Source: Escherichia phage OES_C-1. From it: DNA of 64,000 bases. The translations under genes and the position numbers were made by a program. Each line of letters starts with the position of its first letter. Within the stretch, counting starts at the first letter, position 1. The stretch is from the sequence record PQ553088. One strand, 5' to 3'. This document shows positions 1-64,000 of the stretch, piece by piece. The notes beneath the pieces are model-generated. The model was not told the DNA's origin and did no database searches. It was given only the letters and a program-made list of their open reading frames with translations.

Positions 1-434
1 CAAGATTTGGTGGCGATTGGAATAATCCTGGCGTTCCTGATATGCGGGGTCTTTTCGTCAGAGGAGCTGGCACAGGCGGTCATATTTTAAATCAACGAGG
101 ACAAGATGGTTATGGAAAGGATAGACTTGGCGTAGGATGTGACGGAATGCATGTTGGTGGTGTTCAAGCACAACAAATGTCATACCATAAACACGCCGGT
201 GGTTGGGGGGAACATAACAGAAGTGAAGGCCCATTTGGCGCGTCTGTTTATCAAGGATATCTTGGAACTAGAAAATATGCCGACTGGGATAATGCTTCAT
301 ACTTCACTAATGATGGATTTGAATTAGGCGGACCGAGAGATGCCCTTGGTACACTTAATCGTGAAGGATTAATTGGTTATGAAACTAGACCATGGAATAT
401 ATCATTAAACTATATTATTAAAGTTCATTACTAA
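1..434 (+). CDS. 12: short tail fiber protein gp12, C-terminal part (5' end lies outside window)
   Basis: Open frame runs in from window edge (frame of pos 3) to stop at 434; lies immediately upstream of wac as in T4 late operon. Confidence 0.75.
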   Translation, partial: RFGGDWNNPGVPDMRGLFVRGAGTGGHILNQRGQDGYGKDRLGVGCDGMHVGGVQAQQMSYHKHAGGWGEHNRSEGPFGASVYQGYLGTRKYADWDNASYFTNDGFELGGPRDALGTLNREGLIGYETRPWNISLNYIIKVHY

Positions 435-443
435 GGATTACAA

Positions 444-1901
444 ATGATTGAATTAAAAGATTTACCTTTTGTTGATAGCGTTCCTGATGAAGGTCAGGAA
501 CGTATTTCATGGATTAAAAATGGTGAAGAAATATTAGGAGCTAGTACTAAGTATGGAAATGATGGATCAATGAATAGACCAATTGTTTCCGTGTTTAAAA
601 ACGTCGAGGTTCTTGATGAAAATGTGGGAATTCTTAAAACTGCCATTGAAACATCACAGAAAGATATTAAAACAATTCAAGGAGTTTTAGATGTATCAGG
701 AGATATAGAAGCACTATCGCAGATCAGTGTTAATAAAAATGACATATCGAATTTAAAGACACTTACTAATGAACACACTGACATATTAACTGGAACTAAT
801 AATACAGTTGACAAAATTATTGCTGATATAGGTCCATTTAATGATGAAGAAAACTCTGTTTATAGAACAATTAGAAATGATTTATTGTGGATTAAACAGG
901 AATTAGGACAATATTCTGGCCAAGACATTAACGGTCTTCCTGTTGTTGGTAATGCTAGCACAGGAATGAAACACAGAATAATAACAAATAGTACATTATT
1001 ATCTTCACAAGGCATTCGTTTAAGTGAATTAGAAAATAAATTTACTGAATCTGACGTAGGATCATTAACTGTTGAAGTTGGTAAATTACGTGATGAACTT
1101 GGTAATAAACCAGTAGATTTTGGGCCAAATATTTATAATAGATTAAACACCATAGATGATAAACAAACTTTAATAATTTCTGATATAGCAGAAATTAAAT
1201 CTTCTATTGGATACCCAGAAAATGTTTCTATAATAACAGAAATTAATAATAACAAAAGTAGCATTGAAGCTATTAATAATGAATTAAATCAGAGTGAAGG
1301 TGTTAAACAGCGCTTAACGGCTATTGAAACTTCTATAGGTTCAGATGATATTCCTTCTAGTATTAAAGGAAAAATTAAAAATCACACAACTTCTATTGAG
1401 TCTTTAAACGGAATTGTTGGTGAAAACACTTCGTCTGGTTTAAGAGCGAATGTTTCGTGGTTAAATCAAATTGTTGGAACTGACTCCAGCGGAGGACAAC
1501 CGTCTCCTTCTGGATCTCTATTAAATAAAGTTTCAGTGCTTGAAGGAGAAGTTTCAGTTTTAAACAATAATGTTCAAAATATACAAGTTGAAATAGGAAA
1601 TAATAGAACAGGAATTAAAGGTCAAGTTATTGAACTTACTTCACTTATAAATGGAAATAATCCTGACGGATCAACTGTTGAAGAACGAGGATTAACTAAT
1701 TCTATAAAAACGAATGAAACTAACATTGCGGCAGTCACACATGAAGTAAATACAGCTAAAGACAATATATCCTCTTTACAGAGCAGCGTTCAAGCTCTAC
1801 AAGAAGCAGGTTATATTCCTGAAGCTCCAAAAGATGGCCAAGCTTACGTTCGTAAAGACGGCGAATGGGTACTACTTTCTACCTTTTTATCACCAGCATA
1901 A
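444..1901 (+). CDS. wac: fibritin (whisker/neck fiber)
   Basis: 485 aa; C-terminal foldon [27 protein letters not shown]; coiled-coil body; followed by GC hairpin. Confidence 0.95.
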
Positions 1902-1904
1902 CAT

Positions 1905-1931
1905 GGGGCCGCAAGGCCCCAAAGGATTTTT
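1905..1931 (+). terminator. intrinsic terminator-like hairpin after wac
   Basis: GGGGCC-GCAA-GGCCCC then AAAGGATTTTT. Confidence 0.5.
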
Positions 1932-1933
1932 AA

Positions 1934-3635
<1,702 letters not shown>

Positions 3636-3676
3636 TAAATATTATAAACTAATTAAAGCCCAGATTAGGAGAAATC

Positions 3677-6817
<3,141 letters not shown>

Positions 6818-6845
6818 TATTAAAGCATATTAAAGAGGATTAAAA

Positions 6846-8825
6846 ATGACTTTATTATCTCCGGGCATTGAGCTCAAAGAAACTACGGTTCAAAGCACCG
6901 TGGTTAATAACTCTACTGGTACAGCAGCTTTGGCCGGTAAATTCCAGTGGGGTCCTGCTTTTCAGATTAAACAGGTTACAAATGAAGTAGATTTAGTTAA
7001 TACTTTTGGTCAACCTACAGCTGAAACTGCTGATTATTTTATGTCTGCAATGAATTTCTTACAATATGGAAATGATTTGCGAGTTGTGCGTGCTGTCGAT
7101 AGAGATACCGCTAAAAACTCATCTCCGATTGCTGGTAATATTGAATACACTATTTCTACCCCAGGTAGTAACTACGCGGTTGGAGATAAAATCACAGTTA
7201 AGTATGTTTCAGAAGATGTTGAAACAGAGGGTAAAATTACCGAAGTAGATGCTGATGGAAAAATTAAGAAAATTAATATTCCTACCGCAAAAATTATCGC
7301 TAAAGCGAAAGAAGTCGGTGAATATCCAGAACTAGGTTCTAACTGGACCGCGGAAATTTCTTCGTCTTCATCTGGCTTAGCTGCAGTAATAACTCTCGGA
7401 AAAATTATTACTGATTCCGGTATTTTATTAGCTGAAATTGAAAATGCTGAAGCTGCTATGACAGCGGTTGACTTTCAAGCAAATCTCGAAAAATATGGAA
7501 TTCCAGGAGTAGTAGCTCTTTATCCAGGCGAGTTGGGCGATAAAATCGAAATTGAAATCGTATCTAAAGCTGACTACGCAAAAGGTGCTTCTGCATTACT
7601 CCCAATTTATCCAGGTGGCGGAACACGCGCATCTACTGCTAAGGCAGTGTTTGGATATGGACCACAAACTGATTCACAATACGCTATTATAGTTCGTCGT
7701 AATGATGCTATTGTTCAAAGCGTTGTTCTTTCAACAAAGCGTGGTGAAAAAGACATTTATGATAGTAACATCTATATTGATGACTTTTTCGCAAAAGGCG
7801 GTTCAGAATATATTTTCGCAACTGCACAAAACTGGCCAGAAGGCTTCTCTGGAATTTTAACTCTGTCTGGTGGATTATCATCAAATTCTGAGGTCACAGC
7901 AGGAGATTTGATGGAAGCTTGGGACTTCTTTGCTGACCGTGAATCTGTTGACGTTCAGTTGTTTATTGCGGGTTCTTGCGCCGGTGAATCTTTAGAAACA
8001 GCATCTACTGTCCAAAAACACGTCGTTTCAATTGGGGATGCACGCCAAGATTGCTTAGTATTGTGCTCACCACCGCGTGAAACTGTAGTTGGAATTCCTG
8101 TAACTCGTGCTGTTGATAACTTAGTCAATTGGAGAACCGCAGCAGGTTCATACACTGATAATAACTTTAATATCAGTTCAACCTATGCAGCAATTGATGG
8201 TAACTACAAATATCAGTATGACAAATATAATGATGTAAATCGCTGGGTTCCATTAGCAGCTGATATTGCCGGTTTATGTGCAAGAACCGATAACGTTTCT
8301 CAGACTTGGATGTCTCCAGCTGGTTATAATCGCGGTCAGATTCTTAACGTTATTAAACTTGCTATTGAAACTCGCCAAGCTCAGCGCGACCGTTTATACC
8401 AAGAAGCTATCAACCCAGTAACTGGTACAGGTGGTGATGGTTACGTATTATATGGTGATAAAACAGCTACTTCTGTTCCTTCTCCATTTGATCGTATTAA
8501 CGTTCGTCGTCTGTTTAATATGTTGAAAACGAATATCGGACGTAGTTCAAAATATCGTTTGTTCGAATTAAACAACGCGTTTACTCGTTCATCATTCCGC
8601 ACAGAAACTGCCCAATACTTACAGGGAATTAAAGCTCTCGGTGGAATTTATGAATATCGTGTAGTTTGCGATACAACAAATAACACTCCGTCAGTAATTG
8701 ATAGAAATGAGTTTGTTGCAACATTCTACATCCAACCGGCGCGCAGTATAAATTATATCCAACTTAATTTCGTCGCAACTGCTACTGGTGCAGATTTCGA
8801 TGAGTTAACTGGTCTTGCAGGTTAA
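6846..8825 (+). CDS. 18: tail sheath protein gp18
   Basis: 659 aa; TATAAATA late promoter at 6810-6817. Confidence 0.95.
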   Translation: MTLLSPGIELKETTVQSTVVNNSTGTAALAGKFQWGPAFQIKQVTNEVDLVNTFGQPTAETADYFMSAMNFLQYGNDLRVVRAVDRDTAKNSSPIAGNIEYTISTPGSNYAVGDKITVKYVSEDVETEGKITEVDADGKIKKINIPTAKIIAKAKEVGEYPELGSNWTAEISSSSSGLAAVITLGKIITDSGILLAEIENAEAAMTAVDFQANLEKYGIPGVVALYPGELGDKIEIEIVSKADYAKGASALLPIYPGGGTRASTAKAVFGYGPQTDSQYAIIVRRNDAIVQSVVLSTKRGEKDIYDSNIYIDDFFAKGGSEYIFATAQNWPEGFSGILTLSGGLSSNSEVTAGDLMEAWDFFADRESVDVQLFIAGSCAGESLETASTVQKHVVSIGDARQDCLVLCSPPRETVVGIPVTRAVDNLVNWRTAAGSYTDNNFNISSTYAAIDGNYKYQYDKYNDVNRWVPLAADIAGLCARTDNVSQTWMSPAGYNRGQILNVIKLAIETRQAQRDRLYQEAINPVTGTGGDGYVLYGDKTATSVPSPFDRINVRRLFNMLKTNIGRSSKYRLFELNNAFTRSSFRTETAQYLQGIKALGGIYEYRVVCDTTNNTPSVIDRNEFVATFYIQPARSINYIQLNFVATATGADFDELTGLAG

Positions 8826-8860
8826 TACGGTGCATTCTAAAGGCCTGTTTCGGCAGGCCA

Positions 8861-8868
8861 TATAAATA
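8861..8868 (+). promoter_or_regulatory. late promoter TATAAATA (gene 19, distal)
   Basis: Exact TATAAATA in 18-19 intergenic region. Confidence 0.5.
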
Positions 8869-8919
8869 CACTATATCCTTAATTCTTTAATTCTATATGC
8901 CCTAGGTTAAACATAGGGA

Positions 8920-8927
8920 TATAAATA
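8920..8927 (+). promoter_or_regulatory. late promoter TATAAATA (gene 19, proximal)
   Basis: Exact TATAAATA 15 nt before gene 19 ATG. Confidence 0.55.
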
Positions 8928-8941
8928 CTACAGAGGCTAAT

Positions 8942-9433
8942 ATGTTTGTAGATGATGTAACACGAGCGTTTGAATCTGGTGATTTTGCTCGACCTAACTT
9001 ATTCCAAGTAGAAATTTCTTATCTTGGACAAAATTTTACGTTTCAATGTAAAGCCACTGCTTTACCAGCTGGTATTGTAGAAAAAATTCCAGTCGGATTT
9101 ATGAACCGTAAAATTAACGTAGCAGGCGATCGTACATTCGATGACTGGACTGTTACAGTAATGAACGATGAAGCTCATGATGCTCGCCAGAAGTTCGTTG
9201 ATTGGCAAAGCATTGCTGCGGGGCAAGGAAACGAAATTACTGGTGGAAAACCTGCAGAGTATAAAAAGAGCGCTATCGTTCGTCAATATGCTCGTGACGC
9301 TAAAACAGTAACAAAAGAAATTGAAATTAAAGGTCTGTGGCCTACTAACGTGGGTGAACTTCAGTTAGATTGGGATTCAAACAATGAAATCCAAACATTT
9401 GAAGTAACTCTTGCTCTCGATTATTGGGAATAA
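8942..9433 (+). CDS. 19: tail tube protein gp19
   Basis: 163 aa; two upstream TATAAATA boxes. Confidence 0.95.
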   Translation: MFVDDVTRAFESGDFARPNLFQVEISYLGQNFTFQCKATALPAGIVEKIPVGFMNRKINVAGDRTFDDWTVTVMNDEAHDARQKFVDWQSIAAGQGNEITGGKPAEYKKSAIVRQYARDAKTVTKEIEIKGLWPTNVGELQLDWDSNNEIQTFEVTLALDYWE

Positions 9434-9438
9434 AATGA

Positions 9439-11090
<1,652 letters not shown>

Positions 11091-11091
<1 letters not shown>

Positions 11092-11336
11092 TGGAAGGTT
11101 TAATTGAAGCTATTAAATCAAACGACCTCGTAGCCGCTCGTAAATTATTTGCTGAAGCCATGGCTGCAAGAACGATTGATTTAATTAAAGAAGAAAAAAT
11201 CGCTATCGCTCGTAATTTCTTAATCGAAGGTGAAGAACCTGAAGACGAGGATGATGAAGACGAAGATAGTGATGATAAAGACGACAAAAAAGACAAAGAC
11301 TCTGACGAAGATGACGAAGACGAGGATGATGAATAA
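11091..11336 (+). CDS. 67: prohead core protein gp67
   Basis: 81 aa, poly-acidic C-terminus; start overlaps gene 20 stop. Confidence 0.85.
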
Positions 11337-11761
11337 TGCTTCTGATCCCTGAAACTCATGAATTAGTTCTCAAGAATGTCGAAGCACTTATTCCTGAAGC
11401 ACAGGGTCGCTTTGACGAATTGTCTTCTGCTTTAAATAAAGACGATATAAATACAATTGTCGAGAATATGCTTGATGATGAAACTGATTTAGCGGTTGCA
11501 TTAGCTTCTATTAATGAAAATATGCCGTTAAATGAATTTATCGTTAAACATGTTTCTGCCCGTGGTGAAATTACTCGCACTAAAGATCGCAAAACACGCG
11601 AACGTAATGCATTTCAAACCACTGGGCTGTCTAAAGCAAAACGTAGACAAATTGCTCGCAAAGCTACCAAAACGAAGATTGCCAATCCAGCAGGTCAATC
11701 TCGTGCTCAGCGTAAGCGTAAAAAAGCTCTTAAACGCCGTAAAGCATTAGGATTAAGCTAA
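11336..11761 (+). CDS. 68: prohead core protein gp68
   Basis: 141 aa, basic C-terminus; T4 order. Confidence 0.85.
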
Positions 11762-12399
11762 TGAATGAACCCCAATTACTAATTGAAACTTGGGGTCAAC
11801 CTGGCGAAATTATTGATGGTGTGCCAATGCTTGAATCCCACGATGGAAAAGACTTAGGGTTAAAACCTGGTTTATACATCGAAGGAATATTCATGCAAGC
11901 AGAAGTCGTCAATAGAAATAAACGTCTTTATCCAAAACGCATATTAGAAAAAGCGGTAAAAGACTATATTAATGAGCAAGTTTTAACTAAACAAGCTCTC
12001 GGAGAATTAAATCATCCTCCACGCGCTAATGTTGACCCGATGCAAGCCGCTATCATTATAGAAGATATGTGGTGGAAAGGAAATGACGTATACGGACGAG
12101 CTCGTGTTATTGAAGGTGACCACGGTCCTGGAGATAAATTAGCAGCTAATATTCGTGCCGGATGGATTCCAGGAGTTTCTTCTCGTGGATTAGGTTCATT
12201 GACTGACACAAATAAAGGTTATCGTATCGTAAACGAAGGATTCAAATTAACTGTAGGTGTTGATGCAGTATGGGGTCCAAGTGCTCCAGATGCATGGGTA
12301 ACTCCTAAGGAAATTACAGAATCACAGACGGCGGAAGCCGATACAAGTGCCGATGACGCCTATATGGCTCTCGCAGAGGCCATGAAAAAAGCGTTATAA
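11761..12399 (+). CDS. 21: prohead core protease gp21
   Basis: 212 aa, T4 order/length. Confidence 0.9.
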   Translation: MNEPQLLIETWGQPGEIIDGVPMLESHDGKDLGLKPGLYIEGIFMQAEVVNRNKRLYPKRILEKAVKDYINEQVLTKQALGELNHPPRANVDPMQAAIIIEDMWWKGNDVYGRARVIEGDHGPGDKLAANIRAGWIPGVSSRGLGSLTDTNKGYRIVNEGFKLTVGVDAVWGPSAPDAWVTPKEITESQTAEADTSADDAYMALAEAMKKAL

Positions 12400-12402
12400 A
12401 TA
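12395..12402 (+). promoter_or_regulatory. late promoter TATAAATA (gene 22)
   Basis: Exact TATAAATA overlapping gene 21 stop. Confidence 0.6.
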
Positions 12403-12429
12403 TTATTATCTAAACAACAGGACTACAAA

Positions 12430-13239
12430 ATGCTTAAAGAACAACTGATTGCCGAAGCGCAGAAAATTGATGCTTCCGTTGCTCTTGATAGTATTTTCGA
12501 ATCAGTTAATATTTCTCCGGAAGCAAAAGAAACTTTCGGCACTGTATTCGAAGCTACCGTCAAGCAGCACGCCGTTAAATTAGCTGAATCTCATATCGCT
12601 AAAATTGCTGAAAAAGCAGAAGAAGAAGTAGAAAAAAATAAAGAAGAAGCAGAAGAAAAAGCTGAGAAGAAAATCGCTGAGCAAGCTTCTAAATTCCTTG
12701 ACCATCTTGCAAAAGAATGGCTCACTGAAAATAAATTAGCAGTAGATAAAGGTATCAAAGCCGAACTGTTTGAATCCATGCTTGGTGGATTGAAAGAGCT
12801 CTTCGTTGAACACAACGTTGTTGTTCCAGAAGAATCAGTTGATGTTGTAGCTGAAATGGAAGAAGAACTGCAAGAACATAAAGAAGAATCAGCTCGTCTG
12901 TTCGAAGAACTCAATAAGCGTGACGCATATATCAATTATGTGCAGCGTGAAGTGGCATTGAGCGAAAGTACTAAAGATCTGACTGAGTCTCAAAAAGAAA
13001 AAGTCTCTGCTCTGGTCGAAGGTATGGATTATTCAGATGCATTCTCAAGTAAATTGAGTGCAATCGTAGAAATGGTGAAGAAATCTAATAAAGATGAAAG
13101 CACTATTACTGAGAGTATAAATACTCCTGATACTGAAGCAGCCGGACTGAATTTCGTCACTGAAGCTGTAGAAGATAAATCTGCACAAGGTGCAGAAGAT
13201 ATTGTAAGTGTATATGCGAAAGTCGCATCTCGTTTCTAA
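12430..13239 (+). CDS. 22: prohead core scaffold protein gp22
   Basis: 269 aa, charged/helical; late promoter 12395-12402. Confidence 0.9.
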   Translation: MLKEQLIAEAQKIDASVALDSIFESVNISPEAKETFGTVFEATVKQHAVKLAESHIAKIAEKAEEEVEKNKEEAEEKAEKKIAEQASKFLDHLAKEWLTENKLAVDKGIKAELFESMLGGLKELFVEHNVVVPEESVDVVAEMEEELQEHKEESARLFEELNKRDAYINYVQREVALSESTKDLTESQKEKVSALVEGMDYSDAFSSKLSAIVEMVKKSNKDESTITESINTPDTEAAGLNFVTEAVEDKSAQGAEDIVSVYAKVASRF

Positions 13240-13257
13240 TTTTAAAGGTTAACACAA

Positions 13258-14823
13258 ATGACTATCAAAACTAAAGCTGAACTTTTGAACAAATGGAAGC
13301 CATTACTGGAAGGTGAAGGTTTACCGGAAATTGCTAATAGCAAACAAGCGATTATCGCTAAAATCTTTGAAAACCAGGAAAAAGATTTCCAGACAGCTCC
13401 AGAGTACAAAGACGAAAAAATCGCTCAGGCGTTCGGTTCTTTCTTAACAGAAGCTGAAATCGGTGGTGACCACGGTTACAATGCTACTAACATCGCTGCA
13501 GGTCAGACTTCTGGCGCAGTAACTCAGATTGGCCCAGCTGTTATGGGTATGGTACGTCGTGCTATTCCTAACCTGATTGCTTTCGATATTTGTGGTGTTC
13601 AGCCGATGAACAGCCCGACTGGTCAGGTATTCGCACTGCGTGCTGTATACGGTAAAGACCCAATCGCTGCCGATGCTAAAGAAGCATTCCACCCAATGTA
13701 TGGTCCAGATGCAATGTTCTCTGGTCAGGGTGCTGCTAAGAAATTCCCAGCTCTGGCTGTTAGCACACAAACTACAGTAGGTGATATCTATACTCACTTC
13801 TTCCAGGACACTGGTACTGTATATCTGCAGGCTTCTGTTCAAGTAACAATCGATGCTGGCGCGACTGATGCAACTAAATTAGATGCTGAAATTAAAAAAC
13901 AAATGGAAGCTGGTGCACTGGTAGAAATCGCTGAAGGTATGGCTACTTCTATCGCTGAACTTCAGGAAGGTTTCAACGGTTCTACCGATAACCCATGGAA
14001 TGAAATGGGCTTCCGTATCGATAAACAAGTTATCGAAGCTAAATCTCGCCAGCTGAAAGCTGCTTACTCTATTGAATTAGCACAAGACCTCCGCGCTGTT
14101 CACGGTATGGATGCTGATGCTGAACTGTCTGGTATTCTGGCTACCGAAATCATGCTGGAAATCAACCGTGAAGTTGTTGATTGGATTAACTACTCAGCTC
14201 AGGTTGGTAAATCTGGTATGACCCTGACTCCGGGTTCTAAAGCTGGTGTATTTGACTTCCAGGACCCAATCGATATTCGTGGTGCTCGCTGGGCAGGTGA
14301 ATCCTTTAAAGCTCTGTTGTTCCAGATTGACAAAGAAGCAGTTGAAATTGCTCGTCAGACTGGTCGCGGCGAAGGTAACTTCATTATCGCTTCCCGTAAC
14401 GTAGTTAACGTTCTGGCTTCAGTTGATACCGGCATTTCTTATGCTGCACAGGGTCTGGCTACCGGCTTTAACACTGATACTACCAAGTCAGTATTTGCTG
14501 GTGTTCTGGGTGGTAAATACCGTGTATATATCGACCAGTATGCTAAACAGGATTATTTCACTGTAGGTTATAAAGGTCCGAACGAAATGGATGCTGGTAT
14601 TTACTACGCTCCATATGTAGCTCTGACTCCGCTGCGTGGTTCCGATCCGAAGAACTTCCAACCGGTAATGGGATTCAAAACTCGTTACGGTATCGGTATC
14701 AACCCATTTGCAGAATCCGCTGCTCAGGCTCCGGCTTCTCGCATCCAGAGCGGTATGCCTTCTATTCTGAATAGCCTTGGTAAAAACGCTTACTTTAGAC
14801 GTGTATATGTTAAAGGTATCTAA
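13258..14823 (+). CDS. 23: major capsid protein gp23
   Basis: 521 aa; strong terminator downstream. Confidence 0.97.
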   Translation: MTIKTKAELLNKWKPLLEGEGLPEIANSKQAIIAKIFENQEKDFQTAPEYKDEKIAQAFGSFLTEAEIGGDHGYNATNIAAGQTSGAVTQIGPAVMGMVRRAIPNLIAFDICGVQPMNSPTGQVFALRAVYGKDPIAADAKEAFHPMYGPDAMFSGQGAAKKFPALAVSTQTTVGDIYTHFFQDTGTVYLQASVQVTIDAGATDATKLDAEIKKQMEAGALVEIAEGMATSIAELQEGFNGSTDNPWNEMGFRIDKQVIEAKSRQLKAAYSIELAQDLRAVHGMDADAELSGILATEIMLEINREVVDWINYSAQVGKSGMTLTPGSKAGVFDFQDPIDIRGARWAGESFKALLFQIDKEAVEIARQTGRGEGNFIIASRNVVNVLASVDTGISYAAQGLATGFNTDTTKSVFAGVLGGKYRVYIDQYAKQDYFTVGYKGPNEMDAGIYYAPYVALTPLRGSDPKNFQPVMGFKTRYGIGINPFAESAAQAPASRIQSGMPSILNSLGKNAYFRRVYVKGI

Positions 14824-14849
14824 TCTCTAACGATAGAAACACAATTTTA

Positions 14850-14872
14850 GGGAACCTTCGGGTTCCCTTTTT
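14850..14872 (+). terminator. intrinsic terminator after gene 23
   Basis: GGGAACC-TTCG-GGTTCCC followed by TTTTT. Confidence 0.7.
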
Positions 14873-15574
14873 CTATTTTATACGATAGCAATCAGGCATA
14901 TCATCCGCATTTATCCAATTGCGAATAGTTTTAGGACTAACTTTAAAATGCTCCGCTGCGTAATCAGGATTATCAAATTTGACACCCTTTATACATATTG
15001 GAATAAATTTTTTAATACCGCTAAGTTTTTCAGAAATAGCTTTACGATGTGAAATCGATATAGGTTTATTTTTTCGTGGATGAACATGTGTTTTATAATA
15101 TTCATTGCGCCCTTTAACTCGCTTCGCGATAGTTTCATCAGATTGCTTAACGCCTGTTTTTGCCTTTGATATTTTTCGTTTAGCTTCCACAGTCATTCCT
15201 TCTTTTGTTCGCATTGATAACATATTACGATATGAAGGATCTTGCAAATGAACTATAACTGGATTTCCTCTACCACCAATAGCAGCATTATAAGTATCAG
15301 TTCTCATAACGAATTCCTCATTGACTAGTAAAGCTTCCATTTTATACATCTCCTCAGATGAGGAGAAAGAATAAAGAATTTCTTTTTTAAAGTTATGAAT
15401 ACCATATTTTTTGATGGATTTTTTGATGTTTACGCCAGAACCCATATAACCATCGTTTTCGTCAAGAGTAGCATGAGCTCCGATGTAAATTTTTCCATTG
15501 ATGATATTAGTAATTTGATATATTAAATATTTCATTTTAACCACCACTCCATTTGTATATGAATATAATATCAT
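14873..15574 (-). CDS. segD: GIY-YIG homing endonuclease-like protein (SegD position)
   Basis: 233 aa; N-terminal GIY-YIG (LIYQITN...GKIYIGAH); opposite strand between genes 23 and 24. Confidence 0.8.
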   Translation of the reverse strand: MILYSYTNGVVVKMKYLIYQITNIINGKIYIGAHATLDENDGYMGSGVNIKKSIKKYGIHNFKKEILYSFSSSEEMYKMEALLVNEEFVMRTDTYNAAIGGRGNPVIVHLQDPSYRNMLSMRTKEGMTVEAKRKISKAKTGVKQSDETIAKRVKGRNEYYKTHVHPRKNKPISISHRKAISEKLSGIKKFIPICIKGVKFDNPDYAAEHFKVSPKTIRNWINADDMPDCYRIK

Positions 15575-15599
15575 ATTACTTTGGTCTTGTAAATAACTT

Positions 15600-15607
15600 T
15601 ATAAATA
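15600..15607 (+). promoter_or_regulatory. late promoter TATAAATA (gene 24)
   Basis: Exact TATAAATA 28 nt before gene 24 ATG. Confidence 0.6.
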
Positions 15608-15634
15608 GTATTATATTTCAACAAGGAAAATACA

Positions 15635-16918
15635 ATGGCTAAAATCAACGAACTTCTGCGCGAATCAACCACAACGAATAGCAACTCAATCGGTCGCCCA
15701 AATCTCGTTGCTTTGACTCGCGCTACCACTAAATTAATATATTCTGACATTGTAGCAACGCAAAGAACTAATCAACCTGTTGCTGCTTTTTACGGTATCA
15801 AATACCTTAACCCAGATAACGAATTTACATTTAAAACTGGTGCTACTTACGCTGGCGAAGCTGGATATGTAGACCGAGAACAAATCACAGAATTAACAGA
15901 AGAGTCTAAATTAACTCTCAATAAAGGCGATTTATTCAAATATAATAATATCGTTTATAAAGTATTAGAAGATACACCATTTGCTACCATTGAAGAAAGC
16001 GATTTAGAATTAGCTCTTCAGATTGCAATTGTTCTTTTAAAGGTTCGTCTATTTTCTGATGCAGCGTCAACGAGCAAATTTGAAAGCTCTGATAGCGAAA
16101 TTGCTGATGCTAGATTCCAGATTAATAAATGGCAAACCGCGGTTAAATCTCGTAAACTTAAAACTGGCATCACAGTTGAATTAGCACAAGATTTAGAAGC
16201 AAATGGATTCGATGCTCCTAATTTCTTGGAAGATTTGCTTGCAACTGAAATGGCGGATGAAATCAATAAAGATATTCTACAGTCTTTGATTACAGTGTCA
16301 AAACGCTATAAAGTTACAGGAATTACTGATACTGGATTCATTGATTTGAGTTATGCATCTGCACCTGAAGCTGGTCGTTCATTATACCGAATGGTATGTG
16401 AAATGGTTTCACATATCCAAAAAGAATCAACTTATACAGCAACGTTCTGTGTTGCTTCAGCTCGTGCCGCTGCGATTCTTGCTGCATCAGGTTGGTTAAA
16501 ACATAAACCAGAAGATGATAAATATCTTTCACAAAATGCCTATGGGTTCTTAGCTAATGGTTTACCGCTTTATTGCGATACTAACAGCCCATTAGATTAT
16601 GTAATCGTTGGCGTAGTAGAAAATATTGGTGAAAAAGAAATTGTCGGATCAATTTTCTATGCTCCGTATACAGAAGGTCTTGACTTAGATGACCCTGAAC
16701 ATGTAGGTGCATTTAAAGTTGTAGTTGATCCAGAAAGCTTGCAACCATCTATCGGTTTATTAGTTAGATATGCTTTATCTGCAAATCCTTACACTGTAGC
16801 AAAAGATGAAAAAGAAGCAAGAATAATTGATGGTGGAGACATGGATAAAATGGCGGGTCGTTCAGATTTGTCTGTTTTATTAGGTGTTAAGCTACCAAAA
16901 ATTATCGTTGATGAATAA
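15635..16918 (+). CDS. 24: capsid vertex protein gp24
   Basis: 427 aa, gp23 paralog; late promoter 15600-15607. Confidence 0.95.
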   Translation: MAKINELLRESTTTNSNSIGRPNLVALTRATTKLIYSDIVATQRTNQPVAAFYGIKYLNPDNEFTFKTGATYAGEAGYVDREQITELTEESKLTLNKGDLFKYNNIVYKVLEDTPFATIEESDLELALQIAIVLLKVRLFSDAASTSKFESSDSEIADARFQINKWQTAVKSRKLKTGITVELAQDLEANGFDAPNFLEDLLATEMADEINKDILQSLITVSKRYKVTGITDTGFIDLSYASAPEAGRSLYRMVCEMVSHIQKESTYTATFCVASARAAAILAASGWLKHKPEDDKYLSQNAYGFLANGLPLYCDTNSPLDYVIVGVVENIGEKEIVGSIFYAPYTEGLDLDDPEHVGAFKVVVDPESLQPSIGLLVRYALSANPYTVAKDEKEARIIDGGDMDKMAGRSDLSVLLGVKLPKIIVDE

Positions 16919-16919
16919 A

Positions 16920-16945
16920 ACAAAGGGACCGAAAGGTCCCTTTTT
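16920..16945. terminator. bidirectional terminator between gene 24 and rnlB
   Basis: GGGACC-GAAA-GGTCCC flanked by A-run and T-run between convergent genes. Confidence 0.7.
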
Positions 16946-16947
16946 AT

Positions 16948-17952
16948 TTAACTTACCAATTCAATCCAAGCCGGACGAAGTACATCTTGTACCATTTTAA
17001 CTAATTCCTTTTTAATCAAAGAAGGATTATCCGCTTGAGTTAGAGTAATACCTTCACGAGAAGTTTCTTCCAAAATATCTTGAACAGTTAGTCCCATCAC
17101 CTTTCCAAAATCCTTCGGACCAATTTCACCAATTTTAGAAATAACATTATTTACTCGGTTCAGTGTAACGTAGCAAGCTAAAATTCCCACCAATTTGTTA
17201 TCAGCTTCTGATAGTTCAACTTTAGCTTTAATAGGCTTATCAGACTTTTTCTTTTCACTAAATTTGGAATTCTTGCATTTGATGGCTACACGATTTCCAT
17301 TATGAAGCCAAGAAGGATAACAAGGTTTCAATACATATCCTTCAGCGGTAAATACTTCGCCTTTGGCTTCAGCTTTCCAAACACATTTGTTAGCGTCAAC
17401 TAATCCAGCATGGTCTACTGTAAAATTATAATCTTGGACGACAGAATCTAAATCATTTGGCAATTTAATAAGTTCTTCAAATTTACCACGACCTAAAAGT
17501 GGAGCCATTTTAAATTTAAATGTATTACAGAATGATTCCATCATATAATCATCGACATAAGTTACATCACCACTTTCTGTAGTGACAATAATGTCAAATA
17601 CATAAAAATCTTTATCGCCATAATCGACATTCTTCTGAATGCCAGGTCCAGCGAATTCGCCAAAGACTTGATAAGATACAACCGCTGAGGTTTCCATAAT
17701 ATCTTGTACTGCTTTAATAGAATCTTCGTAATTCTTTAGAATAATTTCATACCCAAAGAAATCTTCAGCAGGAAGAATCGGTCCAGTACGTTTAGCGCAA
17801 GTTACTTTATCACGCTCAATAATCAATGAGAAATTTGTGCCGTGAATCTTTTCACGAGCTACCCACTCCCCACCAGTCAATCCCAAGCTATAAAGTTTTT
17901 CAATAAATTTAGAGTTGTAATGATTTTCAAGACTGCTATACTTTTTAAACAT
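16948..17952 (-). CDS. rnlB: RNA ligase 2
   Basis: 334 aa; nucleotidyltransferase motif I KIHGTN. Confidence 0.9.
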
Positions 17953-17961
17953 AATTAATCC

Positions 17962-18240
17962 TCAAAATGTAATTTCTAACCAATCACCATCACGCTGATC
18001 ACTATTGACTTTAAAGCTGAATCCTTCTTTTCTCAGCCAATCACCAATTTCTTCAGTAATCAATTTATCACGAGCAATACAATAATAACTAAAATGTGTT
18101 TTACCTTGTTCAGCTGCTTTATTAGCAAGTTCCGAAAAATCTTTAATAAAACACTCTAGCTTAAACTGTTTACTTTTAAGTGCTTTTTCGCGCAATTGAT
18201 TAGCAAAAGATTCATTTTCATAAAGATCATACTGTTCCAT
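17962..18240 (-). CDS. hypothetical protein (T4 24.2 position)
   Basis: 92-aa ORF, tight packing after rnlB. Confidence 0.55.
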   Translation of the reverse strand: MEQYDLYENESFANQLREKALKSKQFKLECFIKDFSELANKAAEQGKTHFSYYCIARDKLITEEIGDWLRKEGFSFKVNSDQRDGDWLEITF

Positions 18241-18442
18241 TTTTCACCTTTTTATTGATATGTCTTTTTCTATAGACGACTTTTTCTCGAGTTTCAAATT
18301 TATTTTTAGCAGTCATAGCTCGAGCCCATAATACAGCCACTTCTTTTGCCTGTAAGTTTAATTCACGAGCAATTTCAATGAATGACTTTCCAGACTCATG
18401 AAGAGTAAACACCACAACCTCAGTTCTCATAATCAATCTCAT
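18227..18442 (-). CDS. hypothetical protein (T4 24.3 position)
   Basis: 71-aa ORF overlapping the previous by 14 nt. Confidence 0.55.
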   Translation of the reverse strand: MRLIMRTEVVVFTLHESGKSFIEIARELNLQAKEVAVLWARAMTAKNKFETREKVVYRKRHINKKVKNGTV

Positions 18443-18494
18443 GTTATCGAGTTGATGCCATTATATACATCATTTTCTGAGTATGTTTTGTGTG

Positions 18495-18526
18495 CTTTCA
18501 AAATGAAGAAAGGGGCCGAAGCCCCT
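18495..18526 (-). terminator. terminator-like hairpin after hoc
   Basis: AGGGGC-CGAA-GCCCCT with U-rich tract on the minus strand. Confidence 0.5.
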
Positions 18527-18537
18527 TATGATTATGA

Positions 18538-19956
18538 TTATGGATAGGTATAGATGATACCAGTTTCTAAAGCAGTTTTATGAATGATGTATCCATTACG
18601 CGATTCTTGAACATCAACTTCTGGATAGTCTTTCATCATCTTCTGAAGAGTGTAACGATGTAGGTAATATTTACTATCTGGGTCGTCAGTTTTCCAATCT
18701 TTACCTTCTTCGGTCATTTTTTGGATTTCATCCATAACCCACCAACCGCACCAGATATAAGCTGAAGTACGATGTGGAAGAGGATGAACATAAGGTAGTT
18801 CACCTTCTGGTTCCGGAGCAACTTTATCAGTCACTTGAACTTGACCTGTGGCTTTAACTGTTTTACTATCATAGTCAGTTGCTGTAACGACAGCAGTAAC
18901 TTCAATAGTTTGACTTCCAATAGATGAGGTATCAACAGTATATACGTTAGTTGACCCTTCTACAGGAGAAGAATCTTTCTTCCATGAGTAAGTAATTTGT
19001 GCTGCTTCAGGTGCGCCAGTAACATTAGCAGTAAATGTAGCCGAAGCATCTTGCTGAACATTAATAGAAGGAGGAGTCAATGTAACCTGTGGATTCATTG
19101 TCTTCTTATTAACTGTCAATGATACTTCATTAGAAGTAACTGTTTTTGCGTCGTAATCCGTTGCTGTTACTTGGGCTATACATTTAATTTTTTTAACTCC
19201 AGCCACAGTTGGAGTATAGTTAAATGTAGAGTTAGTTTCTCCACCAACTTGTGAATCATCTACATACCACTGATACGTAGCAGACGCTCCATCAGGTTGA
19301 GAAGCTAATGCAGCAGTAAATTGAACCGGGGTTCCAATTACTCCAGCAGCAGGACTAGCAGGAGTTACTGCCAAGGTAGTTGTCTGCGTCTTTTTATTAA
19401 CAGTCAGTGACACTTCATTAGAAGTAACTTCCTTTGTATCATAATCTGCCGCGGTTACTTGAGCTACACACTTAATTGTTTTAACTCCGCTTGTAGTAGG
19501 AGTATAATTGAATGTAGCAGAAGTTGCTTCGCTCACAGGAGAACCGTCAACGTACCATTGATACGTAGCAGATGCGCCCGATGGCTGTGAAGCTAAGGCA
19601 GCAGTAAATTCAACAGCTGTTCCGATTACTCCTTCTGGAGGACTATTAGGAGTTACAGCTAAGGTAGTTGTCTGTGTCTTATTTTGAACTGTGATAGTTG
19701 TACTAATTTCAGCTGTTTCAGCATCAGTATCTGGAACTGGGTTTGTTGCAACTACTTTAATAGTTTTTTGACCGGCAGGTCCTTTTAGTACATAACTAAA
19801 AGTTGCAGATGTTTCTTCCTGTGGAACATCATCTACAGTCCAAGCATATGTAATAGGTCCATCTCCAGTTTCACCACTGGGTGTAGCAGTAAACTGCTGA
19901 GTCTGATCTATAACTCCAGTAGGTGTTTTAGGAGTTATATCAACTGTAAAAGCCAT
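18538..19956 (-). CDS. hoc: highly immunogenic outer capsid protein Hoc, with an extra Ig-like domain
   Basis: 472 aa; N-terminal Ig-like domains and C-terminal capsid-binding region as in T4 Hoc; contains a 96-aa tandem duplication. Confidence 0.9.
   Translation of the reverse strand: MAFTVDITPKTPTGVIDQTQQFTATPSGETGDGPITYAWTVDDVPQEETSATFSYVLKGPAGQKTIKVVATNPVPDTDAETAEISTTITVQNKTQTTTLAVTPNSPPEGVIGTAVEFTAALASQPSGASATYQWYVDGSPVSEATSATFNYTPTTSGVKTIKCVAQVTAADYDTKEVTSNEVSLTVNKKTQTTTLAVTPASPAAGVIGTPVQFTAALASQPDGASATYQWYVDDSQVGGETNSTFNYTPTVAGVKKIKCIAQVTATDYDAKTVTSNEVSLTVNKKTMNPQVTLTPPSINVQQDASATFTANVTGAPEAAQITYSWKKDSSPVEGSTNVYTVDTSSIGSQTIEVTAVVTATDYDSKTVKATGQVQVTDKVAPEPEGELPYVHPLPHRTSAYIWCGWWVMDEIQKMTEEGKDWKTDDPDSKYYLHRYTLQKMMKDYPEVDVQESRNGYIIHKTALETGIIYTYP
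19102..19677 (-). repeat. intragenic tandem duplication (2 x 288 bp) encoding two Ig-like domains of Hoc
   Basis: Protein residues 94-189 and 190-285 are near-identical (TQTTTLAVTP...SLTVNKK); the DNA copies are clearly related. Confidence 0.85.
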
Positions 19957-19965
19957 AAGTTATCC

Positions 19966-20646
19966 TTATTTTAATGTTACGAAAGAAGAATTACGTGTTT
20001 CACGAATTAGAACTGATCCGTCACGATTAATGTAGTAAATTAAGCTAAATAAAGTTTGATGTGCCGACGCGTGTTCAAAACTAGTTGGGTGAGATTTCCA
20101 ATCCGGAGTTTCAGCGATCCATTGATAAATCCACCAAGGAACCGTACAGAATCCTGGATTTTTTCCAATCAGCTGAAGATTCGGACTAAAGTTTTCCGGA
20201 AGAGTAAATACAGACGGCTTTTCAGATTCAATAATCTCAGCTACAGCCTGTTCGAATTTTTCTTCAACAAAAGGAGTATCTTCAATCAAAACATCGGTAT
20301 TTTCAGGAATTTTATCCGTTTCTACTACTTCAATTTTAATGTCAGATTTAACCGGAGAATCAATCAGAAGCGCTGCTTCTGGATTGACTTCTTCATCGTC
20401 ATATTTTAATCCCTCTGCGGCATCAGCAGCATTGATTAAGTCTTTAATAGATAACCCATCAGTCTCTGGCATAGGTTCACTAGCGAGCTTCTGGAGGGCT
20501 TCTTCAATATCATTAACGATATTATCAAAAGATTTATTCTTTTTGACCTTTATACCAAACTGTTCAGCATATTCAGCTAATTTAGCTTTAGCTTCTTTAT
20601 TATCATCAAGAGCCTTCAGCTCTGCAATATAATCTTTATCTATCAT
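19966..20646 (-). CDS. inh: Inh, inhibitor of prohead protease
   Basis: 226 aa, T4 length and position downstream of hoc. Confidence 0.8.
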   Translation of the reverse strand: MIDKDYIAELKALDDNKEAKAKLAEYAEQFGIKVKKNKSFDNIVNDIEEALQKLASEPMPETDGLSIKDLINAADAAEGLKYDDEEVNPEAALLIDSPVKSDIKIEVVETDKIPENTDVLIEDTPFVEEKFEQAVAEIIESEKPSVFTLPENFSPNLQLIGKNPGFCTVPWWIYQWIAETPDWKSHPTSFEHASAHQTLFSLIYYINRDGSVLIRETRNSSFVTLK

Positions 20647-20659
20647 AATATTTCCTCAG

Positions 20660-20667
20660 TATAAATA
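20660..20667 (+). promoter_or_regulatory. late promoter TATAAATA (uvsW)
   Basis: Exact TATAAATA 30 nt before uvsW ATG. Confidence 0.55.
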
Positions 20668-20696
20668 TAGATATATTTATTACATGGTATTTAGAC

Positions 20697-22208
20697 ATGA
20701 CTGACATTAAAGTACATTTTTATGATTTTAGTCACGTGAGAATTGATTGTGAAGAAAGTACATTTCATGAACTCCGTGATTTCTTTAGCTTCGAAGCTGA
20801 CGGGTATCGGTTTAATCCTCGCTTCAGATATGGCAACTGGGATGGACGAATCCGTCTTTTAGATTATAATCGCCTTCTTCCATTCGGCTTAGTTGGGCAA
20901 ATTAAAAAGTTCTGCGATAACTTTGGCTATAAAGCTTGGATTGACCCGCAAATTAACGAAAAAGAAGAATTATCAAGAAAAGATTTTGATGAATGGCTTT
21001 CTAAATTAGAAATCTATTCAGGAAATAAAAGAATTGAACCGCATTGGTATCAAAAAGATGCAGTGTTCGAAGGGTTAGTTAATCGTCGTAGAATTCTTAA
21101 TCTTCCAACATCCGCAGGTAAATCTTTAATTCAAGCTTTGCTTGCACGTTATTATTTGGAAAATTATGAAGGTAAAATTCTTATCATTGTTCCAACAACT
21201 GCTCTGACAACTCAGATGGCTGATGACTTTGTTGACTATCGTTTATTCAGTCATGCAATGATAAAGAAAATCGGTGGTGGAGCATCAAAAGATGATAAAT
21301 ATAAAAATGATGCACCGGTAATTGTTGGTACATGGCAAACTGTAGTAAAACAACCAAAAGAATGGTTCTCGCAGTTTGGAATGATGATGAATGATGAATG
21401 CCATCTTGCCACAGGAAAAAGTATTTCATCTATCATATCAGGTTTAAATAACTGCATGTTCAAATTCGGTTTGTCTGGTTCATTACGTGATGGCAAAGCC
21501 AATATCATGCAGTATGTTGGAATGTTTGGTGAAATATTTAAGCCAGTAACGACTTCTAAATTAATGGAAGATGGACAAGTAACTGAGTTAAAAATTAATA
21601 GTATTTTTCTTCGCTATCCCGATGAGTTCACTACTAAATTAAAGGGAAAAACTTACCAAGAAGAAATAAAAATTATTACTGGGCTCAGTAAAAGAAATAA
21701 ATGGATCGCTAAATTAGCTATTAAACTTGCGCAAAAAGATGAAAACGCTTTTGTCATGTTTAAGCATGTATCACACGGTAAAGCTATTTTCGATTTAATT
21801 AAAAATGAATACGATAAAGTTTATTACGTATCAGGGGAAGTTGATACTGAAACACGCAACGTAATGAAAACCTTAGCTGAAAATGGTAAAGGAATAATTA
21901 TAGTAGCTAGTTATGGTGTATTTTCTACTGGTATTTCAGTTAAAAATCTGCATCACGTTGTTTTAGCGCACGGTGTTAAATCAAAAATCATTGTATTACA
22001 AACAATCGGTCGTGTATTACGTAAGCATGGTTCTAAAACAATCGCAACGGTCTGGGACCTCATTGATGACGCGGGCGTAGTTTCTAAATCAAAAACATCT
22101 TCTAAAAAATACTCGCATTTGAACTATCTTTTAAAACACGGCATTGATCGTATTCAGCGCTACGCAGATGAAAAATTTAATTACGTAATGAAAACAGTTA
22201 ATTTATAA
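20697..22208 (+). CDS. uvsW: UvsW DNA/RNA helicase
   Basis: 503 aa; helicase motifs LPTSAGKS and DECH. Confidence 0.9.
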   Translation: MTDIKVHFYDFSHVRIDCEESTFHELRDFFSFEADGYRFNPRFRYGNWDGRIRLLDYNRLLPFGLVGQIKKFCDNFGYKAWIDPQINEKEELSRKDFDEWLSKLEIYSGNKRIEPHWYQKDAVFEGLVNRRRILNLPTSAGKSLIQALLARYYLENYEGKILIIVPTTALTTQMADDFVDYRLFSHAMIKKIGGGASKDDKYKNDAPVIVGTWQTVVKQPKEWFSQFGMMMNDECHLATGKSISSIISGLNNCMFKFGLSGSLRDGKANIMQYVGMFGEIFKPVTTSKLMEDGQVTELKINSIFLRYPDEFTTKLKGKTYQEEIKIITGLSKRNKWIAKLAIKLAQKDENAFVMFKHVSHGKAIFDLIKNEYDKVYYVSGEVDTETRNVMKTLAENGKGIIIVASYGVFSTGISVKNLHHVVLAHGVKSKIIVLQTIGRVLRKHGSKTIATVWDLIDDAGVVSKSKTSSKKYSHLNYLLKHGIDRIQRYADEKFNYVMKTVNL

Positions 22209-22233
22209 GGGCTTCGGCCCTTTGGAGAAAAAG

Positions 22234-22464
22234 ATGTTACTAGAATTTAAACAATTTCTTTATGAAGCTTCTATTGATGAATTTATGGGTAAAATTGCCT
22301 CTTGCCAAACATTAGAAGGTCTAGAAGAACTTGAAGCTTATTATAAGAAAAGAGTTAAAGAAACTGAATTAAAAGATACTGATGACATCTCTGTGAGAGA
22401 TGCTTTGGCAGGAAAAAGAGCTGAATTAGAAGATTCAGACGATGAAGTAGAAGAAAACTTTTAA
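22234..22464 (+). CDS. uvsW.1: UvsW.1 small acidic protein
   Basis: 76 aa from ATG 22234 with GGAG RBS; the track start at 22222 is a TTG. Confidence 0.7.
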   Translation: MLLEFKQFLYEASIDEFMGKIASCQTLEGLEELEAYYKKRVKETELKDTDDISVRDALAGKRAELEDSDDEVEENF

Positions 22465-22520
22465 ATTAAAAAAGGCCCAACCAAAAAAGGAAGGGCCAAA
22501 ACTATAGACTAAAGGTCACA

Positions 22521-22688
22521 CTATAGCAAAAGTTGTGTTTCATTTAATTGTTCTTCAGAACTTTCTGAAACTGGTAGTTCTTTAATGTAATTATAGCAAG
22601 GCCCAGGATGTACAGGACCTTTGTCTGTTTCAACAACCAATGCAGAATCGATTGGAGTTTTACAGACAACACAAATCTTATCTGACAT
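22521..22688 (-). CDS. small hypothetical protein (uvsY.-2 position), CxxC-containing
   Basis: 55-aa ORF MSDKICVVCKTP... found by manual translation; below the track length cut-off. Confidence 0.45.
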   Translation of the reverse strand: MSDKICVVCKTPIDSALVVETDKGPVHPGPCYNYIKELPVSESSEEQLNETQLLL

Positions 22689-22716
22689 GATTGTCTCCTC
22701 TAAATTATATATCTAT

Positions 22717-22941
22717 TTATATAACTCTCATATGCATATCAATGCCCATATCTTTAGAATAAAAATATTCATCAAGATATCCGGCAAATTTTCCTTTAAT
22801 ATAAAGTACATCTTCACCGCATGGGTGGTCGGCCAGGATACGAATATCCTGACGCTTGAGATTATACTTTTTCATTAAGAATTGAATTTCCGTTTCGAAT
22901 TCTTCTTCATAATTAAAAGCATCATCAATGCTATATTTCAT
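22717..22941 (-). CDS. hypothetical protein (uvsY.-1 position)
   Basis: 74-aa ORF; start overlaps uvsY stop. Confidence 0.6.
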   Translation of the reverse strand: MKYSIDDAFNYEEEFETEIQFLMKKYNLKRQDIRILADHPCGEDVLYIKGKFAGYLDEYFYSKDMGIDMHMRVI

Positions 22942-23354
22942 TATTTTCCAGCCTCAAATGCTCGCATGTCTTGAATATGCTTAATAGCAAATCCACGTGA
23001 TTTAATAGCATCAAGAGCTCCGCTACAGAAATCCAATAAAATTCCCCAATATTGTAATGAAGTATCAACTTTTAAAACATCCTTATCAGCTGATAGAACT
23101 GTCTTCATTTCTGATTTCTCATAACGATCCATACTAAATTCATCGCCATCTCCTCGTCCCGAGTAGTAGTCTAATTTAGCTTTAAGAGCAACTTTTTTCT
23201 GTGCTTCAATTCTAAGCATTTCCTTTTTAATACTTGAATGCTTATTAAGCCATTTACTATATAACATCACATTATTAGCTGCTTCATACTGTAATTTAGT
23301 CGAATCTATAAACACATCTTTCTTCAATTCTTCTTGAAGATCTTCTAATCTCAT
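22941..23354 (-). CDS. uvsY: UvsY recombination mediator
   Basis: 137 aa; MotA-box middle promoter upstream. Confidence 0.9.
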   Translation of the reverse strand: MRLEDLQEELKKDVFIDSTKLQYEAANNVMLYSKWLNKHSSIKKEMLRIEAQKKVALKAKLDYYSGRGDGDEFSMDRYEKSEMKTVLSADKDVLKVDTSLQYWGILLDFCSGALDAIKSRGFAIKHIQDMRAFEAGK

Positions 23355-23394
23355 ATTGTTCTCTATTCAATTGTTATTGGATGGACTTAGATTC

Positions 23395-23422
23395 ATTATA
23401 CCACGTTTATACGTGAAGCATT
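23395..23422 (-). promoter_or_regulatory. MotA-dependent middle promoter for uvsY
   Basis: Minus strand AATGCTTCA MotA box (23414-23422), 13-nt spacer, TATAAT (23395-23400). Confidence 0.65.
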
Positions 23423-23819
23423 ATACTCTGTTACTGGAAGCTAGTTGTAGTTTTATCTGCTCAATATCATCAGGGTTATCGATGACCGAAAAGCGTATTT
23501 CTACTATCAGAGTATAATCATCATAAACTGGTATTACATTAACTGCTAATTTATCAATACGCGGCTCGTAGTTTCTTACTGCGCTTTCGATGTTACGTTC
23601 AACTGTATCAGCAGTAAGAGGAGTCATATTCTCAAAAAGTTGATCAGATAAATCGCATCCAAATTCTGGGTCAAACGGTCTCGACCCTTTCCTGGTTGTA
23701 ATAATTCCTAAAAGACTGTTTTTAATTGACCTTAATCCAAGAGATCTAGAAACATCTTTGTCCCAATCCATTTTCATTTCTGGGTCAATGTCAGAATAAA
23801 GCTTATTAATATTTGCCAT
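23421..23819 (-). CDS. 25: baseplate wedge protein gp25
   Basis: 132 aa, T4 order/length. Confidence 0.9.
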   Translation of the reverse strand: MANINKLYSDIDPEMKMDWDKDVSRSLGLRSIKNSLLGIITTRKGSRPFDPEFGCDLSDQLFENMTPLTADTVERNIESAVRNYEPRIDKLAVNVIPVYDDYTLIVEIRFSVIDNPDDIEQIKLQLASSNRV

Positions 23820-24445
23820 TACAATAGCTCAAAGAATTCTTTGAGCCCTCTTATTACATGAGCATGAGTTTTTCCACACTCTGGACACTTAATTGGAACA
23901 GCCAAATAAACAGTAGGTTTTAAAAGCATATCTTTTATAGCTACAATATCTGACTCTGTGATGATAGAATATAAATCTTCCAATTCTTTTTCATTTAAGT
24001 CTTCAACTGGAATGCTTTCCCCGTTAGCATGAATCGTTTCTATGCATGATACTATCATGTGGGCTATATTTTTATCATCAAAAATTTTAGGGTAATGGAA
24101 CTTAATTTTAATGTCACCCAGTGTATACCAGAGGTCTTCTGGTGCATCTATTTGCGTATGTAATAGATTTATATGGGTTGGTATTTCAGTTCCACAGGTG
24201 CACTTCCAGGAGTTTTCGTGATTAACTTCCCCAAGAGAATGTGCCCATAAATGAATCAACAAGAGTTCTGATTCTTGGCGGTTTAAATCTTTTGCATTTG
24301 TACAATCTTTAATTAGCTTTTTAACGATCTCTTCTACTGAACCGTTCTTTTTAGCAGTAATAAGTTCTAGATATTCTTTAAGAGTAAATGCGCGACAGTT
24401 GATTATTTTAGAACCAACTCTCACATCAAATTTGTATTCATACAT
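23819..24445 (-). CDS. 26: baseplate hub protein gp26
   Basis: 208 aa; late promoter upstream. Confidence 0.9.
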
Positions 24446-24466
24446 ATTTAGCTCCTTTATTTATCA

Positions 24467-24474
24467 TATTTATA
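24467..24474 (-). promoter_or_regulatory. late promoter TATAAATA (genes 26-25)
   Basis: Plus TATTTATA reads TATAAATA on the minus strand, 22 nt before gene 26 ATG. Confidence 0.55.
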
Positions 24475-24478
24475 AATA
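24471..24478 (+). promoter_or_regulatory. late promoter TATAAATA (gene 51 operon)
   Basis: Exact TATAAATA 18 nt before gene 51 ATG; overlaps the divergent minus-strand box. Confidence 0.55.
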
Positions 24479-24495
24479 GAATAAAAGGAGCATCT

Positions 24496-25245
24496 ATGGC
24501 AAACATTATTCGTTGTAAATTACCAGATGGTGTTCATCGTTTTAAACCATTTACGGTAGAAGATTATCGAGATTTTTTGTTAGTTCGAAACGATATAGAA
24601 CATCGGTCACCACAAGAACAAAAAGAAATAATTGCTGATTTAATTGCCGATTATTTTGGAGACTATCCGAAGACTTGGCAACCATTTATATTTTTGCAGG
24701 TATTTGTAGGGTCAATAGGTAAAACTAAAGTACCGGTCACATTTGTATGTCCAAAATGTAAAAAGGAAAAGACAGTTCCATTTGAAATATATCAAAAAGA
24801 ATTAAAGGAACCTGTTTTTGATGTAGCTAATGTTAAAATTAAATTAAAGTTTCCTTCTGAGTTTTATGAAAATAAAGCAAAGATGATTACTGAAAATATT
24901 CATTCTGTTCAAGTAGATGAAACATGGTATGATTGGAAGGAAATTAGTGAATCAAGTCAAATAGAACTTGTTGATGCCATCGAGATAGAAACATTAGAAA
25001 AAATTCTCGATGCAATGAATCCTATTAATTTAACGCTACACATGTCCTGCTGCGACAAGTACGTAAAAAAATACACTGATATAGTAGATGTGTTTAAGCT
25101 ATTAGTTAACCCAGATGAAATATTTACTTTTTATCAAATTAATCACACACTCGTAAAAAGTAATTATAGCTTAAATTCAATAATGAAAATGATTCCTGCC
25201 GAGCGCGGATTCGTATTAAAACTGATTGAGAAGGATAAACAATAA
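24496..25245 (+). CDS. 51: baseplate hub assembly protein gp51
   Basis: 249 aa; late promoter 24471-24478. Confidence 0.9.
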
Positions 25246-26420
25246 TGAGTATGTTGCAACGCCCAGGATATCCAAATCTCAGCGTTAAATTATTTGATAG
25301 CTACGACGCTTGGAGTAATAATAGATTTGTTGAATTAGCTGCTACTATTACCACATTAACTATGCGGGATTCTCTTTATGGCCGAAATGAAGGAATGCTG
25401 CAGTTTTATGATTCTAAAAATATCCATACAAAAATGGATGGAAATGAAATAATTCAGATTTCTGTAGCTAATGCAAACGATATTAATAATGTTAAAACAA
25501 GAATTTATGGATGTAAGCATTTTTCCGTGTCAGTAGATTCAAAGGGTGATAACATCATTGCTATTGAATTGGGAACTATTCATTCTATAGAAAATCTTAA
25601 ATTTGGTAGACCGTTTTTCCCTGATGCAGGTGAATCTATAAAGGAAATGCTTGGCGTCATTTATCAAGATCGCACATTATTAACTCCAGCAATAAATGCT
25701 ATAAATGCTTATGTTCCTGATATTCCGTGGACTAGCACATTTGAAAACTATTTGTCATATGTCAGAGAAGTTGCTCTAGCTGTAGGAAGTGACAAATTTG
25801 TATTTGTATGGCAAGACATCATGGGAGTTAATATGATGGACTATGATATGATGATAAATCAAGAACCGTATCCAATGATTGTCGGTGAGCCATCTTTAAT
25901 AGGTCAATTCATCCAAGAATTAAAATATCCATTGGCATATGATTTCGTTTGGTTGACTAAATCGAATCCTCACAAACGTGACCCAATGAAAAACGCTACT
26001 ATCTATGCTCATTCATTTTTAGATTCTTCATTGCCAATGATTACTACAGGAAAGGGCGAAAACTCTATTGTCGTGTCAAGGTCAGGTGCTTATTCTGAAA
26101 TGACTTATAGGAATGGATATGAAGAAGCTATTCGTCTTCAAACTATGGCGCAATACGATGGCTATGCTAAATGTTCTACTGTCGGTAATTTTAACTTGAC
26201 ACCTGGCGTTAAAATTATTTTTAATGATAGTAAAAACCAATTTAAAACAGAATTTTACGTTGATGAAGTTATCCACGAATTATCCAATAATAATTCAGTA
26301 ACTCATCTATATATGTTCACTAATGCAACGAAACTGGAAACAATAGACCCAGTTAAGGTTAAAAATGAATTTAAATCTGATACTACCACTGAAGAAAGTA
26401 GTTCTTCCAATAAGCAATAA
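25245..26420 (+). CDS. 27: baseplate hub protein gp27
   Basis: 391 aa. Confidence 0.9.
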
Positions 26421-26898
26421 AGAAGTTTCTATTCCTAAAATGGGTCTTAAACATTATAACATTTTAAAAGATGTTAAAGGTCCTGATGAAAATTTAAAAC
26501 TTCTTATTGATTCTATTTGTCCGAATTTATCACCGGCAGAAGTTGATTTCGTTTCTATTCATTTATTGGAATTTAATGGAAAGATTAAATCTCGCAAAGA
26601 AATAGATGGTTATACTTATGACATTAATGATGTTTATGTATGCCAAAGATTGGAATTTCAATACCAAGGAAATACATTTTATTTTAGACCGCCTGGAAAA
26701 TTTGAACAATTTTTAACTGTGAGCGATATGTTATCCAAATGCTTGCTTAAGGTCAATGATGAAGTTAAAGAAATTAATTTTCTTGAGATGCCAGCATTCG
26801 TTTTAAAATGGGCAAATGATATTTTTACAACTTTAGCAATTCCTGGCCCTAATGGTCCAATAACCGGAATTGGCAATATTATTGGATTATTTGAATGA
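26365..26898 (+). CDS. 28: baseplate hub distal subunit gp28
   Basis: 177 aa; overlaps gene 27 by 56 nt. Confidence 0.85.
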
Positions 26899-28667
26899 AA
26901 AAGCCACAAGAAATGCAAACGATGCGTAGAAAAGTTATTTCAGATAATAAACCAACACAGGAAGCGGCTAAATCCGCTTCTAATACTTTATCTGGACTTA
27001 ATGATATATCTACGAAATTGGATGATGCTCAAGCTGCTTCTGAATTAATTGCTCAAACTGTCGAAGAAAAATCGAATGAAATAATTGGAGCAATTGACAA
27101 CGTAGAAAACGCAGTGAGTGATACCACTGCTGGTTCTGAGTTAATTGCTGAAACTGTTGAAATTGGCAACAATATTAATAAAGAAATTGGTGAATCACTC
27201 GGGAGCAAATTAGATAAATTAACAAGTTTACTAGAGCAAAAAATTCAGACAGCCGGAATTCAACAAACAGGAACCAGTTTAGCCACAGTTGAAAGCGCTA
27301 TTCCTGTTAAAGTTGTTGAGGATGATACAGCTGAATCTGTGGGTCCTTTATTACCAGCTCCTGAAGCAGTTAATAATGATCCTGATGCTGATTTTTTCCC
27401 CACCCCTCAGCCAGTTGAACCCAAACAAGAATCACCAGAAGAAAAACAGAAAAAAGACGCATTTAACTTAAAATTATCTCAAGCTTTAGATAAATTAACG
27501 AAGACTGTTGATTTTGGATTTAAGAAATCCATTTCAATTACTGATAAAATATCAAGCATGTTATTTAAGTACACCGTCAGTGCTGCTATTGAAGCTGCTA
27601 AAATGACTGCAATGATATTGGCTGTTGTTGTTGGAATAGACCTGTTGATGGTTCATTTCAAATATTGGTCAGATAAATTTTCACAGGCTTGGGATTTGTT
27701 TAGTACAGACTTTACTAAATTCTCTAGCGAAACCGGAACATGGGGTCCTTTATTACAGAGCATCTTTAGTTCTATTGATGAAATTAAAAAATTCTGGGAA
27801 GCGGGAGATTGGGGCGGTTTGACTGTAGCTATTGTAGAAGGGCTTGGAAAAGTTCTTTATAATTTAGGAGAACTTATTCAGCTTGGAATGGCTAAATTAT
27901 CTGCTGCAATTCTTCGAGTCATTCCTGGCATGAAGGATACTGCTGATGAAGTAGAAGGAAGAGCACTAGAAAATTTCCAAAATTCTACTGGAGCATCTCT
28001 CAATAAAGAAGACCAGGAAAAAGTTGCAAATTATCAAGATAAACGAATGAATGGAGACCTCGGTCCAATAGCAGAAGGACTAGATAAAATTGCGAACTGG
28101 AAAACTCGTGCATCTAACTGGATTCGTGGCGTTGATAATAAAGAAGCACTAACTACCGACGAAGAACGTGCAGCAGAAGAAGAAAAATTAAAGCAACTTT
28201 CACCTGAAGAAAGAAAAAATGCTTTAATGAAGGCTAATGAAGCCCGTGCCGCAATGATTCGCTTTGAAAAATATGCTGATTCAGCTGATATGAGTAAAGA
28301 CTCAACAGTTAAATCAGTTGAAGCTGCCTATGAAGACCTTAAAAAACGGATGGATGACCCGGATTTAAATAATTCACCGGCAGTTAAAAAAGAACTTGCT
28401 GCTAGATTTTCTAAAATTGATGCTACTTATCAAGAGCTCAAGAAAAATCAGCCTAATGCCAAACCTGAAACTTCTGCTAAATCGCCAGAAGCAAAACAAG
28501 TCCAGGTAATAGAAAAGAACAAAGCACAGCAAGCTCCTGTTCAACAAGCATCTCCTTCAATCAATAATACTAATAATGTTATTAAGAAAAATACTGTCGT
28601 TCATAATATGACACCCGTAACGAGCACGACTGCTCCTGGTGTATTTGATGCGACTGGAGTTAATTAA
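26895..28667 (+). CDS. 29: baseplate hub / tail length determinator gp29
   Basis: 590 aa. Confidence 0.9.
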   Translation: MKKPQEMQTMRRKVISDNKPTQEAAKSASNTLSGLNDISTKLDDAQAASELIAQTVEEKSNEIIGAIDNVENAVSDTTAGSELIAETVEIGNNINKEIGESLGSKLDKLTSLLEQKIQTAGIQQTGTSLATVESAIPVKVVEDDTAESVGPLLPAPEAVNNDPDADFFPTPQPVEPKQESPEEKQKKDAFNLKLSQALDKLTKTVDFGFKKSISITDKISSMLFKYTVSAAIEAAKMTAMILAVVVGIDLLMVHFKYWSDKFSQAWDLFSTDFTKFSSETGTWGPLLQSIFSSIDEIKKFWEAGDWGGLTVAIVEGLGKVLYNLGELIQLGMAKLSAAILRVIPGMKDTADEVEGRALENFQNSTGASLNKEDQEKVANYQDKRMNGDLGPIAEGLDKIANWKTRASNWIRGVDNKEALTTDEERAAEEEKLKQLSPEERKNALMKANEARAAMIRFEKYADSADMSKDSTVKSVEAAYEDLKKRMDDPDLNNSPAVKKELAARFSKIDATYQELKKNQPNAKPETSAKSPEAKQVQVIEKNKAQQAPVQQASPSINNTNNVIKKNTVVHNMTPVTSTTAPGVFDATGVN

Positions 28668-28675
28668 GGAATAAT

Positions 28676-29770
28676 ATGGCAATTGTTAAAGAAATAACTG
28701 CTGATTTAATTAAAAAGTCCGGTGAGAAAATTTCAGCCGGACAGAGTACTAAATCAGAAGTAGGAACTAAAACATACACAGCCCAGTTTCCAACTGGGCG
28801 TGCTAGTGGGAATGACACTACAGGGGACTTCCAGGTAACAGATCTATATAAGAATGGATTATTATTTACTGCATACAATATGTCATCTAGGGATTCTGGA
28901 AGTCTCAGAACGATGAGATCTAACTACTCTTCTTCATCTTCTAGTATTTTACGTACAGCCAGAAACACTATTAGTAGTACAGTATCAAAACTATCAAATG
29001 GATTAATATCAGATAATAATTCAGGAACAATAAGTAAAGTTCCTGTTGCAAATATTCTTTTACCGAGATCTAAATCCGATGTTGATACATCATCACATAG
29101 ATTTAACGATGTTCAAGAAAGTCTTATCAGCAGAGGCGGAGGTACTGCTACTGGTGTGCTAAGTAATATTGCTTCAACTGCAGTATTTGGAGCACTGGAA
29201 AGTATAACACAAGGTATAATGGCTGATAATAATGAACAGATTTATACGACAGCCAGAAGTATGTATGGTGGTGCTGAGAATAGAACTAAAGTGTTTACAT
29301 GGGATTTGACTCCACGTTCAACAGAAGATTTAATGGCTATTATTAATATCTATCAATATTTTAACTATTTTTCTTATGGTGAAACGGGCAAATCTCAATA
29401 TGCTGCTGAAATAAAGGGGTATTTAGATGATTGGTATCGTTCTACGTTAATTGAACCTTTATCTCCGGAAGACGCAGCTAAAAATAAAACACTATTTGAG
29501 AAAATGACATCGAGTTTAACTAACGTTCTAGTAGTTTCAAACCCGACAATTTGGATGGTGAAAAACTTTGGTGCAACATCTAAGTTTGATGGAAAAACGG
29601 AAATATTTGGCCCATGCCAAATACAAAGCATCAGATTTGATAAAACGCCTAATGGTAACTTTAACGGATTAGCTATTGCTCCAAACCTCCCTAGTACATT
29701 TACTCTTGAGATTACTATGAGAGAAATTATCACGTTAAACCGTGCTTCTTTATATGCGGGGACTTTTTAA
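28676..29770 (+). CDS. 48: baseplate tail tube cap gp48
   Basis: 364 aa. Confidence 0.9.
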   Translation: MAIVKEITADLIKKSGEKISAGQSTKSEVGTKTYTAQFPTGRASGNDTTGDFQVTDLYKNGLLFTAYNMSSRDSGSLRTMRSNYSSSSSSILRTARNTISSTVSKLSNGLISDNNSGTISKVPVANILLPRSKSDVDTSSHRFNDVQESLISRGGGTATGVLSNIASTAVFGALESITQGIMADNNEQIYTTARSMYGGAENRTKVFTWDLTPRSTEDLMAIINIYQYFNYFSYGETGKSQYAAEIKGYLDDWYRSTLIEPLSPEDAAKNKTLFEKMTSSLTNVLVVSNPTIWMVKNFGATSKFDGKTEIFGPCQIQSIRFDKTPNGNFNGLAIAPNLPSTFTLEITMREIITLNRASLYAGTF

Positions 29771-30735
29771 TGTATTCTTTAGAGGAATTTAATAATCAAG
29801 CAATAAACGCAGATTTCCAACGTAATAATATGTTTAGCTGCGTTTTTGCGACAACTCCATCAACTAAAAGCTCTTCGTTGATAAGTTCAATTAGCAACTT
29901 TTCTTATAATAACTTGGGTCTAAATTCAGATTGGTTAGGATTGACTCAAGGCGATATTAATCAGGGAATTACCACGCTAATTACTGCTGGCACACAAAAA
30001 CTGATAAGAAAATCAGGGGTTAGTAAATATCTTATTGGTGCCATGAGTCAACGTACAGTTCAAAGTTTATTGGGCTCATTTACAGTTGGTACATATTTAA
30101 TTGACTTCTTTAACATGGCATATAACTCATCTGGATTGATGATATATTCTGTAAAAATGCCAGAGAATAGATTATCCTATGAAACTGACTGGAACTATAA
30201 TTCTCCTAATATTCGTATAACTGGGAGAGAATTAGACCCTTTGGTTATTTCATTTAGAATGGATTCAGAAGCATGTAATTATCGTGCAATGCAAGACTGG
30301 GTTAACGCTGTTCAAGACCCAGTAACTGGACTGCGTGCTTTGCCACAAGATGTCGAGGCAGACATTCAGGTTAATCTTCATGCTCGTAATGGATTACCTC
30401 ATACTGCTGTGATGTTCACCGGATGCATTCCAGTGTCAGTGAGCGCTCCTGAGTTATCATATGATGGAGATAATCAAATAACTACATTTGATGTTACTTT
30501 TGCGTATAGAGTCATGCAGGCTGGAGCAGTTGATAGACAAGCTGCGCTTGAATGGCTTGAATCTGCTGCTATAAATGGCATTCAAAGCGTTCTCGGAAAT
30601 AGTGGAGGTGTTACTGGACTATCTAATTCGCTTTCACGACTTAGTAGATTAGGAGGAACTGCTGGAAGCATTTCAAACATTAATACTATGACGGGAATTG
30701 TCAACTCGCAAAGTAAAATATTAGGAGCAATATAA
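29770..30735 (+). CDS. 54: baseplate tail tube initiator gp54
   Basis: 321 aa; terminator hairpin downstream. Confidence 0.9.
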   Translation: MYSLEEFNNQAINADFQRNNMFSCVFATTPSTKSSSLISSISNFSYNNLGLNSDWLGLTQGDINQGITTLITAGTQKLIRKSGVSKYLIGAMSQRTVQSLLGSFTVGTYLIDFFNMAYNSSGLMIYSVKMPENRLSYETDWNYNSPNIRITGRELDPLVISFRMDSEACNYRAMQDWVNAVQDPVTGLRALPQDVEADIQVNLHARNGLPHTAVMFTGCIPVSVSAPELSYDGDNQITTFDVTFAYRVMQAGAVDRQAALEWLESAAINGIQSVLGNSGGVTGLSNSLSRLSRLGGTAGSISNINTMTGIVNSQSKILGAI

Positions 30736-30737
30736 CA

Positions 30738-30765
30738 ATGGGGACCGAAAGGTCCCCATGTTTTT
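30738..30765 (+). terminator. intrinsic terminator after gene 54
   Basis: ATGGGGACC-GAAA-GGTCCCCAT followed by GTTTTTATTT. Confidence 0.7.
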
Positions 30766-31054
30766 ATTTACGGAATGAAATAAAAGCAGCAACTGAAGCA
30801 ACTAAACTGTCTTCAATATAAACTTCAATTTTTACCGGAGTTTCTGACTCAAATTTACCTGTTACTACACCCTGGAAAATGCTTTCAGTCTGTTCTGGCT
30901 TTGAGAAATTTTCAGAAGGAAAAATTCCGAACTTTTTATCTGTTCCAAAAATTTTGATAAATTCGTCGTAAACCGCTTCATTAAAAGCGTTATCAGCAGG
31001 AATAACGCCTTCAACTATGAGTTCTTGACCTAAAAAGCGCAAAGAAGATTTCAT
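30764..31054 (-). CDS. hypothetical protein (gene 54-alt intergenic ORF)
   Basis: 96-aa ORF with early promoter and GAGG RBS upstream. Confidence 0.55.
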   Translation of the reverse strand: MKSSLRFLGQELIVEGVIPADNAFNEAVYDEFIKIFGTDKKFGIFPSENFSKPEQTESIFQGVVTGKFESETPVKIEVYIEDSLVASVAAFISFRK

Positions 31055-31085
31055 TTTGTGTTCCTCATGTTATGTCAGTAAGATT

Positions 31086-31115
31086 ATTATAACACAACAC
31101 GAGTGACTTGTAAAC
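31086..31115 (-). promoter_or_regulatory. early (sigma70-type) promoter GTTTAC-N18-TATAAT
   Basis: Minus strand GTTTAC (31110-31115) and TATAAT (31086-31091); drives the 96-aa ORF. Confidence 0.55.
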
Positions 31116-33172
31116 TACATCTTGAACTTTTTAGACATTCCATTGATGTTAACCAAAGAAGCCAAGATTTGAGAAACTTCATTTTCCTCTTCTTTTGATT
31201 CTTCTACAAGGAATTGGTTAAATCCAGTCATTGGACGAACTTCACCAGTTTCCATCAGATGGTCACCATCATATACCGATTCTTCTAATTGTTCAGAAGG
31301 AGGAACGATTGTGCCTTCGATTAGATACTTGTTATAAGCAGTTTCTTTCATCATGTACGTACTCACTTTATTAATCTTCAGCAAAATTCCACGCGGTAGA
31401 ATAACTTCAGCTTCTGATGGAAATCCTGATAAATGACCTGGAACGATAACTTTGATTCGCTCAGCTCCTTTAATTACCATACCCACGCTAGTTTCAGCAT
31501 CTTCATTGGCATACGCAGAATGACTGCCCATATGCATTAAATCTTCAGCATCAACGGAACCTTCTCCTTCACCAGAAAATACTGCACTGGAATCATCTAG
31601 GGCCATATAGTTTTTACCATACTCACCGAAGATATTTGGTTTAAGTGATGTGGATACGAAGTTCTTGAAATAGAACATTTTATTTTCAATATTATGACGT
31701 AAAGTTTTAAAGGTAACTTCTTGGCCACGGTAAAGCGTAGTTCCTGGAGGAAGAACTGATCCTTTGGCAAAGGCAGAATCCATTGTCTCGATGTGTTTAA
31801 TAGCTCGTTCCATGTATTCTTCACGTGTAGAATCTGGTTTACCTAAAAGGAACGAGTTCATTTCAACATATGAATCTGCACAATAATCTTCAATTACATC
31901 AGACTCAGCTTGAGTTAATCCTTTTGGAGTTACTTCAGTACTTGCATATTCATACGCTTGAGAAGCAGACTCATTAATCAATTTATAAACGCCATTCATG
32001 ACAAATTGAACAATAGCTACCTTTTCATCTGGCGTGGCTTTAGAACCTTTAACTAAATCATTGATAATTTTCTTAATAACATCAAAGCTATTAGAAATAT
32101 TAATGTCAGCAAGATCGCTTAAAATTTTATCAGTTTTATAATCAAAAAATTCTTTATTCTTTAAATATTCCTGAGAACCTTGATATGTTATATCGCTCTG
32201 TAACTTGATAGATGGATCACGTAAACGTGCATGAGCCAATGCAATATGATTTCGGAAGCTTTCGAGTTCATAATCACTAGATTTAAAACGAGAAGCACTT
32301 CTCATACCACCGATAGCTCCTTTGCTGAAGTTTGAACCAACCTGAATAACGCCGGAGTTCATTGGTCCTTCTGCTTTATATACCGGAACTTTAGATTCAA
32401 ACTCTTGATATTTCTTAGCAGCGAAGCTATCACCCTGAAGTGAAGCATCGACAGTAGAGTATTGAGCTTGTGCTGCTAATCGACGACTAATTTTAGTTTT
32501 CTGAATAACAGCTTGATCTGTGCGCTTATCATTTTCTAAAGCAATAGAAGCAGCAACAGCGACAGCTTTAGGAACAGCATTACCTGTTTTAACATCTACA
32601 TAAACATCACCAACCTTTGATTCAACTTTTGTGAATAACTCAGTTGAAATAGGAGGTACACCTGGAATGTCTTCTAAATTGGCATTTTTACGGTAAACCA
32701 TAATATATGCATATTTCTTATCATAGTCCCAGATTTCCTTTAAAAGAACATATCGACCTGCTCCTTTAGTACGTACTAAACGGTCGGCAATAACTTGCAT
32801 TTGACGAGCAGCGCCATTTGTTTTACTTTTTAGTACGCGGAATAGGCATGCGTCAATTTTATACTGTTTCATTGTTTGAAGAGCAGTATCAAAAACCGCA
32901 TTAATGACACCAATTGGATTTCCACCCAAGTTTTTAAGTTTAACTAATGATAGTTTTTCATTGACACCTATCATTACGATATGCATCATTTTATCGCCTG
33001 GCTTAACGTTTTTATTTGTATCACCGCCAGAGGTGTATGTACAAAATCTAAATCCAGGAAGCACACTTTCTTCACCTGCTTGAATAGCAAAAATTTGAGG
33101 TATTTTATGCTTAGGATTTAAGTTAACAACCGGCGCCGAAGCGCCGTCAAATAATTCTGTAATAAGTTCCAT
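31115..33172 (-). CDS. Alt-family ADP-ribosyltransferase paralog (685 aa)
   Basis: N-terminal ~230 aa about 65% identical to the adjacent Alt; ART R-S-EXE motifs (YRGQ, FVSTSL, EAEVILPRG). Confidence 0.8.
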   Translation of the reverse strand: MELITELFDGASAPVVNLNPKHKIPQIFAIQAGEESVLPGFRFCTYTSGGDTNKNVKPGDKMMHIVMIGVNEKLSLVKLKNLGGNPIGVINAVFDTALQTMKQYKIDACLFRVLKSKTNGAARQMQVIADRLVRTKGAGRYVLLKEIWDYDKKYAYIMVYRKNANLEDIPGVPPISTELFTKVESKVGDVYVDVKTGNAVPKAVAVAASIALENDKRTDQAVIQKTKISRRLAAQAQYSTVDASLQGDSFAAKKYQEFESKVPVYKAEGPMNSGVIQVGSNFSKGAIGGMRSASRFKSSDYELESFRNHIALAHARLRDPSIKLQSDITYQGSQEYLKNKEFFDYKTDKILSDLADINISNSFDVIKKIINDLVKGSKATPDEKVAIVQFVMNGVYKLINESASQAYEYASTEVTPKGLTQAESDVIEDYCADSYVEMNSFLLGKPDSTREEYMERAIKHIETMDSAFAKGSVLPPGTTLYRGQEVTFKTLRHNIENKMFYFKNFVSTSLKPNIFGEYGKNYMALDDSSAVFSGEGEGSVDAEDLMHMGSHSAYANEDAETSVGMVIKGAERIKVIVPGHLSGFPSEAEVILPRGILLKINKVSTYMMKETAYNKYLIEGTIVPPSEQLEESVYDGDHLMETGEVRPMTGFNQFLVEESKEEENEVSQILASLVNINGMSKKFKM

Positions 33173-33175
33173 GAT

Positions 33176-35272
33176 TTATCCTTGAACGAACTTGTAAGGC
33201 ATGTTTGTAATATCTATGCAAGACGCAATAATTCCAAGAGATGATTCTACTTTCTGTTTAACATTTGATGAAACAAATGATGCAAAGTCAACTCTGTCTT
33301 CTATTTCAATATCACCTGTCATTGCAACTACTTCACCAGTTTCCATTAGACGGTCACCGTCATAAATTACTGATTCGGTGAGTTCTTCCGTAGTCATAAC
33401 TTCAGCTTGAATGAGTTTTGTATTATTAGATGTTGTTCCGTCATTATTAGAAGCATCAGTTATTTTATTAACTTTGACCATCAATCCGCGTGGTAGAATT
33501 ACTTCAGCTTCTGTTGCTATTCCGAGACTTCCTGGATATACAACATTAACTTTATGAGCTCCATCAATTGCCCATCCTATTTGAACTTTAACGTATTCAG
33601 GATTTTCTTTATACGCTCTTATTTCGTTTGGATTAATAGTTATTCCTTCTTCATTTTTATCAACTGTTAATTCATTGCGAGCTTCTGGTTCTAAAAGACC
33701 GATACCAGCATGTGTAATTCCAAAACGTCCAAAAATGATAGGAGTTAAAGAAGTAGATACAAAATTTCTGAAATAGAACACTTTATTTTTAACTAGTGCT
33801 TCGTATATAGGAGCAGTCATACTTTGAGCACGATAAACTGTAATGCCTTCTGGTATACGGTCACCATTTTCAAAAGCTGAATCTAAGTTATTTATAGCAG
33901 ATTCAATTTCTTTTTCACTCATTACATCATATCGTTCTGGATTGTAGCGGCCTAAAAGAAGATTATTGATGTCAGTATATCCTGATCCACAATACTCTCT
34001 AATGCCGCGCTTTTGCGATGGAGTATATTTAGAACCATCACGTGCAATGGTAATATCAATCATTGGACCTGCACCAATTCCAGAAAAGCTATAAATCATT
34101 CGTTTGAGGAATTTAGTTTTTGCTGCGTTCCAGGAATTTTTAGTTATTTCTTCCCAGACTTCATCTGGCTGCCCTTTACGAGTTTTATTATGTTTATCAA
34201 GCCAATTATCTTTATATTCTTCAAAGAGTTGATTAATAGCTGCTGCGTATTTCTCTAAACATTTTATTGAAGTAGTTGGTTCATTTTTAATCGCATTAAG
34301 AATTACATCTTTAATTTTTTCAGAAACTTCATCAACCTCACTTTTTGAAAAGAATTTATAGTCATAGTGAAGTTCATTTGCAGTTCCTTCGGCAATAATT
34401 TTTGCTGCCTTAGTTTTAGAAGCTAATGAATTAATTCCAAGCTTCATTTCTTCTGCTTCGGGAATTAAAGGAGCGGTAGCAGGTTTATTAAAATTAGCTG
34501 CGGTAGATTCATACTTCTGGAATAATTCACTTTCAAATCTAGAAGATTCTAATGACTGACTTTGCGCAATTGCTCTACGGGAAATTTTAACTTTAACAAT
34601 AACAGCTTGGTCAGAACGTTTATCATTTTCTTGTGCAATAGATGCTGCAATTGCCTCATTTTTAGTTACTTGAGCTCCGGTATCTTTATTGATATAAACA
34701 TCGCCGACCTTCGATTCAACTTTAGTAAAGAGCTCGGTACTAATTTCCGGAACTCCTGGAATGTCTTCTAGTGATACATTTTTGCGATGTATAAGAATAT
34801 ATGCATACTTTTTATCATAATCCCAGAGTTCCTTAAGAAGGACGTATCTGCCACCTGAACGACTACGGATAAGTCTATCAGCAATAACTTGAATTTGTCG
34901 AGCTTGACCAGCAGTTTTAGACTTAAGAATACGAAGCATACAGGCATCAATTTTATACTGACGCATTGTTTGCATTGCAACAGTAAAAACTGAATTGATG
35001 TAATTAATTGGGCTTGGACCGAGACCTTTTAATTTAGCAATTGAACCTTTAGCAGTTAGTGTAAAAGGAACAATGTGCATCATTTTATCGCCCATCTTTA
35101 AATCACGGTTAGTATCACCTCCAGATGTATATGTACATAAACGAAAGCCTGGTTGCTCAATTGCGTCATCAACATGAACTGAAAAAATTTGCGGTATTTT
35201 CTTCTTTGGATTTAAGTTTGTAATCGGAAGAGTAGTATCTTCGTCAAATAATTCTGTAATAAGTTCCATCAT
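33176..35272 (-). CDS. alt: Alt ADP-ribosyltransferase (packaged internal head protein), 698 aa
   Basis: MELITELFD N-terminus; ART motifs YRAQ, FVSTSL, EAEVILPRG; minus-strand late promoter at 35293-35300. Confidence 0.85.
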   Translation of the reverse strand: MMELITELFDEDTTLPITNLNPKKKIPQIFSVHVDDAIEQPGFRLCTYTSGGDTNRDLKMGDKMMHIVPFTLTAKGSIAKLKGLGPSPINYINSVFTVAMQTMRQYKIDACMLRILKSKTAGQARQIQVIADRLIRSRSGGRYVLLKELWDYDKKYAYILIHRKNVSLEDIPGVPEISTELFTKVESKVGDVYINKDTGAQVTKNEAIAASIAQENDKRSDQAVIVKVKISRRAIAQSQSLESSRFESELFQKYESTAANFNKPATAPLIPEAEEMKLGINSLASKTKAAKIIAEGTANELHYDYKFFSKSEVDEVSEKIKDVILNAIKNEPTTSIKCLEKYAAAINQLFEEYKDNWLDKHNKTRKGQPDEVWEEITKNSWNAAKTKFLKRMIYSFSGIGAGPMIDITIARDGSKYTPSQKRGIREYCGSGYTDINNLLLGRYNPERYDVMSEKEIESAINNLDSAFENGDRIPEGITVYRAQSMTAPIYEALVKNKVFYFRNFVSTSLTPIIFGRFGITHAGIGLLEPEARNELTVDKNEEGITINPNEIRAYKENPEYVKVQIGWAIDGAHKVNVVYPGSLGIATEAEVILPRGLMVKVNKITDASNNDGTTSNNTKLIQAEVMTTEELTESVIYDGDRLMETGEVVAMTGDIEIEDRVDFASFVSSNVKQKVESSLGIIASCIDITNMPYKFVQG

Positions 35273-35292
35273 ATCCTCTCTAGTGTTTATTC

Positions 35293-35300
35293 TATTTATA
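35293..35300 (-). promoter_or_regulatory. late promoter TATAAATA (alt)
   Basis: Plus TATTTATA, 21 nt upstream of the 698-aa Alt start. Confidence 0.55.
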
Positions 35301-35321
35301 AAATTAAAGGCCCGAAGGCCT

Positions 35322-35510
35322 TTAATAATCTAGTGGTAAGAGAGTACGGTATATTTCAAACTTTGGACCTTTTTCGTAGGCATCAAATGTTTCTGTAAAT
35401 TTATTATAAGCATACGCATCTACAAATTCGAGAATGACTTGCGATACCGAAGTAGAAACATCTCCACCTTCTTTTTGAGCAACGACAATTGTTTCTAAGT
35501 AAGCTTTCAT
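35322..35510 (-). CDS. hypothetical protein (alt.1 position)
   Basis: 62-aa ORF overlapping gene 30 stop by 4 nt. Confidence 0.5.
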   Translation of the reverse strand: MKAYLETIVVAQKEGGDVSTSVSQVILEFVDAYAYNKFTETFDAYEKGPKFEIYRTLLPLDY

Positions 35511-36967
35511 AGACCAGTTACCTCATGAAAATCACCAAATACATCCTCGAATGTATTAGCTTTAGTTTTATCTTCACGTAAACGAATCGCAATTGGAAGA
35601 AATAATTTAACGTAATCAGTGCGGCCATCAGATTTTAACCAACCGTTGCATTCGCACTCTAAAATTTTTCCAATATAATAATTTTGGTTTTCCATAATGC
35701 GAGTACGGTCAAGTTCATGTGATTTTACACCAGCTTTATCTTTTAAGCCCGAACCAGCATTTACCTTAATTTTTCCACACTCTGATTCAAGAATAAATCC
35801 ACCTGCTTTAGTAGGGTCTTTACGGTGAGGATAAATTCCTACAATTTTTAAATCAACATCAATTACTTCTTTAAATTTATAGAGATTTTTTGAACGAGCA
35901 TTTTCCCACAATCCATCGGTATTTTTGAGAATAATACCTTCAAGACCTTGGTCAATATATTTTTTATAAATTACCTTAGCTTCATCTAGGTTATTTACTA
36001 CCTGGTTTTCAATTAAAATTACTTTATCATATCCTGATGTCATTTGTTCTAGTTTAGAAAAACGTACATCATATTTTAAACGAAACGTCGGAAGACCGTA
36101 TATTTCTACTAACGGAACATAATCCCAGACCTGAAACTTCATGCATTTGGCTTCTTTTTCTGAAATAGTTCCCTTTAAAGATTTATTGGCGATTCCATTA
36201 GAAGCAGTACGAGATTCAGCTACTTCGGCAAACTCTTTAGCTTTACTATTTTCAGGAGCATCAAAAAGAAAATCTAGGCCTTCTGGTTCCTTTTCAACTT
36301 GCTCATGGTATACCAATTCGCCATCAATTAACACACCTTCTGGATGAATCTGGCGGGCTTCAGCGGTCATTTTGATTAACTCTTCCTTAAGAAGATCTAA
36401 TCCTAGATATTCATTACCAGCTCGTGATAAAAGACGAACATCATCTAATTCATCTCCTCTGACTTCAGCAAAACACCGAGCTCCATCTGCTTTTAACTGC
36501 GCAAAAGCTGGAAATTTTATATTCTTACTAATGCCTTTTTCATCATAAGAACTTGCCAGCATTTGAGGTTGTTCAGGAATTAAACCTGGCCAAACTTTGT
36601 TTGCAATAGATACTGAAGCACCACATTCAAGGTCTCGCATCATAACTCGACGCAAAACTTCAACATCATCCTTTTTACCATCGGTGATATAACCAGTTAA
36701 TTCCTCAATTGCCGCGTTTCCAGTCAATTTCCGAGTAGCTAACGTGAATTCAATGAAGTCAAGCATATCGGTAATAGTCAGCATTCCAAAACTCTGGGTA
36801 GCAATACCAGGTTTAGGCCATTTCTTAATATAATACTGTAACCCGCGAGAATAAGTCAGACGATATACTCGTTTAAGCAATTCATTATCTTTATTCTTTT
36901 CAAGAATTGCTTGCTTCTGCTTAGTTGATCCAATAGATGCTATTTCATTCAGAATTTTAAGAATCAT
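35507..36967 (-). CDS. 30: ATP-dependent DNA ligase gp30
   Basis: 486 aa; adenylation motif KADGARCF. Confidence 0.95.
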   Translation of the reverse strand: MILKILNEIASIGSTKQKQAILEKNKDNELLKRVYRLTYSRGLQYYIKKWPKPGIATQSFGMLTITDMLDFIEFTLATRKLTGNAAIEELTGYITDGKKDDVEVLRRVMMRDLECGASVSIANKVWPGLIPEQPQMLASSYDEKGISKNIKFPAFAQLKADGARCFAEVRGDELDDVRLLSRAGNEYLGLDLLKEELIKMTAEARQIHPEGVLIDGELVYHEQVEKEPEGLDFLFDAPENSKAKEFAEVAESRTASNGIANKSLKGTISEKEAKCMKFQVWDYVPLVEIYGLPTFRLKYDVRFSKLEQMTSGYDKVILIENQVVNNLDEAKVIYKKYIDQGLEGIILKNTDGLWENARSKNLYKFKEVIDVDLKIVGIYPHRKDPTKAGGFILESECGKIKVNAGSGLKDKAGVKSHELDRTRIMENQNYYIGKILECECNGWLKSDGRTDYVKLFLPIAIRLREDKTKANTFEDVFGDFHEVTGL

Positions 36968-37233
36968 TGCTCATCCTTCAAGGTTTGGTTTACAGCTCTA
37001 TTATAAATCAATTCATCATTAAGCTCAGGCAAAGACTTATGATATGTAGTTCTAACTTTATTTCCTTGCATCCAGTGCTTGACGTAAATGAAACCTTGCT
37101 CTACACATTTTTTAAAAATTCGTTCGTCTTTTTGAGCTCGGAATTCTGGATTGCATCTAAAAAATTGATTTACGTGACCGTAATCACGTGTAGTATTACC
37201 TTCATTTTCATAAATAGTATGAACAACAAACAT
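36964..37233 (-). CDS. hypothetical protein (30.1 position)
   Basis: 89-aa ORF. Confidence 0.55.
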   Translation of the reverse strand: MFVVHTIYENEGNTTRDYGHVNQFFRCNPEFRAQKDERIFKKCVEQGFIYVKHWMQGNKVRTTYHKSLPELNDELIYNRAVNQTLKDEQ

Positions 37234-38072
37234 TAGAATGCTCCTTGAAAAATATTATCACCACTAGTAGGTCTATTATACAAATACTCTATGCCACCAG
37301 GTTTAATATAGTTCCATGTCTGAAACGGATGTGTCTGATATGGATGATATAGATGATTATAAGGATTTAATCCAGGCGTTCTCCAGGTAGTGTTCCAAGG
37401 AAAAGAATCGTTTTTAACCATCTTCTCAATTACATCTTTTATAGCTTTTTCACTATCAAAACTTTCTTTATTTTCCTTTGGTGAAAAAAGCTTATTTTCT
37501 ACATCATTCCATGTATAAACTCGCTGGGCAGTTTTTGGAATATTGTCACGCTCTCCTCGAGCCATCCAATAAACTGGAACATTTAATATTTCACTCGCAT
37601 GATCGCAGTGGTGAGCGAGATCGTCAATATAACAAATTACGTTATATTTCTCTTTTGCCTTTTTGAACAACTCTTCTTTTGAAGAATCATGACCGCACAT
37701 CATTACTTCTGAGAAGGCACCAGGAAAAAGAGCATTCAAATTAAATTGACGATTCAACAGAGCGTCAATAGAATCACCCAATGCTGTAACAGCTACAAAA
37801 TTATAATCTTCTTTTAATTTGTTAATTACACACAGAGCATCTTTATATGGAGACAAGTAACGAATAAAATCTGAACGATTATATTTTTCAATTAACTTGA
37901 CGCCAAGTTCTTCATCACAATTAAAGAGTTTACCTGGAGAAATAAATTTCTCATCTTGGATCATTTTTAAAATATGTTCTAACGGAAGATTATATTTCTG
38001 AGCAAAATAAGGAAGGCCTGATTGCCAGCTTAAACATACTCCATCAATATCAGTTAAAATAGTTGGCTTCAT
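37233..38072 (-). CDS. HAD-superfamily phosphatase-like protein (30.2 position)
   Basis: 279 aa; HAD motif I DIDGV at residues 8-12 and DD motif (YIDDLAHH). Confidence 0.6.
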   Translation of the reverse strand: MKPTILTDIDGVCLSWQSGLPYFAQKYNLPLEHILKMIQDEKFISPGKLFNCDEELGVKLIEKYNRSDFIRYLSPYKDALCVINKLKEDYNFVAVTALGDSIDALLNRQFNLNALFPGAFSEVMMCGHDSSKEELFKKAKEKYNVICYIDDLAHHCDHASEILNVPVYWMARGERDNIPKTAQRVYTWNDVENKLFSPKENKESFDSEKAIKDVIEKMVKNDSFPWNTTWRTPGLNPYNHLYHPYQTHPFQTWNYIKPGGIEYLYNRPTSGDNIFQGAF

Positions 38073-38533
38073 AGAGAGTCTCTTAATAGGTTTAACACAT
38101 CAATAAATTCAGCTTCGGTTAGTATTGTATCATCTTTTGTTAGACCACTAGCCATGCTGTGCTTCAAAACTTTTCCTTTCGAGGCTTGTAATGCATCACG
38201 AAAGCCCCTGTTTTGGATCGCTGCTTCAAAATATGCATTTGTGTATAATTCTTTCCACGCCGGGGAGTATCTTGAAAACGGAACTCCAAGCCAAAAGAGG
38301 GTCCCACGGTCCTGAGCTCTAGCATAAGACCTTCCAGCTTGTTGGGCGGCAAGCCCGGATAACCCAAATATACGTCTTTGCTGTTCAACATTTTTCACCT
38401 TACATCCTTGGAGGAATCCTTCGAGACCTCCAAATTGGATACCATCCATAGCGAAAGGCCATTGGGCGAAATTGCTTAATGCACATGATGGCCATCTAAA
38501 ATTGCTTCTTATTTCTAGCTCAGACATTTTCAA
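38069..38533 (-). CDS. NADAR/YbiA-like domain protein (30.3 position)
   Basis: 154 aa; ALSNFAQWPFAMDGIQFGGLEGFLQGCK resembles the YbiA/NADAR core SNFAAWP..DG....SEHYFQAQK. Confidence 0.6.
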   Translation of the reverse strand: MKMSELEIRSNFRWPSCALSNFAQWPFAMDGIQFGGLEGFLQGCKVKNVEQQRRIFGLSGLAAQQAGRSYARAQDRGTLFWLGVPFSRYSPAWKELYTNAYFEAAIQNRGFRDALQASKGKVLKHSMASGLTKDDTILTEAEFIDVLNLLRDSL

Positions 38534-38726
38534 TACTTATAATTTCAACATCAGCCCAATGACCATAGCAAGGAAGACGAAATTCAACTGGCCAGTTAGG
38601 GTCCTTTTCTAATATAATAGACTTAACTTGTGGTTCTTCATGTTCATCGGTATACGGACCTTTATACGTTACTTTATATGTGACCTTAATGTACTGAATT
38701 CCAAAAATCTTATTAATTATATTCAT
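38520..38726 (-). CDS. hypothetical protein
   Basis: 68-aa ORF in the 30.x cluster. Confidence 0.5.
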   Translation of the reverse strand: MNIINKIFGIQYIKVTYKVTYKGPYTDEHEEPQVKSIILEKDPNWPVEFRLPCYGHWADVEIISIENV

Positions 38727-38920
38727 ACTAATTCCTTTAATCCATAGATAGGAGATAATTCATCACCCATACGAAGGTCTTCATTTCCATCTACCCAGGA
38801 AACAATATAAGCCTCTTTTATTTGAATACCACTCCATTTAAATGGAGGTAGAACCTTAGAAATTAATCCAGGTATACCGACTCCCTTTAATTCAACAGTT
38901 TGACCCAAAAAGAATTTCAT
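38723..38920 (-). CDS. hypothetical protein
   Basis: 65-aa ORF in the 30.x cluster. Confidence 0.5.
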   Translation of the reverse strand: MKFFLGQTVELKGVGIPGLISKVLPPFKWSGIQIKEAYIVSWVDGNEDLRMGDELSPIYGLKELV

Positions 38921-39207
38921 TAGAACCTCATCTGAAAACCATGCGATTTAACATTACCGCCGTCAATATCAGAAATGTTAATTTCACGCGCAATTGAAGG
39001 GTCAATGTCAATTTCACGATTGAGTTTAGCGATAGCTAGAGTATCACGCCCATTTACAGTACGGAACTCTAAAGGGCAGACTGCATTAACATAGTTTTTA
39101 ATCGATTCACTGGTAGGCTGCAAATGAGCAGGAAGGTCTTTAGGCGCCTTAGAGAAAACTACTTCGCAAAAATTTTTACGGGTATCAAAATAAGTAGTCA
39201 TAAACAT
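38920..39207 (-). CDS. hypothetical protein
   Basis: 95-aa ORF; GAGGAAAA RBS; hairpin immediately upstream. Confidence 0.5.
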   Translation of the reverse strand: MFMTTYFDTRKNFCEVVFSKAPKDLPAHLQPTSESIKNYVNAVCPLEFRTVNGRDTLAIAKLNREIDIDPSIAREINISDIDGGNVKSHGFQMRF

Positions 39208-39248
39208 AGTATTTTCCTCAGTAAGGGGCCGAAGCCCCTTATTTTATT

Positions 39249-39626
39249 TTAAATATCAAATTCGTTAAGAACTACATCAAAGATCGCTTCAAGATGCTCA
39301 GGTTTAGCTCTGTTACTCAGAATATGACGAATCCAAGTTTTAACCAGAAGCTTACGATTGACGCCATTCCAGCAAGGATGAGTACCTAAATCGCGTTGAC
39401 GGAAATCATCATCTAATGCGATTTTAAAAGAAGAACCTTCTTTCGTGATTGAAACCGTGATGCCATTTTCAAATCGCATATAAACGTAGTTAGGAGTCAT
39501 ATATTGTTCAATTTCGCATACTGATCCATTTTGATGTTTCCAAAGGCAGATAGTATCAATAGAACCTGCAATACCGTTAGAAACATATTTACGTTCAAAG
39601 TTGATGTAGTTCATTTTATTCTCCAA
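39249..39626 (-). CDS. hypothetical protein (30.7 position)
   Basis: 125-aa ORF. Confidence 0.5.
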   Translation of the reverse strand: MENKMNYINFERKYVSNGIAGSIDTICLWKHQNGSVCEIEQYMTPNYVYMRFENGITVSITKEGSSFKIALDDDFRQRDLGTHPCWNGVNRKLLVKTWIRHILSNRAKPEHLEAIFDVVLNEFDI

Positions 39627-39681
39627 GGTGTTTAATTGCGGTACAGGTATATAATATCATATCCTGTACCAAAGTAAACAA

Positions 39682-40014
39682 TTATTTTACTACTTTCCAA
39701 TGTTGCATGTCAAGTTTACCAACTTTTTTCATCTTCTCAATTAAGCGTTCGGCACGTTGGCGAGCTGTAACATAGTACCATTCGCCTAATTCATTTTGTT
39801 CAATTTTTCCAACGATTACTGTATTCAATTCATAAATCCAACCAGTAAAGAAATTATGAACTTGAATTGTAAAGGTGAAATCTGTTCCCATACCTTCTGT
39901 TGTTTCTACTTCAACAATATCACCTTTAACTGCCATTAAGAACCACATAGTTTCATCATATTTACCATTGAAGCATTTAGTTTTAACCGCAGCGTTCAGA
40001 TTAATCGTTTTCAT
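39682..40014 (-). CDS. hypothetical protein (30.8 position)
   Basis: 110-aa ORF. Confidence 0.5.
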   Translation of the reverse strand: MKTINLNAAVKTKCFNGKYDETMWFLMAVKGDIVEVETTEGMGTDFTFTIQVHNFFTGWIYELNTVIVGKIEQNELGEWYYVTARQRAERLIEKMKKVGKLDMQHWKVVK

Positions 40015-40084
40015 TTTATTCTCCTTTGTTTGTGTAAGATAATACTATCACAAAGGAACCATACTGTAAACAACTTTGTGCAAT

Positions 40085-40120
40085 CTTTTGAAAATAAAAA
40101 AGGACTCCCGAAGGAGTCCT
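40085..40120 (-). terminator. intrinsic terminator after the 30.9 ORF
   Basis: AGGACTCC-CGAA-GGAGTCCT followed on minus strand by UUUUUAUUUUC. Confidence 0.75.
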
Positions 40121-40124
40121 CAAC

Positions 40125-40301
40125 TTATGCTTTCTGCTTACCAAAACGAGAAGCATCATCTCGAAGAACCGCACGTGCTCGGCGCATGATCTTCTCAACA
40201 GTTTGATTGATACGAGAGTTCGACCCACGCTTGTAACCAGCGCGTTTAGAATCACCAACTTTCTTTTCAACTGCTTTCTTTGCTTTAGCTTGTTTTGCCA
40301 T
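40125..40301 (-). CDS. small basic protein (30.9 position)
   Basis: 58 aa from ATG 40301 (MAKQAKAKK...); terminator downstream. Confidence 0.5.
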   Translation of the reverse strand: MAKQAKAKKAVEKKVGDSKRAGYKRGSNSRINQTVEKIMRRARAVLRDDASRFGKQKA

Positions 40302-40420
40302 TATAAATTCTCTTTTAAATGAAAATGCAGGACTTATTGGCATTGCCTGCGAAAGCCCTCAAAGGGTACTTAGGTTTTGAATATTTACCGACAGGATAAC
40401 CATAAACCTCGTCAACATAA

Positions 40421-40669
40421 TTACTTCAGTGTTACCACAAAGTGACGAACTGCTTTTCGTGCAGCAGAAGCCAGAGGCTTAGCATACTTAAGTTCATCTT
40501 TTTCCTGAAGCTCAGCAGCTAATGCAGTTTGAGCAGGATTCAGATGTTTGAAATAACGCAGGATTTCAAGAGCTTCGGCTTCAACATCAATAGATGCGCC
40601 ATAGTTTTCGTGACCATTATTCCATGCGTTTCGTTGCAGTTCAAGAGCGTGTTGTAATTGTTTAATCAT
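40421..40669 (-). CDS. rIII: rIII lysis-inhibition accessory protein
   Basis: 82 aa, T4 length/position next to gene 31. Confidence 0.8.
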   Translation of the reverse strand: MIKQLQHALELQRNAWNNGHENYGASIDVEAEALEILRYFKHLNPAQTALAAELQEKDELKYAKPLASAARKAVRHFVVTLK

Positions 40670-40808
40670 TTAAAAATTCTCGTTAGAGATTAAAACTCGG
40701 TAGTCACGTTCTTCTGAATTTCATCTTCTTTCGACAGATCTCTCAGTTGTAGACTACCACGTAGAATTGTTCGGTTAACTTATTATTCCGACACCCAATT
40801 CATATTAT

Positions 40809-40816
40809 TATTTATA
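40809..40816 (-). promoter_or_regulatory. late-type promoter TATAAATA (rIII leader)
   Basis: Plus TATTTATA immediately downstream of gene 31 stop. Confidence 0.4.
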
Positions 40817-41152
40817 TCACTTATAAAGACATGGAATAGCTTTATAATGACATGTTACGAATTTTTGTTTAATTTCTTTTGGCTGCTTAAGACCCAGAGC
40901 TACAAAAGGATGCGGAACATTTCGAATTTGACCAACTGGAAGAGAAGTCAAATCACCAACTTCGCAGAAACCTTCAGGAACATCAGGACCAACAGAGTGA
41001 ACTACACACAGTTCAGGAACTTCACCTTGAACACGTTTACCGATAATGAGTCCTGATTCTGTAACTTCTTCATCACCAGCTTGCGCAGGTTCAGAAACTA
41101 AAATAACAAATTCACCGACAGCACGAATTGGTAGCTGTTGTACTTCAGACAT
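40817..41152 (-). CDS. 31: co-chaperonin gp31 (GroES analogue)
   Basis: 111 aa, [14 protein letters not shown]... recognised. Confidence 0.9.
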
Positions 41153-41208
41153 TGTTTTTCCTTTTTGTTAACAGATGAATTAATAATAACAAATAATTCT
41201 TAAAGCAT

Positions 41209-41517
41209 TTATTTACCAATAAATTGAAGCAAATGCTCAACTTTCATACCATTAACGGAAATCAATTTGTCAATAGAAAAACCTCGCCATGCACCAAGCT
41301 CAACATCAAATACTGGAATCATATCAGTAGATTCTTTCCGAGTAGATTCAGTCAATTTACCGGTTTGCATGGTTGGCATAAAGTCTGCATCACGAGTGCC
41401 TTTCATAGTACGAATAGTACCGTCAGACTTTTCAAAAACTACATTTGAAATACCCATGGACAATTTAGTTTTCAAAATTTCACGAATTGCTATTTTTTGT
41501 TCAGTCGTCAGTTTCAT
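41209..41517 (-). CDS. hypothetical protein (31.1 position)
   Basis: 102-aa ORF. Confidence 0.55.
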   Translation of the reverse strand: MKLTTEQKIAIREILKTKLSMGISNVVFEKSDGTIRTMKGTRDADFMPTMQTGKLTESTRKESTDMIPVFDVELGAWRGFSIDKLISVNGMKVEHLLQFIGK

Positions 41518-41754
41518 TTATTTACCTATCACAGTTTTAATATGAGTTGTTCCACGTTCTTTAAGAGTGGAAAGCAATTTTTGGCATTTTTCTAAATCAG
41601 ATTTCCAACTATGCGGTCTATCAATACAAACCCAGTTTGACTTATAATACTTCTTCCATTTAGAGAAAAAATACTTCTTATACTCTACAGCAAATGAAAT
41701 ATTCTCGTTGGAATAAGAACTAATTGCTGTGAGCTTTACCAAACGAAATTTCAT
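41518..41754 (-). CDS. hypothetical protein (31.2 position)
   Basis: 78-aa ORF. Confidence 0.55.
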   Translation of the reverse strand: MKFRLVKLTAISSYSNENISFAVEYKKYFFSKWKKYYKSNWVCIDRPHSWKSDLEKCQKLLSTLKERGTTHIKTVIGK

Positions 41755-42335
41755 TATTCACCACAGAATTCGTTGATATTTTCCCAATTTAACTTATTCA
41801 AGTTTTTCTTAGGAACATTAAACACTTCAATACCCGCATTTCGCAGAATATCATCCCAACCAGGTTTATTTTTATCGTATGTTTCGCAATAAACCAGCTT
41901 TTTAATTCCAGATTGAGCTATCGCTTTTGCACAATCCGGGCAAGGAGAAAGTGTTACATACATAGTAGCACCTTCAATTGAAGAACCGTTTCGTGCAGCA
42001 AACAAAATTGCATTTAGTTCAGCATGAATTTCATTTTTAGACGACCATTCAGAGTGAGCGCTACGGTGTTCTTTCGCCAAGACAAAACGATCAGTTGAAC
42101 CAAATGATACGCATTCAGGCTTATGACCTTGAATGATAGTATGTTTAGGCTTATTCAGCAACCAACCTTGCTCGGCAGCATAATCACAGCAATTCACACC
42201 ACCTGCCGGAGAACCGTTATATCCAGTAGAAATAATACGTCCATTCTTTTCAATTACTGCTCCTACCTTCCAGGAGCAACATTTTGATTCTTGTGATACT
42301 AAATATGCAATTTGAAGTACTGTACTCGCTTTCAT
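41754..42335 (-). CDS. cd: dCMP deaminase
   Basis: 193 aa; zinc-binding HAE...PCPDC motifs. Confidence 0.9.
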   Translation of the reverse strand: MKASTVLQIAYLVSQESKCCSWKVGAVIEKNGRIISTGYNGSPAGGVNCCDYAAEQGWLLNKPKHTIIQGHKPECVSFGSTDRFVLAKEHRSAHSEWSSKNEIHAELNAILFAARNGSSIEGATMYVTLSPCPDCAKAIAQSGIKKLVYCETYDKNKPGWDDILRNAGIEVFNVPKKNLNKLNWENINEFCGE

Positions 42336-42670
42336 TTCATAATCACCAGATAAGCAGATTTAGCAGTTTCAACACGATAAATTTCATGACGAAGTTTAGT
42401 TATACTTTTAATAACAGAACTAATTATATTCTGCCCGTCTTTAAAGCGGTTTTTCTTATCAATAAAAATTGCACCAGCCATCTTTTTGTGAAGCTCAACT
42501 GGATACTTCGTCACAATAATAGCATCATACACAGAAGGATGAATACTGTTCACCAGAGTATCATTCATTAAAGTTATTCTAATGAACTGTGCTGTTTCAG
42601 AGTCAAGCGCTCTATGATCGCCAGTATCATTTTCAAGACAATTATCAATTATATCAGTTAAATTCATCAT
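42332..42670 (-). CDS. hypothetical protein (cd.1 position)
   Basis: 112-aa ORF. Confidence 0.5.
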   Translation of the reverse strand: MMNLTDIIDNCLENDTGDHRALDSETAQFIRITLMNDTLVNSIHPSVYDAIIVTKYPVELHKKMAGAIFIDKKNRFKDGQNIISSVIKSITKLRHEIYRVETAKSAYLVIMK

Positions 42671-42903
42671 AGTACGCCATACACCCTTTGTGCTTCAACT
42701 AATCCATCAAAATCCAATTTGAGATGTGTTATTTGGTCACCATCACCTGGATTCACAATTACTAATACTGAACGAGGAGTTTCGGTAATAACACGAACCG
42801 ATGTTTCAGGAAATCGTTCAGAAACCTTATTTACCAATTCCTGAGCAAATAGTTTAACTTTTTCTTGGAATTCTTTAACAGTAATTGGTTTTTCACTTAG
42901 CAT
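42667..42903 (-). CDS. hypothetical protein (cd.2 position)
   Basis: 78-aa ORF. Confidence 0.5.
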   Translation of the reverse strand: MLSEKPITVKEFQEKVKLFAQELVNKVSERFPETSVRVITETPRSVLVIVNPGDGDQITHLKLDFDGLVEAQRVYGVL

Positions 42904-43424
42904 GTTGATCCAAGCTCCTTACTTTCAACGTTTTTAACTAATTTGACAGAAACTAATTCAGCATCTTGAGTAATCATTACCGGACCTTCTTCATACTCTT
43001 CAAGATATTCTAGAGCTTTCTTTTTAGCTTCTTCCTTCGTATCAGTTTGAGCATAGATATAAAACATACAACCAGTAATACCTACTACTTTCCACTTAAT
43101 TTCTTTATCAGCTTTAATTTCAAATTTACTGACAGAATCATCTTTTTGAACTTCTTCGAAAAAAGAATATTCTAACATATAAGCAATTGAAAATAACGGG
43201 CTAACTTTATAGGATTCGCCCATTACATCAACAGCTTTATACCAGCAGTCATCAATTTCTCGTTTAATGCTAATAACATTTTTCGCAGGATCTATTTTTA
43301 CTTTAAATGAATTTTCCCCAATAAACTGGGCAATTCGTTTATTAGCCCCGCAAGTTTCATTAAAAATATCTTTATATCCAGCTTTAAAGCGATAAACCTT
43401 ATCTTCTTCAAACCATTCGCTCAT
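42897..43424 (-). CDS. hypothetical protein (cd.3 position)
   Basis: 175-aa ORF with early promoter-like motif and hairpin upstream. Confidence 0.5.
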   Translation of the reverse strand: MSEWFEEDKVYRFKAGYKDIFNETCGANKRIAQFIGENSFKVKIDPAKNVISIKREIDDCWYKAVDVMGESYKVSPLFSIAYMLEYSFFEEVQKDDSVSKFEIKADKEIKWKVVGITGCMFYIYAQTDTKEEAKKKALEYLEEYEEGPVMITQDAELVSVKLVKNVESKELGSTC

Positions 43425-43456
43425 TTCAATTTCCTCATTTGTTTTTGGTAGAGCTA

Positions 43457-43485
43457 TAATATCACAACTCTACCGTAAAGTAAAC
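43457..43485 (-). promoter_or_regulatory. early promoter-like GTTTAC-N18-TATTAT upstream of cd.3 ORF
   Basis: Minus strand GTTTAC at 43480-43485; weaker -10; overlaps an inverted repeat GGTAGAG/CTCTACC. Confidence 0.4.
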
Positions 43486-43487
43486 TA

Positions 43488-43763
43488 TTAAATTGCTTTG
43501 AATTCTGATGTCTGTGATTCAAAACGAATATCGCCTTTGATAACTAACTCAGCATCAAGACCGAATACGACAATGATATGCGCGGAACCTGGATACAGCG
43601 TAATTGCAATAGAATCCACTTGGTCTGGAAGCAAAGTGTTCAATACATGAGTCACTTGAGCATGAATTCGAAGCTCAGCTGCGTTATCAAGCTTTTCAAA
43701 CATATTATTAGCGATAATTTGGCTAAACACTACTTCTACGATTTTAGAATAAGTCGGAAACAT
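43488..43763 (-). CDS. hypothetical protein
   Basis: 91-aa ORF. Confidence 0.5.
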   Translation of the reverse strand: MFPTYSKIVEVVFSQIIANNMFEKLDNAAELRIHAQVTHVLNTLLPDQVDSIAITLYPGSAHIIVVFGLDAELVIKGDIRFESQTSEFKAI

Positions 43764-43765
43764 AT

Positions 43766-43958
43766 TTACCTCACATAATTTTCTTCAAGCCAATCAATAA
43801 CATCCAACGCATTATCAAAAATTGAACCATCTACTTTGTCTTCTGTTTCATAATCAAGAACATCTAAGCCTACTCTTCCGTCAACAATAGGCCATAGACA
43901 AAATAGATATTTCTTTTCTTTTTCAATCTTATCGCAAAGACGATAAATCTTTTCTATG

Positions 43959-43966
<8 letters not shown>
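43766..43966 (-). CDS. hypothetical protein
   Basis: 66-aa acidic ORF. Confidence 0.5.
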
Positions 43967-45377
<1,411 letters not shown>

Positions 45378-45381
<4 letters not shown>

Positions 45382-45608
45382 TTATTTTTCTCAACCAATG
45401 ATTGAATATAATCATGCAGGTCTTTAGATGCTTTACCCCACTTATTTTGGTATTCATTTTTAAGATTAGCACGTGATTGAGCTAATAAAACATCATTAGT
45501 TGGAGGTAAAGATTCTAATCGTTGAATCTGGCGTCCATAAATCATTGCAGCCATCTCGGATTCATAAATCAATCCTTTGAGATGTTCAAATTGATGCCAT
45601 GAAATCAT
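45378..45608 (-). CDS. hypothetical protein
   Basis: 76-aa ORF. Confidence 0.5.
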
Positions 45609-45904
45609 TTACATTTATCCTCTTTTAGCTCTTGACGATAATAACATATCATAGTTTTTTGGTCATGTACATATCGTTTTACATCATTAAGCCAAATACG
45701 AAATTCCTGGGAATCTTCAAATGGCATACCGACCCAAGCTTTACCATCAATAACTTTAACTTGCCAAGATAGTTTAGCTTCATCATATGACTTTATTTGT
45801 ACTGGCCAATTAGGATGAACTGTTTCTTTCTTTACTTCTAAAGGCTTTGTCGAACAACCAACTAGAAGACCAATAGATAATATTACTGCTGATAGTTTAA
45901 TCAT
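45605..45904 (-). CDS. o-spanin (outer-membrane lipoprotein, Rz1-like; pseT.2 position)
   Basis: 99 aa; signal peptide with lipobox LLVG-C (MIKLSAVILSIGLLVGCS). Confidence 0.7.
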   Translation of the reverse strand: MIKLSAVILSIGLLVGCSTKPLEVKKETVHPNWPVQIKSYDEAKLSWQVKVIDGKAWVGMPFEDSQEFRIWLNDVKRYVHDQKTMICYYRQELKEDKCK

Positions 45905-46254
45905 TTAGAAAGGTCCTGGATGTCTTCTGCGAACTTGTTGAAGGAGTTGTTGATTTGTTTTTCAACCAATCCTGGCTTATGAGCCACCACATCCGCCTTC
46001 TTTGCGTCTTTGCGCAGTTTTTCATTTTCACGCTCAATAGCAGCAATTGCCTCACGATTTTTATTATTCATCGCATCAATATAATTATACTGAATTCGCA
46101 AATTATTTAATGCTAAAGCGTTTTCATTGGCCGTTTTTGTAATTTCTACAACAGACGTTTCTAATCTTTCAATTTTACTTTTTAAAATTAAAGAAGTTCC
46201 GCCCAATGCAATTACAATTAATAGCAAGCCTGCTGTCGTATTACTTAATTGCAT
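45901..46254 (-). CDS. i-spanin (inner-membrane, Rz-like; pseT.3 position)
   Basis: 117 aa; N-terminal TM helix then charged coiled-coil region; directly upstream of the lipoprotein. Confidence 0.7.
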   Translation of the reverse strand: MQLSNTTAGLLLIVIALGGTSLILKSKIERLETSVVEITKTANENALALNNLRIQYNYIDAMNNKNREAIAAIERENEKLRKDAKKADVVAHKPGLVEKQINNSFNKFAEDIQDLSK

Positions 46255-46751
46255 AAAGTTTTAATAACCTCTATAATATCGTCTTGAGAAAGACCGTTAA
46301 TTAAAATATGATGTTCAGCCGGAGATTTAGAAATTTTAAAGCATGCCTCAACATCTTCTGCCATATCTGATGCGCTACGATTTGGATTGCTAATTCCAAG
46401 ACGATGTTTTCCCGTCAAAGGATTAACGATGATATAGCATTTACAGTTGTTAATATGAACATTAGGTTGAGTCTGATTAATGAACACATCACAATCATAT
46501 TTCGCAAGCTGATTTTCTAAAAAGACTTTCATCTCCTCAACCGCATCAGGAAGCATATCACGGGCTTGCTCAAGACGACGATTTCGATATTCTTTAATGG
46601 TCGTTTTCCGCTTGACTTGCTTAGCTAAATCTTTCTTAAGATCGGTGATATATCCAACTCGACGATTTCCTTTAAATACAGAAATCCCATCTGTAGTATC
46701 ACCATATGCTTCAACGACCATTTCAGTAGTAATAAGCTGCAAATCCATCAT
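46245..46751 (-). CDS. alc: Alc, host transcription-shutoff protein
   Basis: 168 aa, T4 length and position between the spanins and rnlA; early promoter upstream. Confidence 0.8.
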   Translation of the reverse strand: MMDLQLITTEMVVEAYGDTTDGISVFKGNRRVGYITDLKKDLAKQVKRKTTIKEYRNRRLEQARDMLPDAVEEMKVFLENQLAKYDCDVFINQTQPNVHINNCKCYIIVNPLTGKHRLGISNPNRSASDMAEDVEACFKISKSPAEHHILINGLSQDDIIEVIKTLCN

Positions 46752-46779
46752 AAAGTCCTCATGTTATGTCAGTAAGACT

Positions 46780-46809
46780 ACTGTAACACAACACGAGGGA
46801 CTTGTAAAC
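46780..46809 (-). promoter_or_regulatory. early promoter GTTTAC-N18-TACAGT (alc)
   Basis: Minus strand GTTTAC (46804-46809) and TACAGT (46780-46785); ~92% identical to the 31062-31114 cassette. Confidence 0.55.
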
Positions 46810-46812
46810 AGC

Positions 46813-48400
<1,588 letters not shown>

Positions 48401-48427
48401 AATAAAATGGGCCTTGCGGCCCACTCC

Positions 48428-49606
48428 TTAAAAATATTTTTTAAAACTCATCATAACTTTATCATCAACATCATTATCAATCTGTGCTACAAGGTAAGAT
48501 GACAGTTCTACTTCTTGTGGCGCGGATTGAACATTATCAGAATTAAGGTATTCACGAATCCAAGGATATGGATGTTTAACCGGAGCATCGGTAATTGGGC
48601 ATGGAAGACCGCACTGTTTCATACGAGATACAGTTAAGTAATCAATAAAGCTCCACATGCTATTTGTATTTAATCCAGGAACATCGCCATCTTTAAATAA
48701 ATGAACTGCCCAGTCTTTTTCTTGACGGTTAACTTCCATGAAAATATCAACTGCTTCTTGTTCACACTCTTGAGCAATTTTAACCCATTCATCGCCATCA
48801 GTACCGGATTGAAGTTGACGAATAATATATTGGGTGCCTTTAAGGTGAAGCTGCTCATCACGTGCAATGAACTTCATAATCTTGGCATTACCTTCCATGA
48901 TTTCCATGTTCTTATGGAAGTTAAAGGTACATGCAAAAGATACATAAAAACGAATAGCTTCTAAGGCATTAATAACGTGCAAACAGAGGTAAAGAGATTT
49001 CATTAGTGCTCGTTTAGCTTCGGCTTCTTGTTTAATAGCTCGATTTAAACGAAAAACAGCATCAGGAGATTCTTTAGCTAGTTCTGTAAATTCTTTAGCA
49101 TTTTCCCATTCACGGGTTTTAGTCAGAACATCATCATAATAGCGACCGATAGATTCAGCACGTTTCATGATAGCTTCATCTAGTACAATCTCATCAAATA
49201 CCTTCGATGGATCAGTATAAAGATTTCGCATGATATGAGTATATGAACGACTGTGAATAGTTTCACTAAAAGTCCATGTAGCAACCCATGTATCAAGACT
49301 TGGGTCTGAAATTAATGACATAAGTACAGCAGATGGCGCACGACCCTGAATGCTATCTAGAAGTGATTGATACTTCAGATTATTAGTAAAAATATCTTGC
49401 TGATATTGAGGAAGCTTGTTAAATTGTGCAGCATCCATCATTAAGTTTACTTCTTCAGGACGCCAGAAAAATGACAACTGCTTTTCGGTTAAATCTTCAA
49501 AAACTTTATGACGTTGAATATCATAACGCGCAATACCAAGACCTGAACCGAAGAACATAGGTTCTTTTAAAACATCAACTGGATTTGTATTAAAAACTGT
49601 GCTCAT
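48428..49606 (-). CDS. nrdB: aerobic ribonucleotide reductase small subunit, uninterrupted
   Basis: 392-aa continuous ORF; both EXXH iron-ligand motifs present; no intron. Confidence 0.9.
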   Translation of the reverse strand: MSTVFNTNPVDVLKEPMFFGSGLGIARYDIQRHKVFEDLTEKQLSFFWRPEEVNLMMDAAQFNKLPQYQQDIFTNNLKYQSLLDSIQGRAPSAVLMSLISDPSLDTWVATWTFSETIHSRSYTHIMRNLYTDPSKVFDEIVLDEAIMKRAESIGRYYDDVLTKTREWENAKEFTELAKESPDAVFRLNRAIKQEAEAKRALMKSLYLCLHVINALEAIRFYVSFACTFNFHKNMEIMEGNAKIMKFIARDEQLHLKGTQYIIRQLQSGTDGDEWVKIAQECEQEAVDIFMEVNRQEKDWAVHLFKDGDVPGLNTNSMWSFIDYLTVSRMKQCGLPCPITDAPVKHPYPWIREYLNSDNVQSAPQEVELSSYLVAQIDNDVDDKVMMSFKKYF

Positions 49607-49657
49607 AAATTTTCCGCTTAGTTAATAGATAGTGACTCGTCCGTGAGTCAAATTATA

Positions 49658-51922
49658 TCATAATTTACAGGATGAACAATCTTCAGCTTTTGGAGTTTCT
49701 ATTTCGTAATCATCAGTACCGGAACCATCACGAGTATTATGATAATAGAAGTTTTTAATGCCATAATACCATCCGTATAGCATGTCATCAATCATTACAG
49801 ACATTGGAACCTTTCCTTTTGGAAAAATCTGCGGGTCATAATATGTATTCGCTGAAGCTGATTGACATACCCATTTCAGCATAATAGCTACCTGCGTAAG
49901 ATAAGGTTTATTGCCTTTCTTAGCTAATTTCCATGTATAATCATAGAGGTCTATGTTATGCTCAATATTGGGCACGACTTGATTAAAGGAACCCTCTTTT
50001 GATTCTTTAACAGAGACTGGTCCACGTGGAGGCTCGATACCGTTTGTACTGTTAGAAACTTGGGAAGATGACTCACATGGCATAAGTGCTGATAATGTGC
50101 TATTACGGATGCCAAAGAGCTTAAGGTCTTCCCGCAGCGACGACCAGTCACAAACGTATTTTGGAGCTGCGATTTGGTCAATCTTTTTATTGTACCAGTC
50201 GATAGGTAATTCGCCTCGAGACCAACGAGTGTCTGAATAATATTCGCAAGGTCCTTTTTCTTTGGCGAGCTTAATGGATGCTTTAATGAGTCCATACTGT
50301 AGTCTCTCAAATAGTTCATGTGTTAAATCGTTAGCATCTTCATAAGAAGCAAAGTTACTTGCCAGCCAAGCTGCATAGTTAGTAACACCTACGCCAAGGT
50401 TTCGACGCTTTTTAGCTTTTTCTGCTTCAGGAACTGGATATCCTTGGTAATCCAAAAGATTATCAAGAGCGCGAACTTGGACTTCTGCCAATTCATTAAT
50501 TTTATCTTGGTCTTGCCAATCGAAGTTATCCAACACAAATGCAGATAACGTACACAATCCAATTTCAGCATCAGGACTATTCACATCATTTGTTGGAATA
50601 GCAATTTCACAGCACAAGTTACTCTGACGAATAGGTGCCTTTTCACGAATAAACGGAGTATAGTTATTCGTATTATCAATGAACTGTACATAAATCCTTG
50701 CTGTTCCTGAGCGTTCAGTCATGAGCAATTCAAATAATTCACGAGCTTTAATACGCTTTTTACGAATATTAGGATCTTTTTCTGCTGCTTCGTATAATTC
50801 ACGGAAACGGTCTTGGTCTTTAAAATAAGAATAATAAAGCTCGCCACCCATTTCATGCGGACTGAACAAAGTAATGTAGTCGTTCTTTCCAAACCGTTCC
50901 ATCATCAAATCATTCAGCTGGACGCCATAATCCATATGACGGATACGGTTTTCTTCTACACCTTTGTTATTTTTCAAAACGAGAAGATTTTCAACTTCCA
51001 AATGCCAAATAGGATAATAAGCAGTAGCAGCGCCGCCACGAATTCCGCCCTGTGAACATGATTTAACAGCAGTCTGAAAATGTTTCCAAAAAGGAATAAC
51101 ACCAGTATGACGCACTTCACCTGTGCCAATCTTAGAACCTTCGGCACGAATCATACCAACGTTAATGCCGATTCCAGCTCGTTTAGAAATATACTCAACA
51201 ATTGAAGCAGAAGCCTTATTGATAGACTTCAGCGAATCACCTGCTTCAATAACAACGCATGAACTAAACTGTCGAGTTGGAGTACGACATCCAGCCATAA
51301 TAGGAGTTGGCAGTGAAATCTGTCGAGTAGATACTGCTTCATAAAAACGAATAACATGTTTTAATCTGTCAACAGGTTCATCTTGATGCAATGCCATTCC
51401 AATAGTCATAAATGCAAACTGTGGAGTTTCATAAATTTGACCAGTGGTTTTATCTTTAACGAGATATTTTTCTTTTAATTGCATCGCTCCGGAATAAGTA
51501 AATTCCATATCCCGCTCATGCTTAATTTTTGATTCTAAAAATGTAATTTCTTCTGCTGAATATTTTGACAACAGTTCAGGGTCGTATTTACCTTCATTTA
51601 CACAGTAAGAAATATGGTCAATAAATGAACGGGGCTCATATTGTCCGTAAACATGCTTACGAAGAGCAAACATTAAACAGCGTGCAGCTACGTATTGATA
51701 ATCAGGCTCTTCAACTGAAATAGAATTTGCAGCAGCCTTAATTACAATGGTTTGAATATCATCAGTGGTCATTCCATCACGGAGATATGATTTAATATTT
51801 TCATATAATTCATAAGGATCTACGGATGTTCCTTCAGCTGCCCAAGATAAAACTTTAATAATTTTTTGCGGGTCAAAGCTCTGAGAAACACCACTACTTT
51901 TGATAACATTAATTAATTGCAT
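49658..51922 (-). CDS. nrdA: aerobic ribonucleotide reductase large subunit
   Basis: 754 aa, T4 length. Confidence 0.95.
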   Translation of the reverse strand: MQLINVIKSSGVSQSFDPQKIIKVLSWAAEGTSVDPYELYENIKSYLRDGMTTDDIQTIVIKAAANSISVEEPDYQYVAARCLMFALRKHVYGQYEPRSFIDHISYCVNEGKYDPELLSKYSAEEITFLESKIKHERDMEFTYSGAMQLKEKYLVKDKTTGQIYETPQFAFMTIGMALHQDEPVDRLKHVIRFYEAVSTRQISLPTPIMAGCRTPTRQFSSCVVIEAGDSLKSINKASASIVEYISKRAGIGINVGMIRAEGSKIGTGEVRHTGVIPFWKHFQTAVKSCSQGGIRGGAATAYYPIWHLEVENLLVLKNNKGVEENRIRHMDYGVQLNDLMMERFGKNDYITLFSPHEMGGELYYSYFKDQDRFRELYEAAEKDPNIRKKRIKARELFELLMTERSGTARIYVQFIDNTNNYTPFIREKAPIRQSNLCCEIAIPTNDVNSPDAEIGLCTLSAFVLDNFDWQDQDKINELAEVQVRALDNLLDYQGYPVPEAEKAKKRRNLGVGVTNYAAWLASNFASYEDANDLTHELFERLQYGLIKASIKLAKEKGPCEYYSDTRWSRGELPIDWYNKKIDQIAAPKYVCDWSSLREDLKLFGIRNSTLSALMPCESSSQVSNSTNGIEPPRGPVSVKESKEGSFNQVVPNIEHNIDLYDYTWKLAKKGNKPYLTQVAIMLKWVCQSASANTYYDPQIFPKGKVPMSVMIDDMLYGWYYGIKNFYYHNTRDGSGTDDYEIETPKAEDCSSCKL

Positions 51923-52239
51923 AAGTCCTCAACTTGAAAATCGTCTTTAAACAATCGGTTAACTATATGAGCTATTATATCACCATGACACGGCTTTGGT
52001 TTACATGTGCATCCTAGCCTCATTCCACGTAAAGGCTCTAAATGTGCTTTAGTTATTTCTCCGGATTTAATTCGACGTATAAAATCTTTTTTGAATAATT
52101 CAATGGCAGCCTCCCGGCTGCCAGCATCTTTACCGACGTAATTTCCCCAAAATGTACCACGGTGAATATTAACATCAAAGTCGGATTTATATTTATTCAC
52201 TACCTGGCATAGACGGCCCGCGCGGTGATAATTCGTCAT
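51913..52239 (-). CDS. hypothetical protein (nrdA.1 position)
   Basis: 108-aa ORF; C-terminal Cys/His cluster [11 protein letters not shown]. Confidence 0.55.
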
Positions 52240-52456
52240 ATTGTTTTTCCGTTAAAACAGTAATATCATAGTAACAATCAGAAGAAGTTTTAACTGTAGA
52301 AATTTTATTATCAAAATACTCACGAGTCATTTTATGAGTATAATATTTTTTGCCATAAATGACAATAGGTTGATTTGGTCCTGGAACTTCTAACTCGCTT
52401 GGGTTAGGAAGTGTAAAAAGAACTACACCAGAAGTATCTTTAAATCGTAAAATCAT
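52193..52456 (-). CDS. hypothetical protein (nrdA.2 position)
   Basis: 87-aa ORF. Confidence 0.5.
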
Positions 52457-52479
52457 ATATCCTCACAATTAATAATTAA

Positions 52480-52791
52480 TTACACCGCCATTTTTCCTTT
52501 AATAGGAGGGTGTGATTCGTAACCTTTAAGAACGAAATCTTTAGGCCTGAGTTTAAGAACATATTCCAATTGTTCTTTAGTAGAAAGATAGCGGAATTTA
52601 TAAGGCAATCCGCCTATTACCAGTTCACAAAGCTCTTTAGGTTCACGACGCAAAATTTCTTTACATTGTTCTACGTGATTCATATAGATATGAGTATTAC
52701 CGCCAGAAAATATCAAATCTCCAGGAATAAGATTACACATCTTAGCTACAATATGAACTAACGCAGCATATGATGCAATATTAAATGGAAG
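52480..52791 (-). CDS. td: thymidylate synthase, exon 2
   Basis: Exon 2 begins LPFNIASY...; joined to exon 1 gives 286 aa. Confidence 0.9.
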   Translation of the reverse strand, partial: LPFNIASYAALVHIVAKMCNLIPGDLIFSGGNTHIYMNHVEQCKEILRREPKELCELVIGGLPYKFRYLSTKEQLEYVLKLRPKDFVLKGYESHPPIKGKMAV

Positions 52792-53807
52792 CATTATGTT
52801 CAGATAAGGTCGTTAATCTTACCCCGGAATTATATCCAGCTGCATGTCACCATGCAGATCAGACTATATCTCCAACTTGTTAAAGCAAGTTGTCTATCGT
52901 TTCGAGTCACTTGACCCTACTCCCCAAAGGGATAGTCGTTAGGCATTTATGTAGAACCAATTCCATTTATCAGATTTTACACGATAAGTAACTAATCCAG
53001 ACGAAATTTTAAAATGTCTAGCTGCATCTGCTGCACAATCAAAAATAACCCCATCACATGAAATCTTTTTAATATTACTAGGCTTTTTACCTTTCATCTT
53101 TTCTGATATTTTAGATTTAGTTATGTCTGAATGCTTATGATTAAAGAATGAATTATTTTCACCTGAACGATTTCTGCATTTACTACAAGTATAAGCAGAA
53201 GTTTGTATGCGAACACCGCACTTACAAAACTTATGGGTTTCTGGATTCCAACGCCCGTTTTTACTTCCGGGTTTACTGTAAAGAGCTTTCCGACCATCAG
53301 GTCCAAGTTTAAGCATCTTAGCTTTAACAGTTTCAGAACGTTTCTTAATAATTTCTTCTTTTAATGGATGCGTAGAACATGTATCACCAAACGTTGCATC
53401 AGCAATATTGTATCCATTAATTTTAGAATTAAGCTCTTTAATCCAAAAATTTTCTCGTTCAATAATCAAATCTTTCTCATATGGAATTTCTTCCAAAATA
53501 GAACATTCAAACACATTACCATGTTTGTTAAAAGACCTCTGAAGCTTTATAGAAGAATGGCATCCTTTTTCTAAATCTTTAAAATGCCTCTTCCATCTCT
53601 TTTCAAAATCTTTAGCACTTCCTACATATACTTTATTGTTTAAAGTATTTTTAATCTGATAAATTCCGCTTTTCATAAATACCTCTTTAAATATAGAAGT
53701 ATTTATTAAAGGGCAGTCCTACAATTTAGCACGGGATTGTCTACTAGAGAGGTTCCCCGTTTAGATAGATTACAAGTATAAGTCACCTTATACTCAGGCC
53801 TCAATTA
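52792..53807 (-). mobile_element. group I self-splicing intron in td (1016 nt) carrying the I-TevI ORF
   Basis: Intron 5' end UAAUUGAGGCCUGAGUAUAAGGUGACUUAUACUUG... recognised; exon 1 ends ...UUGGGU; length 1016 nt. Confidence 0.9.
52939..53676 (-). CDS. intron-encoded GIY-YIG homing endonuclease I-TevI
   Basis: 245 aa; N-terminal GIYQIKN...YVGSA GIY-YIG module and C-terminal DNA-binding region. Confidence 0.9.
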   Translation of the reverse strand: MKSGIYQIKNTLNNKVYVGSAKDFEKRWKRHFKDLEKGCHSSIKLQRSFNKHGNVFECSILEEIPYEKDLIIERENFWIKELNSKINGYNIADATFGDTCSTHPLKEEIIKKRSETVKAKMLKLGPDGRKALYSKPGSKNGRWNPETHKFCKCGVRIQTSAYTCSKCRNRSGENNSFFNHKHSDITKSKISEKMKGKKPSNIKKISCDGVIFDCAADAARHFKISSGLVTYRVKSDKWNWFYINA

Positions 53808-54356
53808 ACCCAAGAAAACATCTACTGATCGTTGATACCACTGCAAATCCAAATAGCCATTACGCACATTAAACTGATAGAACATATGACAAGGTGGTAA
53901 TGCCATTTGCTTGAGTTCAGCTGGATTCCATGCTGAAACAACTTGACGTCTATCATTTGGCTGTTTTTTAATACGATCAATAACTTCTACAATTTGGTCT
54001 ACACCGCCAAAATCACGCCATTGTTTTCCATAAATTGGACCAAGTTCACCACTATGATATCCTAAATCTTTTGCTTGATTTTCGTAATTTTCATCCCAGA
54101 CTGTTTTGCCTTGAATTAATGAATCGTGTTGAATTAATCGTAAATCATTGACATTTGTGCTTCCTGATAAAAACCAAAGTAGCTCAGCAATGCAAGCTTT
54201 CCAGGCGAGCTTCTTAGTTGTTACTGCAGGAAAACCTTTACTTAAATCCCAGCGTAATTTAGTACCGAACAAAGCAATTGTTCCTGTGCCTGTTCGGTCA
54301 TCAGTTTCATAGCCATTTTCAAAAATGTCTTTAATTAAATCTTGGTATTGTTTCAT
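53808..54356 (-). CDS. td: thymidylate synthase, exon 1
   Basis: 183 codons ending ...QRSVDVFLG; active-site PCH motif (LPPCHMFYQFNV). Confidence 0.9.
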
Positions 54357-54401
54357 TTAGTACCTTATATAAATTATAATACATTTTATGAAGCTAAATA
54401 A

Positions 54402-54761
54402 TCAATACGGTTTAGCGTCAAATTTTCTTTCAATTTCAGGCGTGAAATATAATTCTTTACCACGTTTGGAAAAGCGACCAATAATATGATAATTATTCTC
54501 ATCAAACGTGATATTGCCAATATCCATAGCTTTCAACCAAATATCGATATTTCTGTCAAGCTTTATATCAAAATTCCAATACGGAGAACTATTACCGAAA
54601 ATACTGCAAGCGGATTCAGTGAAACAACTACTATAAATCTTGTCTTTAGGAACTACTAATTGATAGACGCCTTTAATAAACTGAGGACCTTTCCATTTTG
54701 GCTGTTTCGCGTCTTTTTCTAATAGAATAGGGTAATAATTAAAGCTCATATTTTCCGCCAC
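54402..54761 (-). CDS. hypothetical protein inserted between frd and td
   Basis: 119-aa ORF from GTG 54761 (115 aa from ATG 54749); no recognisable motif. Confidence 0.5.
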   Translation of the reverse strand: MAENMSFNYYPILLEKDAKQPKWKGPQFIKGVYQLVVPKDKIYSSCFTESACSIFGNSSPYWNFDIKLDRNIDIWLKAMDIGNITFDENNYHIIGRFSKRGKELYFTPEIERKFDAKPY

Positions 54762-54769
54762 GTGTTATT

Positions 54770-55360
<591 letters not shown>

Positions 55361-55603
55361 TCAAACAGACTTTTTCACAATTTTCCAATCAGCTTTAAAC
55401 TGTTCAACGTCAGAATGATAAATCCAGAATCCTGCGCTTTCTCCATCCTCATAAAGAGGGCATCCATCGCATTCATCTTCCCATCCCATATCACGTAAAA
55501 GATGTTCAGCTTTTTCAACAAGTTCAGAATCTTTACCGATGATATTAAAATACCATTTACCTTTAACTTCTGAATCTTTGATGCTTTGGCGTTGTAATCT
55601 CAT
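55361..55603 (-). CDS. hypothetical protein (frd.1 position)
   Basis: 80-aa ORF; early promoter-like motif upstream. Confidence 0.5.
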   Translation of the reverse strand: MRLQRQSIKDSEVKGKWYFNIIGKDSELVEKAEHLLRDMGWEDECDGCPLYEDGESAGFWIYHSDVEQFKADWKIVKKSV

Positions 55604-55712
55604 TTTATTCTCCTTAGCAAGCTTTAATCAAAAGGTATAAGCAAACTAACATAACTGCTACCATAATATAAGGTGCGAACATTTTCTTTTCTCCATTAGT
55701 TTTGATAGGGTA

Positions 55713-55742
55713 ATAGTATCACACTACTACCCTTCTGTAAAC
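55713..55742 (-). promoter_or_regulatory. early promoter-like GTTTAC-N18-TACTAT upstream of frd.1 ORF
   Basis: Minus strand GTTTAC at 55737-55742 overlapping frd.2 stop; TACTAT at 55713-55718. Confidence 0.45.
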
Positions 55743-56143
55743 TACTTTTTGAAAGTTTTTCGCAAAAGTTCAATGATTTCATCTACATTGTTTTCGTCAA
55801 CAATGCAGTGAATTTTTGTTACACCAGAAACCTTGTCTTCGACTTCATCTTCTTCAGAAGTCGGTTCTTTATACTCGCGGAAACAATAAAACTCTTCTTC
55901 ACTAAGTTCAAAATAATCATCACCCATACCATCATCATTATAGATTTCGCCATTAGCACAAATGATTTCAGTTACATAATCAAAGCCATCTAAACTTGAT
56001 ATTGATTTAACTTCAAACCAACCACCATTTTCTTGAATGATGCCGACCATATTAGCATTTGATGAACTAATATCAATGAAAGATTTAATACGATGTGGAT
56101 TTAACTCATATTTTTTGCCGATTTCCATTTTGATTTTCCTCAT
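55742..56143 (-). CDS. hypothetical protein (frd.2 position)
   Basis: 133-aa acidic ORF. Confidence 0.5.
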   Translation of the reverse strand: MRKIKMEIGKKYELNPHRIKSFIDISSSNANMVGIIQENGGWFEVKSISSLDGFDYVTEIICANGEIYNDDGMGDDYFELSEEEFYCFREYKEPTSEEDEVEDKVSGVTKIHCIVDENNVDEIIELLRKTFKK

Positions 56144-56173
56144 TTTAACGGGACTGTAATAGCCCCTTGATAA

Positions 56174-56422
56174 TTATTGTTCAATCAGTCCCATATAAAA
56201 TTCTGCGTCTTCAGCATCCATGCCATCGCAATATTCATTAGCCATAAAGCGGGTGAGGTCTTCAAGAGGACCTTCAATAACGATTTGAATACTCCAAAAC
56301 TTAGAATCTTGTACGCTTGTGATACTAAGTTCAGGATAACGATTACGAATAATTTCTTCAATATATTCAAAATCAACGATGTCAATATCAACTTTAGCCA
56401 TATTATTTTCCTCTTTAATCAT
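56174..56422 (-). CDS. hypothetical protein (frd.3 position)
   Basis: 82-aa ORF. Confidence 0.5.
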
Positions 56423-56490
56423 CAGCAGTATTGCCGATAGTTGTATAGTACCATAGAAGAACAGAGATGTAAACAGTTTTGTGAAAAATT

Positions 56491-56523
56491 TTTGAAATAA
56501 AAAAGGGGACCTCTAGGGTCCCC
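56491..56523 (-). terminator. intrinsic terminator after gene 32
   Basis: GGGGACC-loop-GGTCCCC followed on minus strand by UUUUUUAUUU. Confidence 0.75.
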
Positions 56524-56545
56524 AATTAATTAGTAATATAATCTA

Positions 56546-57454
56546 TTAAAGGTCATTCAAAAGGTCATCCAGATCCGTGTCATCAGCACTAGATGAACTG
56601 CCAGAGCTTGAGCTCATAAAATCATCTTCAGTTTTTGTTTTGAAGTCATCAACATTGAATGCATCCAAATCATCAGCAACTTTATCAGCTTTCTTAGCGG
56701 CAGTTGCTGCGGCACCGCCCATAGCAGCAGTTCCCATAACTTGACTGAACTTAGTGCTCAGTTCTTCAAACGATTTGAATTTATCTTTAGAAGTCATTTC
56801 AGAAAGGTCAACCATCTGTTCGAACAGTTCTTTCTGGAAAGATTCATCATCAATGTTTGGAATCGCAGATTGATTCAGGAATTTAGATTCGTCGTAGTTA
56901 CTAAAACCAGAAACTTGTTTAACTTTCAGTACAAAGTTAGCACCTTCCCACGGACAAGTTACATCAACCGGAGTTTCACCCATTTCAACATCAACTGCAA
57001 TCATTGCATTGATTTTATCCCAGATTTTCTTACCGAAACGGTATTTAAATACTTTACCTTCATTTTCTGGAGCAGCTGGGTCTTTTACTACAAGAATGTT
57101 AGCCCAGTAAGAAGTTTTGCGTTTAACAAGACCGTACTCTTTATTGTCAGTGTTATACAAATCATTTTTACTGATGTACTGACATACTGGACAAGAATCG
57201 TAATCACCGTAGGTAGATGAGCATGTTTCAATATACCATTTACCATTTTTCTTGAAACCGTGATTTACAAGAATTGCGAATGGTGCTTGTTCATCATTTT
57301 TAGACGGAAGAAAACGAATTACTGCTTGACCGTTACCCGCATTGTCGAGTTTCAGTTTCCACTCGCCTTTATCTTCAGAAGAAAAACCACCTTTATTTCC
57401 AGCCAGTTTAGCCATTTGTGCAGCGAGTTCAGCAGTAGATTTACGTTTAAACAT
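56546..57454 (-). CDS. 32: single-stranded DNA-binding protein gp32
   Basis: 302 aa; acidic Ser/Asp-rich C-terminus; pseudoknot operator in leader. Confidence 0.95.
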
Positions 57455-57520
57455 TTTTATTTCCTTTTTAATTTAATTAACAGTTGGTGCTATGACGATG
57501 TATGACCTCATAGCTGGTCA
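57455..57520 (-). promoter_or_regulatory. gene 32 translational operator (pseudoknot plus AU-rich leader)
   Basis: Leader reads UGACC-AGCUAUGA-GGUCA-UACAUCG-UCAUAGC (H-type pseudoknot) then UUAAUUAAAUUAAAAAGGAAAUAAAA-AUG. Confidence 0.7.
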
Positions 57521-57528
57521 GTGAGATA

Positions 57529-57554
57529 ATTATAATCTATTTATAATAAGCAAT
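57529..57554 (-). promoter_or_regulatory. gene 32 promoter cluster (MotA-box-like TTGCTTAT, TATAAATA, TATAAT)
   Basis: Overlapping middle-type and late-type elements just downstream of gene 59 stop. Confidence 0.45.
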
Positions 57555-58207
57555 TAATACTTGCAAGATTTCACAGTTTCAATGAAAACACTTTTGGCTT
57601 TCTGCGAATCAATATTTAAAATTTTTCTATAAGCCTTTAACTTTATAGAATAATTATTCCAGACTAAATTATCAGTCTGTTCATCATGTTTATCAATTAT
57701 ATTTAAAAACGAATCAAGCAAGATAAACGTCTCAAACGAAATTATATTCGATTGAAGTAGTTTAAAAATATAACTTGATTGAACTTTTGGATTATACTCA
57801 AAGATTTCTTTAAAAGCAGAAACTTCAACTTTTTTACTAAAATAATAAATGTTGCGAATATCTTCTTCAAACTTAAATTTAATTTGCTTTAAGCGTCCGA
57901 TATATTCACGATAAAACACAAGTGCATCAGCATCAGAGATGTCACCAATCCAAGCATCCTGGTTAGCAACCAGATTGCTTATAAAGATTAAAGCAAGTTC
58001 CTTTAATTTATATTTTTCTGATAACTTCTGGAAAAAATACTTATCCCTTCGCTTTTGATAAGCGGCATCAGACACCCGCATGCACCAATTATACTTAATT
58101 ACATCATACTTTCCATTCATATGTTGTTTTATCATTAAGTATAATTTATAAACTGATTTACCATCAATGTATCTTTCACCACCAGCAGGCATGCGGAGTT
58201 TAATCAT
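57554..58207 (-). CDS. 59: helicase loader gp59
   Basis: 217 aa. Confidence 0.9.
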   Translation of the reverse strand: MIKLRMPAGGERYIDGKSVYKLYLMIKQHMNGKYDVIKYNWCMRVSDAAYQKRRDKYFFQKLSEKYKLKELALIFISNLVANQDAWIGDISDADALVFYREYIGRLKQIKFKFEEDIRNIYYFSKKVEVSAFKEIFEYNPKVQSSYIFKLLQSNIISFETFILLDSFLNIIDKHDEQTDNLVWNNYSIKLKAYRKILNIDSQKAKSVFIETVKSCKY

Positions 58208-58542
58208 AGTAGAAAATCTAATGTATTAGTTTTTTCACAACGAACTACAGAAGGACGTAAAAGATTTTCGTCAATAGCTTCTGACTGAATTTTTTCAATT
58301 ATACCCGAAGGAATAAATTTAGCAAATTGAGTTTCAGGAATAGAATTTTCTTCCAAGAATGCTGTTGTAGCTTCAAGATAACTCATTCCAAACTCTTCTA
58401 CCATTTTTTCAATAATAAATCCATTTTCTTGACGGTCAAGAAGCTTTGCAATTTCATCCTTTTCTTTCTTAATTGAAAGTTCTTTTTCTGAAAGACCGGT
58501 CTCATCGACCGGACGAATATCATTTAGAGAAAACTGTGTCAT
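58204..58542 (-). CDS. 33: late transcription co-activator gp33
   Basis: 112 aa from ATG 58542 (MTQFSLNDIR...). Confidence 0.85.
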   Translation of the reverse strand: MTQFSLNDIRPVDETGLSEKELSIKKEKDEIAKLLDRQENGFIIEKMVEEFGMSYLEATTAFLEENSIPETQFAKFIPSGIIEKIQSEAIDENLLRPSVVRCEKTNTLDFLL

Positions 58543-58789
58543 AAAGTTCAACTACCTCTTCAGTTTCAGCTTCAAACACATCACGGTTATCTTTATGATA
58601 CAAAGCTAATAGACGATTAAACATTTTACCATCAACACCAAGTTCATCTTTGGCGCGAATTCGAATATCTTTAATCAATTCATTATAACCAGAAATTTTC
58701 AGTTTATGATCAGATGCTTCTTTGATAAATTTGGCCAAGTCTTCGCCATGGATAGCTTCATCAAATTCAACCATTTCTTTTTTAGCCAT
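58520..58789 (-). CDS. dsbA: dsDNA-binding protein DsbA
   Basis: 89 aa; overlaps gene 33. Confidence 0.8.
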   Translation of the reverse strand: MAKKEMVEFDEAIHGEDLAKFIKEASDHKLKISGYNELIKDIRIRAKDELGVDGKMFNRLLALYHKDNRDVFEAETEEVVELYDTVFSK

Positions 58790-58797
58790 TATTCACC

Positions 58798-59715
58798 TCA
58801 AAATTCATTAATGCTATTAGTTAATTTAGAAAGACCCGCTTTTACAAAATATGAATAAATTTTGCCACGCGGTGGTAATTTATATGAATTATAGTAATTC
58901 ACAATGTTTGAAGCAATATTATCAGGAATATAATCAAAATCAATTAGAACTAAATTTTCTTTATATCGATTATATTCAGATTCAGTGAGAAGCACCTTAG
59001 CTTGCTCACGGTCATTAGCAATAGCTTCAACAACAGATGTTTTCATTGAAGGAGTTCGTTCACCTTCAACTCTGGTAAACCAAAAGTCAGATCGTACTTT
59101 AACTGAAGCAACGTTATCCTTTTTATCACCTTTAAGGATTTTAGTCATACAGTCAATTTCAGCAGAACCGCTTTTAATTTTAACCCATTTCTTGTGCATC
59201 GGTGACCACTGCTTAACATTTGGGTATTTGTGAAGTTGAGTAAAGTCACCATCCGATGAAATGATTAAAATCTTGTGTCCTTCTAAAGAGAACTTTTTAA
59301 CAAGAACAGCAATGTGGTCATCTGCTTCATACTTATCAATATCCATAACAATGTATGGCATATAAGCTTTCAATTCATCTATAACTTTATGACTGGATTC
59401 AAAATAACCTTCCCAGTCCCAAGTAGATTCTTCTCGTGCTTTTCCACGGTTTTTCTTATAGTAATAAGCGAAATCACGACGCCAGTATCCAGATTTCGCG
59501 TTATCGATACACAGTACAATTTTAGTGTATCCAAGAGTTTTTGCTTTTTTGACATTAAACTTAATTGAGTTCAATATCAAATGACGAACCATTGATAAAT
59601 TAATTTTTTCTTTATCTGGAAAGTTTACTAGAGCAGTCGAAAGTGCAATTTGACTAAAGTCAATTAAGCAAATTCCTTCTTTGTAATCTTCATCCAGCAT
59701 CATTTCTAAATCCAT
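58798..59715 (-). CDS. rnh: RNase H / 5'-3' exonuclease
   Basis: 305 aa from ATG 59715 (MDLEMMLDEDYKEG...). Confidence 0.9.
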   Translation of the reverse strand: MDLEMMLDEDYKEGICLIDFSQIALSTALVNFPDKEKINLSMVRHLILNSIKFNVKKAKTLGYTKIVLCIDNAKSGYWRRDFAYYYKKNRGKAREESTWDWEGYFESSHKVIDELKAYMPYIVMDIDKYEADDHIAVLVKKFSLEGHKILIISSDGDFTQLHKYPNVKQWSPMHKKWVKIKSGSAEIDCMTKILKGDKKDNVASVKVRSDFWFTRVEGERTPSMKTSVVEAIANDREQAKVLLTESEYNRYKENLVLIDFDYIPDNIASNIVNYYNSYKLPPRGKIYSYFVKAGLSKLTNSINEF

Positions 59716-59777
59716 ATGAACCTCGTTCAATTAGTGAGATTTCTATTATATACCATCCAAATCTTAAAGTAAACAAG

Positions 59778-59785
59778 TATAAATA
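59778..59785 (+). promoter_or_regulatory. late promoter TATAAATA (gene 34)
   Basis: Exact TATAAATA 35 nt before gene 34 ATG. Confidence 0.6.
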
Positions 59786-59819
59786 CTTATTATTGAAAAC
59801 ACAATAGGAGCCCGGGAGA

Positions 59820-62800
59820 ATGGCCGAGATTAAAAGAAAGTTCAGAGCAGAAGATGGTCTGGACGCAGGTGGCGATAAAATAATCAACGTAGCTTTAGCT
59901 GATCGTACCGTAGGAACTGACGGTGTTAACGTTGATTACTTAATTCAAGAAAACACAGTTCAACAATATGATCCAACTCGTGGATATTTAAAAGATTTTG
60001 TAATCATTTATAATAATCGTTTTTGGGCAGCAACGGATAATATTCCAAAACCTGCTGGAAGTTTTAATAGAATTCGTTGGAAAGCATTACGTACTGATGC
60101 AGTATATACAACCGTATCATCTGGACCATATCAATTAAAATCCGGAGAAGCAATTTCAGTAGATACATCAGTTGGTAATGACATTGAGTTTAATTTACCA
60201 CCTTCTCCGCTTGATGGAGAAACCGTAATAATTCAAGATATTGGTGGAAAACCTGGTATAAATCAGGTTAAAATAAATTCTTCAAATCAGAGTATTGTCA
60301 ATTTTAGAGGTGAACAAGTACGTTCAGTTCTAATGACTCATCCAAAGTCACAAATGATATTCATTTTTAATAATCGTTTGTGGCAAATGTATGTTGCTGA
60401 TTATAGCAGAGAAGCTGCGATTGTTACTCCATCGACTGCATATCAAGCACAATCTAATGATTTTATCGTGCGTAGATTTACTTCCGCTGCGCCGATTAAT
60501 ATTAAACTTCCGAGATTTGCTAATCATGGCGATATTATTAATTTCGTTGATTTAGATAAATTAAATCCACTTTATCATACAATTGTCACGACATATGATG
60601 AAACAACTTCAGTACAAGAAGTTGGAACTCATTCTATTGAAGGTCGTACATCGATTGATGGTTTCTTGATGTTTGATGATAATGAAAAATTGTGGAGATT
60701 GTTTAACGGGGATAGTAAAGCACGTTTACGCATTATAACAACTAATTCTAACATTCGTCCAAATGAAGAAGTTATGGTATTTGGTGCGAATAATGGAACA
60801 ACCCAAACAATTGAACTTCAGCTTCCGACTGATATTTCTGTTGGTGATACTGTTAAAATTTCCATGAATTACATGAGAAAAGGACAAACAGTTAAAATCA
60901 AAGCTGCCGGTGAAGATAAAATTGCTTCTTCAGTTCAATTGTTGCAATTCCCAAAACGTTCAGAGTATCCGCCTGAAGCTGAATGGGTGACTGTTCAAGA
61001 ATTAGTTTTTAACGGCGAAACTAATTATGTTCCAGTTTTAGAGCTTGCTTATATAGAAGATTCTGACGGAAAATACTGGGTTGTACAACAAAACGTTCCA
61101 ACAGTTGAAAGAGTTGATTCTTTAAATGATTCTACTAGAGCAAGATTAGGCGTAATTGCTTTAGCTACACAAGCTCAAGCAAATGCTGATTTAGAAAATT
61201 CTCCACAGAAAGAATTAGCAATTACTCCAGAAACATTAGCTAACCGTACTGCTACAGAAACTCGTAGAGGTATCGCAAGAATAGCAACCACTGCTCAAGT
61301 GAATCAGAACACCACATTCTCTTTTGCTGATGATATTATCATCACTCCTAAAAAGCTGAATGAAAGAACTGCCACAGAAACTCGTAGAGGCGTTGCTGAA
61401 ATTGCCACACAGCAAGAAACTAACGCAGGTACTGATGATACTACAATCATCACTCCTAAAAAGCTTCAAGCTCGTCAAGGTTCTGAATCATTATCTGGTA
61501 TTGTAACCTTTGTATCTACTGCAGGAGCTACTCCAGCTTCTAGTCGTGAATTAAATGGTACAAATGTTTATAATAAAAACACTAATAATTTAGTTGTTTC
61601 GCCTAAAGCTTTGGATCAGTATAAAGCTACTCCAACCCAACAAGGTGCAGTAATTTTAGCAGTTGAAAGTGAAGTAATTGCTGGACAGAGTCAAGAAGGA
61701 TGGGCAAATGCGGTTGTAACGCCAGAAACGTTACATAAAAAGACATCAACTGATGCAAGAATTGGTTTAATTGAAATTGCTACGCAAAGTGAAGTTAATA
61801 CAGGAACTGATTATACTCGTGCAGTCACTCCTAAAACTTTAAATGACCGTATAGCAACTGAAAGTTTAAGTGGTATAGCTGAAATTGCTACGCAAGTTGA
61901 ATTCGACGCAGGCGTCGACGATACTCGTATCTCTACACCATTAAAAATTAAAACCAGATTTAATAGTACTGATCGTACTTCTGTTGTTGCTCTGTCTGGA
62001 TTAGTTGAATCAGGAACTCTCTGGGACCATTATACCCTTAATATTCTTGAAGCAAATGAGACACAGCGTGGTACACTTCGTGTAGCTACACAAGTTGAAG
62101 CTGCTGCAGGAACATTGGATAATGTTCTAATAACTCCTAAAAAGCTTTTAGGTACTAAATCTACTGAAGCGCAGGAAGGCGTTATTAAAGTTGCAACTCG
62201 GTCTGAAACTGTAGCTGGAACGTCAGCAAATACTGCTGTATCTCCAAAAAATTTAAAATGGATTGTGCAGAGTGAACCTACTTGGGCAGCTACTACTGCG
62301 ATAAGAGGTTTTGTTAAAACCTCATCCGGTTCAATTACATTCGTTGGTAATGATACAGCTGGTTCTACGCAGGACTTAGAACTATATGAGAAAAATAACT
62401 ATGCAGTATCACCATATGAATTAAACCGCGTATTAGCAAATTATTTGCCGTTAAAAGCAAAAGCTGTAGATAGTAATTTATTAGATGGTTTAGATTCACT
62501 CCAGTTCATTCGTAGGGATATTGCGCAGACGGTTAATGGTTCACTAACCTTAACACAACAAACGAATCTGAGTGCCCCTCTTGTATCATCTAGTACTGCT
62601 ACGTTCGGTGGATCAGTTTCGGCAAATAGTACATTAACTATTTCTAATACTGGAACAGCAACTCGTCTGATTTTTGAGAAAGGACCTCAAACTGGGACGA
62701 ACCCAGCTCAAACGATGACAGTCAGAGTGTGGGGAAATCAATTCAGCGGTGAATCGGACACAACACGTTCTACTGTATTTGAAGTTAGTGATGAAACGTC

Positions 62801-63689
62801 TAGTCACTTTTATTCTCAGCGCAATAAAGCTGGTAATATAACATTTAATATAAACGGTACAGTAACGCCGATAAATGTGAATGCTTCAGGAACATTGAAT
62901 GCGAATGGCGTTGCAACATTCGGTAGTTCAGTTACTGCTAATGGCGAATTTATCAGTAAATCATCGAATGCTTTTAGAGCAATAAACGGTGATTATGGAT
63001 TCTTTATCAGGAATGGTGGCAGCATCACACATTTTATGCTCACTGAATCTGGCGACCAGACCGGTGGATTTAATGGATTACGTCCTTTATCTATTAATAA
63101 TGCATCTGGTCAAGTAACGATTGGTGAAAGCTTAATCATTGCCAAAGGTGCTACTATAAGTTCAGGTGGTTTAACTGTCAACTCGAGAATTCGTTCTCAG
63201 GGTACTAAAACCTCTGATTTATATACTCGTGCGCCAACATCTGATACTGTAGGATTCTGGTCAATCGATATTAATGATTCAGCCACTTATAACCAGTTCC
63301 CGGGTTATTTTAAAATGGTTGAAAAAACTAATGAAGTTACTGGACTTCCATACTTAGAACGTGGTGAAGAAGTTAAATCTCCTGGTACATTGACTCAGTT
63401 TGGTAACACACTTGATTCACTTTACCAAGATTGGATTACTTATCCAACGACCCCAGAAGCACGTACCACTCGCTGGACACGTACATGGCAGAAAACCAAA
63501 AACTCTTGGTCAAGTTTTGTTCAGGTATTTGACGGAGGTAACCCTCCTCAACCTTCAGATATAGGAGCGATCCCATCTGATAATGGAATAATAGGTAATC
63601 TTACTATTCGCGATTTCTTGCGAATTGGTAATGTTCGCATTATTCCTGACCCAGTGAATAAAACTGTTAAATTTGAGTGGATTGAATAA
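59820..63689 (+). CDS. 34: long tail fiber proximal subunit gp34
   Basis: 1289 aa; late promoter at 59778-59785; internal repeated motifs. Confidence 0.95.
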   Translation: MAEIKRKFRAEDGLDAGGDKIINVALADRTVGTDGVNVDYLIQENTVQQYDPTRGYLKDFVIIYNNRFWAATDNIPKPAGSFNRIRWKALRTDAVYTTVSSGPYQLKSGEAISVDTSVGNDIEFNLPPSPLDGETVIIQDIGGKPGINQVKINSSNQSIVNFRGEQVRSVLMTHPKSQMIFIFNNRLWQMYVADYSREAAIVTPSTAYQAQSNDFIVRRFTSAAPINIKLPRFANHGDIINFVDLDKLNPLYHTIVTTYDETTSVQEVGTHSIEGRTSIDGFLMFDDNEKLWRLFNGDSKARLRIITTNSNIRPNEEVMVFGANNGTTQTIELQLPTDISVGDTVKISMNYMRKGQTVKIKAAGEDKIASSVQLLQFPKRSEYPPEAEWVTVQELVFNGETNYVPVLELAYIEDSDGKYWVVQQNVPTVERVDSLNDSTRARLGVIALATQAQANADLENSPQKELAITPETLANRTATETRRGIARIATTAQVNQNTTFSFADDIIITPKKLNERTATETRRGVAEIATQQETNAGTDDTTIITPKKLQARQGSESLSGIVTFVSTAGATPASSRELNGTNVYNKNTNNLVVSPKALDQYKATPTQQGAVILAVESEVIAGQSQEGWANAVVTPETLHKKTSTDARIGLIEIATQSEVNTGTDYTRAVTPKTLNDRIATESLSGIAEIATQVEFDAGVDDTRISTPLKIKTRFNSTDRTSVVALSGLVESGTLWDHYTLNILEANETQRGTLRVATQVEAAAGTLDNVLITPKKLLGTKSTEAQEGVIKVATRSETVAGTSANTAVSPKNLKWIVQSEPTWAATTAIRGFVKTSSGSITFVGNDTAGSTQDLELYEKNNYAVSPYELNRVLANYLPLKAKAVDSNLLDGLDSLQFIRRDIAQTVNGSLTLTQQTNLSAPLVSSSTATFGGSVSANSTLTISNTGTATRLIFEKGPQTGTNPAQTMTVRVWGNQFSGESDTTRSTVFEVSDETSSHFYSQRNKAGNITFNINGTVTPINVNASGTLNANGVATFGSSVTANGEFISKSSNAFRAINGDYGFFIRNGGSITHFMLTESGDQTGGFNGLRPLSINNASGQVTIGESLIIAKGATISSGGLTVNSRIRSQGTKTSDLYTRAPTSDTVGFWSIDINDSATYNQFPGYFKMVEKTNEVTGLPYLERGEEVKSPGTLTQFGNTLDSLYQDWITYPTTPEARTTRWTRTWQKTKNSWSSFVQVFDGGNPPQPSDIGAIPSDNGIIGNLTIRDFLRIGNVRIIPDPVNKTVKFEWIE

Positions 63690-63697
63690 GAGGTATT

Positions 63698-64000
63698 ATG
63701 GAAAAATTTATGGCAGAGTTTGGACAAGGATATGTCCAAACGCCATTTTTATCGGAAAGTAATTCAGTAAGATACAAAATAAGCATAGCGGGTTCTTGCC
63801 CGCTTTCTACAGCAGGACCATATGTTAAATTTCAGGATAACCCTGTCGGAAATCAAACATTTAGCGCAGGTCTTCATTTAAGAGTTTTTGACCCTTCAAC
63901 AGGAGCATTAGTTGATAGTAAGTCATATGCTTTTTCTACTTCAAATAATACTACATCAGCTGCTTTTGTTAGTTTCATGAATTCTTTGTCAAACAATAGA
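63698..64000 (+). CDS. 35: long tail fiber hinge protein gp35 (3' end outside window)
   Basis: ATG 63698 after AGAGG RBS; open to window end. Confidence 0.85.
   Translation, partial: MEKFMAEFGQGYVQTPFLSESNSVRYKISIAGSCPLSTAGPYVKFQDNPVGNQTFSAGLHLRVFDPSTGALVDSKSYAFSTSNNTTSAAFVSFMNSLSNNR

Follow-up and report, generated by a model that had tools for sequence, protein, structure and literature searches.

The antisense gene between capsid genes 23 and 24

The window analyzed here, a 64,000-nt stretch of Escherichia phage OES_C-1 (PQ553088), carries an open reading frame between the two capsid genes 23 and 24, on the strand opposite to both. The ORF listing of the window places this frame at exactly 14873..15574 on the minus strand, where it encodes 233 aa from an ATG start, begins MILYSYTNGVVVKMKYLIYQITNIINGKIYIGAH, and contains LIYQITN...GKIYIGAH, in agreement with the coordinates and the GIY...YIG motif reported in the first-pass annotation. 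The gene, its neighbors, and the elements around its start are as follows:

13258..14823, plus strand: gene 23 (major capsid protein), left neighbor, a 521-aa ORF
14873..15535, minus strand: most likely translated segD reading frame, 220 aa and stop codon (Met at 15535 invariant in 25 aligned sequences)
14873..14875, minus strand: segD stop codon
15536..15574, minus strand: 13-codon in-frame upstream extension, probably untranslated (stop in T4; starts of orthologs)
15547..15550, minus strand: Shine-Dalgarno sequence GGAG, 11 nt before the ATG at 15535
15635..16918, plus strand: gene 24 (capsid vertex protein), right neighbor, a 427-aa ORF

A megablast search of 14600..15900 against 50,697 phage records recovered the segD locus at 100% DNA identity in Escherichia phages OES_C-2 and OES_C-3, and at 98.6% identity in T4 (AF158101), where the match covers three features, namely gene 23, segD, and gene 24. 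The T4 record describes segD as a 223-aa "SegD homing endonuclease; GIY-YIG family" and places it between these two genes, antisense to both. Counted from a conserved Met, 218 of 220 residues are identical between the window protein and T4 SegD (AAD42657, UniProt P19895), the two substitutions (Ile to Met at position 108 and Gly to Ser at 172, 220-aa numbering) both falling in the linker; the high identity to T4 SegD and the antisense synteny between genes 23 and 24 expected of a SegD ortholog are thus both found. From this locus identity and annotation, the window can be assigned to a T4-like phage of the genus Tequatrovirus, and the ORF can be read as a real gene rather than a chance frame, namely the ortholog of T4 segD. 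The earlier description of a free-standing GIY-YIG gene lying antisense between genes 23 and 24, at the position of SegD, is borne out by the same comparison. The ORF is also matched by PHROG 314 ("homing endonuclease", 1e-56), and the homolog search returned 361 matches (best E=1e-141). When the family HMM was run over the window, I-TevI was the sole other SegD relative found, and segE and segG are genuinely absent from this stretch. The gene itself is already known, having been annotated in T4 for decades, with its biochemistry published in 2018; what is mildly new is limited to the footprint of the promoter, the shifted start, and the estimates of selection described below.

The position of the start codon was evaluated in an alignment of 25 sequences with 39–99% identity, including the window ORF. 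Met14 of the 233-aa frame is invariant in this alignment and represents residue 1 in 22 of the 24 other sequences, the exceptions being the T4 annotation, which is three residues longer, and a sequence with a short N-terminal extension (P0016), the sole other ortholog whose extension is comparable to the 13 codons seen here. In T4, the frame opened by the upstream ATG (window position 15574) closes with TAA at codon 4; this codon is TAT in the window, and the ORF therefore reads as 233 aa. The ATG annotated in T4 lies three codons upstream of the conserved Met, whereas the window has GTG at that position. In addition, no Shine-Dalgarno sequence is found upstream of 15574, and the ATG at 15574..15572 is located inside the spacer and extended −10 element of a predicted promoter (see below), upstream of the predicted transcription start, so that it would be missing from the mRNA. 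For other cassettes, GGAG is found 4–8 nt before the conserved ATG, while the lineage of the window and T4 includes ~4 extra nucleotides between the Shine-Dalgarno sequence and this ATG. In T4, the annotated ATG arises from these extra nucleotides and follows the Shine-Dalgarno sequence by just 2 nt, a distance that has already been questioned (Edgell et al. 2010); the 11-nt spacing to the ATG at 15535 is suboptimal. Based on the T4 stop, the conservation of Met14, and the replacement of the annotated T4 ATG by GTG, the segD product is most likely a 220-aa protein starting at Met14, 13 codons after the first ATG. The length of 233 aa proposed from the frame alone holds for the maximal open frame and probably not for the product, and too early a start is probable for the T4 annotation (223 aa), for the OES-type entries (233 aa), and for the first-pass ORF alike. 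The candidate N-termini read MKYLIYQITN... (220 aa), MILYSYTNGVVVK..., and MFKMK..., and one database entry (P0001) is 233 aa long.

Domain organization and catalytic residues of SegD

Profile searches and structure prediction divide the 220-aa protein into three parts:

15251..15535, minus strand: N-terminal GIY-YIG nuclease domain, residues 1 to ~95 (Pfam, profile, and Foldseek matches)
15005..15250, minus strand: helical linker region, residues ~96–177 (AlphaFold helices; weak NUMOD3-like match)
14876..15004, minus strand: C-terminal helix-turn-helix DNA-binding domain, residues ~178–220 (1i3j profile and fold matches)

Among Pfam models, SegE_GIY-YIG (PF19835) passes its cut-off (27.8 bits against 25), while the general PF01541 model stays below (19.1 bits against 22.6); a NUMOD3 match in the linker (E=0.03) is also below the cut-off, and weak helix-turn-helix matches cover residues 204–227 of the 233-aa ORF. 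A single-sequence search of the PDB returned only a marginal match to the I-TevI DNA-binding domain (E=0.18), and a family profile built from 52 sequences was needed to match both the I-TevI catalytic domain (1mk0/1ln0) and its DNA-binding domain (1i3j, E=7e-4). Against full-length I-TevI, hhalign yielded a probability of 97.3% (E=2e-11) with 197 aligned columns across both domains. The AlphaFold model obtained from the family alignment has a mean pLDDT of 88.7, with values above 90 over residues 1–80 and helices at 100–113, 116–126, 133–149, and 161–171. In a Foldseek search of this model against the PDB, the four best matches are I-TevI domains, all with a probability of 1.00, including the catalytic domain 1mk0/1ln0 (TM on the target 0.64) and 1i3j_A (31% identity). 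These matches show SegD to be I-TevI-like end to end, i.e., a two-domain protein in which a GIY-YIG nuclease is connected by a helical linker to a helix-turn-helix. The plan common to SegD and I-TevI, the endonuclease of the T4 td intron, is maintained at an identity of ~25%, and SegD displays the C-terminal helix-turn-helix on an extended linker that is typical of I-TevI. However, I-TevI is intron-encoded and carries a Cys4 zinc finger in its linker, whereas SegD is free-standing and lacks this element: no Cys cluster is found in the linker, the only cysteines in the protein are Cys180 and Cys216 (220-aa numbering), and the Cys-rich zinc-finger segment of I-TevI is aligned by hhalign to Cys-free SegD sequence.

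Residue conservation was scored over 52 homologs in the same 220-aa numbering. Tyr6, Asn10, Tyr17, Gly19, His21, Asp28, Tyr30, Gly32, Ser33, Gly34, Gly45, Phe49, Glu67, Tyr82, Asn83, Gly87, and Gly88 are invariant in this set, and the N-terminal GIY and YIG tripeptides, expected 10–11 residues apart, are present as L-I-Y (Tyr6) and Y-I-G (Tyr17, Gly19). Glu67 and Asn83 are the counterparts of I-TevI Glu75 and Asn90, although the register relative to I-TevI Glu73/Glu75 shifts by 1–2 positions between alignment methods, and both are conserved in SegA–G. For I-TevI Arg27, no counterpart was found in SegD, the I-TevI residues 23–31 (DFEKRWKRH) being placed opposite a gap by HMMER, MAFFT, and hhalign alike, and the stretch from YIG to KKYG in SegD is free of Arg. 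The 9-residue segment of I-TevI that includes Arg27 and His31 is thus missing, and SegD instead reads H-x-T-x5-D-G-Y-M-G-S-G. In an alignment of the T4 Seg proteins, SegA, SegB, SegC, and SegE carry this same motif, likewise without the Arg segment. Where the first-pass annotation had looked to alignment with SegA–SegG for a catalytic Arg and Glu, the Glu, along with the Asn, is therefore invariant, and the Arg27 segment is absent, equally so from SegA, SegB, SegC, and SegE. Since Edgell et al. 2010 list these four enzymes among those with demonstrated mobility, and they lack the Arg as well, the missing residue reads as a trait of the Seg subfamily and no sign of inactivation or decay. The four T4 proteins have the catalytic signature YIGxHxT...NDGYMGSG...KKYG...E...YN..GG.GG in common with SegD, at 30–41% identity, and are similarly free-standing and intergenic. 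In contrast to segD, which is antisense and preceded by an early-type promoter, segA, segB, segC, and segE are co-oriented with their neighbors and expressed from middle or late promoters (Edgell et al. 2010), and the C-terminal domains of their products are unlike the I-TevI-like helix-turn-helix of SegD.

A compact cassette with a predicted early promoter

The segD gene is framed by expression signals of its neighbors and preceded by a predicted promoter of its own:

14849..14868, no strand assigned: gene 23 terminator hairpin, left cassette edge (plus-strand terminator scan; homologous hairpin in T2)
15565..15593, minus strand: predicted segD promoter, sigma-70 / T4-early type (consensus scan, conservation, pattern enrichment)
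15593..15588, minus strand: segD −35 hexamer TTTACA
15570..15565, minus strand: segD −10 hexamer TATTAT (17-nt spacer ending TGA, i.e., TGn)
15600..15607, plus strand: gene 24 late promoter TATAAATA, right cassette edge (read from the sequence; also in T2)

In the segD-less phage T2 (AP018813), the 83-bp spacer between genes 23 and 24 is composed of the same terminator hairpin followed by TATAAATA, and ~730 bp separate these two elements in the window. On the right, TATAAATA and the segD −35 hexamer face away from each other with 6 nt between them, and all antisense cassettes have the reverse complement TATTTATA preceding their −35 hexamer. On the left, the terminator read on the segD strand is a stable 3′ hairpin (−24.5 kcal/mol, z=−3.9) with no U-tract.

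The candidate promoter sits 30 nt upstream of the conserved ATG, with a predicted transcription start near 15558 (about 107246 in T4). In a consensus scan it scored 10 of 12 matches plus the TG; however, across this AT-rich region the scan overall returned 21 sites, versus 20.6 in shuffles, i.e., no excess. Because such a generic scan is uninformative here, conservation was tested, and support for the promoter comes from this conservation together with an excess of exact pattern matches. Ten antisense cassettes, representing seven independent lineages, all carry TTTACA as the −35 hexamer, followed after exactly 17 nt by a −10 hexamer of the form TAnnAT, with an invariant G at −14; between lineages, the first 13 positions of the spacer display only 26% identity, which is the chance level. 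Cassettes of the Mosigvirus type include an extra 88-aa ORF between promoter and segD, and in these the promoter is kept at the head of the cassette. Within the 64-kb window, the exact pattern was observed five times against 0.72 expected, and none of 100 shuffles reached five. All five sites are on the minus strand, the strand of the early genes, and four of them, including that of segD, are followed within 22–31 nt by a Shine-Dalgarno sequence and the ATG of an ORF of at least 40 aa; for the fifth (55713), a Shine-Dalgarno sequence and an ATG are within range, but the first ORF of at least 40 aa begins 109 nt downstream. The features of a T4 early promoter, i.e., hexamers 17 nt apart, conservation, and an early-transcribed gene downstream, are thus all found, the transcription start itself being a prediction. 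The 22-nt 5′ leader displays no significant RNA structure (−5 kcal/mol, z=−0.1), and translational control in the style of I-TevI or segB was accordingly dropped as a candidate, the leader lacking a structure that could mask the ribosome-binding site.

Taken together, segD appears to have its own conserved promoter of the sigma-70 early type. The view that the gene has no obvious strong promoter finds no support, given TTTACA-N17-TAnnAT and its conservation in seven lineages. The predicted promoter is also at odds with a review of the field, in which searches failed to find a segD-specific promoter and transcript levels were considered to be maybe vanishingly low (Edgell et al. 2010), and it agrees with later T4 omics, in which segD is classified as an early RNA and middle protein (Wolfram-Schauerte et al. 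2022, PMC9697503 supplements). In these data, label-free intensities (LFQ) of T4 SegD are seen from 1–3 min and plateau near 1.5e8 by 12 min, like those of SegA, while gp24 rises only from 12 min (PMC9697503). Comparative footprinting may thus reveal a promoter that had been reported as not findable and that fits subsequent measurements; as a smaller claim, the early promoter and the Met14 start would have escaped both the T4 annotation and the 2010 review.

Distribution, selection, and persistence of segD

The segD cassette is patchily distributed among close relatives. Approximately 502 records have flanks at least 95% identical to those of the window, and 52 of these (~10%) cover at least 80% of the segD locus by megablast; by tblastn, SegD was detected at ≥95% identity in 52 records and at 60–80% in 8. 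Presence is therefore patchy at a fixed site, as expected of a homing gene, with T2 representing the empty site. A Gelderlandvirus, a Mosigvirus, and two metagenomic contigs carry orthologs with 57–72% identity at this site, likewise in antisense orientation. Relatives with 39–41% identity occupy the same spacer in the sense orientation behind TATAAATA in KP15-type phages (Slopekvirus) and in Citrof4 (Pseudotevenvirus); these genes are similar to SegD over the full length and in domain order, but rely on the late promoter TATAAATA where segD has an early-type promoter. One copy, that of PP01, carries a one-base deletion in an A6 run, which leaves it frameshifted and with a shortened annotation. 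As read from these genomes, a patchy distribution, recurrent use of a single site, and copies that occasionally decay together make up the pattern of a mobile endonuclease cassette. A 300-nt sliding comparison of the window, T4 (segD+), and T2 (segD−) from genes 20 to hoc detected no segD-linked haplotype or co-conversion tract, the flanks of T4 and segD-less T2 being 98–100% identical, so that this comparison is not informative on recent mobility.

We estimated selection through Nei-Gojobori dN/dS; more distant pairs were saturated at synonymous sites. The ratio was 0.063 between the window and T4 (8 synonymous and 2 non-synonymous changes), 0.078 between the window and a more diverged copy (L008, dS 0.75), and 0.076 and 0.17 among Mosigvirus-type copies, for an overall range of 0.06–0.19. 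These values indicate that SegD is under purifying selection, which would exclude a decaying remnant; purifying selection does not, however, separate selfish persistence from a benefit to the phage.

For T4 SegD, the cleavage is reportedly made at a 16-bp site with 3′ overhangs, and the site is said to be identical in segD+ and segD− phages. Its activity was described as "easily detected" in extracts of T4-infected cells (Brok-Volchanskaya et al. 2008, PMC2330249), and the protein is called an endonuclease in the title of a dedicated paper, summarized elsewhere as having found no homing of segD in T4 and no recombination at the SegD site inserted into rII (Sokolov et al. 2018, Virology 515:215). 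The first-pass statement that it is unknown whether the gene encodes an active enzyme or a remnant is consequently outdated, at least for T4. With a protein 99% identical to that of T4, activity, expression, and lack of homing would by analogy carry over to the window phage. Because homing is reported not to occur for T4 SegD, the protein should preferably be called a "homing-type endonuclease" rather than a proven homing endonuclease.

Overall, these observations are very probably best explained by a known T4-type gene, carried as a compact ~730-bp antisense cassette, that is a selfish homing-type element and repeated invader of the 23/24 spacer and that encodes an active nuclease without demonstrated drive. 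The cassette would consist of an early promoter, a Shine-Dalgarno sequence, and a 220-codon ORF, with the terminator of gene 23 on one side of the insertion and the late promoter of gene 24 on the other. As suggested by promoter conservation and T4 omics, host RNA polymerase with sigma-70 would start at ~15558 early in infection, translation would start at 15535 after the 22-nt leader, and the transcript would run into the shared hairpin (14868..14849), which has no U-tract in this direction. In this model, segD would already have been transcribed when genes 23 and 24 enter their very strong late phase. Such a time offset would keep it clear of convergent late transcription through gene 23 and of the divergent gene 24 late promoter, and would account for an antisense gene being both tolerated and expressed between the two late genes with the heaviest transcription. 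By homology and in line with the T4 literature, the helix-turn-helix and linker may anchor SegD on an extended asymmetric site, as in I-TevI, from which the tethered GIY-YIG domain would introduce a staggered double-strand break, most likely in an I-TevI-like manner. In T-even phages, SegD would now behave as an expressed, active nuclease without demonstrated drive.

How such a nuclease persists can be viewed in several ways. One tentative possibility, which we consider a minority reading, is that segD is still actively homing, in crosses or hosts beyond those tested, by cutting near the 23/24 spacer of naive relatives. Its presence in ~10% of close relatives, the occupation of this spacer in several genera and in both orientations, and the intact ORFs with conserved catalytic residues, maintained under purifying selection and encoding an enzyme that is expressed in T4, are all consistent with ongoing homing. 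Against this, no homing for segD and no stimulated recombination at its site are reported (Sokolov et al. 2018), and the 98–100% identical flanks of T4 and T2 display no linked haplotype.

It is rather unlikely, although worth keeping in view, that segD has instead been domesticated, i.e., that it persists through an advantage its nuclease gives the phage rather than through drive of its own, for instance through the exclusion of competitors or through breaks that prime recombination-dependent replication. Such a role would fit dN/dS ratios of 0.06–0.19 over deep divergence, an early promoter and Shine-Dalgarno sequence conserved across lineages, a protein abundance in T4 similar to that of SegA (PMC9697503), and the reported lack of homing in T4 (Sokolov et al. 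2018). However, ~90% of close relatives, T2 included, do without segD, the copy in PP01 carries a frameshift, purifying selection would also be expected if a selfish gene invaded recurrently, and there is no known phenotype. The broader proposal that SegD-family nucleases are kept in the 23/24 spacer of several T4-like genera for a benefit to the phage other than homing is comparably doubtful, and would be compatible with the conserved early promoter, the strong purifying selection, the Seg-like protein levels, and the lack of drive in T4 crosses. That selection preserves a nuclease reported not to home raises a question about the function of SegD.

The reading that follows from the first-pass annotation, a 233-aa protein translated from the ATG at 15574 with no promoter of its own and made, if at all, through read-through from the distant rnlB, 24.2, or inh promoters, is improbable. 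The frame is open from 15574 in the window and matches a 233-aa entry (P0001), and read-through from promoters 2.4–4.8 kb away has been proposed (Edgell et al. 2010). However, T4 has a stop after codon 3 of the extension, no Shine-Dalgarno sequence precedes 15574, orthologs start at Met14, and a conserved predicted promoter is found directly upstream of Met14. Read-through would also have to cross a bidirectional terminator detected by the terminator scan between rnlB and gene 24 (16922..16943).

Finally, an inactive and decaying homing-endonuclease remnant is very improbable: while the Arg27 segment is missing, the PP01 copy is frameshifted, and homing was reportedly not observed in T4, the ORF is intact, Tyr6, Tyr17, Glu67, and Asn83 are invariant, the Arg-less motif also occurs in SegA, SegB, SegC, and SegE, which are listed as mobile (Edgell et al. 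2010), dN/dS is far below 1, and for T4 such a remnant is already contradicted by activity in extracts (PMC2330249) and by detection of the protein through mass spectrometry (PMC9697503).

GIY-YIG genes retained and missing relative to T4

Comparison with T4 showed that segE, segG, nrdB.1 with mobE, and the nrdB intron with I-TevIII are absent from the window. Over its 64 kb, no GIY-YIG gene other than segD and I-TevI has been retained. The I-TevI ORF is intact, and no residue differences from T4 I-TevI were spotted in a comparison by eye.

Loci compared with T4
20683..20703: segE absent (T4 counterpart 112044-112680)
48930..48933: nrdB intron with I-TevIII absent (T4 138457-139058)
49606..49662: nrdB.1 and mobE absent (T4 139719-140420)
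57517..57553: segG absent (T4 147918-148542)
52939..53676, minus strand: I-TevI ORF, 245 aa, within the td gene

Three minus-strand ORFs lie in window segments without a counterpart at the matching T4 position (42897..43424, 175 aa; 45061..45381, 106 aa; 54402..54761, 119 aa), and none of the three (0/3) displayed any SegD-family likeness.

SegD-type genes in the gene 23/24 spacer of relatives

The gene 23/24 spacer is colonised in both orientations by SegD-type genes. SegD-like genes with 39–41% identity, oriented as the capsid genes, were found between genes 23 and 24 at four loci, with a late-promoter TATAAATA upstream in L015 and L017. An 88-aa ORF (MNKLNFIRTTLSNLDKDIK...) separates the conserved promoter from segD in cassettes of the Mosigvirus type and in related ones.

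Features at segD loci of relatives
L015, L016, L017, 1501 to about 2160: SegD-like gene match, sense relative to capsid genes, 39–41% identity
L091, 2501..3136: SegD-like gene, sense relative to capsid genes, 39–41% identity
L007, 2731..2997, plus strand: 88-aa ORF, also in L011 and L013

The segD of phage PP01 (L090) is frameshifted by a one-base deletion at nucleotide 148, in an A6 run, and in the corresponding record the only part annotated is a C-terminal piece of 158 aa; the frameshift could represent either true decay or a homopolymer sequencing error.

Further promoter-pattern matches and a likely terminator beyond gene 24

Besides the segD site, the window includes four sites that match TTTACA-N17-TAnnAT exactly and have an upstream TG; each lies on the minus strand (4/4).

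Additional pattern matches
31086..31114, minus strand
40042..40070, minus strand
55713..55741, minus strand
56445..56473, minus strand

For 3/4, an ORF of at least 40 aa on the minus strand begins 22–31 nt downstream; the match at 55713 is the exception, being 109 nt upstream of the first ORF of this size. These four sites and the segD promoter probably form one class of early promoters.

Between gene 24 and rnlB, a hairpin (16922..16943) with a perfect 9-bp stem and T-runs on both strands is likely a bidirectional terminator, which would stop read-through from rnlB toward segD.

Hoc and alt regions

The Hoc homolog (18538..19956, minus strand) is 472 aa long, versus 376 aa in T4. T4 110749-111053 has two matches in the window, which suggests one additional Ig-like repeat. 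The window displays two full-length alt-like ORFs in tandem (31115..33172 and 33176..35272, both minus strand; 685 and 698 aa). In T4, a single alt gene is accompanied by two fragments, alt.-1 and alt.-2, described in the T4 record as an old partial duplication.

Follow-up and report, generated by a model that had tools for sequence, protein, structure and literature searches.

Hoc is a monomeric fiber whose C-terminal domain sits on the center of each hexamer of the major capsid protein, with a series of Ig/PKD-like domains extending outward from there. In phage T4 the fiber measures 180 Å and comprises three Ig-like domains together with a capsid-binding domain (Fokine et al. 2023, PMC10385173). 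The same study described 650 Hoc homologs with strings of Ig-like domains, numbering from 1 to 10 (10 in Serratia phage Muldoon), and reported that these domains are highly variable even among close relatives of T4. A Hoc without domain 3 has also been described, and MUC2 binding was mapped to S183, L184 and T185 of domain 2 (Fu et al. 2024, PMC11853027). Variation in the number of Ig-like domains in Hoc is already published, and Hocs of 472 aa, the class treated here, are annotated as such in many genomes. An explicit account of four-Ig Hocs in Tequatrovirus, or of the A, B and C cassettes that we define below, was not found in the literature searched, and two further papers from that search (PMC13370021 and PMC10580926) do not treat the number of Ig domains. 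This missing account is a small descriptive gap, and the cassettes are not a new kind of thing.

We analyzed a 64,000-nucleotide stretch of Escherichia phage OES_C-1 (PQ553088), referred to here as the window. It carries a 472-aa open reading frame that a preliminary description, made from the sequence, had named hoc. The name is borne out by a match to T4 Hoc, by Pfam domains and by a structure model. The gene order 24.2-24.3-hoc-inh is that of T4, and the surrounding DNA is collinear with the T4 locus at 90-92% identity. T4 Hoc itself (376 aa; PDB 5vf3 and 8t1x; GenBank AAD42581) is encoded at the same position between 24.3 and inh. The T4 Hoc chain 5vf3_Z (376 aa) aligned to the window protein with E = 2.5e-214, and the match came in two pieces: residues 1-103 of the window protein correspond to T4 residues 1-103, and residues 189-472 to T4 residues 93-376. 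Thus, the window Hoc contains exactly one extra 96-aa unit, and the lengths of 472 and 376 aa that had been quoted for the two proteins are both correct. In a BLAST comparison of the DNA, two overlapping alignments both cover the one unit of T4. Pfam matches above the cut-offs (PKD, Ig_3, Ig_2 and I-set) describe a string of Ig-like domains.

The C-terminal domain was compared with that of T4 in the same way. Certain Y, H and W residues of T4 Hoc and its ESRNG loop contact gp23 (PMC10385173), and the alignment of window residues 379-472 with T4 residues 283-376 includes both these residues and the loop. When the capsid-binding domain was used as the sole query, it retrieved 136 representatives of the Hoc family of 70-1473 aa, the full-length proteins among them spanning about 180 to 1473 aa. 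In all, the window Hoc has five domains (four Ig-like and one capsid-binding) compared with four in T4. The coordinates of the locus are collected in Table 1.

Table 1. Features of the hoc locus in the window (positions in nucleotides of the window; aa, residues of the window Hoc).
Feature	Position	Strand	Evidence
hoc CDS, 472 aa plus stop codon	18538..19956	-	ORF list; T4 Hoc match; identity to OES_C-2 and OES_C-3
Ig-like domain 1, aa 1-93, distal fiber tip	19678..19956	-	Alignment to T4 Hoc 1-93; all-beta model, pLDDT 84-93
Repeat unit 1, aa 94-189, domain-2 cassette of type A, extra relative to T4	19390..19677	-	Tandem repeat; Pfam PKD, Ig_2, BiPBP_C
Repeat unit 2, aa 190-285, domain-2 cassette of type B, equivalent to domain 2 of T4	19102..19389	-	Tandem repeat; alignment to T4 Hoc 93-189
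Ig-like domain 3, aa 286-378	18823..19101	-	Pfam Ig_3 and I-set at 289-374; alignment to T4 Hoc 190-282; high pLDDT
C-terminal capsid-binding domain, aa 379-472	18541..18822	-	Near-identity to T4 Hoc 283-376
inh homolog (inhibitor of prohead protease), upstream neighbor	19966..20646	-	Length and position as T4 inh; T4 locus 90% nt identity
24.2 and 24.3 homologs, downstream neighbors	17962..18442	-	ORFs; collinear with T4 24.2/24.3, 92% nt identity

The extra unit is visible in the DNA as a tandem repeat. A repeat search and TRF (score 703) both reported two head-to-tail copies of 288 nt, at 19100-19387 and 19388-19675, that are 77% identical. Placed in codon register, the copies give the two units of Table 1, which agree with the residue ranges in the preliminary description and with its reading of an in-frame tandem duplication. 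The domain that was copied is domain 2. Unit 1 and unit 2 are identical at 221 of 288 nucleotide positions (binomial P about 1e-71), whilst the highest in-register identity obtained from 200 shuffles of the gene was 37%. The encoded proteins are 79% identical. At 77% nucleotide and 79% amino acid identity the units had been overstated as near-identical.

Assembly errors classically occur at tandem repeats, and one possible reading is a copy number inflated by assembly or sequencing. The two copies differ at 67 of 288 positions, which allows reads to be placed uniquely, and the reading frame is intact with both copies under purifying selection (see below). The window hoc is 100% identical at the nucleotide level to the hoc genes of OES_C-2 and OES_C-3 in GenBank and is also present in ENA contigs, that is, in independent records, and a 1419-bp hoc occurs in dozens of independently sequenced phages. 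We consider the chance of such an artifact negligible, in line with the earlier view that the repeats have partly diverged and are genuine.

To relate the repeat to domain structure, we examined an AlphaFold model of the window Hoc, for which 27 homologs served as input. In the model, four domains are all-beta, mostly with pLDDT above 90, and an alpha/beta C-terminal domain of low confidence (pLDDT 40-68) follows them. The beta-strand patterns of the two units are the same, offset by exactly 96 residues. The top Foldseek matches were four-Ig-domain fragments of Dscam1, Sidekick and ICAM-5, each with a probability of 1.00; the TM-scores are low (0.15-0.3) because the angles between domains differ in a beads-on-a-string model, so that only the fold of each domain and the count of four are informative. 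Together with the T4 alignment and the Pfam matches, this confirmed that the window Hoc has four Ig-like domains, one more than T4 Hoc, as had been proposed. The alignment also gave T4 Hoc three Ig-like domains and one 96-aa unit fewer.

Domains 1, 2 and 3 of T4 Hoc are orthologous to their window counterparts at about 85-92% nucleotide identity, the T4 domain 2 corresponding to window unit 2. The window protein differs from T4 Hoc in a type A cassette that follows domain 1 and precedes the T4-like domain 2, giving the arrangement A-B where T4 has B alone. The same arrangement is widespread. Across the full 1419 bp the window hoc is 92-97% identical to dozens more genes, including those of ECO07P4, NBG2, IME340, PP01 and several Yersinia phages. 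The 472-aa Hocs of OES_C-2, OES_C-3, ECO07P4, PP01, AR1, vB_EcoM_IME340 and vB_EcoM_NBG2 have the same length and the A-B order, with no substantive difference from the window protein. The 568-aa Hocs of UGKSEcP1 and UGKSEcP2 and the 664-aa Hoc of slur03 (YP_009625071) share domain 1, domain 3, the capsid-binding domain and the cassette with the window Hoc, but have more cassettes, three or four (A-B-C or A-B-mosaic-C) where the window Hoc has two. Far more divergent are the Hocs of Muldoon (1174 aa, 10 Ig), PhiPNJ-9 (without domain 3) and RB49 (PDB 3SHS), whose strings do not consist of this cassette.

A survey of Hoc lengths among the best 120 representatives of clusters at 90% identity gave 80 proteins of 376 aa, 29 of 472 aa, 7 of 568 aa and a few near-variants. 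The Hoc of slur03 (RefSeq) extends the range to 664 aa with four units that are 72-84% identical to one another. Thus, Hocs of 376, 472, 568 and 664 aa coexist in Tequatrovirus, a series of 376 + 96n with n = 0 to 3 (one to four units). Exact 96-aa length steps among close relatives, together with the conserved unit ends described below, characterize a tandem array that is polymorphic in copy number. The slur03 gene (L002:412-2406; NC_042129) encodes six Ig-like domains, the longest Tequatrovirus Hoc seen.

A blastn query of unit size yielded 890 matches in 616 GenBank phage records. The number of matches equaled the number of units in five check records (T4 1, vB_EcoM_112 1, OES_C-2 2, PP01 2 and slur03 4), and at least two unit matches were present in 20 of 60 evenly sampled GenBank records. 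Extrapolating from these match counts and the 60-record sample, about one third of sequenced relatives have at least four Ig-like domains. To count multi-unit genomes exactly, we also tried an 80-nt query across the unit junction. It matched 429 records at ≥80% coverage, a number contaminated by three-Ig phages because the search joins half-matches from both ends of one single unit, and it was set aside.

Two further observations concern the homologs retrieved. Representative P0099, a Hoc homolog of 567 aa that is 54% identical to the window Hoc, has about five Ig-like domains; multi-unit Hocs therefore extend beyond the closest relatives. Among Hoc clusters P0031, P0015, P0025 and P0004, several entries are labeled Escherichia coli or Shigella sonnei, probably because bacterial assemblies include phage contigs, and the name given to one 472-aa Hoc is ‘endonuclease’, probably a mis-annotation.

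To compare the units across phages, we cut the Hoc proteins into 96-aa units and clustered them into types. The unit ends are conserved: of 159 units, 130 begin with TQTTTL and 158 finish with LTVNKK. The types are A (window unit 1), B (window unit 2 and the T4 unit), C, and a mosaic type. Most of the divergence between them falls in a short stretch around positions 45-54 of the unit, where A has PVSEATSA, B has QVGGETNS and C has LVDGETTT. The architectures comprised 53 A, 22 A-B, 12 B, 8 C, 3 A-B-C, 3 A-C and 1 B-C, and a few with mosaic units, counted in the 120 highest-scoring cluster representatives, which form a biased and phylogenetically non-independent sample. The orders B-A, C-A and C-B did not occur among the architectures of these 120 representatives. 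In many units, segments bearing the A, B or C signature are combined into a mosaic, and exact runs of 13-18 nt are common to units. These shared runs and the conserved ends make unequal homologous recombination between units possible. We considered whether one unequal crossover, acting as a simple deletion that leaves a chimera with an A prefix and a B suffix, describes the single-unit genes. This is too simple, since the opposite combination, a B-like prefix with an A-like suffix, or a more complex mosaic is found in many single units.

The divergence between the copies indicates when the repeat arose. Between unit 1 and unit 2, dS is about 0.97 and dN/dS is 0.14 (Nei-Gojobori), and both units are kept under purifying selection. 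Orthologous segments of the window and T4 hoc genes give a dS of 0.25-0.33. The dS between units is about three times that between the window and T4 and therefore the duplication is older than the split of these lineages. Unit 2 is 89.6% identical to the T4 unit at the nucleotide level, compared with 78.8% for unit 1. In protein, unit 1 shares 96.9% identity with the lone unit of a 376-aa Hoc from another phage (representative P0104). For each window unit there is a three-Ig Hoc whose single unit is 90-97% identical to it, compared with 79% for its own neighbor. The same pattern holds in 30 Hocs of 472 aa, where identity between the units of one protein averages 78% with a maximum of 85%, while each unit has a counterpart among single-unit Hocs at 92-94% identity; no young duplication was seen among these 30 proteins.

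These values bear on whether the repeat is a recent duplication specific to the window phage that then diverged quickly. Such a history would fit units that are adjacent, in frame and of the same length, and it should leave copies that are each other's closest relatives and less diverged than orthologs. The copies are instead separated by a dS about three times the window-T4 divergence, unit 1 lies far closer to the P0104 unit than to its neighbor, and the A-B arrangement is present in many other phages. A recent origin is thus highly improbable. The preliminary description had treated the duplication as a feature of this phage, which does not hold against an inter-copy dS of 0.97 and the 472-aa form being a common allele class. 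Its wording of a gained domain stands insofar as the window Hoc has one domain more than T4 Hoc; the direction may be the reverse, with a loss in T4. Proteins with a closely related capsid-binding domain have 1, 2, 3 or 4 Ig domains, so that the comparison with outgroups points clearly to neither gain nor loss.

Taken together, the window gene is best described as a Tequatrovirus hoc that belongs to a common four-Ig allele class, in which the domain-2 cassette occurs in one to four old, ordered copies that are diverged paralogs; we give this reading a probability of about 0.85. Domain-2 cassettes with shared ends and shared internal stretches would permit unequal homologous recombination to add or remove whole domains in frame. 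Such exchange could take place within one genome or between co-infecting phages, and would account for the polymorphism in copy number as well as for the mosaic units. We infer this mechanism from the patterns in the units.

How the ordered arrays came about can be considered in two ways. A and B may be orthologous domain-2 alleles of separate lineages that were put in tandem by unequal or illegitimate recombination during co-infection, possibly several times, with no ancient array that was later trimmed. T-even phages recombine avidly when co-infecting, the strong mosaicism of the units shows that exchange is frequent, and most Hocs have a single unit, which can be of type A, B or C. Independent stacking should yield both orders, however, and we count 22 A-B against 0 B-A, 3 A-C against 0 C-A and 1 B-C against 0 C-B. 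The initial junction of a unit end with a unit start would also have lacked long homology to drive it. We regard this main alternative as unlikely. The types come and go freely but keep a fixed order. This pattern fits descent from an old ordered array in which unequal homologous recombination between units removes cassettes and at times restores them, and the three-Ig Hoc of T4 may be a reduced form. We tentatively extend the reading of an old ordered array to a history, somewhat short of an even chance in our estimation, in which an ancestral multi-unit array was repeatedly trimmed and reshuffled, T4 Hoc being one reduced product, and in which copy number and type are selected to tune fiber length and the avidity of glycan binding in different gut niches.

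From the likeness of its C-terminal domain to that of T4, the window Hoc is predicted to bind the centers of gp23 hexamers, one monomer each, as T4 Hoc does. Its fiber would be about one domain (roughly 45 Å) longer than the 180 Å of T4, and the extra cassette would supply one more potential glycan- or mucin-binding module. Mucin binding by the window Ig-like domains is putative, by analogy with T4, PhiPNJ-6 and PhiPNJ-9 (PMC11853027). Both units end with an S-L-T tripeptide, residues 183-185 in unit 1 (about 19402-19410) and 279-281 in unit 2 (about 19114-19122). The four-Ig Hoc therefore has twice the tripeptide that is reported to be critical for MUC2 binding in domain 2 of PhiPNJ-9 Hoc.

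The additional domain-2 copies, numbering one to three in about a third of sequenced relatives, are old, conserved and presumably functional. This matters wherever T4 Hoc is used as the reference, as in phage display, vaccine scaffolds and studies of mucus adherence (BAM). Hocs with 3, 4, 5 and 6 Ig-like domains thus form a natural, isogenic-like series suited to asking whether mucin binding depends on fiber length or domain valency. Little hinges on the window locus itself, as an identical gene is already in GenBank.

Domain 1 (19678-19956) has a dN/dS of 0.47 relative to T4, the highest among the segments, compared with 0.15-0.19 in the other hoc segments. The fiber tip changes faster at the protein level.

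Two minor points concern the neighboring genes. A 503-aa helicase-like ORF (20697-22208), which we take to be UvsW, lies 50 nt past inh, leaving a gap at 20647-20696. T4 has the homing endonuclease gene segE directly after inh, and slur03 annotates a DNA helicase at that position; with the helicase-like ORF in this place, segE is therefore absent from the window phage. On the other side of hoc, the longest ORF at the 24.3 homolog (18227-18442) has 71 aa, compared with 171 bp (56 aa) for T4 24.3, and the homolog in OES_C-2 is annotated at 186 bp (61 aa). The true start codon of the 24.3 homolog is probably internal to the 71-aa ORF.

What the first reader, a model, noticed from the sequence alone, without database searches (positions are those of the whole stretch)
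31062..31114. Near-identical ~53-bp early promoter plus leader cassette found twice, 15.7 kb apart
31062-31114 and 46757-46809 differ at only 4 of 53 positions. On the minus strand each reads GTTTAC, an 18-nt spacer, a -10 element, then the same leader ...CUUACUGACAUAACAUGAGGA before an ATG (the 96-aa ORF and alc respectively). The identity extends beyond the promoter hexamers into the 5' UTR, suggesting a shared regulatory element or a recombination-prone repeat.
Basis: seen in the sequence. Interest (0 to 1): 0.45.

Follow-up and report, generated by a model that had tools for sequence, protein, structure and literature searches.

The report
Duplicated early promoter inside an RNA hairpin
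Two T4-type phage genes (alc and alt.-3) carry near-identical 54-bp copies of a cassette in which an early promoter sits inside an RNA hairpin that hides the ribosome-binding site, so probably only transcripts started at that promoter are translated.

Summary
The repeat is real. Minus-strand 31115-31062 (before alt.-3) and 46809-46756 (before alc) match at 50 of 54 positions. The other 35 pairs of early-promoter cassettes in the window share 25.4 +/- 5.8 positions (maximum 37).

The window is a Tequatrovirus. All but one of 499 matching public genomes carry exactly two copies (997 places). The two copies differ at one position in T4 and at none in G9062 and ECO4.

The repeat runs exactly from the -35 box (GTTTAC) to the Shine-Dalgarno GAGGA. 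The promoter spacer and -10 pair with the leader and SD in a hairpin of about 20 bp (-19.6 to -25.7 kcal/mol; z -4.1 to -5.3). The predicted start site lies inside the hairpin.

The same design precedes alc in at least nine genus-level lineages with different arm sequences (own spacer/leader -14.6 vs cross -8.4 kcal/mol; 0 of 100,000 permutations). Outgroup alt.-3 cassettes lack it, so the alc cassette was most likely copied onto alt.-3 in the Tequatrovirus ancestor.

Proposed function, untested: the SD is hidden on read-through RNA and free on own-promoter RNA, as in T4 e, soc, 49 and I-TevI but with an early promoter. It is a PeSL-type cassette of moderate interest.

The parts
31062..31115 (-). 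Cassette copy A, upstream of alt.-3: 54 bp from the -35 box to the SD. Its first G (31115) is also the last base of the stop codon of the upstream alt-like gene.
46756..46809 (-). Cassette copy B, upstream of alc: 54 bp from the -35 box to the SD. It begins 3 nt after the rnlA stop codon.
31109..31115 (-). Copy A -35 element, GTTTACA (sigma-70 reading TTTACA at 31114-31109).
31086..31094 (-). Copy A extended -10, TGT+TATAAT (hexamer 31091-31086).
31079..31079 (-). Copy A predicted transcription start (A, 7 nt after the -10). It lies on the 3' side of the hairpin loop. Inferred, not mapped.
   Evidence: inference and sequence
31085..31106 (-). Copy A 5' arm of the hairpin (promoter spacer plus -10, cassette positions 10-31). 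It is absent from own-promoter transcripts.
31062..31080 (-). Copy A 3' arm of the hairpin (+1 region, leader and SD GAGGA at 31066-31062).
30764..31054 (-). alt.-3 (96 aa, DUF5498), the gene served by copy A.
46803..46809 (-). Copy B -35 element, GTTTACA.
46780..46788 (-). Copy B extended -10, TGT+TACAGT (hexamer 46785-46780). It is weaker than T4's TATAGT.
46773..46773 (-). Copy B predicted transcription start (A). Inferred, not mapped.
   Evidence: inference
46779..46803 (-). Copy B 5' arm of the hairpin (cassette positions 7-31).
46753..46774 (-). Copy B 3' arm of the hairpin (leader, SD GAGGA at 46760-46756, plus CUU).
46245..46748 (-). alc (167 aa from the second ATG, as annotated in T4; an in-frame ATG lies 3 nt upstream).
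31115..33172 (-). Alt-like ADP-ribosyltransferase paralog directly upstream of copy A. No terminator is predicted between it and the cassette, so it is a likely source of read-through RNA.
35293..35300 (-). T4 late-promoter motif TATAAATA just upstream of alt (a second copy at 33889-33896). Likely source of late read-through transcripts that enter copy A.
   Evidence: SA20RB annotation
46813..47973 (-). rnlA directly upstream of copy B. No terminator is predicted between it and the cassette.

Best explanation
Each copy is a composite regulatory cassette of the PeSL type (promoter-early stem-loop). It has two layers.

(1) DNA layer. It is a strong sigma-70 early promoter: -35 GTTTACA, a TGn extended -10, and a predicted start at cassette position 37.

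(2) RNA layer. Cassette positions 7/10-31 (promoter spacer plus -10) are complementary to positions 36-54/57 (+1 region, leader and Shine-Dalgarno). Any transcript that enters from the upstream gene therefore folds into a hairpin of about 20 bp that buries the SD. For alc the upstream gene is rnlA. For alt.-3 it is the late-transcribed alt genes. Transcripts started at the cassette's own promoter begin inside the hairpin, lack the 5' arm and have a free SD.

The inferred consequence is that alc and alt.-3 are translated essentially only from their own immediate-early transcripts and stay silent on read-through middle or late RNA. This is the logic known for T4 e, soc, 49 and I-TevI, but with an early promoter instead of a late one, so the timing is inverted.

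(3) Origin. The hairpin-plus-promoter design is ancestral at alc. The near-identity of the two copies arose when the alc cassette replaced the original alt.-3 cassette in the Tequatrovirus ancestor. The likely route is a short patch of ectopic gene conversion, bounded by the motifs both ancestral cassettes already shared (GTTTACA and ATGAGGA).

Shown here: the repeat, its two-copy distribution across the genus, the promoter match, the hairpin and its cross-genus covariation, and its absence from outgroup alt.-3 cassettes. Inferred: the start sites, translational gating as the function, and the conversion mechanism.
For: Repeat and distribution.

Promoter:
- Consensus match.
- Other annotators place 'promoter' or 'predicted early promoter' features exactly on GTTTAC...-10 at each site in related genomes.
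- In T4, alc and alt.-3 are both classed early-RNA/early-protein although alt, directly upstream of alt.-3, is late (PMC9697503 main text and supplements).

Hairpin:
- MFE -19.6, -25.7 and -24.4 kcal/mol, with z -4.1 to -5.3 against dinucleotide shuffles and 0 of 200 shuffles as good.
- Three G.U pairs point to RNA rather than DNA.

Conservation with covariation:
- The alc SD is fully paired (4 of 5 nt in Marfavirus) to spacer positions 8-15 in Tequatrovirus, Dhakavirus, Karamvirus, Marfavirus (weak), Gelderlandvirus, Roskildevirus, Klebsiella phage TNG87, Bragavirus and Winklervirus. The arms differ in sequence, for example AUCUCCGUUUAGUU/AACUAAACGGAGAU and AACCUCUCAUUUU/AAAAUGAGAGGUU.
- Own spacer-leader duplexes average -14.6 kcal/mol against -8.4 +/- 3.7 for cross-genus pairs. 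None of 100,000 permutations reached the observed value.
- Within Tequatrovirus, recurrent variants keep the pairing (C11U, C15U, G16A, C42U, G40A) and there is one double change, C15U+G50A.

Gating:
- The predicted cost to open SD..AUG is 11.5-14.0 kcal/mol in read-through RNA against 3.2-5.5 in own-promoter RNA.
- For alc, the probability that the SD is unpaired is 0.03 against 0.73.

Read-through sources: no terminator is predicted between the upstream genes and the cassettes, and TATAAATA motifs lie upstream of alt.

Direction of copying:
- Outgroup alt.-3 cassettes in six genera carry only a short hairpin inside the spacer, with no SD-to-spacer hairpin (z -2.0 to +0.7).
- Within-genome alc versus alt.-3 identity is 0.71-0.73 in outgroups against 0.91-1.00 in Tequatrovirus.
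- The flanks outside GTTTACA...GAGGA remain orthologous to the outgroup alt.-3 flanks.

Known analogue: PMC3014915.
Against: - No transcription start, translation or RNA-structure experiment was available for either site. The start at position 37 is predicted only.
- Within-genus covariation is not significant on its own. There is one double change, 93 of 500 shuffles reach the observed score, and six variant types break a pair, although five of these were each seen in only one variant sequence.
- For alt.-3 the own-promoter transcript is still predicted to form a weak 5-bp pairing of the SD with the early coding region. The SD unpaired probability is 0.15, although the opening cost is only about 3 kcal/mol.
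- Mosigvirus and Providencia phage PSTCR6 alc cassettes, and all outgroup alt.-3 cassettes, do without SD sequestration. The gate is therefore dispensable.
- PeSL stem-loops have been shown to lower downstream reporter expression and were interpreted as terminators or attenuators (PMC2839356). That reading could account for the hairpin without any translational effect.
- Sequence identity alone does not resolve the direction of copying.
Confidence: 0.6

Rival explanations
1. The hairpin is mainly a transcriptional attenuator, terminator or insulator, which is the published reading of PeSL stem-loops. It would stop or dampen transcription arriving from rnlA or from the late alt genes, and the embedded promoter would restart expression. 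SD pairing would be incidental. This is not exclusive of the main explanation.
For: PeSL stem-loops lie between -35 and -10 or overlap the -10. One of them reduced lacZ expression as much as a strong terminator (PMC2839356). The SA20RB record annotates the alt.-3 hairpin as a WebGeSTer rho-independent terminator. A stop before the convergent late gene 54 would make sense for alt.-3.
Against: No U-tract follows the stem in either copy or in the other genera; the tails read ACACAAAAUG, UAUGAUGG, UAACAAUG and AUUGAAAUG. The terminator scan finds nothing at either cassette, although it does find the real bidirectional terminator at 30738-30759. Across genera the part of the 3' arm that covaries is specifically the SD segment, which a terminator does not require.
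Confidence: 0.25
2. This is an ordinary early promoter pair. The near-identity is only the footprint of a gene conversion before the genus radiated, and the hairpin has no function of its own.
For: Paralogous differences (0-5 of 54) are no smaller than orthologous differences between Tequatrovirus genomes (0-5). Neither ongoing homogenisation nor special selection is needed to explain the identity. Within-genus covariation is not significant.
Against: The hairpin at alc is kept in nine genus-level lineages with different arm sequences (0 of 100,000 permutations). Its stability is far beyond that of shuffles (z to -6.6). This is hard to explain without selection on pairing.
Confidence: 0.1
3. 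The imperfect palindrome acts at the DNA level. It would be an operator for a dimeric protein that shuts off early promoters, or a cruciform that modulates promoter opening.
For: The dyad spans the -35/-10 spacer and the +1 region, a typical operator position. The mechanism of early-promoter shut-off is described as not fully understood (PMC3014915).
Against: The arm sequences are not conserved between genera while complementarity is. A protein site would show the opposite pattern. Three G.U pairs (G.T in DNA) and G.U/A-U/G-C alternation at pair 16-49 fit RNA pairing.
Confidence: 0.05
4. The repeat is maintained as a recombination substrate for modular shuffling, through PeSL mini-circle excision or integration of the 15.7-kb segment between the copies.
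For: PeSL pairs recombine and form mini-circles in RB49 and phi1. T4 recombination needs only about 50 bp of homology (PMC2839356).
Against: The interval contains genes 30 and 31, which are essential (own knowledge of T4). Two copies are present in essentially every genome of the genus (997 places in 499 records). Spacing stays 13.2-15.9 kb in the nine genomes where both copies were located. No deletion or duplication variant was seen in that sample.
Confidence: 0.05

Closest known systems
PeSL (promoter-early stem-loop) cassettes of T4-type phages (Arbiol et al. 2010, PMC2839356; Comeau et al. 2014, PMC4122927)
   Same: The cassette sits in the intergenic gap right after the upstream stop codon. 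It has a sigma-70-like early promoter (the T4/PST form is TTTACW-N17-TAYWAT), a stem-loop that overlaps the -10, and an SD and ATG at its 3' end. Copies share enough sequence to recombine.
   Different: Here the stem extends to and buries the SD, which the PeSL papers do not discuss; the 2010 paper contains no occurrence of 'translation', 'ribosome' or 'sequester'. The two copies are 91-100% identical rather than merely consensus-like. They lie in a conserved, largely essential gene block, not around ORFans in a hyperplastic region. I could not check whether these two sites appear in the published PST figure.
T4 translation-initiation-region hairpins with an internal promoter: genes e (lysozyme), soc, 49 and I-TevI (reviewed in PMC3014915)
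   Same: The SD and/or AUG is sequestered in a helix on long read-through transcripts. A promoter lying within the DNA that encodes the 5' part of the structure yields transcripts that lack the 5' strand and are translated.
   Different: Those cases use late promoters (TATAAATA) and restrict translation to late times. Here the internal promoter is an early sigma-70 promoter, so translation would be restricted to immediate-early transcripts. Those cases are experimentally established and this one is not.
T4 early promoters (UP/-35/TGn/-10 promoters; Hinton 2010, PMC2988021)
   Same: GTTTAC -35, TGn extended -10, a 17/18-nt spacer, and position before early genes.
   Different: The generic family shares only about 47% of positions over 54 nt in this window. 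This pair shares 93%, and the similarity continues through the leader.
Intrinsic (rho-independent) terminators
   Same: A stable hairpin at the end of an upstream gene. One database record annotates it as a terminator.
   Different: There is no U-tract, the loop or inner stem holds a promoter -10, and the 3' arm is an SD.

Membership tests
T4-type early (sigma-70) promoter | -35 GTTTAC/TTTACA, a 17-18 nt spacer, TGn and a TAnnnT -10 | tested here: met
   TTTACA-17-TG-TATAAT, 11 of 12. TTTACA-17-TG-TACAGT, 9 of 12. T4 has TATAGT at both sites.
T4-type early (sigma-70) promoter | A/T-rich UP element upstream of the -35 | tested here: inconclusive
   A-tracts lie about 10-25 nt upstream of the -35 hexamer in both copies (AAAAAG; AAAAAATTT). 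The regions are coding sequence and unrelated to each other. No scoring was done.
T4-type early (sigma-70) promoter | Transcription starts here immediately after infection | not testable with these tools
   Indirect evidence only. T4 alc and alt.-3 are early-RNA/early-protein while the upstream alt is late (PMC9697503). No start-site data were found.
PeSL cassette | [quoted passage not shown] | tested here: met
   The stop codon of the alt paralog overlaps the G of GTTTAC. The rnlA stop lies 3 nt before the cassette. SD and ATG follow.
PeSL cassette | Stable stem-loop between -35 and -10 or overlapping the -10 | tested here: met
   a hairpin of about 20 bp encloses the -10, with z -4.1 to -5.9.
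PeSL cassette | Located in hyperplastic regions next to ORFans or indels, and mediating their shuffling | tested here: not met
   Both sites are syntenic across all genera examined except Gaprivervirus ECML-359, which lacks the alc promoter. The 13-16 kb between them is conserved. The only nearby plasticity is decay of the alt paralog in T4.
PeSL cassette | Stem-loop terminates or attenuates upstream transcription | not testable with these tools
   No U-tract, and the terminator scan does not flag it. An experiment is needed.
T4 TIR-sequestering hairpin with internal promoter (e, soc, 49, I-TevI) | SD and/or AUG paired in a helix on read-through RNA | tested here: met
   In prediction only. 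The SD is paired 5/5 (alc) and 3-4/5 (alt.-3). The opening cost is 11.5-14 kcal/mol. Cross-genus covariation supports the pairing.
T4 TIR-sequestering hairpin with internal promoter (e, soc, 49, I-TevI) | The promoter lies within the structure, so its transcripts lack the 5' strand | tested here: met
   The 5' arm (positions 7/10-31) is the spacer plus the -10 itself, so it lies upstream of any start this promoter can use. The start site itself is inferred.
T4 TIR-sequestering hairpin with internal promoter (e, soc, 49, I-TevI) | The internal promoter is a late promoter (TATAAATA) | tested here: not met
   There is no TATAAATA in either cassette. The promoter is of the early sigma-70 type. I therefore describe it as working like this family, as a variant, and not as a member in the strict sense.
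T4 TIR-sequestering hairpin with internal promoter (e, soc, 49, I-TevI) | Measured difference in translation between long and short transcripts | not testable with these tools
   Requires reporter, toeprint or ribosome-profiling experiments.
Intrinsic terminator | G+C-rich stem followed by a U-run | tested here: not met
   Searches list no terminator at either cassette. The tails are not U-rich.

The most novel reading that the evidence does not exclude
A portable 'promoter plus translational gate' module. The alc early promoter has been kept inside an SD-sequestering hairpin in nine of the genus-level Straboviridae lineages sampled, so that Alc is made only from its own immediate-early transcript. 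In Tequatrovirus the whole module was transplanted by a 54-bp gene conversion onto another gene, alt.-3, which lies behind strongly late-transcribed genes. That would impose the same early-only translation rule on it. This would be an early-promoter counterpart, with inverted timing, of the classic T4 lysozyme/soc control. It would also be a concrete example of regulatory logic moving between loci as a unit.
Probability: 0.45. Interest if true: 0.55.

Novelty: new variant of a known kind. Interest (0 to 1): 0.45.

Why it matters
The two sequences are present in T4 itself, so the hypothesis can be tested directly in the best-studied phage.

If the gating is real, it adds an early-promoter version to the small set of T4 genes controlled by promoter-dependent unmasking of the ribosome-binding site. 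It would explain why alt.-3 behaves as an early gene although it lies directly behind late genes. It would also give PeSL stem-loops a second role, translational rather than only terminating.

The cross-genus covariation between a promoter spacer and a Shine-Dalgarno region shows that DNA-level and RNA-level constraints are superimposed on the same 54 bp. This is relevant for anyone who reuses T4 early promoters as parts, or who edits these intergenic regions.

If the gating is not real, the finding reduces to a tidy but ordinary case of gene conversion between two early promoters.

Tried and rejected
- **Generic consensus.** Rejected. The pair shares 50 of 54 positions against a maximum of 37 for other pairs, and each genome has exactly two copies.
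- **Larger segmental duplication.** Rejected. The flanks are unrelated and the gene products differ.
- **Direction of copying from sequence identity.** Inconclusive. The Tequatrovirus cassette scores 0.63-0.77 against outgroup alc cassettes and 0.68-0.73 against outgroup alt.-3 cassettes. Direction was inferred from architecture instead.
- **Within-genus covariation.** Twenty distinct variants gave one double change, which is not significant. The cross-genus duplex permutation test was used instead.
- **Metagenome scan.** The first scan found nothing because my pattern had one N too many. The corrected pattern gave only 9 stretches in metagenomes and 10 in IMG/VR. IMG/VR held only six Alc-encoding loci.
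- **Rfam.** No family matched anywhere in the window.
- **Literature.** Searches found no start-site map for T4 and no description of an alc or alt.-3 leader hairpin. The T4 genome review (PMC150520) is not held. I could not check whether these two promoters or their identity are listed there.
- **RegB or RegA target.** Not supported. The Tequatrovirus SD GAGGA has no GGAG, and the leader does not resemble the RegA SELEX consensus quoted in PMC3014915.
- **Mini-ORF in the leader.** In both copies the AUG of CAUGAGGA opens a 4-5 codon frame that ends in a UGA overlapping the gene's AUG. It is not conserved in Dhakavirus, Gelderlandvirus or Marfavirus leaders. I treat it as coincidence.

Full report
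**What the window is.** The window is a T4-like phage of the genus Tequatrovirus. It is 100% identical to Escherichia phage OES_C-2 across both regions and 95-99% identical to hundreds of relatives. The 96-aa ORF 30764-31054 (minus strand) is Alt.-3, Pfam DUF5498. ORF 46245-46748 is Alc, Pfam PF17527. The 685-aa ORF directly upstream of alt.-3 is a second Alt-like ADP-ribosyltransferase.

**Checking the observation.** On the minus strand, 31115..31062 and 46809..46756 are 54-nt sequences that differ at four positions. The similarity starts exactly at GTTTAC and ends exactly at GAGGA, and both flanks are unrelated.

A sigma-70 scan reads TTTACA-17 nt-TG-TATAAT (11 of 12) for the alt.-3 copy and TTTACA-17 nt-TG-TACAGT (9 of 12) for the alc copy.

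I listed nine clear early-promoter cassettes on this strand of the window and compared all pairs. This pair shares 50 of 54 positions. The other 35 pairs share 25.4 +/- 5.8, with a maximum of 37. Downstream of the -10 the pair shares 23 of 24 positions against a mean of 9.0 and a maximum of 15. This is therefore not the early-promoter consensus.

**Distribution.** A blastn search of the 54-mer against 50,697 phage records gives 997 places in 499 records. That is two per genome, and all of them are Tequatrovirus. T4 itself has both copies and they differ at one position. In G9062 and ECO4 they are identical, and in T6 they differ at five positions. Where both copies were located, they lie 13.2-15.9 kb apart with the genes between them retained.

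**The cassette is a hairpin.** Folding the cassette as RNA gives a hairpin of about 20 bp.
- The 5' arm is cassette positions 7/10-31: the promoter spacer plus the -10 hexamer.
- The loop is GUCU/AUCU (32-35).
- The 3' arm is positions 36-54/57: the +1 region, the leader and the Shine-Dalgarno GAGGA.

MFE is -19.6 kcal/mol for the window alt.-3 copy, -25.7 for the window alc copy and -24.4 for T4 alc. The z-scores are -4.1 to -5.3 against dinucleotide shuffles, and 0 of 200 shuffles fold as well. Three pairs are G.U, which fits RNA rather than DNA.

The 5' arm is the spacer and -10 of the promoter itself, so any transcript started by this promoter (predicted +1 at position 37; window 31079 and 46773) lacks that arm.

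**Is the hairpin real? Within the genus.** I collected 45 copies, which gave 20 distinct variants.
- Positions 1-10 are invariant, and positions 43-54 are invariant apart from one G50A.
- Four of the seven unpaired positions vary.
- The recurrent changes at paired positions keep pairing: C11U and C15U opposite G, G16A opposite U, C42U opposite G, and G40A opposite U.
- One copy carries the compensatory pair C15U+G50A.
- Six variant types break a pair. Five of them were each seen in only one variant sequence. The sixth, G29A, creates a perfect TATAAT.

Formally this is weak. There is one double change, and 93 of 500 shuffles reach the observed score. That is expected at 96% mean column identity.

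**Is the hairpin real? Across genera.** The decisive evidence comes from other genera. Every lineage examined except Gaprivervirus ECML-359 has a GTTTAC-type (Roskildevirus: GTGTAC) early promoter directly after the rnlA stop codon.

In Dhakavirus, Karamvirus, Marfavirus (weaker), Gelderlandvirus, Roskildevirus, Klebsiella phage TNG87, Bragavirus and Winklervirus, the 8-14 nt that follow the -35 are complementary to the SD segment before the alc ATG. This is perfectly or almost perfectly so in all of them except Marfavirus. The sequences differ from genus to genus:
- AUCUCCGUUUAGUU / AACUAAACGGAGAU
- AUCCUCAUCAG / CUGAUGAGGAU
- AACCUCUCAUUUU / AAAAUGAGAGGUU
- UCCUCAUUUCGUU / AACGAAAUGAGGA
- UCUCCUCAU / AUGAGGAGA

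The folds are -12 to -25 kcal/mol with z -2.2 to -6.6, and the SD is fully paired (4 of 5 nt in Marfavirus).

In an alignment-free test, each spacer's duplex with its own leader averages -14.6 kcal/mol against -8.4 +/- 3.7 for leaders of other genera. None of 100,000 permutations reached the observed mean. Mosigvirus and Providencia phage PSTCR6 lack the SD pairing.

**Origin of the second copy.** Outgroup alt.-3 cassettes also have a GTTTAC promoter and an (A)UGAGGA SD. This holds for Dhakavirus (two genomes), Mosigvirus, Karamvirus (two), Marfavirus (two), Gelderlandvirus and Moonvirus. They contain only a short hairpin inside the spacer, of the CCACA..UGUGG type, and have no SD-to-spacer hairpin (z -2.0 to +0.7).

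Within-genome identity between the alc and alt.-3 cassettes is 0.71-0.73 in outgroups. That is no higher than between arbitrary cassettes of this family. In Tequatrovirus it is 0.91-1.00.

Outside GTTTACA...GAGGA, the Tequatrovirus alt.-3 flanks are still orthologous to those of Dhakavirus (...TTCAAAATGTAG upstream).

The most economical reading is that the alc-type cassette replaced the alt.-3-type cassette once, before the Tequatrovirus radiation. The route would be a short conversion patch anchored on the motifs both cassettes already shared. Plain sequence identity does not decide the direction, so this inference rests on architecture. Paralogous differences (0-5) are no smaller than orthologous ones, so continuing homogenisation is neither required nor excluded.

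**How it most likely works.** On RNA that reads in from upstream, the complete hairpin forms and the SD is buried.
- The predicted cost to open SD..AUG is 11.5-14.0 kcal/mol on read-through RNA and 3.2-5.5 kcal/mol on RNA beginning at +1.
- For alc the probability that the SD is unpaired rises from 0.03 to 0.73. For alt.-3 a weak local pairing remains in the short RNA.

Read-through is plausible. No terminator is predicted between rnlA and the alc cassette or between the alt paralog and the alt.-3 cassette, while the scan does find the bidirectional terminator at 30738-30759. Late-promoter motifs TATAAATA lie at 35293-35300 and 33889-33896 on the same strand.

Published T4 omics class alc and alt.-3 as early RNA and early protein, alt as late, and rnlA as early RNA and late protein (PMC9697503). 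This fits an independent early promoter before alt.-3 and translation confined to early times. It does not prove the gate.

**Comparison with known systems.** The anatomy matches the PeSL cassettes of T4-type phages. [quoted passage not shown] The PeSL papers interpret the stem-loop as a terminator or attenuator and do not mention translation.

The proposed mechanism is that of T4 e, soc, 49 and I-TevI. In those genes an inhibitory helix covers the initiation region on long transcripts, and a late promoter inside the structure yields translatable RNA (PMC3014915). Here the internal promoter is early, so one defining feature of that set is not met and the timing is inverted.

The cassette is not an intrinsic terminator by sequence, because it has no U-tract. 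One record does annotate it as a terminator.

I found no paper that describes this hairpin or the identity of the two promoters. The main T4 genome review was not available to me, so prior description cannot be excluded.

**Verdict.** The element is a two-copy, genus-wide promoter-in-hairpin cassette. Its structure is well supported by cross-genus covariation, its duplication is explained by one ectopic copying event, and its translational-gating function is a specific, testable inference. I rate it a new variant of known kinds, of moderate interest.

Noticed in passing
window minus strand, cassettes starting at 43485, 39679, 55742, 59774 and 40071: Other early-promoter cassettes also carry hairpins that bracket the -10: GGUAGAG..CUCUACC (-16.3, z -3.9), GGUACAGG..CCUGUACC (-19.4, z -5.3) and AGGGUAGUAG..UACCCU (-16.6, z -3.6). 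In these the SD is left free. The cassette at 40071, before ORF 39682-40014, pairs its spacer UUCCUUUGU with the SD ACAAAGGAG (-12.1, z -2.1) and may be a further SD-sequestering case.
   Followed up: partly
L003, L004, L005, L016, L017, L050-L053 (alt.-3 upstream regions of other genera): Outgroup alt.-3 promoters keep a 5-7 bp hairpin wholly inside the -35/-10 spacer, and its arms covary: CCACA/UGUGG, CACAC/GUGUG, AUCC/GGAU, AUCCAC/GUGGAU and GCACA/UGUGU. Its function is unknown. This is the PeSL class 'between -35 and -10'.
   Followed up: partly
L004 (Mosigvirus AV115), the GTTTAC promoter just downstream of the rnlA stop at locus ~14737 (it overlaps the 5' end of the annotated alc CDS): The Mosigvirus alc cassette lacks the SD hairpin. 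Instead it has an alt.-3-like spacer hairpin (ACACC-AAGGAA-GGUGU). It is closer to outgroup alt.-3 cassettes (0.71-0.75) than to alc cassettes (0.60-0.67). This may be a cassette replacement in the opposite direction.
   Followed up: partly
window 31115-33172 and 33176-35272 (minus strand): There are two tandem full-length alt-like ADP-ribosyltransferase genes; repeat families D2, D10, D13 and D15 lie about 2.1 kb apart. T4 has only remnants of the second one (alt.-1 and alt.-2), while Dhakavirus 04086 has three alt-like genes.
   Followed up: no
window 31069-31052 and 46763-46747 (minus strand): The AUG inside CAUGAGGA opens a mini-ORF (MRNTK* or MRTL*) whose UGA stop overlaps the start codon of alt.-3 or alc. 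It has no SD of its own and is not conserved in other genera, so it is probably coincidental.
   Followed up: partly
window 30738-30759: A bidirectional terminator hairpin (AUGGGGACCGAAAGGUCCCCAU) lies between the convergent genes 54 and alt.-3. A related GGGACCGAAAGGTCCC hairpin is at 16925 (repeat family D17).
   Followed up: no
L044 (Gaprivervirus ECML-359): alc is preceded by a short ORF annotated as similar to T4 Alc, apparently a partial alc duplicate (tblastn reported two places). There is no GTTTAC promoter directly upstream.
   Followed up: no
window 19100-19675 (+): A tandem direct repeat of 288 nt, two copies at 77% identity (repeat family D1). It was not examined.
   Followed up: no
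whole window: The late-promoter octamer TATAAATA occurs 19 times against 8.7 +/- 2.9 expected. This agrees with many late promoters in this block of structural genes.
   Followed up: no

Follow-up and report, generated by a model that had tools for sequence, protein, structure and literature searches.

The 64,000-nt stretch of Escherichia phage OES_C-1 DNA analysed here (PQ553088; "the window") carried two adjacent genes of the Alt family, alt1 and alt2, which probably encode two arginine ADP-ribosyltransferases (ARTs) made late, packaged in the head and injected, with a common packaging module and different substrate-recognition parts. We infer the expression, packaging, injection, activity and distinct targets of alt2 from its sequence and by analogy with T4 Alt. 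The tandem Alt pair itself is the normal state of T-even phages, already annotated and already known. The Escherichia phages OES_C-2 and OES_C-3 were 100% identical to the window, which belongs to a T4-like coliphage, and in both of them alt1 and alt2 were each annotated as "hypothetical protein".

In the proposed explanation, both genes would be transcribed late from a single TATAAATA promoter (35300-35293), with alt2 translationally coupled to alt1. From its N-terminus, each protein would consist of a propeptide of 6 residues (the last three being ITE), an N-domain of around 235 aa, a divergent effector (a helical middle plus an arginine-specific R-S-ExE ART domain) and a C-terminal propeptide after L-x-E. 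If they behave as T4 Alt does, the two proteins would become part of the prohead, have both their ends removed by the gp21 protease and be injected together with the DNA; they would then ADP-ribosylate proteins of the host ahead of all phage gene expression.

Gene layout and transcription of the alt locus

Both genes were located on the minus strand, as two adjacent Alt-family open reading frames of 698 and 685 aa, in agreement with the original prediction (Table 1). Gene 30 and alt.1 flanked them on the upstream side and alt.-3 and gene 54 on the downstream side, and a late promoter stood in front, as at the T4 Alt locus. Alt1 opened with ATGATG; the second ATG had the better Shine-Dalgarno spacing and is where the annotations of T2, T6 and PP01 place the start. 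The alt1 stop codon (TAA, 33178-33176) was followed 3 nt downstream by the alt2 ATG, so translational coupling of alt2 to alt1 is likely. The junction, including the AAGGA, was identical in T2, T6 and PP01, no terminator was found between the two genes, and alt2 is most likely co-transcribed with alt1.

Table 1. Coordinates of the features of the alt locus in the window (alt1 domains in 698-aa numbering).
Feature	Position	Strand	Remarks
gene 30 (DNA ligase)	35507-36967		upstream of alt.1
alt.1	35322-35510	minus	62 aa; upstream neighbour of alt1
alt.1 terminator hairpin AAAGGCCTTCGGGCCTTT	~35306-35323		precedes the alt1 late promoter
Late promoter TATAAATA (T4-type)	35293-35300	minus	in front of alt1; same sequence in T4, T2, T6, PP01
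alt1 (upstream Alt gene; positional orthologue of T4 alt)	33176-35272	minus	698 aa from ATG 35272, 697 aa from ATG 35269
alt1 N-domain	aa 1-240		
alt1 helical middle	aa 241-410		
alt1 ART domain	aa ~411-630		
alt1 C-terminal propeptide			after LTE/SV
Second TATAAATA, inside alt1	33889-33896	minus	717 nt upstream of alt2 start; in T2 and T6, absent from PP01
AAGGA ribosome-binding site for alt2	33179-33183	minus	ends directly before the alt1 stop codon TAA
alt2 (downstream Alt paralogue)	31115-33172	minus	685 aa
alt2 N-domain	33172-32459	minus	aa 1-238
alt2 helical middle	aa 239-415		
alt2 ART domain	31927-31298	minus	aa 416-625
alt2 C-terminal propeptide			54 aa, after LEE-631
CTAAAAAGT, first 9-bp direct repeat copy	32825-32833	minus	alt2 nt 340-348; left end of the 1699-bp deletion of T4
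CTAAAAAGT, second 9-bp direct repeat copy	31126-31134	minus	alt2 nt 2039-2047; right end of the 1699-bp deletion of T4
Strong sigma-70 early promoter	31086-31114	minus	TTTACA-17-TATAAT, with TG; 11/12 matches
alt.-3 (DUF5498)	30764-31054	minus	96 aa; downstream neighbour of alt2
Bidirectional terminator	30738-30759		after alt.-3

The claim that only the upstream copy has a late promoter stood in part: TATAAATA preceded alt1 and alt2 had no clear promoter, but a second same-strand TATAAATA was present inside alt1. This internal copy was rejected as a late promoter of alt2 itself, being absent from PP01 and of a kind commonly matched by chance (TATAAATA occurred 19 times within the window, about half of these expected by chance); it could be fortuitous, or else act as a minor late promoter within the gene. 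The sigma-70 early promoter began directly after the alt2 stop codon, and drives alt.-3, not the alt genes.

Domains, catalytic residues and processing motifs

The two proteins were 41% identical overall (BLASTP, E=4e-159), with large differences between regions: identity was 68% for aa 1-240, fell to around 15% for aa 240-415 and stood at 33-36% within the ART domain. The expected pattern of about 65% identity over the N-terminal third and a diverging middle was thus recovered. Both proteins matched PF03496 (ADPrib_exo_Tox) above its gathering cut-off of 23.4 bits (129.5 bits and E=1.3e-37 for alt1, 73.3 bits and E=2.2e-20 for alt2), and both were matched end-to-end by the PHROG family "Alt-like RNA polymerase ADP-ribosyltransferase". 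The R-S-EXE signature that had been read in both copies was intact in both, with no catalytic loss in either: YRAQ, FVSTSL and EAEVILPRG in alt1, and R482 (LYRGQ), S507-T-S509 (FVSTSL) and E587-A-E589 (EAEVILPRG) in alt2. The R, S-T-S and E-x-E columns were invariant in an alignment of 19 homologous sequences. The ART fold resembled the solved C3/VIP2-type enzymes; alt2 had the E-x-E form of arginine-specific protein ARTs, and these were also its best matches by structure.

The ART domain was preceded by the Tevenvirinae_ADPRT N-domain (PF26846), assigned to the 98%-identical cluster P0001, to T4 Alt (P0119) and to the hybrids described below. This N-domain aligned over its full length with 16 homologues and was present in 1201 phage records; Alt N-domain loci numbered around 1800. 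The isolated N-terminal and middle regions gave sub-threshold noise only against a Pfam set without PF26846, and the whole proteins gave no matches against PDB sequences or NCBIfam. A profile search with the N-domain for non-ART fusions, in a set of 5.8 billion proteins, returned nine matches, mostly fragments or truncated Alt genes, together with one doubtful AMP-binding protein.

At the motif level, candidate sites for the gp21 prohead protease were present at ITE-6 and LTE-632 in alt1, and at ITE-6 and LEE-631 in alt2; ITE-6 and the C-terminal L-x-E/SV stood at aligned positions in alt1, alt2 and T4 Alt, and E631 was invariant. The T4 Alt sites are ITE-6 and LTE-619, where 6 N-terminal and 63 C-terminal residues are removed (PMC5694885); T4 Alt cut at both computes to 68.2 kDa, in exact agreement with the mass published for the mature protein (PMC5694885). 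The assignment of capsid targeting and processing to the N-terminal third was only loosely right: processing trims both ends, and for the N-domain of about 235 aa, anchoring of the protein in the prohead core is the most likely role. T4 Alt is present in 40 copies per head and is injected (PMC9026906); it modifies Arg265 of RNAP alpha, on one subunit, plus other proteins (PMC2988021, PMC9026906).

Distribution, loss and selection of the second copy

The same tandem pair was found in T2, T6, PP01 and RB51 and, overall, in around three quarters of the Tequatrovirus-type records; tandem Alt pairs also occupied this locus in Dhakavirus, Gaprivervirus and Moonvirus. The suggestion of a lineage-specific duplication did not survive this distribution, nor the grouping of the effector types into clades that cross genera. 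T4 had no full-length second copy, and its alt.-1 and alt.-2 (NP_049810, NP_049809) were a relic of alt2: they corresponded to alt2 residues 1-55 and 62-118, with around 95% identity, at the same position after alt. The relic differed by a 1-bp deletion in an A-run, causing a frameshift, and by a 1699-bp deletion between two 9-bp repeats (CTAAAAAGT). The part of alt2 absent from T4 was present in 401 phage records (94-100% nucleotide identity), and the T4 deletion junction was found whole in 91. The GenBank note on alt.-1/alt.-2 treats them as an old duplicate of the beginning of alt and so reads as a partial duplication, whereas the comparison showed a deletion remnant of a full-length paralogue. 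Alt2 was lost in T4 by frameshift and deletion, and the model phage therefore shows a single Alt.

Strong purifying selection acts on both copies: dN/dS with respect to T2, T6 and PP01 was 0.025-0.055 for alt1 and 0.037-0.051 for alt2 (around 0.04-0.05 at dS values of 0.08-0.23 for alt2), and the alt2 reading frame was intact in all four genomes examined (the window, PP01, T2 and T6). Between alt1 and T4 alt, dS was higher than 1 in the middle and ART regions and around 0.1 in the flanks; alt1 in the window carries an effector allele other than that of T4. The alt1 effector occurred in three or more alleles.

Neighbour-joining trees (13 sequences) of the ART and middle regions each separated two cross-genus effector clades (100% bootstrap), whereas the N-domain tree clustered by genus, a pattern that gene conversion, and not co-evolution with the head, may have produced. 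Related downstream copies were present in Dhakavirus and Moonvirus. Natural single-gene hybrids, in which the N-part of alt1 was fused to the alt2 body, were also found, so the N-domains are interchangeable. These hybrids are unlikely to be assembly artefacts: the longest exact word common to alt1 and alt2 was 28 nt, compared with k=99 (ENA contig), and each hybrid had one clean crossover. Since T4 and the 91 junction records lack alt2, and the hybrids lack the alt1 effector, each gene is dispensable, at least on some hosts.

Role of the second copy and comparison with known systems

The alt1 and alt2 effectors most likely act on different host substrates, because their sequences fall into two old clades with only 15-35% identity. 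A packaged alt2 that hit the same substrates as Alt (RNAP alpha Arg265 and others), raising or securing Alt activity, would fit the family, catalytic motifs, locus and processing motifs common to both genes, the natural loss of either copy (in T4 and in the hybrids), and the fact that T4 Alt itself is non-essential (PMC9026906). We consider such redundant dosage unlikely: the ART domains were only 33-36% identical and the middles around 15%, the effector types stayed in separate clades across genera and both copies were under strong purifying selection, and divergence, separate clades and selection together fit specialised rather than redundant copies. Decay of alt2 as a duplicate on its way to a pseudogene, with T4 further along, would account for the relic in T4 and the 91 junction records, but is effectively refuted by the selection data; the full alt2 body in 401 records, the intact reading frames in four genomes, the invariant catalytic residues and the related downstream copies in Dhakavirus and Moonvirus also speak against it.

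Another explanation would have alt2 made but not packaged, acting in the cell late in infection or, in the manner of ModB, on RNA or DNA. ModB attaches RNA chains to host proteins, and ART relatives with activities linked to nucleic acids exist in T4 and in defence systems (10.1101/2021.06.04.446905, 10.1101/2024.02.24.581662); T4 mutants lacking Alt and packaging more DNA are also known (PMC3012670). A literature search for studies of the second Alt copy, whether of its function, proteomics or genetics, returned only Nolan et al. 2006 (PMC1524935), where Alt duplications were described, including ORF187c/188c of 44RR, and nothing showing the alt2 product to be made, packaged (proteomic evidence included), cleaved, injected or active; mentions of "alt" in bNACHT papers were false matches. 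Even so, an unpackaged alt2 is improbable, more so than redundant dosage: the complete N-domain was retained in alt2, as were the ITE-6 propeptide and the C-terminal L-x-E, and these would have no obvious purpose outside the prohead, the hybrids carried its body on an alt1 N-part, and its E-x-E form and structural matches were those of enzymes modifying arginine in proteins.

Two injected ARTs with different recognition parts therefore remain the preferred explanation. It is possible, though we would stop short of calling it probable, that alt2 is a second virion-delivered ART with host substrates of its own (for instance a defence or translation factor, not RNAP alpha), conserved in most T-evens and never studied because T4 deleted it, and that the Alt locus is a cassette system in which a genus-specific, head-anchoring N-domain is combined with effectors swapped by recombination. 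This reading is suggested by the two old effector clades, the alt1 effector alleles (three or more) and the natural hybrids of alt1 N-part and alt2.

The value of these results is mainly corrective: the textbook description of "the" injected ART of T-even phages derives from T4, a deletion variant at the alt locus, and of the Tequatrovirus-type genomes sequenced so far, T2 and T6 among them, around three quarters encode a second Alt-type enzyme which is under selection and probably injected. Should alt2 and Alt prove to have different targets, host takeover early in infection would include, in most T-evens, an overlooked modification. Phage-therapy candidates of the genus would carry alt2 too. 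The locus is also a clean example of two routes by which genes are lost between tandem paralogues, a microhomology-mediated deletion and an unequal crossover.

Among the named systems, T4 Alt (gpAlt, NP_049811; a head-packaged NAD+--arginine ADP-ribosyltransferase) had the same locus order (gene 30 - alt.1 - alt - ... - alt.-3 - gene 54), and its late promoter, R/STS/ExE residues and ITE-6 and L-x-E/SV motifs were common to the window genes. Its overall identity to alt1 was 72% (N-domain around 100%, middle 31%, ART domain 66-67%); for alt2, which belonged to the other effector clade, identity was 68% in the N-domain and 35% in the ART domain. A Dhakavirus copy was nearer to alt1 than T4 Alt was (65% in the middle, 83% in the ART domain). 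The proteins of T2 (AYD82792 and AYD82791), T6 (YP_010067345 and YP_010067344) and PP01 were 98.9-99.1% identical to alt1 and 97.7-99.3% identical to alt2. SP18 (altA/altB), Merlin, dhaeg and RB51 have annotated tandem Alt pairs in the same two-gene arrangement, and no substantive difference was found between the annotated T-even pairs and that of the window. The R-S-E arginine mono-ARTs C3, VIP2, iota-toxin and Vis (PF03496) are toxins that bacteria secrete, with delivery modules of a different kind; the Alt proteins, unlike these, are characterized by phage-head delivery, the Tevenvirinae-specific PF26846 N-domain and gp21 propeptides.

The tandem alt genes and their distribution

The window comes from a phage of the T-even group. 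Over 4.9 kb spanning the alt pair, its sequence matched Escherichia phages OES_C-2 and OES_C-3 without a difference (100% identity) and many other Tequatrovirus genomes at 97-99% identity. The original prediction of two adjacent genes for Alt-family ADP-ribosyltransferases (ARTs) was correct, and its idea of different targets was reasonable. The upstream copy (alt1) and the downstream paralogue (alt2) lie in a minus-strand block on which the plus-strand genes 54 and 48 converge (see table). The 5' end of alt1 is ATGATG; the second ATG (35269) is better spaced from a GAGG ribosome-binding site, serves as start codon in the T2, T6 and PP01 annotations, and gives a protein of 697 aa (MELITE...). 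The genes are separated by 3 nt, with an AAGGA ribosome-binding site abutting the alt1 stop codon on its 5' side; T2, T6 and PP01 share this junction without change, and no terminator-like site was found between alt1 and alt2.

Features of the alt region, with the hybrid genes of two metagenome contigs
Feature	Coordinates	Strand	Remarks
Gene 30, DNA ligase	35507-36967	minus	
alt.1	35322-35510	minus	62 aa
Late-promoter motif TATAAATA before alt1	35300-35293	minus	immediately downstream of the alt.1 hairpin terminator; same layout in T4
alt1	33176-35272	minus	698 aa
First 28 nt of alt1	35269-35242	minus	ATGGAACTTATTACAGAATTATTTGACG
alt1 middle region and ART domain	33440-34520		
Second TATAAATA, inside alt1	33896-33889	coding strand	717 nt before alt2
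alt2	31115-33172	minus	685 aa
First 28 nt of alt2	33172-33145	minus	ATGGAACTTATTACAGAATTATTTGACG
9-bp repeat CTAAAAAGT, copy 1	32833-32825	minus	alt2 nt 340
9-bp repeat CTAAAAAGT, copy 2	31134-31126	minus	alt2 nt 2039
Strong early promoter	31114-31086	minus	11/12 consensus matches; begins directly after alt2 stop codon
alt.-3	30764-31054	minus	DUF5498
Hairpin ATGGGGACC...GGTCCCCAT	30738-30759		perfect 9-bp stem; between converging gene 54 and alt.-3
Hybrid alt gene, contig L016 (109.8 kb)	4001-6061		single copy between alt.1 and alt.-3
Hybrid alt gene, contig L017 (65 kb)	4001-6055		single copy between alt.1 and alt.-3

The hairpin at 30738-30759 is a bidirectional terminator-like site, also present in T4 with a 2-nt difference just upstream. 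In related contigs the alt.1 ORF matches Pfam 'Phage_blade' (PF24647); the name 'siderophore-interacting protein' that several GenBank records give it seems to be a mis-annotation passed on between records, and in some records the alt genes appear under 'DNA ligase' or 'thymidylate synthase'.

The pair is neither new nor lineage-specific. The 1.69 kb missing from T4 were found in 401 phage records (94-100% nucleotide identity; T2, T6, RB3 and RB51 included) of the 543 matching the region at all, and the T4 deletion junction was whole in 91. The layout in T2 and T6 is the same (697 and 685 aa), and the Alt N-domain occurred at 1818 places in 1201 phage records. Tandem pairs are annotated at the same locus in SP18 (Gaprivervirus, altA/altB), Merlin (Moonvirus) and dhaeg (Dhakavirus), and single copies are present in JS09 (Mosigvirus) and Pet-CM3-4 (Karamvirus). 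The pair has been in the literature since 2006, when alt.-1/alt.-2 and ORFs of RB49 and 44RR were described as paralogous alt duplications, one of them full-length (Nolan et al. 2006, PMC1524935). By the condition that the original prediction set for its own refutation, a lineage-specific duplication therefore does not hold: T-even phages normally have the pair, and hundreds of genomes already have it annotated.

The original prediction had left open whether T4 has a full-length second copy; it does not. Downstream of T4 alt (682 aa) come alt.-1 (61 aa) and alt.-2 (67 aa), two short ORFs that a GenBank note attributes to an old duplication of the beginning of alt. In our alignment they corresponded to residues 1-55 and 62-118 of alt2, not of alt itself. 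With respect to the window, a 1-bp deletion in an A-run splits the frame into alt.-1 and alt.-2, and exactly 1699 bp are missing between the two CTAAAAAGT copies, one of which is retained at the junction (...GTACTAAAAAGT|TCAAAATGTAG...), so that T4 is a deletion derivative of a full-pair genome. The deletion ends 12 nt upstream of the early promoter that serves alt.-3, a gene in which T4 mutants with C-terminal extensions escape CmdTAC defence by stabilising CmdA (bioRxiv 10.1101/2024.02.24.581662).

Protein domains, processing signals and promoters

Overall, alt1 and alt2 are 41% identical (E=4e-159). As had been proposed, similarity is concentrated at the N-terminus: 68% over aa 1-240 (the N-domain), about 15% over aa 240-415 (the middle region), 33-36% in the ART domain and 28-45% in the C-terminal tail. 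Both score far above threshold for Pfam PF03496 and align over their whole length with the PHROG family 'Alt-like RNA polymerase ADP-ribosyltransferase'. The R-S-EXE signature is kept in both without loss of catalytic residues: alt2 R482, Ser-Thr-Ser 507-509 and Glu-x-Glu 587-589 did not vary across 19 aligned homologues (42-96% identity). The alt2 AlphaFold model (mean pLDDT 75.6) has an alpha/beta N-domain, an all-helical middle, the ART domain and a disordered C-terminal tail. The identical 28-nt starts, conserved at synonymous sites as well, are the longest exact word common to both genes (N-domain DNA identity 67.5%); gene conversion, or constraint on the translation start and propeptide region, are possible reasons. 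The N-domain profile also matched (E=4e-18) about one third of P0129, a 338-aa metagenome protein with AMP-binding domains (PF00501, PF23562), which may be a genuine fusion or stem from a chimeric contig.

Mass spectrometry of T4 Alt placed the two cuts of the gp21 prohead protease behind ITE-6 and LTE-619, with a mature protein of 68.2 kDa (Ali et al. 2017, PMC5694885). The mass computed from these cuts was also 68.2 kDa, which validates the cleavage-site mapping. Motifs of the gp21 type are found at aligned positions in alt1 (ITE-6, LTE-632; predicted mature form 626 aa, 70.1 kDa) and alt2 (ITE-6, LEE-631 with E invariant; 625 aa, 69.1 kDa). T4 Alt, of which the prohead core contains about 40 copies, enters the host together with the DNA and acts on RNA polymerase alpha (at Arg265) as well as on other proteins (PMC9026906; PMC2988021). 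Because the processing signals are conserved, the alt2 product may take the same route through prohead and injection; no proteomic or biochemical data on alt2 were found in the literature searched.

The proposal that only the upstream copy has a late promoter has to be amended in one detail: besides the TATAAATA motif before alt1, a second TATAAATA precedes alt2, inside alt1. It is present in T2 and T6 and missing from PP01, and we do not count it as a demonstrated promoter; chance alone would account for about half of the 19 occurrences of TATAAATA in the window.

Exchange of effector modules

Neighbour-joining trees (100 bootstraps, 13 proteins, six genera) of the ART domain and of the middle region, together the effector, gave two cross-genus clades with 100% support: one with T4 Alt, the upstream copies from Tequatrovirus and Dhakavirus, and the Mosigvirus and Karamvirus single copies; the other with the Tequatrovirus and Dhakavirus downstream copies and the Moonvirus copies. 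The N-domain tree grouped by genus, with Tequatrovirus upstream and downstream copies together (95%). The N-domain appears to stay with the phage, as would be expected of a part fitting the phage's own head; alternatively, gene conversion between the tandem copies would explain the grouping.

In its effector part, alt1 carries a mosaic allele. This part resembles the Dhakavirus copy of dhaeg (ART 83%, middle 65%) more than T4 Alt (66% and 31%), dS between window and T4 exceeds 1 in this segment against about 0.1 in the flanks, and DNA searches revealed at least three alleles within Tequatrovirus. The cross-genus clades and this allele divergence indicate an old and diverse module exchanged by recombination. 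About 319 records matched 33440-34520 at 90% or more and 26 at about 80%; T4-type genomes matched at only about 66% over half the length. A T4-type alt and a full alt2 can coexist, for example in vB_EcoM_G9062.

Four protein clusters (P0003, P0004, P0006, P0007) carry an alt1-type N-terminal stretch of varying length followed by alt2 sequence, with four different crossover points. Two of the four were traced to Tequatrovirus-type metagenome contigs (L016, L017), each with one clean crossover at the DNA level. These genes look like unequal crossovers between tandem copies, and such natural hybrids show that the alt1 N-domain is able to carry an alt2 effector.

Putative roles of the two enzymes

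In the best-supported explanation, which we consider likely from the sequence evidence, alt1 and alt2 encode two arginine ARTs that would be expressed late, placed in the head by a common packaging module and injected into the host. Their different substrate-recognition and catalytic modules would direct them, probably, to different host targets, a point held with less confidence than the overall picture. Pure redundancy, which the kept catalytic signature would fit, is rather unlikely given the diverged middle regions and ART domains. Less likely still is an unpackaged alt2 product with an intracellular role or a non-protein substrate, a reading that sits poorly with the aligned cleavage motifs. 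Decay of alt2 to a pseudogene, as in T4, is very improbable and contradicted by the selection data: dN/dS against T2, T6 and PP01 (dS 0.08-0.23) was 0.025-0.055 for alt1 and 0.037-0.051 for alt2, both ORFs were unbroken in every genome examined, and both genes are, as far as sequence can tell, functional.

Since alt2 is missing from T4, this second Alt enzyme seems to have escaped characterisation so far. The hybrid genes show that some phages can do without the effector of alt1, just as T4 can without that of alt2.

What the first reader, a model, noticed from the sequence alone, without database searches (positions are those of the whole stretch)
37233..38072. HAD-superfamily phosphatase-like ORF directly upstream of the NADAR-like gene
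The 279-aa ORF begins MKPTILTDIDGVCLSW (HAD motif I, DxDG[T/V] near the N-terminus) and has a downstream DD motif (VICYIDDLAHH), resembling 5'(3')-deoxyribonucleotidase-type HAD enzymes. It overlaps the NADAR-like gene by 4 nt, so the two are probably co-translated. Together they could act on nucleotide or ADP-ribose derived substrates.
Basis: partly seen in the sequence, partly recalled or inferred. Interest (0 to 1): 0.45.

Follow-up and report, generated by a model that had tools for sequence, protein, structure and literature searches.

The report
T4 gene 30.2: nucleotidase-like HAD phosphatase
This ORF is the ortholog of phage T4 gene 30.2, a conserved, non-essential and uncharacterised gene that almost certainly encodes a small HAD-type phosphatase most like 5'(3')-deoxyribonucleotidases, and published T4 data do not support it working together with the neighbouring NADAR gene.

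Summary
The window is a T4-like (Tequatrovirus) phage genome. The ORF at 37233-38072 is real. It lies on the minus strand and is the ortholog of T4 gene 30.2 (97% identical), which RefSeq calls a hypothetical protein.

The HAD reading holds:
- Motifs I-IV (D8xD10xV12, T96, K132, D150-D151) are essentially invariant across 137 divergent relatives.
- The AlphaFold model has pLDDT above 90 for residues 1-200.
- Profile comparisons place it next to NT5C-type 5'(3')-deoxyribonucleotidases over its full length. They do not place it next to the phage's own capless Pnkp phosphatase.
- The protein itself matches no Pfam or NCBIfam model.

- The gene is downstream of the NADAR gene (30.3/AdfN), not upstream.
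- The 4-nt ATGA overlap is real but unremarkable, because every junction from 30.6 to alt.1 overlaps.
- NADAR lies within 5 kb in only 37 of 80 related loci. DNA ligase follows in 73 of 80.
- In published T4 transposon data, 30.2 insertions are neutral on K-12, in M9 and under DarTG1, where 30.3 insertions are lost.

The substrate is unknown; a (deoxy)nucleoside monophosphate is the best guess. The disordered C-terminal tail carries an unexplained conserved short motif. This is an ordinary finding of modest interest.

The parts
37233..38072 (-). Complete ORF of 279 aa plus stop; ortholog of T4 gene 30.2
   Evidence: ORF list and sequence. It is 97% identical to T4 30.2 by tblastn, and the T4 annotation is NP_049815 'hypothetical protein'. 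PHROG 420 'unknown function', E = 5.7e-93.
37485..38072 (-). HAD phosphatase domain, residues 1-196 (Rossmann-like core plus helical cap)
38037..38051 (-). HAD motif I, D8-I-D10-G-V12 (nucleophile Asp and general acid/base Asp)
   Evidence: D8 and D10 are present in 34/34 close and 136/137 divergent homologs.
37848..38036 (-). C1-type helical cap inserted after motif I (about residues 13-75); holds the conserved W16, S18 and Y64-N-x-S67 residues
   Evidence: Helices 16-26, 32-40, 46-49, 54-65 and 68-72 in the model. Position 16 is aromatic in 136/137 and position 64 aromatic or His in 137/137 homologs. W16 and Y64 align with F20 and Y67 of mouse cdN, PDB 2jao.
37785..37787 (-). HAD motif II, T96 at the end of strand 91-96
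   Evidence: T or S in 137/137 homologs.
37677..37679 (-). HAD motif III, K132
   Evidence: Invariant in 137/137 homologs.
37620..37625 (-). HAD motif IV, D150-D151 (Mg2+ ligands) at the end of strand 145-150
   Evidence: The plus strand reads atcgtc, which is GAC GAT on the minus strand. D or E at position 150 in 137/137 and D at 151 in 135/137 homologs.
37233..37484 (-). Variable C-terminal tail, residues 197-279, aromatic- and proline-rich and mostly predicted disordered, plus the stop codon
   Evidence: pLDDT 42-68 apart from one helix at 207-220. The tail is absent from the roughly 200-aa homologs of Acinetobacter, Aeromonas and Vibrio phages.
37281..37292 (-). Conserved short motif I261-E-Y-L264 in the tail, 19 residues from the C-terminus; partner unknown
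   Evidence: [ILVT]E[YW][LWY] lies 15-19 residues from the C-terminus in 19 of 59 long-tailed homologs. Composition shuffles give a mean of 1.0 and a maximum of 6.
38069..38072 (-). ATGA overlap of the 30.3 stop codon and the 30.2 start codon
   Evidence: Sequence.
38069..38533 (-). Upstream neighbour: gene 30.3 / AdfN, a NADAR DNA ADP-ribosylglycohydrolase (context, not shown to be a functional partner)
   Evidence: Pfam Phage_30_3, E = 5.1e-69. Function taken from PMC11257639.
36964..37233 (-). Downstream neighbour: gene 30.1 (DUF3045); its start overlaps the 30.2 stop by 1 nt (TAATG)
   Evidence: Pfam DUF3045, E = 5.6e-63; sequence.
35507..36967 (-). Gene 30, ATP-dependent DNA ligase; the most constant neighbour of 30.2 across the family Straboviridae
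   Evidence: ORF. Ligase lies downstream on the same strand in 73 of 80 related loci, within 700 nt in 68 of them.

Best explanation
The ORF encodes the gp30.2 protein of a T4-like phage. It is a soluble, Mg2+-dependent phosphomonoesterase of the haloacid-dehalogenase (HAD) superfamily.

Mechanism, inferred from how the family is known to work:
- D8 attacks the substrate phosphate to form an aspartyl-phosphate intermediate.
- D10 acts as the general acid/base.
- T96 and K132 (and probably R108) hold the phosphate.
- D150 and D151 hold Mg2+.
- A roughly 60-residue helical C1 cap closes over the active site, which favours a small-molecule substrate.

The whole domain, cap included, is homologous to NT5C-type 5'(3')-deoxyribonucleotidases. 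Two aromatic cap residues, W16 and Y64, align with aromatic residues of mammalian cdN. The most likely substrate is therefore a (deoxy)nucleoside monophosphate, which would make gp30.2 an accessory enzyme that trims or cleans the nucleotide pool during infection.

It is dispensable in laboratory hosts and is not needed for the NADAR (AdfN) counter-defence.

Shown here: fold, motifs, family relationship, synteny, and (from the literature) dispensability.
Inferred: catalysis, Mg2+ dependence, nucleotide substrate, and physiological role.
For: Identity of the gene:
- The region is 100% identical to Escherichia phage OES_C-2 and 97-98% identical to many Tequatrovirus genomes.
- It corresponds to T4 gene 30.2.

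Motifs:
- D8, D10, T/S96, K132, D/E150 and D151 are conserved in 135-137 of 137 divergent relatives.
- R108 is invariant.

Fold:
- AlphaFold2 mean pLDDT is 84, and above 90 over residues 1-200. Strands and helices follow the canonical HAD order.
- In Foldseek, the deoxyribonucleotidases 3bwv, 4yih, 2i7d and 1q92 have the best target-normalised TM (0.64-0.71) and the lowest rmsd.
- Among viral structure models, the matches after the orthologs are phage proteins named 5' nucleotidase.

Sequence profiles:
- With the profile of close homologs, the best PDB hit is mouse cdN (2jao), E = 0.044.
- With the broader profile, the best PDB hit is 3bwv, E = 5.6e-7 over its full length.
- 46 of 137 divergent relatives match Pfam NT5C (best E = 4e-10); 23 match the generic HAD models.
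- hhalign against a Staphylococcus NT5C profile gives 98.1% (E = 8e-14) and 94.4%.
- Control: hhalign against this phage's own PseT phosphatase domain gives only 29.7% over 33 columns.

Dispensability:
- T4 30.2 is non-essential; 72 of 72 sites carry insertions.
- Insertions are neutral in LB versus M9 and under DarTG1.
Against: - The window protein itself matches no Pfam, NCBIfam or PDB sequence at E <= 1. The NT5C link depends on profiles and on intermediate sequences.
- No experiment on gp30.2 was found: the term 'gp30.2' returns no papers.
- No phenotype is known in any condition read.
- As far as I know, six decades of work on T4 dNTP metabolism have not reported a 5'-nucleotidase activity (my own knowledge, not checked here).
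- The role of the aromatic pair in cdN is recalled from memory, not verified in a paper held here.
Confidence: 0.6

Rival explanations
1. It is a capped HAD phosphatase, as above, but its substrate is a small phosphomonoester that is not a nucleotide, for example a sugar phosphate, phosphoglycolate or a cofactor phosphate.
Against: - The profile relationship to NT5C runs over the full length, cap included.
- NT5C is by far the most frequent Pfam match among relatives, 46 of 137.
- Aromatic residues are conserved at the two cap positions that align with aromatics of cdN.
Confidence: 0.17
2. One reading: gp30.2 works with the NADAR enzyme (30.3/AdfN) encoded just before it, and dephosphorylates a product derived from ADP-ribose released from DNA.
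For: - The two genes abut with an ATGA overlap in this window.
- They abut (gap <= 5 nt) in 13 of 80 related loci and lie within 200 nt in 22.
- Their counts across phage records are similar, 1455 and 1510, with a similar spread over host genera.
Against: - ADP-ribose is a diester and has no free phosphomonoester, so an HAD phosphatase would need another enzyme to act first (inference).
- NADAR is absent within 5 kb of 30.2 in 43 of 80 loci.
- In Salmonella phage STML-198 the two genes are about 100 kb apart in record coordinates.
- AdfN alone is reported to be necessary and sufficient against DarTG1.
- T4 30.2 insertions are neutral under DarTG1 (log2FC -0.12), against -7.25 for 30.3.
- Overlapping start and stop codons are the rule throughout this gene block.
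Confidence: 0.07
3. It is a polynucleotide 3'-phosphatase that cleans nick or gap ends for the DNA ligase encoded just downstream, acting like the phosphatase domain of Pnkp.
For: - DNA ligase follows 30.2 on the same strand in 73 of 80 loci, from T4 to Vibrio and Aeromonas phages.
- There is a weak PHROG match to polynucleotide kinase, E = 0.002.
- One metagenomic relative (P0150) is fused to a domain that PHROGs labels 'DNA polymerase', and it is encoded near a PolA gene.
Against: - The protein has a closed-type C1 helical cap. Polynucleotide-directed HAD phosphatases such as Pnkp are capless (established knowledge of the superfamily).
- hhalign to this phage's own Pnkp phosphatase domain is weak, 29.7% over 33 columns.
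- The order cd-31-rIII-...-30.2-30-alt is conserved as a whole block, so adjacency to ligase may simply be inherited gene order.
- T4 already has a 3'-phosphatase in PseT.
Confidence: 0.08
4. It is a catalytically dead HAD-fold protein that serves only as a binding or regulatory module.
For: No enzymatic activity has been reported, and no phenotype is known.
Against: All four catalytic motifs are conserved in 135-137 of 137 divergent relatives. That level of conservation is not expected of a pseudoenzyme.
Confidence: 0.03

Closest known systems
NT5C family (Pfam PF06941): 5'(3')-deoxyribonucleotidases. Examples: human/mouse cdN and mdN (PDB 2jao, 2i7d, 4yih, 1q92) and the bacterial homolog 3bwv from Staphylococcus epidermidis
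   Same: - HAD core with a helical C1 cap of similar size.
- DxDx[VT] motif I, T/S motif II, K motif III, DD motif IV.
- A basic residue about 12 positions after motif II (R108 here, Lys in 3bwv).
- Aromatic residues at the aligned cap positions (W16 with F20, Y64 with Y67 of mouse cdN).
- Full-length profile-profile match of 94-98%.
- Best target-normalised TM scores.
   Different: - Sequence identity is only about 14-21%.
- The window protein does not reach the Pfam NT5C threshold.
- It forms its own large, apparently phage-borne family, PHROG 420.
- It has strongly conserved cap residues of its own (S18, N65, S67, N111).
- In enterobacterial phages it carries an extra disordered tail of about 80 residues.
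- Its activity and substrate are untested.
Phage T4 gene 30.2 product (NP_049815)
   Same: It is the same gene: 97% identity, the same length class (278/279 aa) and the same position between 30.3 and 30.1.
   Different: Nothing of substance. T4 30.2 is itself uncharacterised and is called 'hypothetical protein' in RefSeq. A few GenBank records of related phages label orthologs automatically as '5'-3' deoxyribonucleotidase', '5' nucleotidase' or 'HAD-superfamily hydrolase'.
T4 polynucleotide kinase/3'-phosphatase (PseT/Pnkp), C-terminal HAD phosphatase domain
   Different: Pnkp's phosphatase domain has no cap and acts on polynucleotide 3' ends. gp30.2 has a C1 cap. Profile similarity is confined to the motif IV region (29.7%).
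Phage deoxynucleotide monophosphatases with known roles: T5 Dmp 5'-deoxynucleotidase and the PBS2 dTMP phosphatase (recalled from memory)
   Same: The proposed activity is the same: a phage enzyme that dephosphorylates dNMPs to reshape the nucleotide pool.
   Different: As I recall, T5 Dmp has a different (HD-domain) fold, so any likeness would be in function, not ancestry. No comparable physiological role is known for T4.

Membership tests
HAD (haloacid dehalogenase) superfamily | Motif I DxDx[T/V] at the end of the first strand (nucleophile Asp and Asp+2) | tested here: met
   D8-I-D10-G-V12 follows strand 4-7. D8 and D10 are present in 136/137 relatives.
HAD (haloacid dehalogenase) superfamily | Motif II Ser/Thr, motif III Lys/Arg, motif IV acidic pair (DD or similar), in that order on successive strands | tested here: met
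   T96 ends strand 91-96, K132 precedes helix 133-142, and D150-D151 end strand 145-150. Conserved in 135-137 of 137 relatives.
HAD (haloacid dehalogenase) superfamily | Rossmann-like alpha/beta core fold typical of HAD enzymes | tested here: met
HAD (haloacid dehalogenase) superfamily | Mg2+-dependent catalysis through an aspartyl-phosphate intermediate | not testable with these tools
   Requires enzyme assays with D8N/D10N mutants.
NT5C / 5'(3')-deoxyribonucleotidase family (Pfam PF06941) | Match to the curated family model above its gathering score | tested here: not met
   The window protein has no Pfam hit at E <= 1. 46 of 137 more distant relatives match NT5C at E <= 0.01 (best 4e-10), and three checked individually score 26.6-29.4 bits against a cutoff of 24.8.
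NT5C / 5'(3')-deoxyribonucleotidase family (Pfam PF06941) | Full-length homology to family members, including the cap domain | tested here: met
   hhalign against a Staphylococcus NT5C profile: 98.1% (E = 8e-14, 173 columns) and 94.4% (177 columns). hmmsearch against 3bwv: E = 5.6e-7 over residues 3-177. Control against the Pnkp phosphatase: 29.7%.
NT5C / 5'(3')-deoxyribonucleotidase family (Pfam PF06941) | Aromatic residues in the cap that stack on the nucleobase | tested here: inconclusive
   W16 and Y64 align with F20 and Y67 of mouse cdN and stay aromatic in 136-137 of 137 relatives. That these cdN residues stack on the base is recalled from memory and was not verified in a paper held here. 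The general importance of pi-stacking in HAD 5'-nucleotidases is stated in PMC3946280.
NT5C / 5'(3')-deoxyribonucleotidase family (Pfam PF06941) | Phosphatase activity on 5'- and 3'-deoxyribonucleoside monophosphates | not testable with these tools
   No biochemical data for gp30.2 were found.
Pnkp-type polynucleotide 3'-phosphatase (capless HAD) | No cap domain, leaving the active site open to polynucleotide ends | tested here: not met
   The model has a five-helix insert between motif I and motif II (residues 16-72, pLDDT above 90).
Two-gene functional module with NADAR (AdfN) | Conserved adjacency of the two genes beyond general synteny | tested here: not met
   NADAR lies within 5 kb upstream in 37 of 80 loci and abuts in 13. 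Ligase lies downstream in 73 of 80.
Two-gene functional module with NADAR (AdfN) | Shared loss-of-function phenotype | tested here: not met
   From published T4 HIDEN-SEQ data under DarTG1: 30.2 log2FC -0.12 (p = 0.61); 30.3 log2FC -7.25.

The most novel reading that the evidence does not exclude
gp30.2 may be a tethered enzyme rather than a free-floating pool enzyme. Its disordered tail carries a conserved short motif, [ILV]-E-[YW]-[LWY], about 17 residues from the C-terminus. That pattern (hydrophobic, acidic, aromatic, then Leu/aromatic) resembles the LDFL(L/F/Y) epitope through which T4 gp33, gp55 and gp43 dock on the gp45 sliding clamp. The motif could recruit the phosphatase to the replisome or to another phage or host partner. 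There it might act locally next to the co-inherited DNA ligase, for example by removing AMP or a blocking phosphate.
Probability: 0.06. Interest if true: 0.6.

Novelty: new member of a known kind. Interest (0 to 1): 0.28.

Why it matters
T4 is the reference phage for nucleotide metabolism, yet gene 30.2 still has no assigned function. It is conserved in more than 1400 sequenced relatives. A well-supported prediction of a capped, NT5C-like HAD phosphatase gives a direct and inexpensive experiment: a substrate screen plus nucleotide-pool measurements in a deletion mutant. The analysis also removes a tempting but unsupported link to the anti-DarTG NADAR gene next door. The practical gain is better annotation of a very common phage gene. 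It is not a new principle.

Tried and rejected
Searches that returned nothing useful:
- Direct Pfam, NCBIfam and PDB sequence searches with the protein itself gave nothing. The family only became visible with profiles.
- The search for related loci with the broad alignment A2 failed because it has no conserved stretch.
- The afdb50 fold library was not available.
- Literature searches for 'gp30.2' and for 30.1/30.2/30.3 together gave no functional data.
- The T4 genome review (PMC150520) is not held.
- Searches for a paper stating the base-stacking residues of cdN/mdN failed, so that point is marked as memory.

Context checks that were uninformative:
- The most distant loci (L078 and similar, L005) have no informative neighbours.
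- The N-terminal domain of the fusion protein P0150 has no PDB sequence match, and its contig context (near PolA) is not decisive.
- Cluster look-ups of distant relatives returned almost no names.

Ideas considered and rejected:
- The 4-nt overlap as evidence of a functional pair, because all junctions in the block overlap.
- Adjacency to ligase as strong evidence of function, because the whole cd-31-rIII-30.2-30-alt order is conserved.
- The small plus-strand ORFs inside the gene (37390-37518 and 37478-37666) as real genes.

Full report
WHAT IS THERE

The window comes from a T4-like phage. The stretch 36900-38800 is 100% identical to Escherichia phage OES_C-2 and 97-98% identical to hundreds of Tequatrovirus genomes. 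The finding's coordinates hold a real 279-aa ORF on the minus strand. It begins MKPTILTDIDGVCLSW and contains VICYIDDLAHH.

Mapping onto the T4 reference shows that it is the ortholog of gene 30.2 (97% identity), which RefSeq annotates as 'hypothetical protein'. On the minus strand the local gene order is 30.4, 30.3, 30.2, 30.1, 30 (DNA ligase), alt.1, alt. Gene 30.3 is the NADAR gene (Pfam Phage_30_3, E = 5e-69), and 30.1 is DUF3045.

The ORF therefore lies downstream of the NADAR gene in transcription order, not upstream. The ATGA overlap at 38069-38072 is real. However, every junction from 30.6 to alt.1 also overlaps by 1 or 4 nt or more. The overlap is ordinary T4 gene packing and says nothing specific about this pair.

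IS IT AN HAD ENZYME?

The protein alone matches no Pfam, NCBIfam or PDB sequence. It matches only PHROG 420 'unknown function', plus a weak hit to polynucleotide kinase. It has many relatives, though:
- 100 clusters in the word-indexed search, nearly all from T4-like phages.
- 1455 phage records by tblastn.
- 1382 representative clusters with a profile of 34 homologs.

In an alignment of 137 divergent relatives (20-46% identical to the query), the four HAD motifs are essentially invariant:

| Position | Conservation |
|---|---|
| D8, D10 | 136/137 (the exception is a gap) |
| T/S96 | 137/137 |
| K132 | 137/137 |
| D/E150 | 137/137 |
| D151 | 135/137 |
| R108 | 137/137 |

WHICH KIND OF HAD ENZYME?

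Sequence profiles are more specific:
- With the close-homolog profile, the best PDB hit is mouse cytosolic 5'(3')-deoxyribonucleotidase (E = 0.044).
- With the broad profile, the best PDB hit is the S. epidermidis NT5C-type protein 3bwv over its full length (E = 5.6e-7).
- 46 of 137 relatives match Pfam NT5C, against 23 for the generic HAD models.
- Profile-profile comparison with a Staphylococcus NT5C alignment gives 98.1% (E = 8e-14) and 94.4%, in both cases end to end.
- As a control, the same profile against this phage's own capless Pnkp phosphatase domain gives 29.7% over 33 columns.

In the alignment to mouse cdN, W16 and Y64 pair with F20 and Y67. Both positions remain aromatic (one His at position 64) throughout the family. 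From memory, these are the residues that stack on the base in cdN. I could not confirm that in a paper held here.

My conclusion is that this is a divergent, mostly phage-borne sister family of NT5C. Because the protein does not reach the curated Pfam threshold, I do not file it as an NT5C member in the strict sense.

RELATION TO THE NADAR GENE

The neighbour 30.3 is AdfN, a DNA ADP-ribosylglycohydrolase. It is reported to be necessary and sufficient for T4-group phages to resist DarTG1 (PMC11257639; also PMC11125620).

I compared 80 related loci from phage records and viral contigs:
- A NADAR gene lies within 5 kb upstream of the 30.2 homolog in 37 loci and abuts it in 13.
- In the other 43 loci it is not nearby. 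Even so, the two genes occur in similar numbers of genomes (1455 and 1510).
- In Salmonella phage STML-198 they are about 100 kb apart in record coordinates.
- DNA ligase, by contrast, follows on the same strand in 73 of 80 loci. The whole order cd-31-rIII-...-30.2-30-alt is conserved, so this looks like inherited gene order rather than a specific coupling.

Published T4 transposon-insertion data (HIDEN-SEQ preprint, Extended Data Table 6) bear directly on the question:
- 30.2 is non-essential; 72 of 72 sites carry insertions.
- Under DarTG1, 30.2 has log2FC -0.12 (p = 0.61), while 30.3 has -7.25.
- In LB versus M9, 30.2 has log2FC -0.10.

The proposed joint action with NADAR is thus unsupported genetically. 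It is also awkward chemically, because ADP-ribose has no free phosphomonoester.

MOST LIKELY MECHANISM AND ROLE

Shown here: an intact HAD catalytic apparatus, a closed-type cap, and full-length kinship to 5'(3')-deoxyribonucleotidases.

Inferred:
- Hydrolysis is Mg2+-dependent and proceeds through an aspartyl-phosphate on D8.
- The substrate is a small phosphomonoester, most probably a (deoxy)nucleoside monophosphate.
- The protein is an accessory enzyme that trims or cleans the nucleotide pool, or forms a substrate cycle with the phage thymidine kinase.

I put about 0.95 on 'HAD phosphatase' and about 0.6 on the full statement including a nucleotide substrate.

Rivals:
- Another small phosphoester as substrate (0.17).
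- A nick-end 3'-phosphatase helping ligase (0.08). Ligase adjacency and one fusion to a polymerase-like domain speak for it. The cap and the weak similarity to Pnkp speak against it.
- A partner of NADAR (0.07).
- A dead enzyme (0.03).

AN UNEXPLAINED EXTRA

Residues 197-279 form a mostly disordered tail rich in aromatic residues and proline. It is missing from the roughly 200-aa homologs of Acinetobacter, Aeromonas and Vibrio phages and is otherwise highly variable.

Even so, a short motif [ILVT]E[YW][LWY] (IEYL here, residues 261-264) sits 15-19 residues from the C-terminus in 19 of 59 long-tailed homologs. Composition-preserving shuffles give about 1. The sequences are related, so this is not a probability.

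Other classes of tail carry (D/E)Y.LLN or L(R/K)A(Y/F)Y near the end. The motif pattern resembles the C-terminal LDFLL of the gp33 ortholog in this same window (58204-58542). From memory, that epitope is the sliding-clamp docking site. This is a lead only, and I could not test it.

VERDICT

This is a real, conserved and correctly spotted HAD-type phosphatase gene, T4 30.2. It is best described as an NT5C-like putative nucleotidase with unknown substrate and no known phenotype. The suggested partnership with the NADAR gene is not supported. Some GenBank records already label orthologs as 5' nucleotidase or HAD hydrolase, so this is a new member of a known kind and of modest interest.

Noticed in passing
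window 37233-37484 (minus strand); motif at 37281-37292: The disordered C-terminal tail of gp30.2 carries a conserved short motif, [ILVT]E[YW][LWY], 15-19 residues from the end in 19 of 59 long-tailed homologs (about 1 expected from shuffles). Other tail classes carry (D/E)Y.LLN or L(R/K)A(Y/F)Y. The partner is unknown. The motif resembles the LDFLL C-terminus of gp33.
   Followed up: partly
window 58204-58542 (minus strand): The gp33 ortholog (112 aa) ends in ...TNTLDFLL. Among ORFs of at least 80 aa in the window, only four have a [LIVMT][DE][FYW][LWYFM] pattern in their last 25 residues, and gp30.2 is one of them.
   Followed up: partly
window 38164-38391 (minus strand), inside gene 30.3: A 75-aa ORF in another frame inside the NADAR gene corresponds to T4 30.3', which the T4 record annotates as internal translation in a different reading frame.
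   Followed up: no
window 38520-38533: The mechanical ORF for 30.3 starts at a TTG and gives 154 aa (MKMSELE...). T4 annotates 152 aa, so the real start is probably the ATG two codons later. Either way it overlaps the end of 30.4.
   Followed up: no
window 33176-35272 (minus strand): The Alt ADP-ribosyltransferase here (698 aa) is only about 70% identical to T4 Alt, while the flanking genes are 97-100% identical. It matches other T4-like phages at 98-99%. This looks like a mosaic or fast-evolving gene.
   Followed up: no
P0150 (591 aa), locus L082 6001-7776: A metagenomic relative fuses a gp30.2-like HAD domain (residues 386-586) to an N-terminal domain matching PHROG 24943, labelled 'DNA polymerase' and containing a GDLDIII nucleotidyltransferase-like motif. 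It is encoded a few kb from a PolA gene on an Antarctic marine contig.
   Followed up: partly
T4 gene 30.4 (window 38520-38726) in the HIDEN-SEQ DarTG1 data: Insertions in 30.4, just upstream of adfN/30.3, are also depleted under DarTG1 (log2FC -1.79, adjusted p = 0.014). This is most simply a polar effect on 30.3. Insertions in 30.2, downstream, are neutral.
   Followed up: no
window 39220-39243: A GC-rich hairpin (AGTAAGGGGCCGAAGCCCCTTATT) with T-runs lies between genes 30.7 and 30.6. A near-consensus sigma-70-like promoter sits at 39713-39684 on the minus strand, upstream of 30.7.
   Followed up: no
Salmonella phage STML-198 (JX181825 / NC_027344) and loci L020-L040: In many Klebsiella-, Salmonella- and Enterobacter-type T4-like phages the NADAR gene is not near 30.2. 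In STML-198 the two are about 100 kb apart in record coordinates. The NADAR gene has therefore moved relative to the conserved 30.2-ligase block.
   Followed up: partly

Follow-up and report, generated by a model that had tools for sequence, protein, structure and literature searches.

Escherichia phage OES_C-1 carries an orthologue of the T4 anti-DarT factor gene adfN

Does the small NADAR-like protein encoded near the Alt ADP-ribosyltransferase genes of Escherichia phage OES_C-1 (PQ553088) protect the phage from a host toxin, or does it act on ADP-ribosylation made by the phage itself? The question arises from a preliminary description of the window, i.e. the whole stretch of 64,000 nucleotides analysed here, in which an open reading frame (ORF) was assigned to the YbiA/NADAR family from the letters alone. 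Two roles were put forward for its product, a counter-defence against DarTG and the editing of modifications introduced by the phage's own ADP-ribosyltransferases (ARTs).

According to the ORF list and the sequence, the ORF is located on the minus strand, which the preliminary description had left unstated, at 38069..38533, contains the previously quoted peptide ALSNFAQWPFAMDGIQFGGLEGFLQGCK and encodes 154 AA if counted from TTG. An in-frame ATG is found at 38527, two codons 3' of the TTG at 38533. This ATG is most likely the actual start, since it is annotated for the same gene in T4 and in Escherichia phage OES_C-2 (PQ642263), and since the published numbering of the residues E36 and K43 fits only this codon. 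The ORF reported earlier is therefore real, but its start most likely has to be moved, which shortens the protein to 152 AA (Table 1). Public records matching 38069-38527 include PQ642263 and NC_000866. A further ORF of 75 AA (38164-38391, minus strand) is nested in adfN in another frame and matches the annotated T4 gene 30.3', described in T4 as 'internal translation, in a different reading frame'; this arrangement is conserved in OES_C-1.

Sequence and synteny identify the OES_C-1 gene as the T4 30.3/adfN orthologue. Both proteins are of equal length and identical at 149 of 152 positions (98%). The three differences from T4 gp30.3 (V26A, K107R and I125M) are conservative and fall in variable columns of alignment A1, which comprises the 74 full-length sequences among 88 collected homologues and in which M125 is the majority residue. 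An identical protein is present in Yersinia phage vB_YepM_ZN18. The 2.7 kb around adfN share 100% identity with OES_C-2, a Tequatrovirus, and more than 97% identity with many T4-like phages, and the OES_C-1 window is Tequatrovirus. The gene order follows that of T4 (alt, alt.1, DNA ligase (30), 30.1, 30.2, 30.3, 30.4-30.8, rIII, 31), with adfN flanked by 30.2 and 30.4 as in the T4 arrangement.

Because overlaps of 1 to 8 nt join neighbouring genes all the way from 30.6 to 30, including 30.4/30.3 and 30.3/30.2, this block is a tightly packed and probably translationally coupled operon, and the 30.4/adfN overlap itself suggests translational coupling. In the literature, the ligase-adjacent region of T4 is described as an early region. 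A scan for σ70-type promoters between 35 and 42 kb returned 22 sites compared to 24.6 in shuffled controls, and no promoter is claimed since this is not above the level of shuffled sequence. Two other features of the surrounding region were observed. A perfect GC-rich hairpin with a 10-bp stem (39220-39243; GGGGCCGAAGCCCC core) and a T-rich run after it is located in the short gap between 30.7 and 30.6. It scores like a terminator of the plus strand, whereas the genes around it are all encoded on the minus strand. Between the homologues of cd.2 and cd.3, a 175-AA ORF (42897-43424, minus strand; EC2_218 in PQ642263) has no Pfam match and no counterpart at the equivalent position of T4, and may be an accessory insertion.

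Table 1. Positions of adfN, its coding landmarks, its gene overlaps and the Alt genes in the OES_C-1 window
Feature	Position	Strand	Basis
adfN (T4 gene 30.3 orthologue), 152 aa, NADAR-fold DNA ADP-ribosylglycohydrolase	38069..38527	-	
Extra in-frame codons TTG AAA of the earlier ORF call	38528..38533	-	Probably untranslated
Overlap of 30.4 stop and adfN start, 8 nt (AATGTCTGA)	38520..38527	-	ORF coordinates and sequence
S18-N19-F20, start of the NADAR core motif	38468..38476	-	74/74; aligned with YbiA S30-N31-F32
Catalytic Glu36 codon, GAA	38420..38422	-	74/74 invariant; aligned with YbiA E48
Catalytic Lys43 codon, AAG	38399..38401	-	K in 72/74; aligned with YbiA K55
His123 codon, CAC	38159..38161	-	74/74 invariant; phage-clade replacement of the second catalytic acid
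C-terminal alpha-helix, residues 138-151	38075..38116	-	AF2 model; present in 74/74 homologues
Overlap of adfN stop and 30.2 start, 4-nt ATGA	38069..38072	-	ORF coordinates and sequence
Alt paralogue, ligase-proximal	33176-35269	-	PF03496; 70% identical to T4 Alt
Alt paralogue, second copy	31115-33172	-	PF03496; 42% identical to T4 Alt

The earlier assignment to the YbiA/NADAR family was borne out by profile and structure comparisons. AdfN scores 230.9 bits (E 5e-69) with the Pfam family PF08010 (Phage_30_3), whose gathering cut-off is 36, over 138/138 profile positions, and also matches phrog_652, a family of unknown function; no NCBIfam model matched AdfN or its neighbours. The NADAR profile PF08719, which the preliminary description had named as the check, found nothing at E<=1 in the AdfN sequence alone. 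This miss is due to the fact that Pfam models the phage clade separately as PF08010. Within A1, 30 of the 74 members match PF08719 at E<=0.1, the best with 1.5e-7. In a pairwise phmmer search against the PDB, YbiA was found with an E-value of 1.2, which is not significant alone, behind an unrelated chain at 0.52. With the A1 profile, YbiA (2b3w) was the sole PDB sequence below E=1 in hmmsearch (E 0.0025), and hhalign of A1 against E. coli K-12 YbiA gave a probability of 94% and an E-value of 1.4e-7 over 96 columns. Structure prediction using AlphaFold with the 74 sequences of A1 resulted in a pLDDT of 93.4 and a pTM of 0.88; the model obtained without an alignment (pLDDT 36.8) was discarded. 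The top Foldseek matches of the retained model in the PDB were YbiA, the Phytophthora NADAR (8bau) and the Geobacter DarG1-type NADAR (8bat), all other matches having E>2, and the model shows the YbiA-like fold with an alpha-helical core and small flanking beta-sheets. AdfN of OES_C-1 is a minimal, core-only NADAR-fold enzyme.

The conservation of individual residues points in the same direction. The core motif read from the DNA previously is present, and the invariant positions of A1 are P13, L17, S18, N19, F20, F25, E36, G37, F38, Q40, Q50, A61, R86, H123, L136, T137, E140 and L145. The catalytic glutamate, which had been singled out as the decisive residue, is found as E36. E36 and K43 (E-x6-K) are the counterparts of E43 and K50 in the Phytophthora enzyme (PnNADAR), which touch ADP-ribose in the crystal structure (PMC11543638). 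The hhalign register stops at AdfN K122 and YbiA V124, so that one more residue pairs the invariant H123 with YbiA E125. According to the literature, YbiA-type enzymes have Glu at this catalytic position, DarG1-type enzymes Asp and phage NADARs His (PMC11543638, PMC11125620, PMC12945103), and, judging from its position and conservation, H123 most likely takes part in catalysis. The protein is full length, its helix at residues 138-151 is predicted at high confidence, and there is no frameshift of the RB69 type. Nothing in the AdfN sequence of OES_C-1 points to a loss of function.

The function of the T4 protein is well described. T4 gp30.3 was renamed AdfN (anti-DarT factor NADAR) by Johannesman et al. 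(Nat Commun 2025; PMC11825919), who showed by mapping that the T-even phages owe their DarTG1 resistance to gene 30.3. Upon deletion of adfN, T4 and T2 lose plaquing on DarTG1 cells. In phage RB69, a frameshift in adfN removes the last 15 residues of the protein; this phage is sensitive to DarTG1 and is rescued by adfN expression (PMC11825919). DarT1-modified DNA loses its ADP-ribose to purified T4 AdfN but not to the E36A variant; this substitution impairs the protein in vivo and in vitro, and K43A as well as C-terminal truncation reduce its activity (PMC11825919). In the same study, no interaction between AdfN and DarT1 was detected in a two-hybrid assay, and DarTG2 was not countered (PMC11825919). 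Hydrolysis of guanosine-ADPr by the T4 protein in vitro was shown independently by Cihlova et al. 2024 (PMC11125620), and G-ADPr hydrolysis by T4 NADAR was seen again in a 2026 study, in whose summary table NADAR and YbiA are the only families listed as reversing cytidine-ADPr (PMC12945103). In a transposon-sequencing screen of T4, insertions in 30.3/adfN were lost specifically on the DarTG1 host (bioRxiv 10.1101/2025.11.20.689424). T4 AdfN does not protect uninfected cells from DarT1 (PMC11825919, PMC11125620). It barely rescues T5 and Bas25 and reaches its full effect only during T-even infection, and DNA hypermodification has been ruled out as the reason for this dependence (PMC11825919).

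Taken together, it is very likely that the OES_C-1 gene is an AdfN orthologue that counters DarTG1 by stripping guanine-linked ADP-ribose from phage DNA. We infer that the OES_C-1 allele would behave like the 98%-identical T4 protein with regard to both enzyme activity and counter-defence. On a DarTG1 host, infection would release or activate the toxin DarT1, which would ADP-ribosylate guanine in phage DNA and block replication. AdfN, whose gene is part of the co-oriented block next to the DNA ligase gene, would then hydrolyse the N-glycosidic bond between guanine and ADP-ribose via E36, K43 and most likely H123, leaving DNA that can be replicated. In this way, the phage would bring along an orphan, type IV-like antitoxin of its own. 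AdfN is expected neither to bind DarT1 nor to act on thymidine-linked ADP-ribose, the DarTG2 product, and, being guanine-specific, would therefore have no effect on DarTG2. The anti-DarTG counter-defence suggested in the preliminary description thus agrees with the established function of T4 gp30.3, restricted to DarTG1. Its remark that the role was unproven holds for OES_C-1 but not for the gene family, since the function of the T4 protein was shown by experiment. As the anti-DarTG1 function of this gene has already been published, nothing biologically new is added here.

The lack of rescue of uninfected cells and the weak rescue of T5 and Bas25 imply that the activity in vivo needs a further factor. 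Since the T4-type AdfN works fully only in T-even infection, a phage-encoded partner from among the uncharacterised genes transcribed together with adfN, for example gp30.2, could be considered, or else a second substrate that is specific to the phage, for example RNA ADP-ribosylated at guanine; we regard either as unlikely. The gene for gp30.2 (279 AA; 37233-38072, minus strand) is located directly downstream of adfN, with which it shares the ATGA overlap. Its N-terminus (MKPTILTDIDGVCLSW) contains DIDGV, a DxDG motif resembling that of HAD phosphatases. No match to gp30.2 was found in Pfam, NCBIfam or the PDB sequences, and it belongs to phrog_420 (unknown function). In the syntenic Acinetobacter phage Konradin, a gp30.2 homologue with a conserved N-terminal region of 175 AA adjoins the adfN homologue; in 5 of the 6 distant phages examined, none is present within 4 kb of the adfN homologue. 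For DarTG1, the preprint on the T4 transposon screen mentions 30.3 alone in its text (bioRxiv 10.1101/2025.11.20.689424). Because of this absence and because the screen names only 30.3, gp30.2 was set aside as a conserved partner of AdfN.

A second possibility is that AdfN edits or reverses ADP-ribosylation by the phage ARTs (the Alt paralogues, ModA and ModB), instead of or besides its role against a host toxin. The proximity to Alt genes noted earlier is correct: two tandem full-length Alt-type ADP-ribosyltransferase genes, both with PF03496, are located 2.8-7 kb from adfN in the same gene block. Moreover, T4-like NADAR genes were noted to be expressed early together with ARTs (Iyer et al. 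2022, PMC9503650), and an Alt-like gene is also found near the homologue in Konradin. However, T4 Alt carries the annotation of an ADP-ribosyltransferase acting on protein (RNA polymerase), while all reported NADAR activities concern base-linked ADP-ribose (PMC11543638, PMC11125620, PMC12945103). Furthermore, the surroundings of the homologue are unrelated in 5 of the 6 distant phages and contain no annotated ART within 4 kb, and the DarTG1 phenotype fully accounts for the retention of the gene. Nothing was found that links AdfN to the products of Alt, as the preliminary description had suggested, and this explanation is very unlikely; as the main role of AdfN, the Alt link was rejected due to the type of substrate and the unrelated neighbourhoods. 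Regarding the Alt genes themselves, the ligase-proximal paralogue looks mosaic compared to T4 Alt, with the first ~250 AA and the C-terminus near-identical and the central ART region at ~50%. Where OES_C-1 has the second copy, T4 has mere remnants (alt.-1 and alt.-2).

It is highly improbable that AdfN, rather than acting on DNA adducts, hydrolyses soluble derivatives of ADP-ribose or immune signals derived from NAD, or aids NAD salvage. Such a function was proposed for phage NADARs by comparative genomics in 2022 (PMC9503650), and the homologue in Aeromonas phage CC2 is located near genes for a ribose-phosphate pyrophosphokinase and a nicotinamide phosphoribosyltransferase. Nevertheless, the removal of ADP-ribose from DNA is direct in vitro, the phenotype is specific to DarTG1 (PMC11825919, PMC11125620), and adfN has no NAD-salvage neighbours in the OES_C-1 window. 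The CC2 locus (L007; homologue at 4001-4450), with its NAD-salvage genes within 3.5 kb, differs from the T4 context. Finally, a YbiA-type housekeeping N-glycosidase clearing reactive intermediates of the riboflavin pathway has a negligible probability, considering that E125 of the YbiA subfamily is replaced by an invariant histidine, that a phage has no evident need for such an enzyme, and that phage NADARs are nearest to the DarG1 type in the published phylogeny (PMC11825919).

The public records of adfN reveal a gap in annotation. Using tblastn, adfN was detected in 1,510 of 50,697 deposited phage records, and the phages carrying it infect Escherichia, Klebsiella, Shigella, Aeromonas, Acinetobacter, Vibrio, Sinorhizobium and Ralstonia. 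In almost every sampled adfN record, including PQ642263, the label is 'hypothetical protein', and mislabels include one 'putative homing endonuclease' and one 'DprA-like'. A few labels refer to the gp30.3 family, but the function known from the literature is missing from the annotations. Relabelling the gene as adfN, an anti-DarTG1 ADP-ribosylglycohydrolase, would aid host-range prediction for T4-like therapeutic phages. It also deserves mention that a short motif, read from sequence alone, sufficed to recover a recently proven counter-defence gene.

Among the known systems, the closest is T4 gp30.3/AdfN, which has its genomic position, the operon overlaps, E36, K43, H123 and the C-terminal helix in common with the OES_C-1 protein and differs only at the three positions listed above. 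The DarG1 antitoxin (BC4488-type NADAR; Geobacter lovleyi NADAR, PDB 8BAT) is encoded adjacent to darT, whereas no darT1 was found beside adfN in OES_C-1: its neighbours 30.2 and 30.4 belong to no Pfam family, and the nearest ARTs are of the Alt type at a distance of at least 2.8 kb. DarG1 also has Asp instead of His123 at the third catalytic position and a basic N-terminal extension that is missing in AdfN (152 AA compared to 219 for 8bat, with 132 residues aligned), and it protects uninfected cells from DarT1, which T4 AdfN cannot (PMC11825919). E. coli YbiA (PDB 2B3W; PF08719) has its core fold and the SNF...E-x6-K motif in common with AdfN at an identity of ~20%, but has E125 at the position of H123; it is described as a housekeeping N-glycosidase and gives no protection from DarT1 in vivo (PMC11543638, PMC11125620).

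AdfN(Bas32) and AdfN(Bas60) of T5-like and Vequintavirinae phages are likewise phage-borne, orphan, guanine-specific, anti-DarTG1 NADARs but stem from separate acquisitions of archaeal-type and other bacterial-type NADARs (PMC11825919). Their activity does not require phage infection and extends to the rescue of unrelated phages, while the T4 type needs the T-even context (PMC11825919). Further anti-DarT factors of phages are AdfM (T4 tk.4), AdfA and AdfB. AdfM is an antitoxin-like hydrolase, as is AdfN; unlike AdfN, it is a macrodomain protein directed against the thymidine modification of DarTG2 (bioRxiv 10.1101/2025.11.20.689424).
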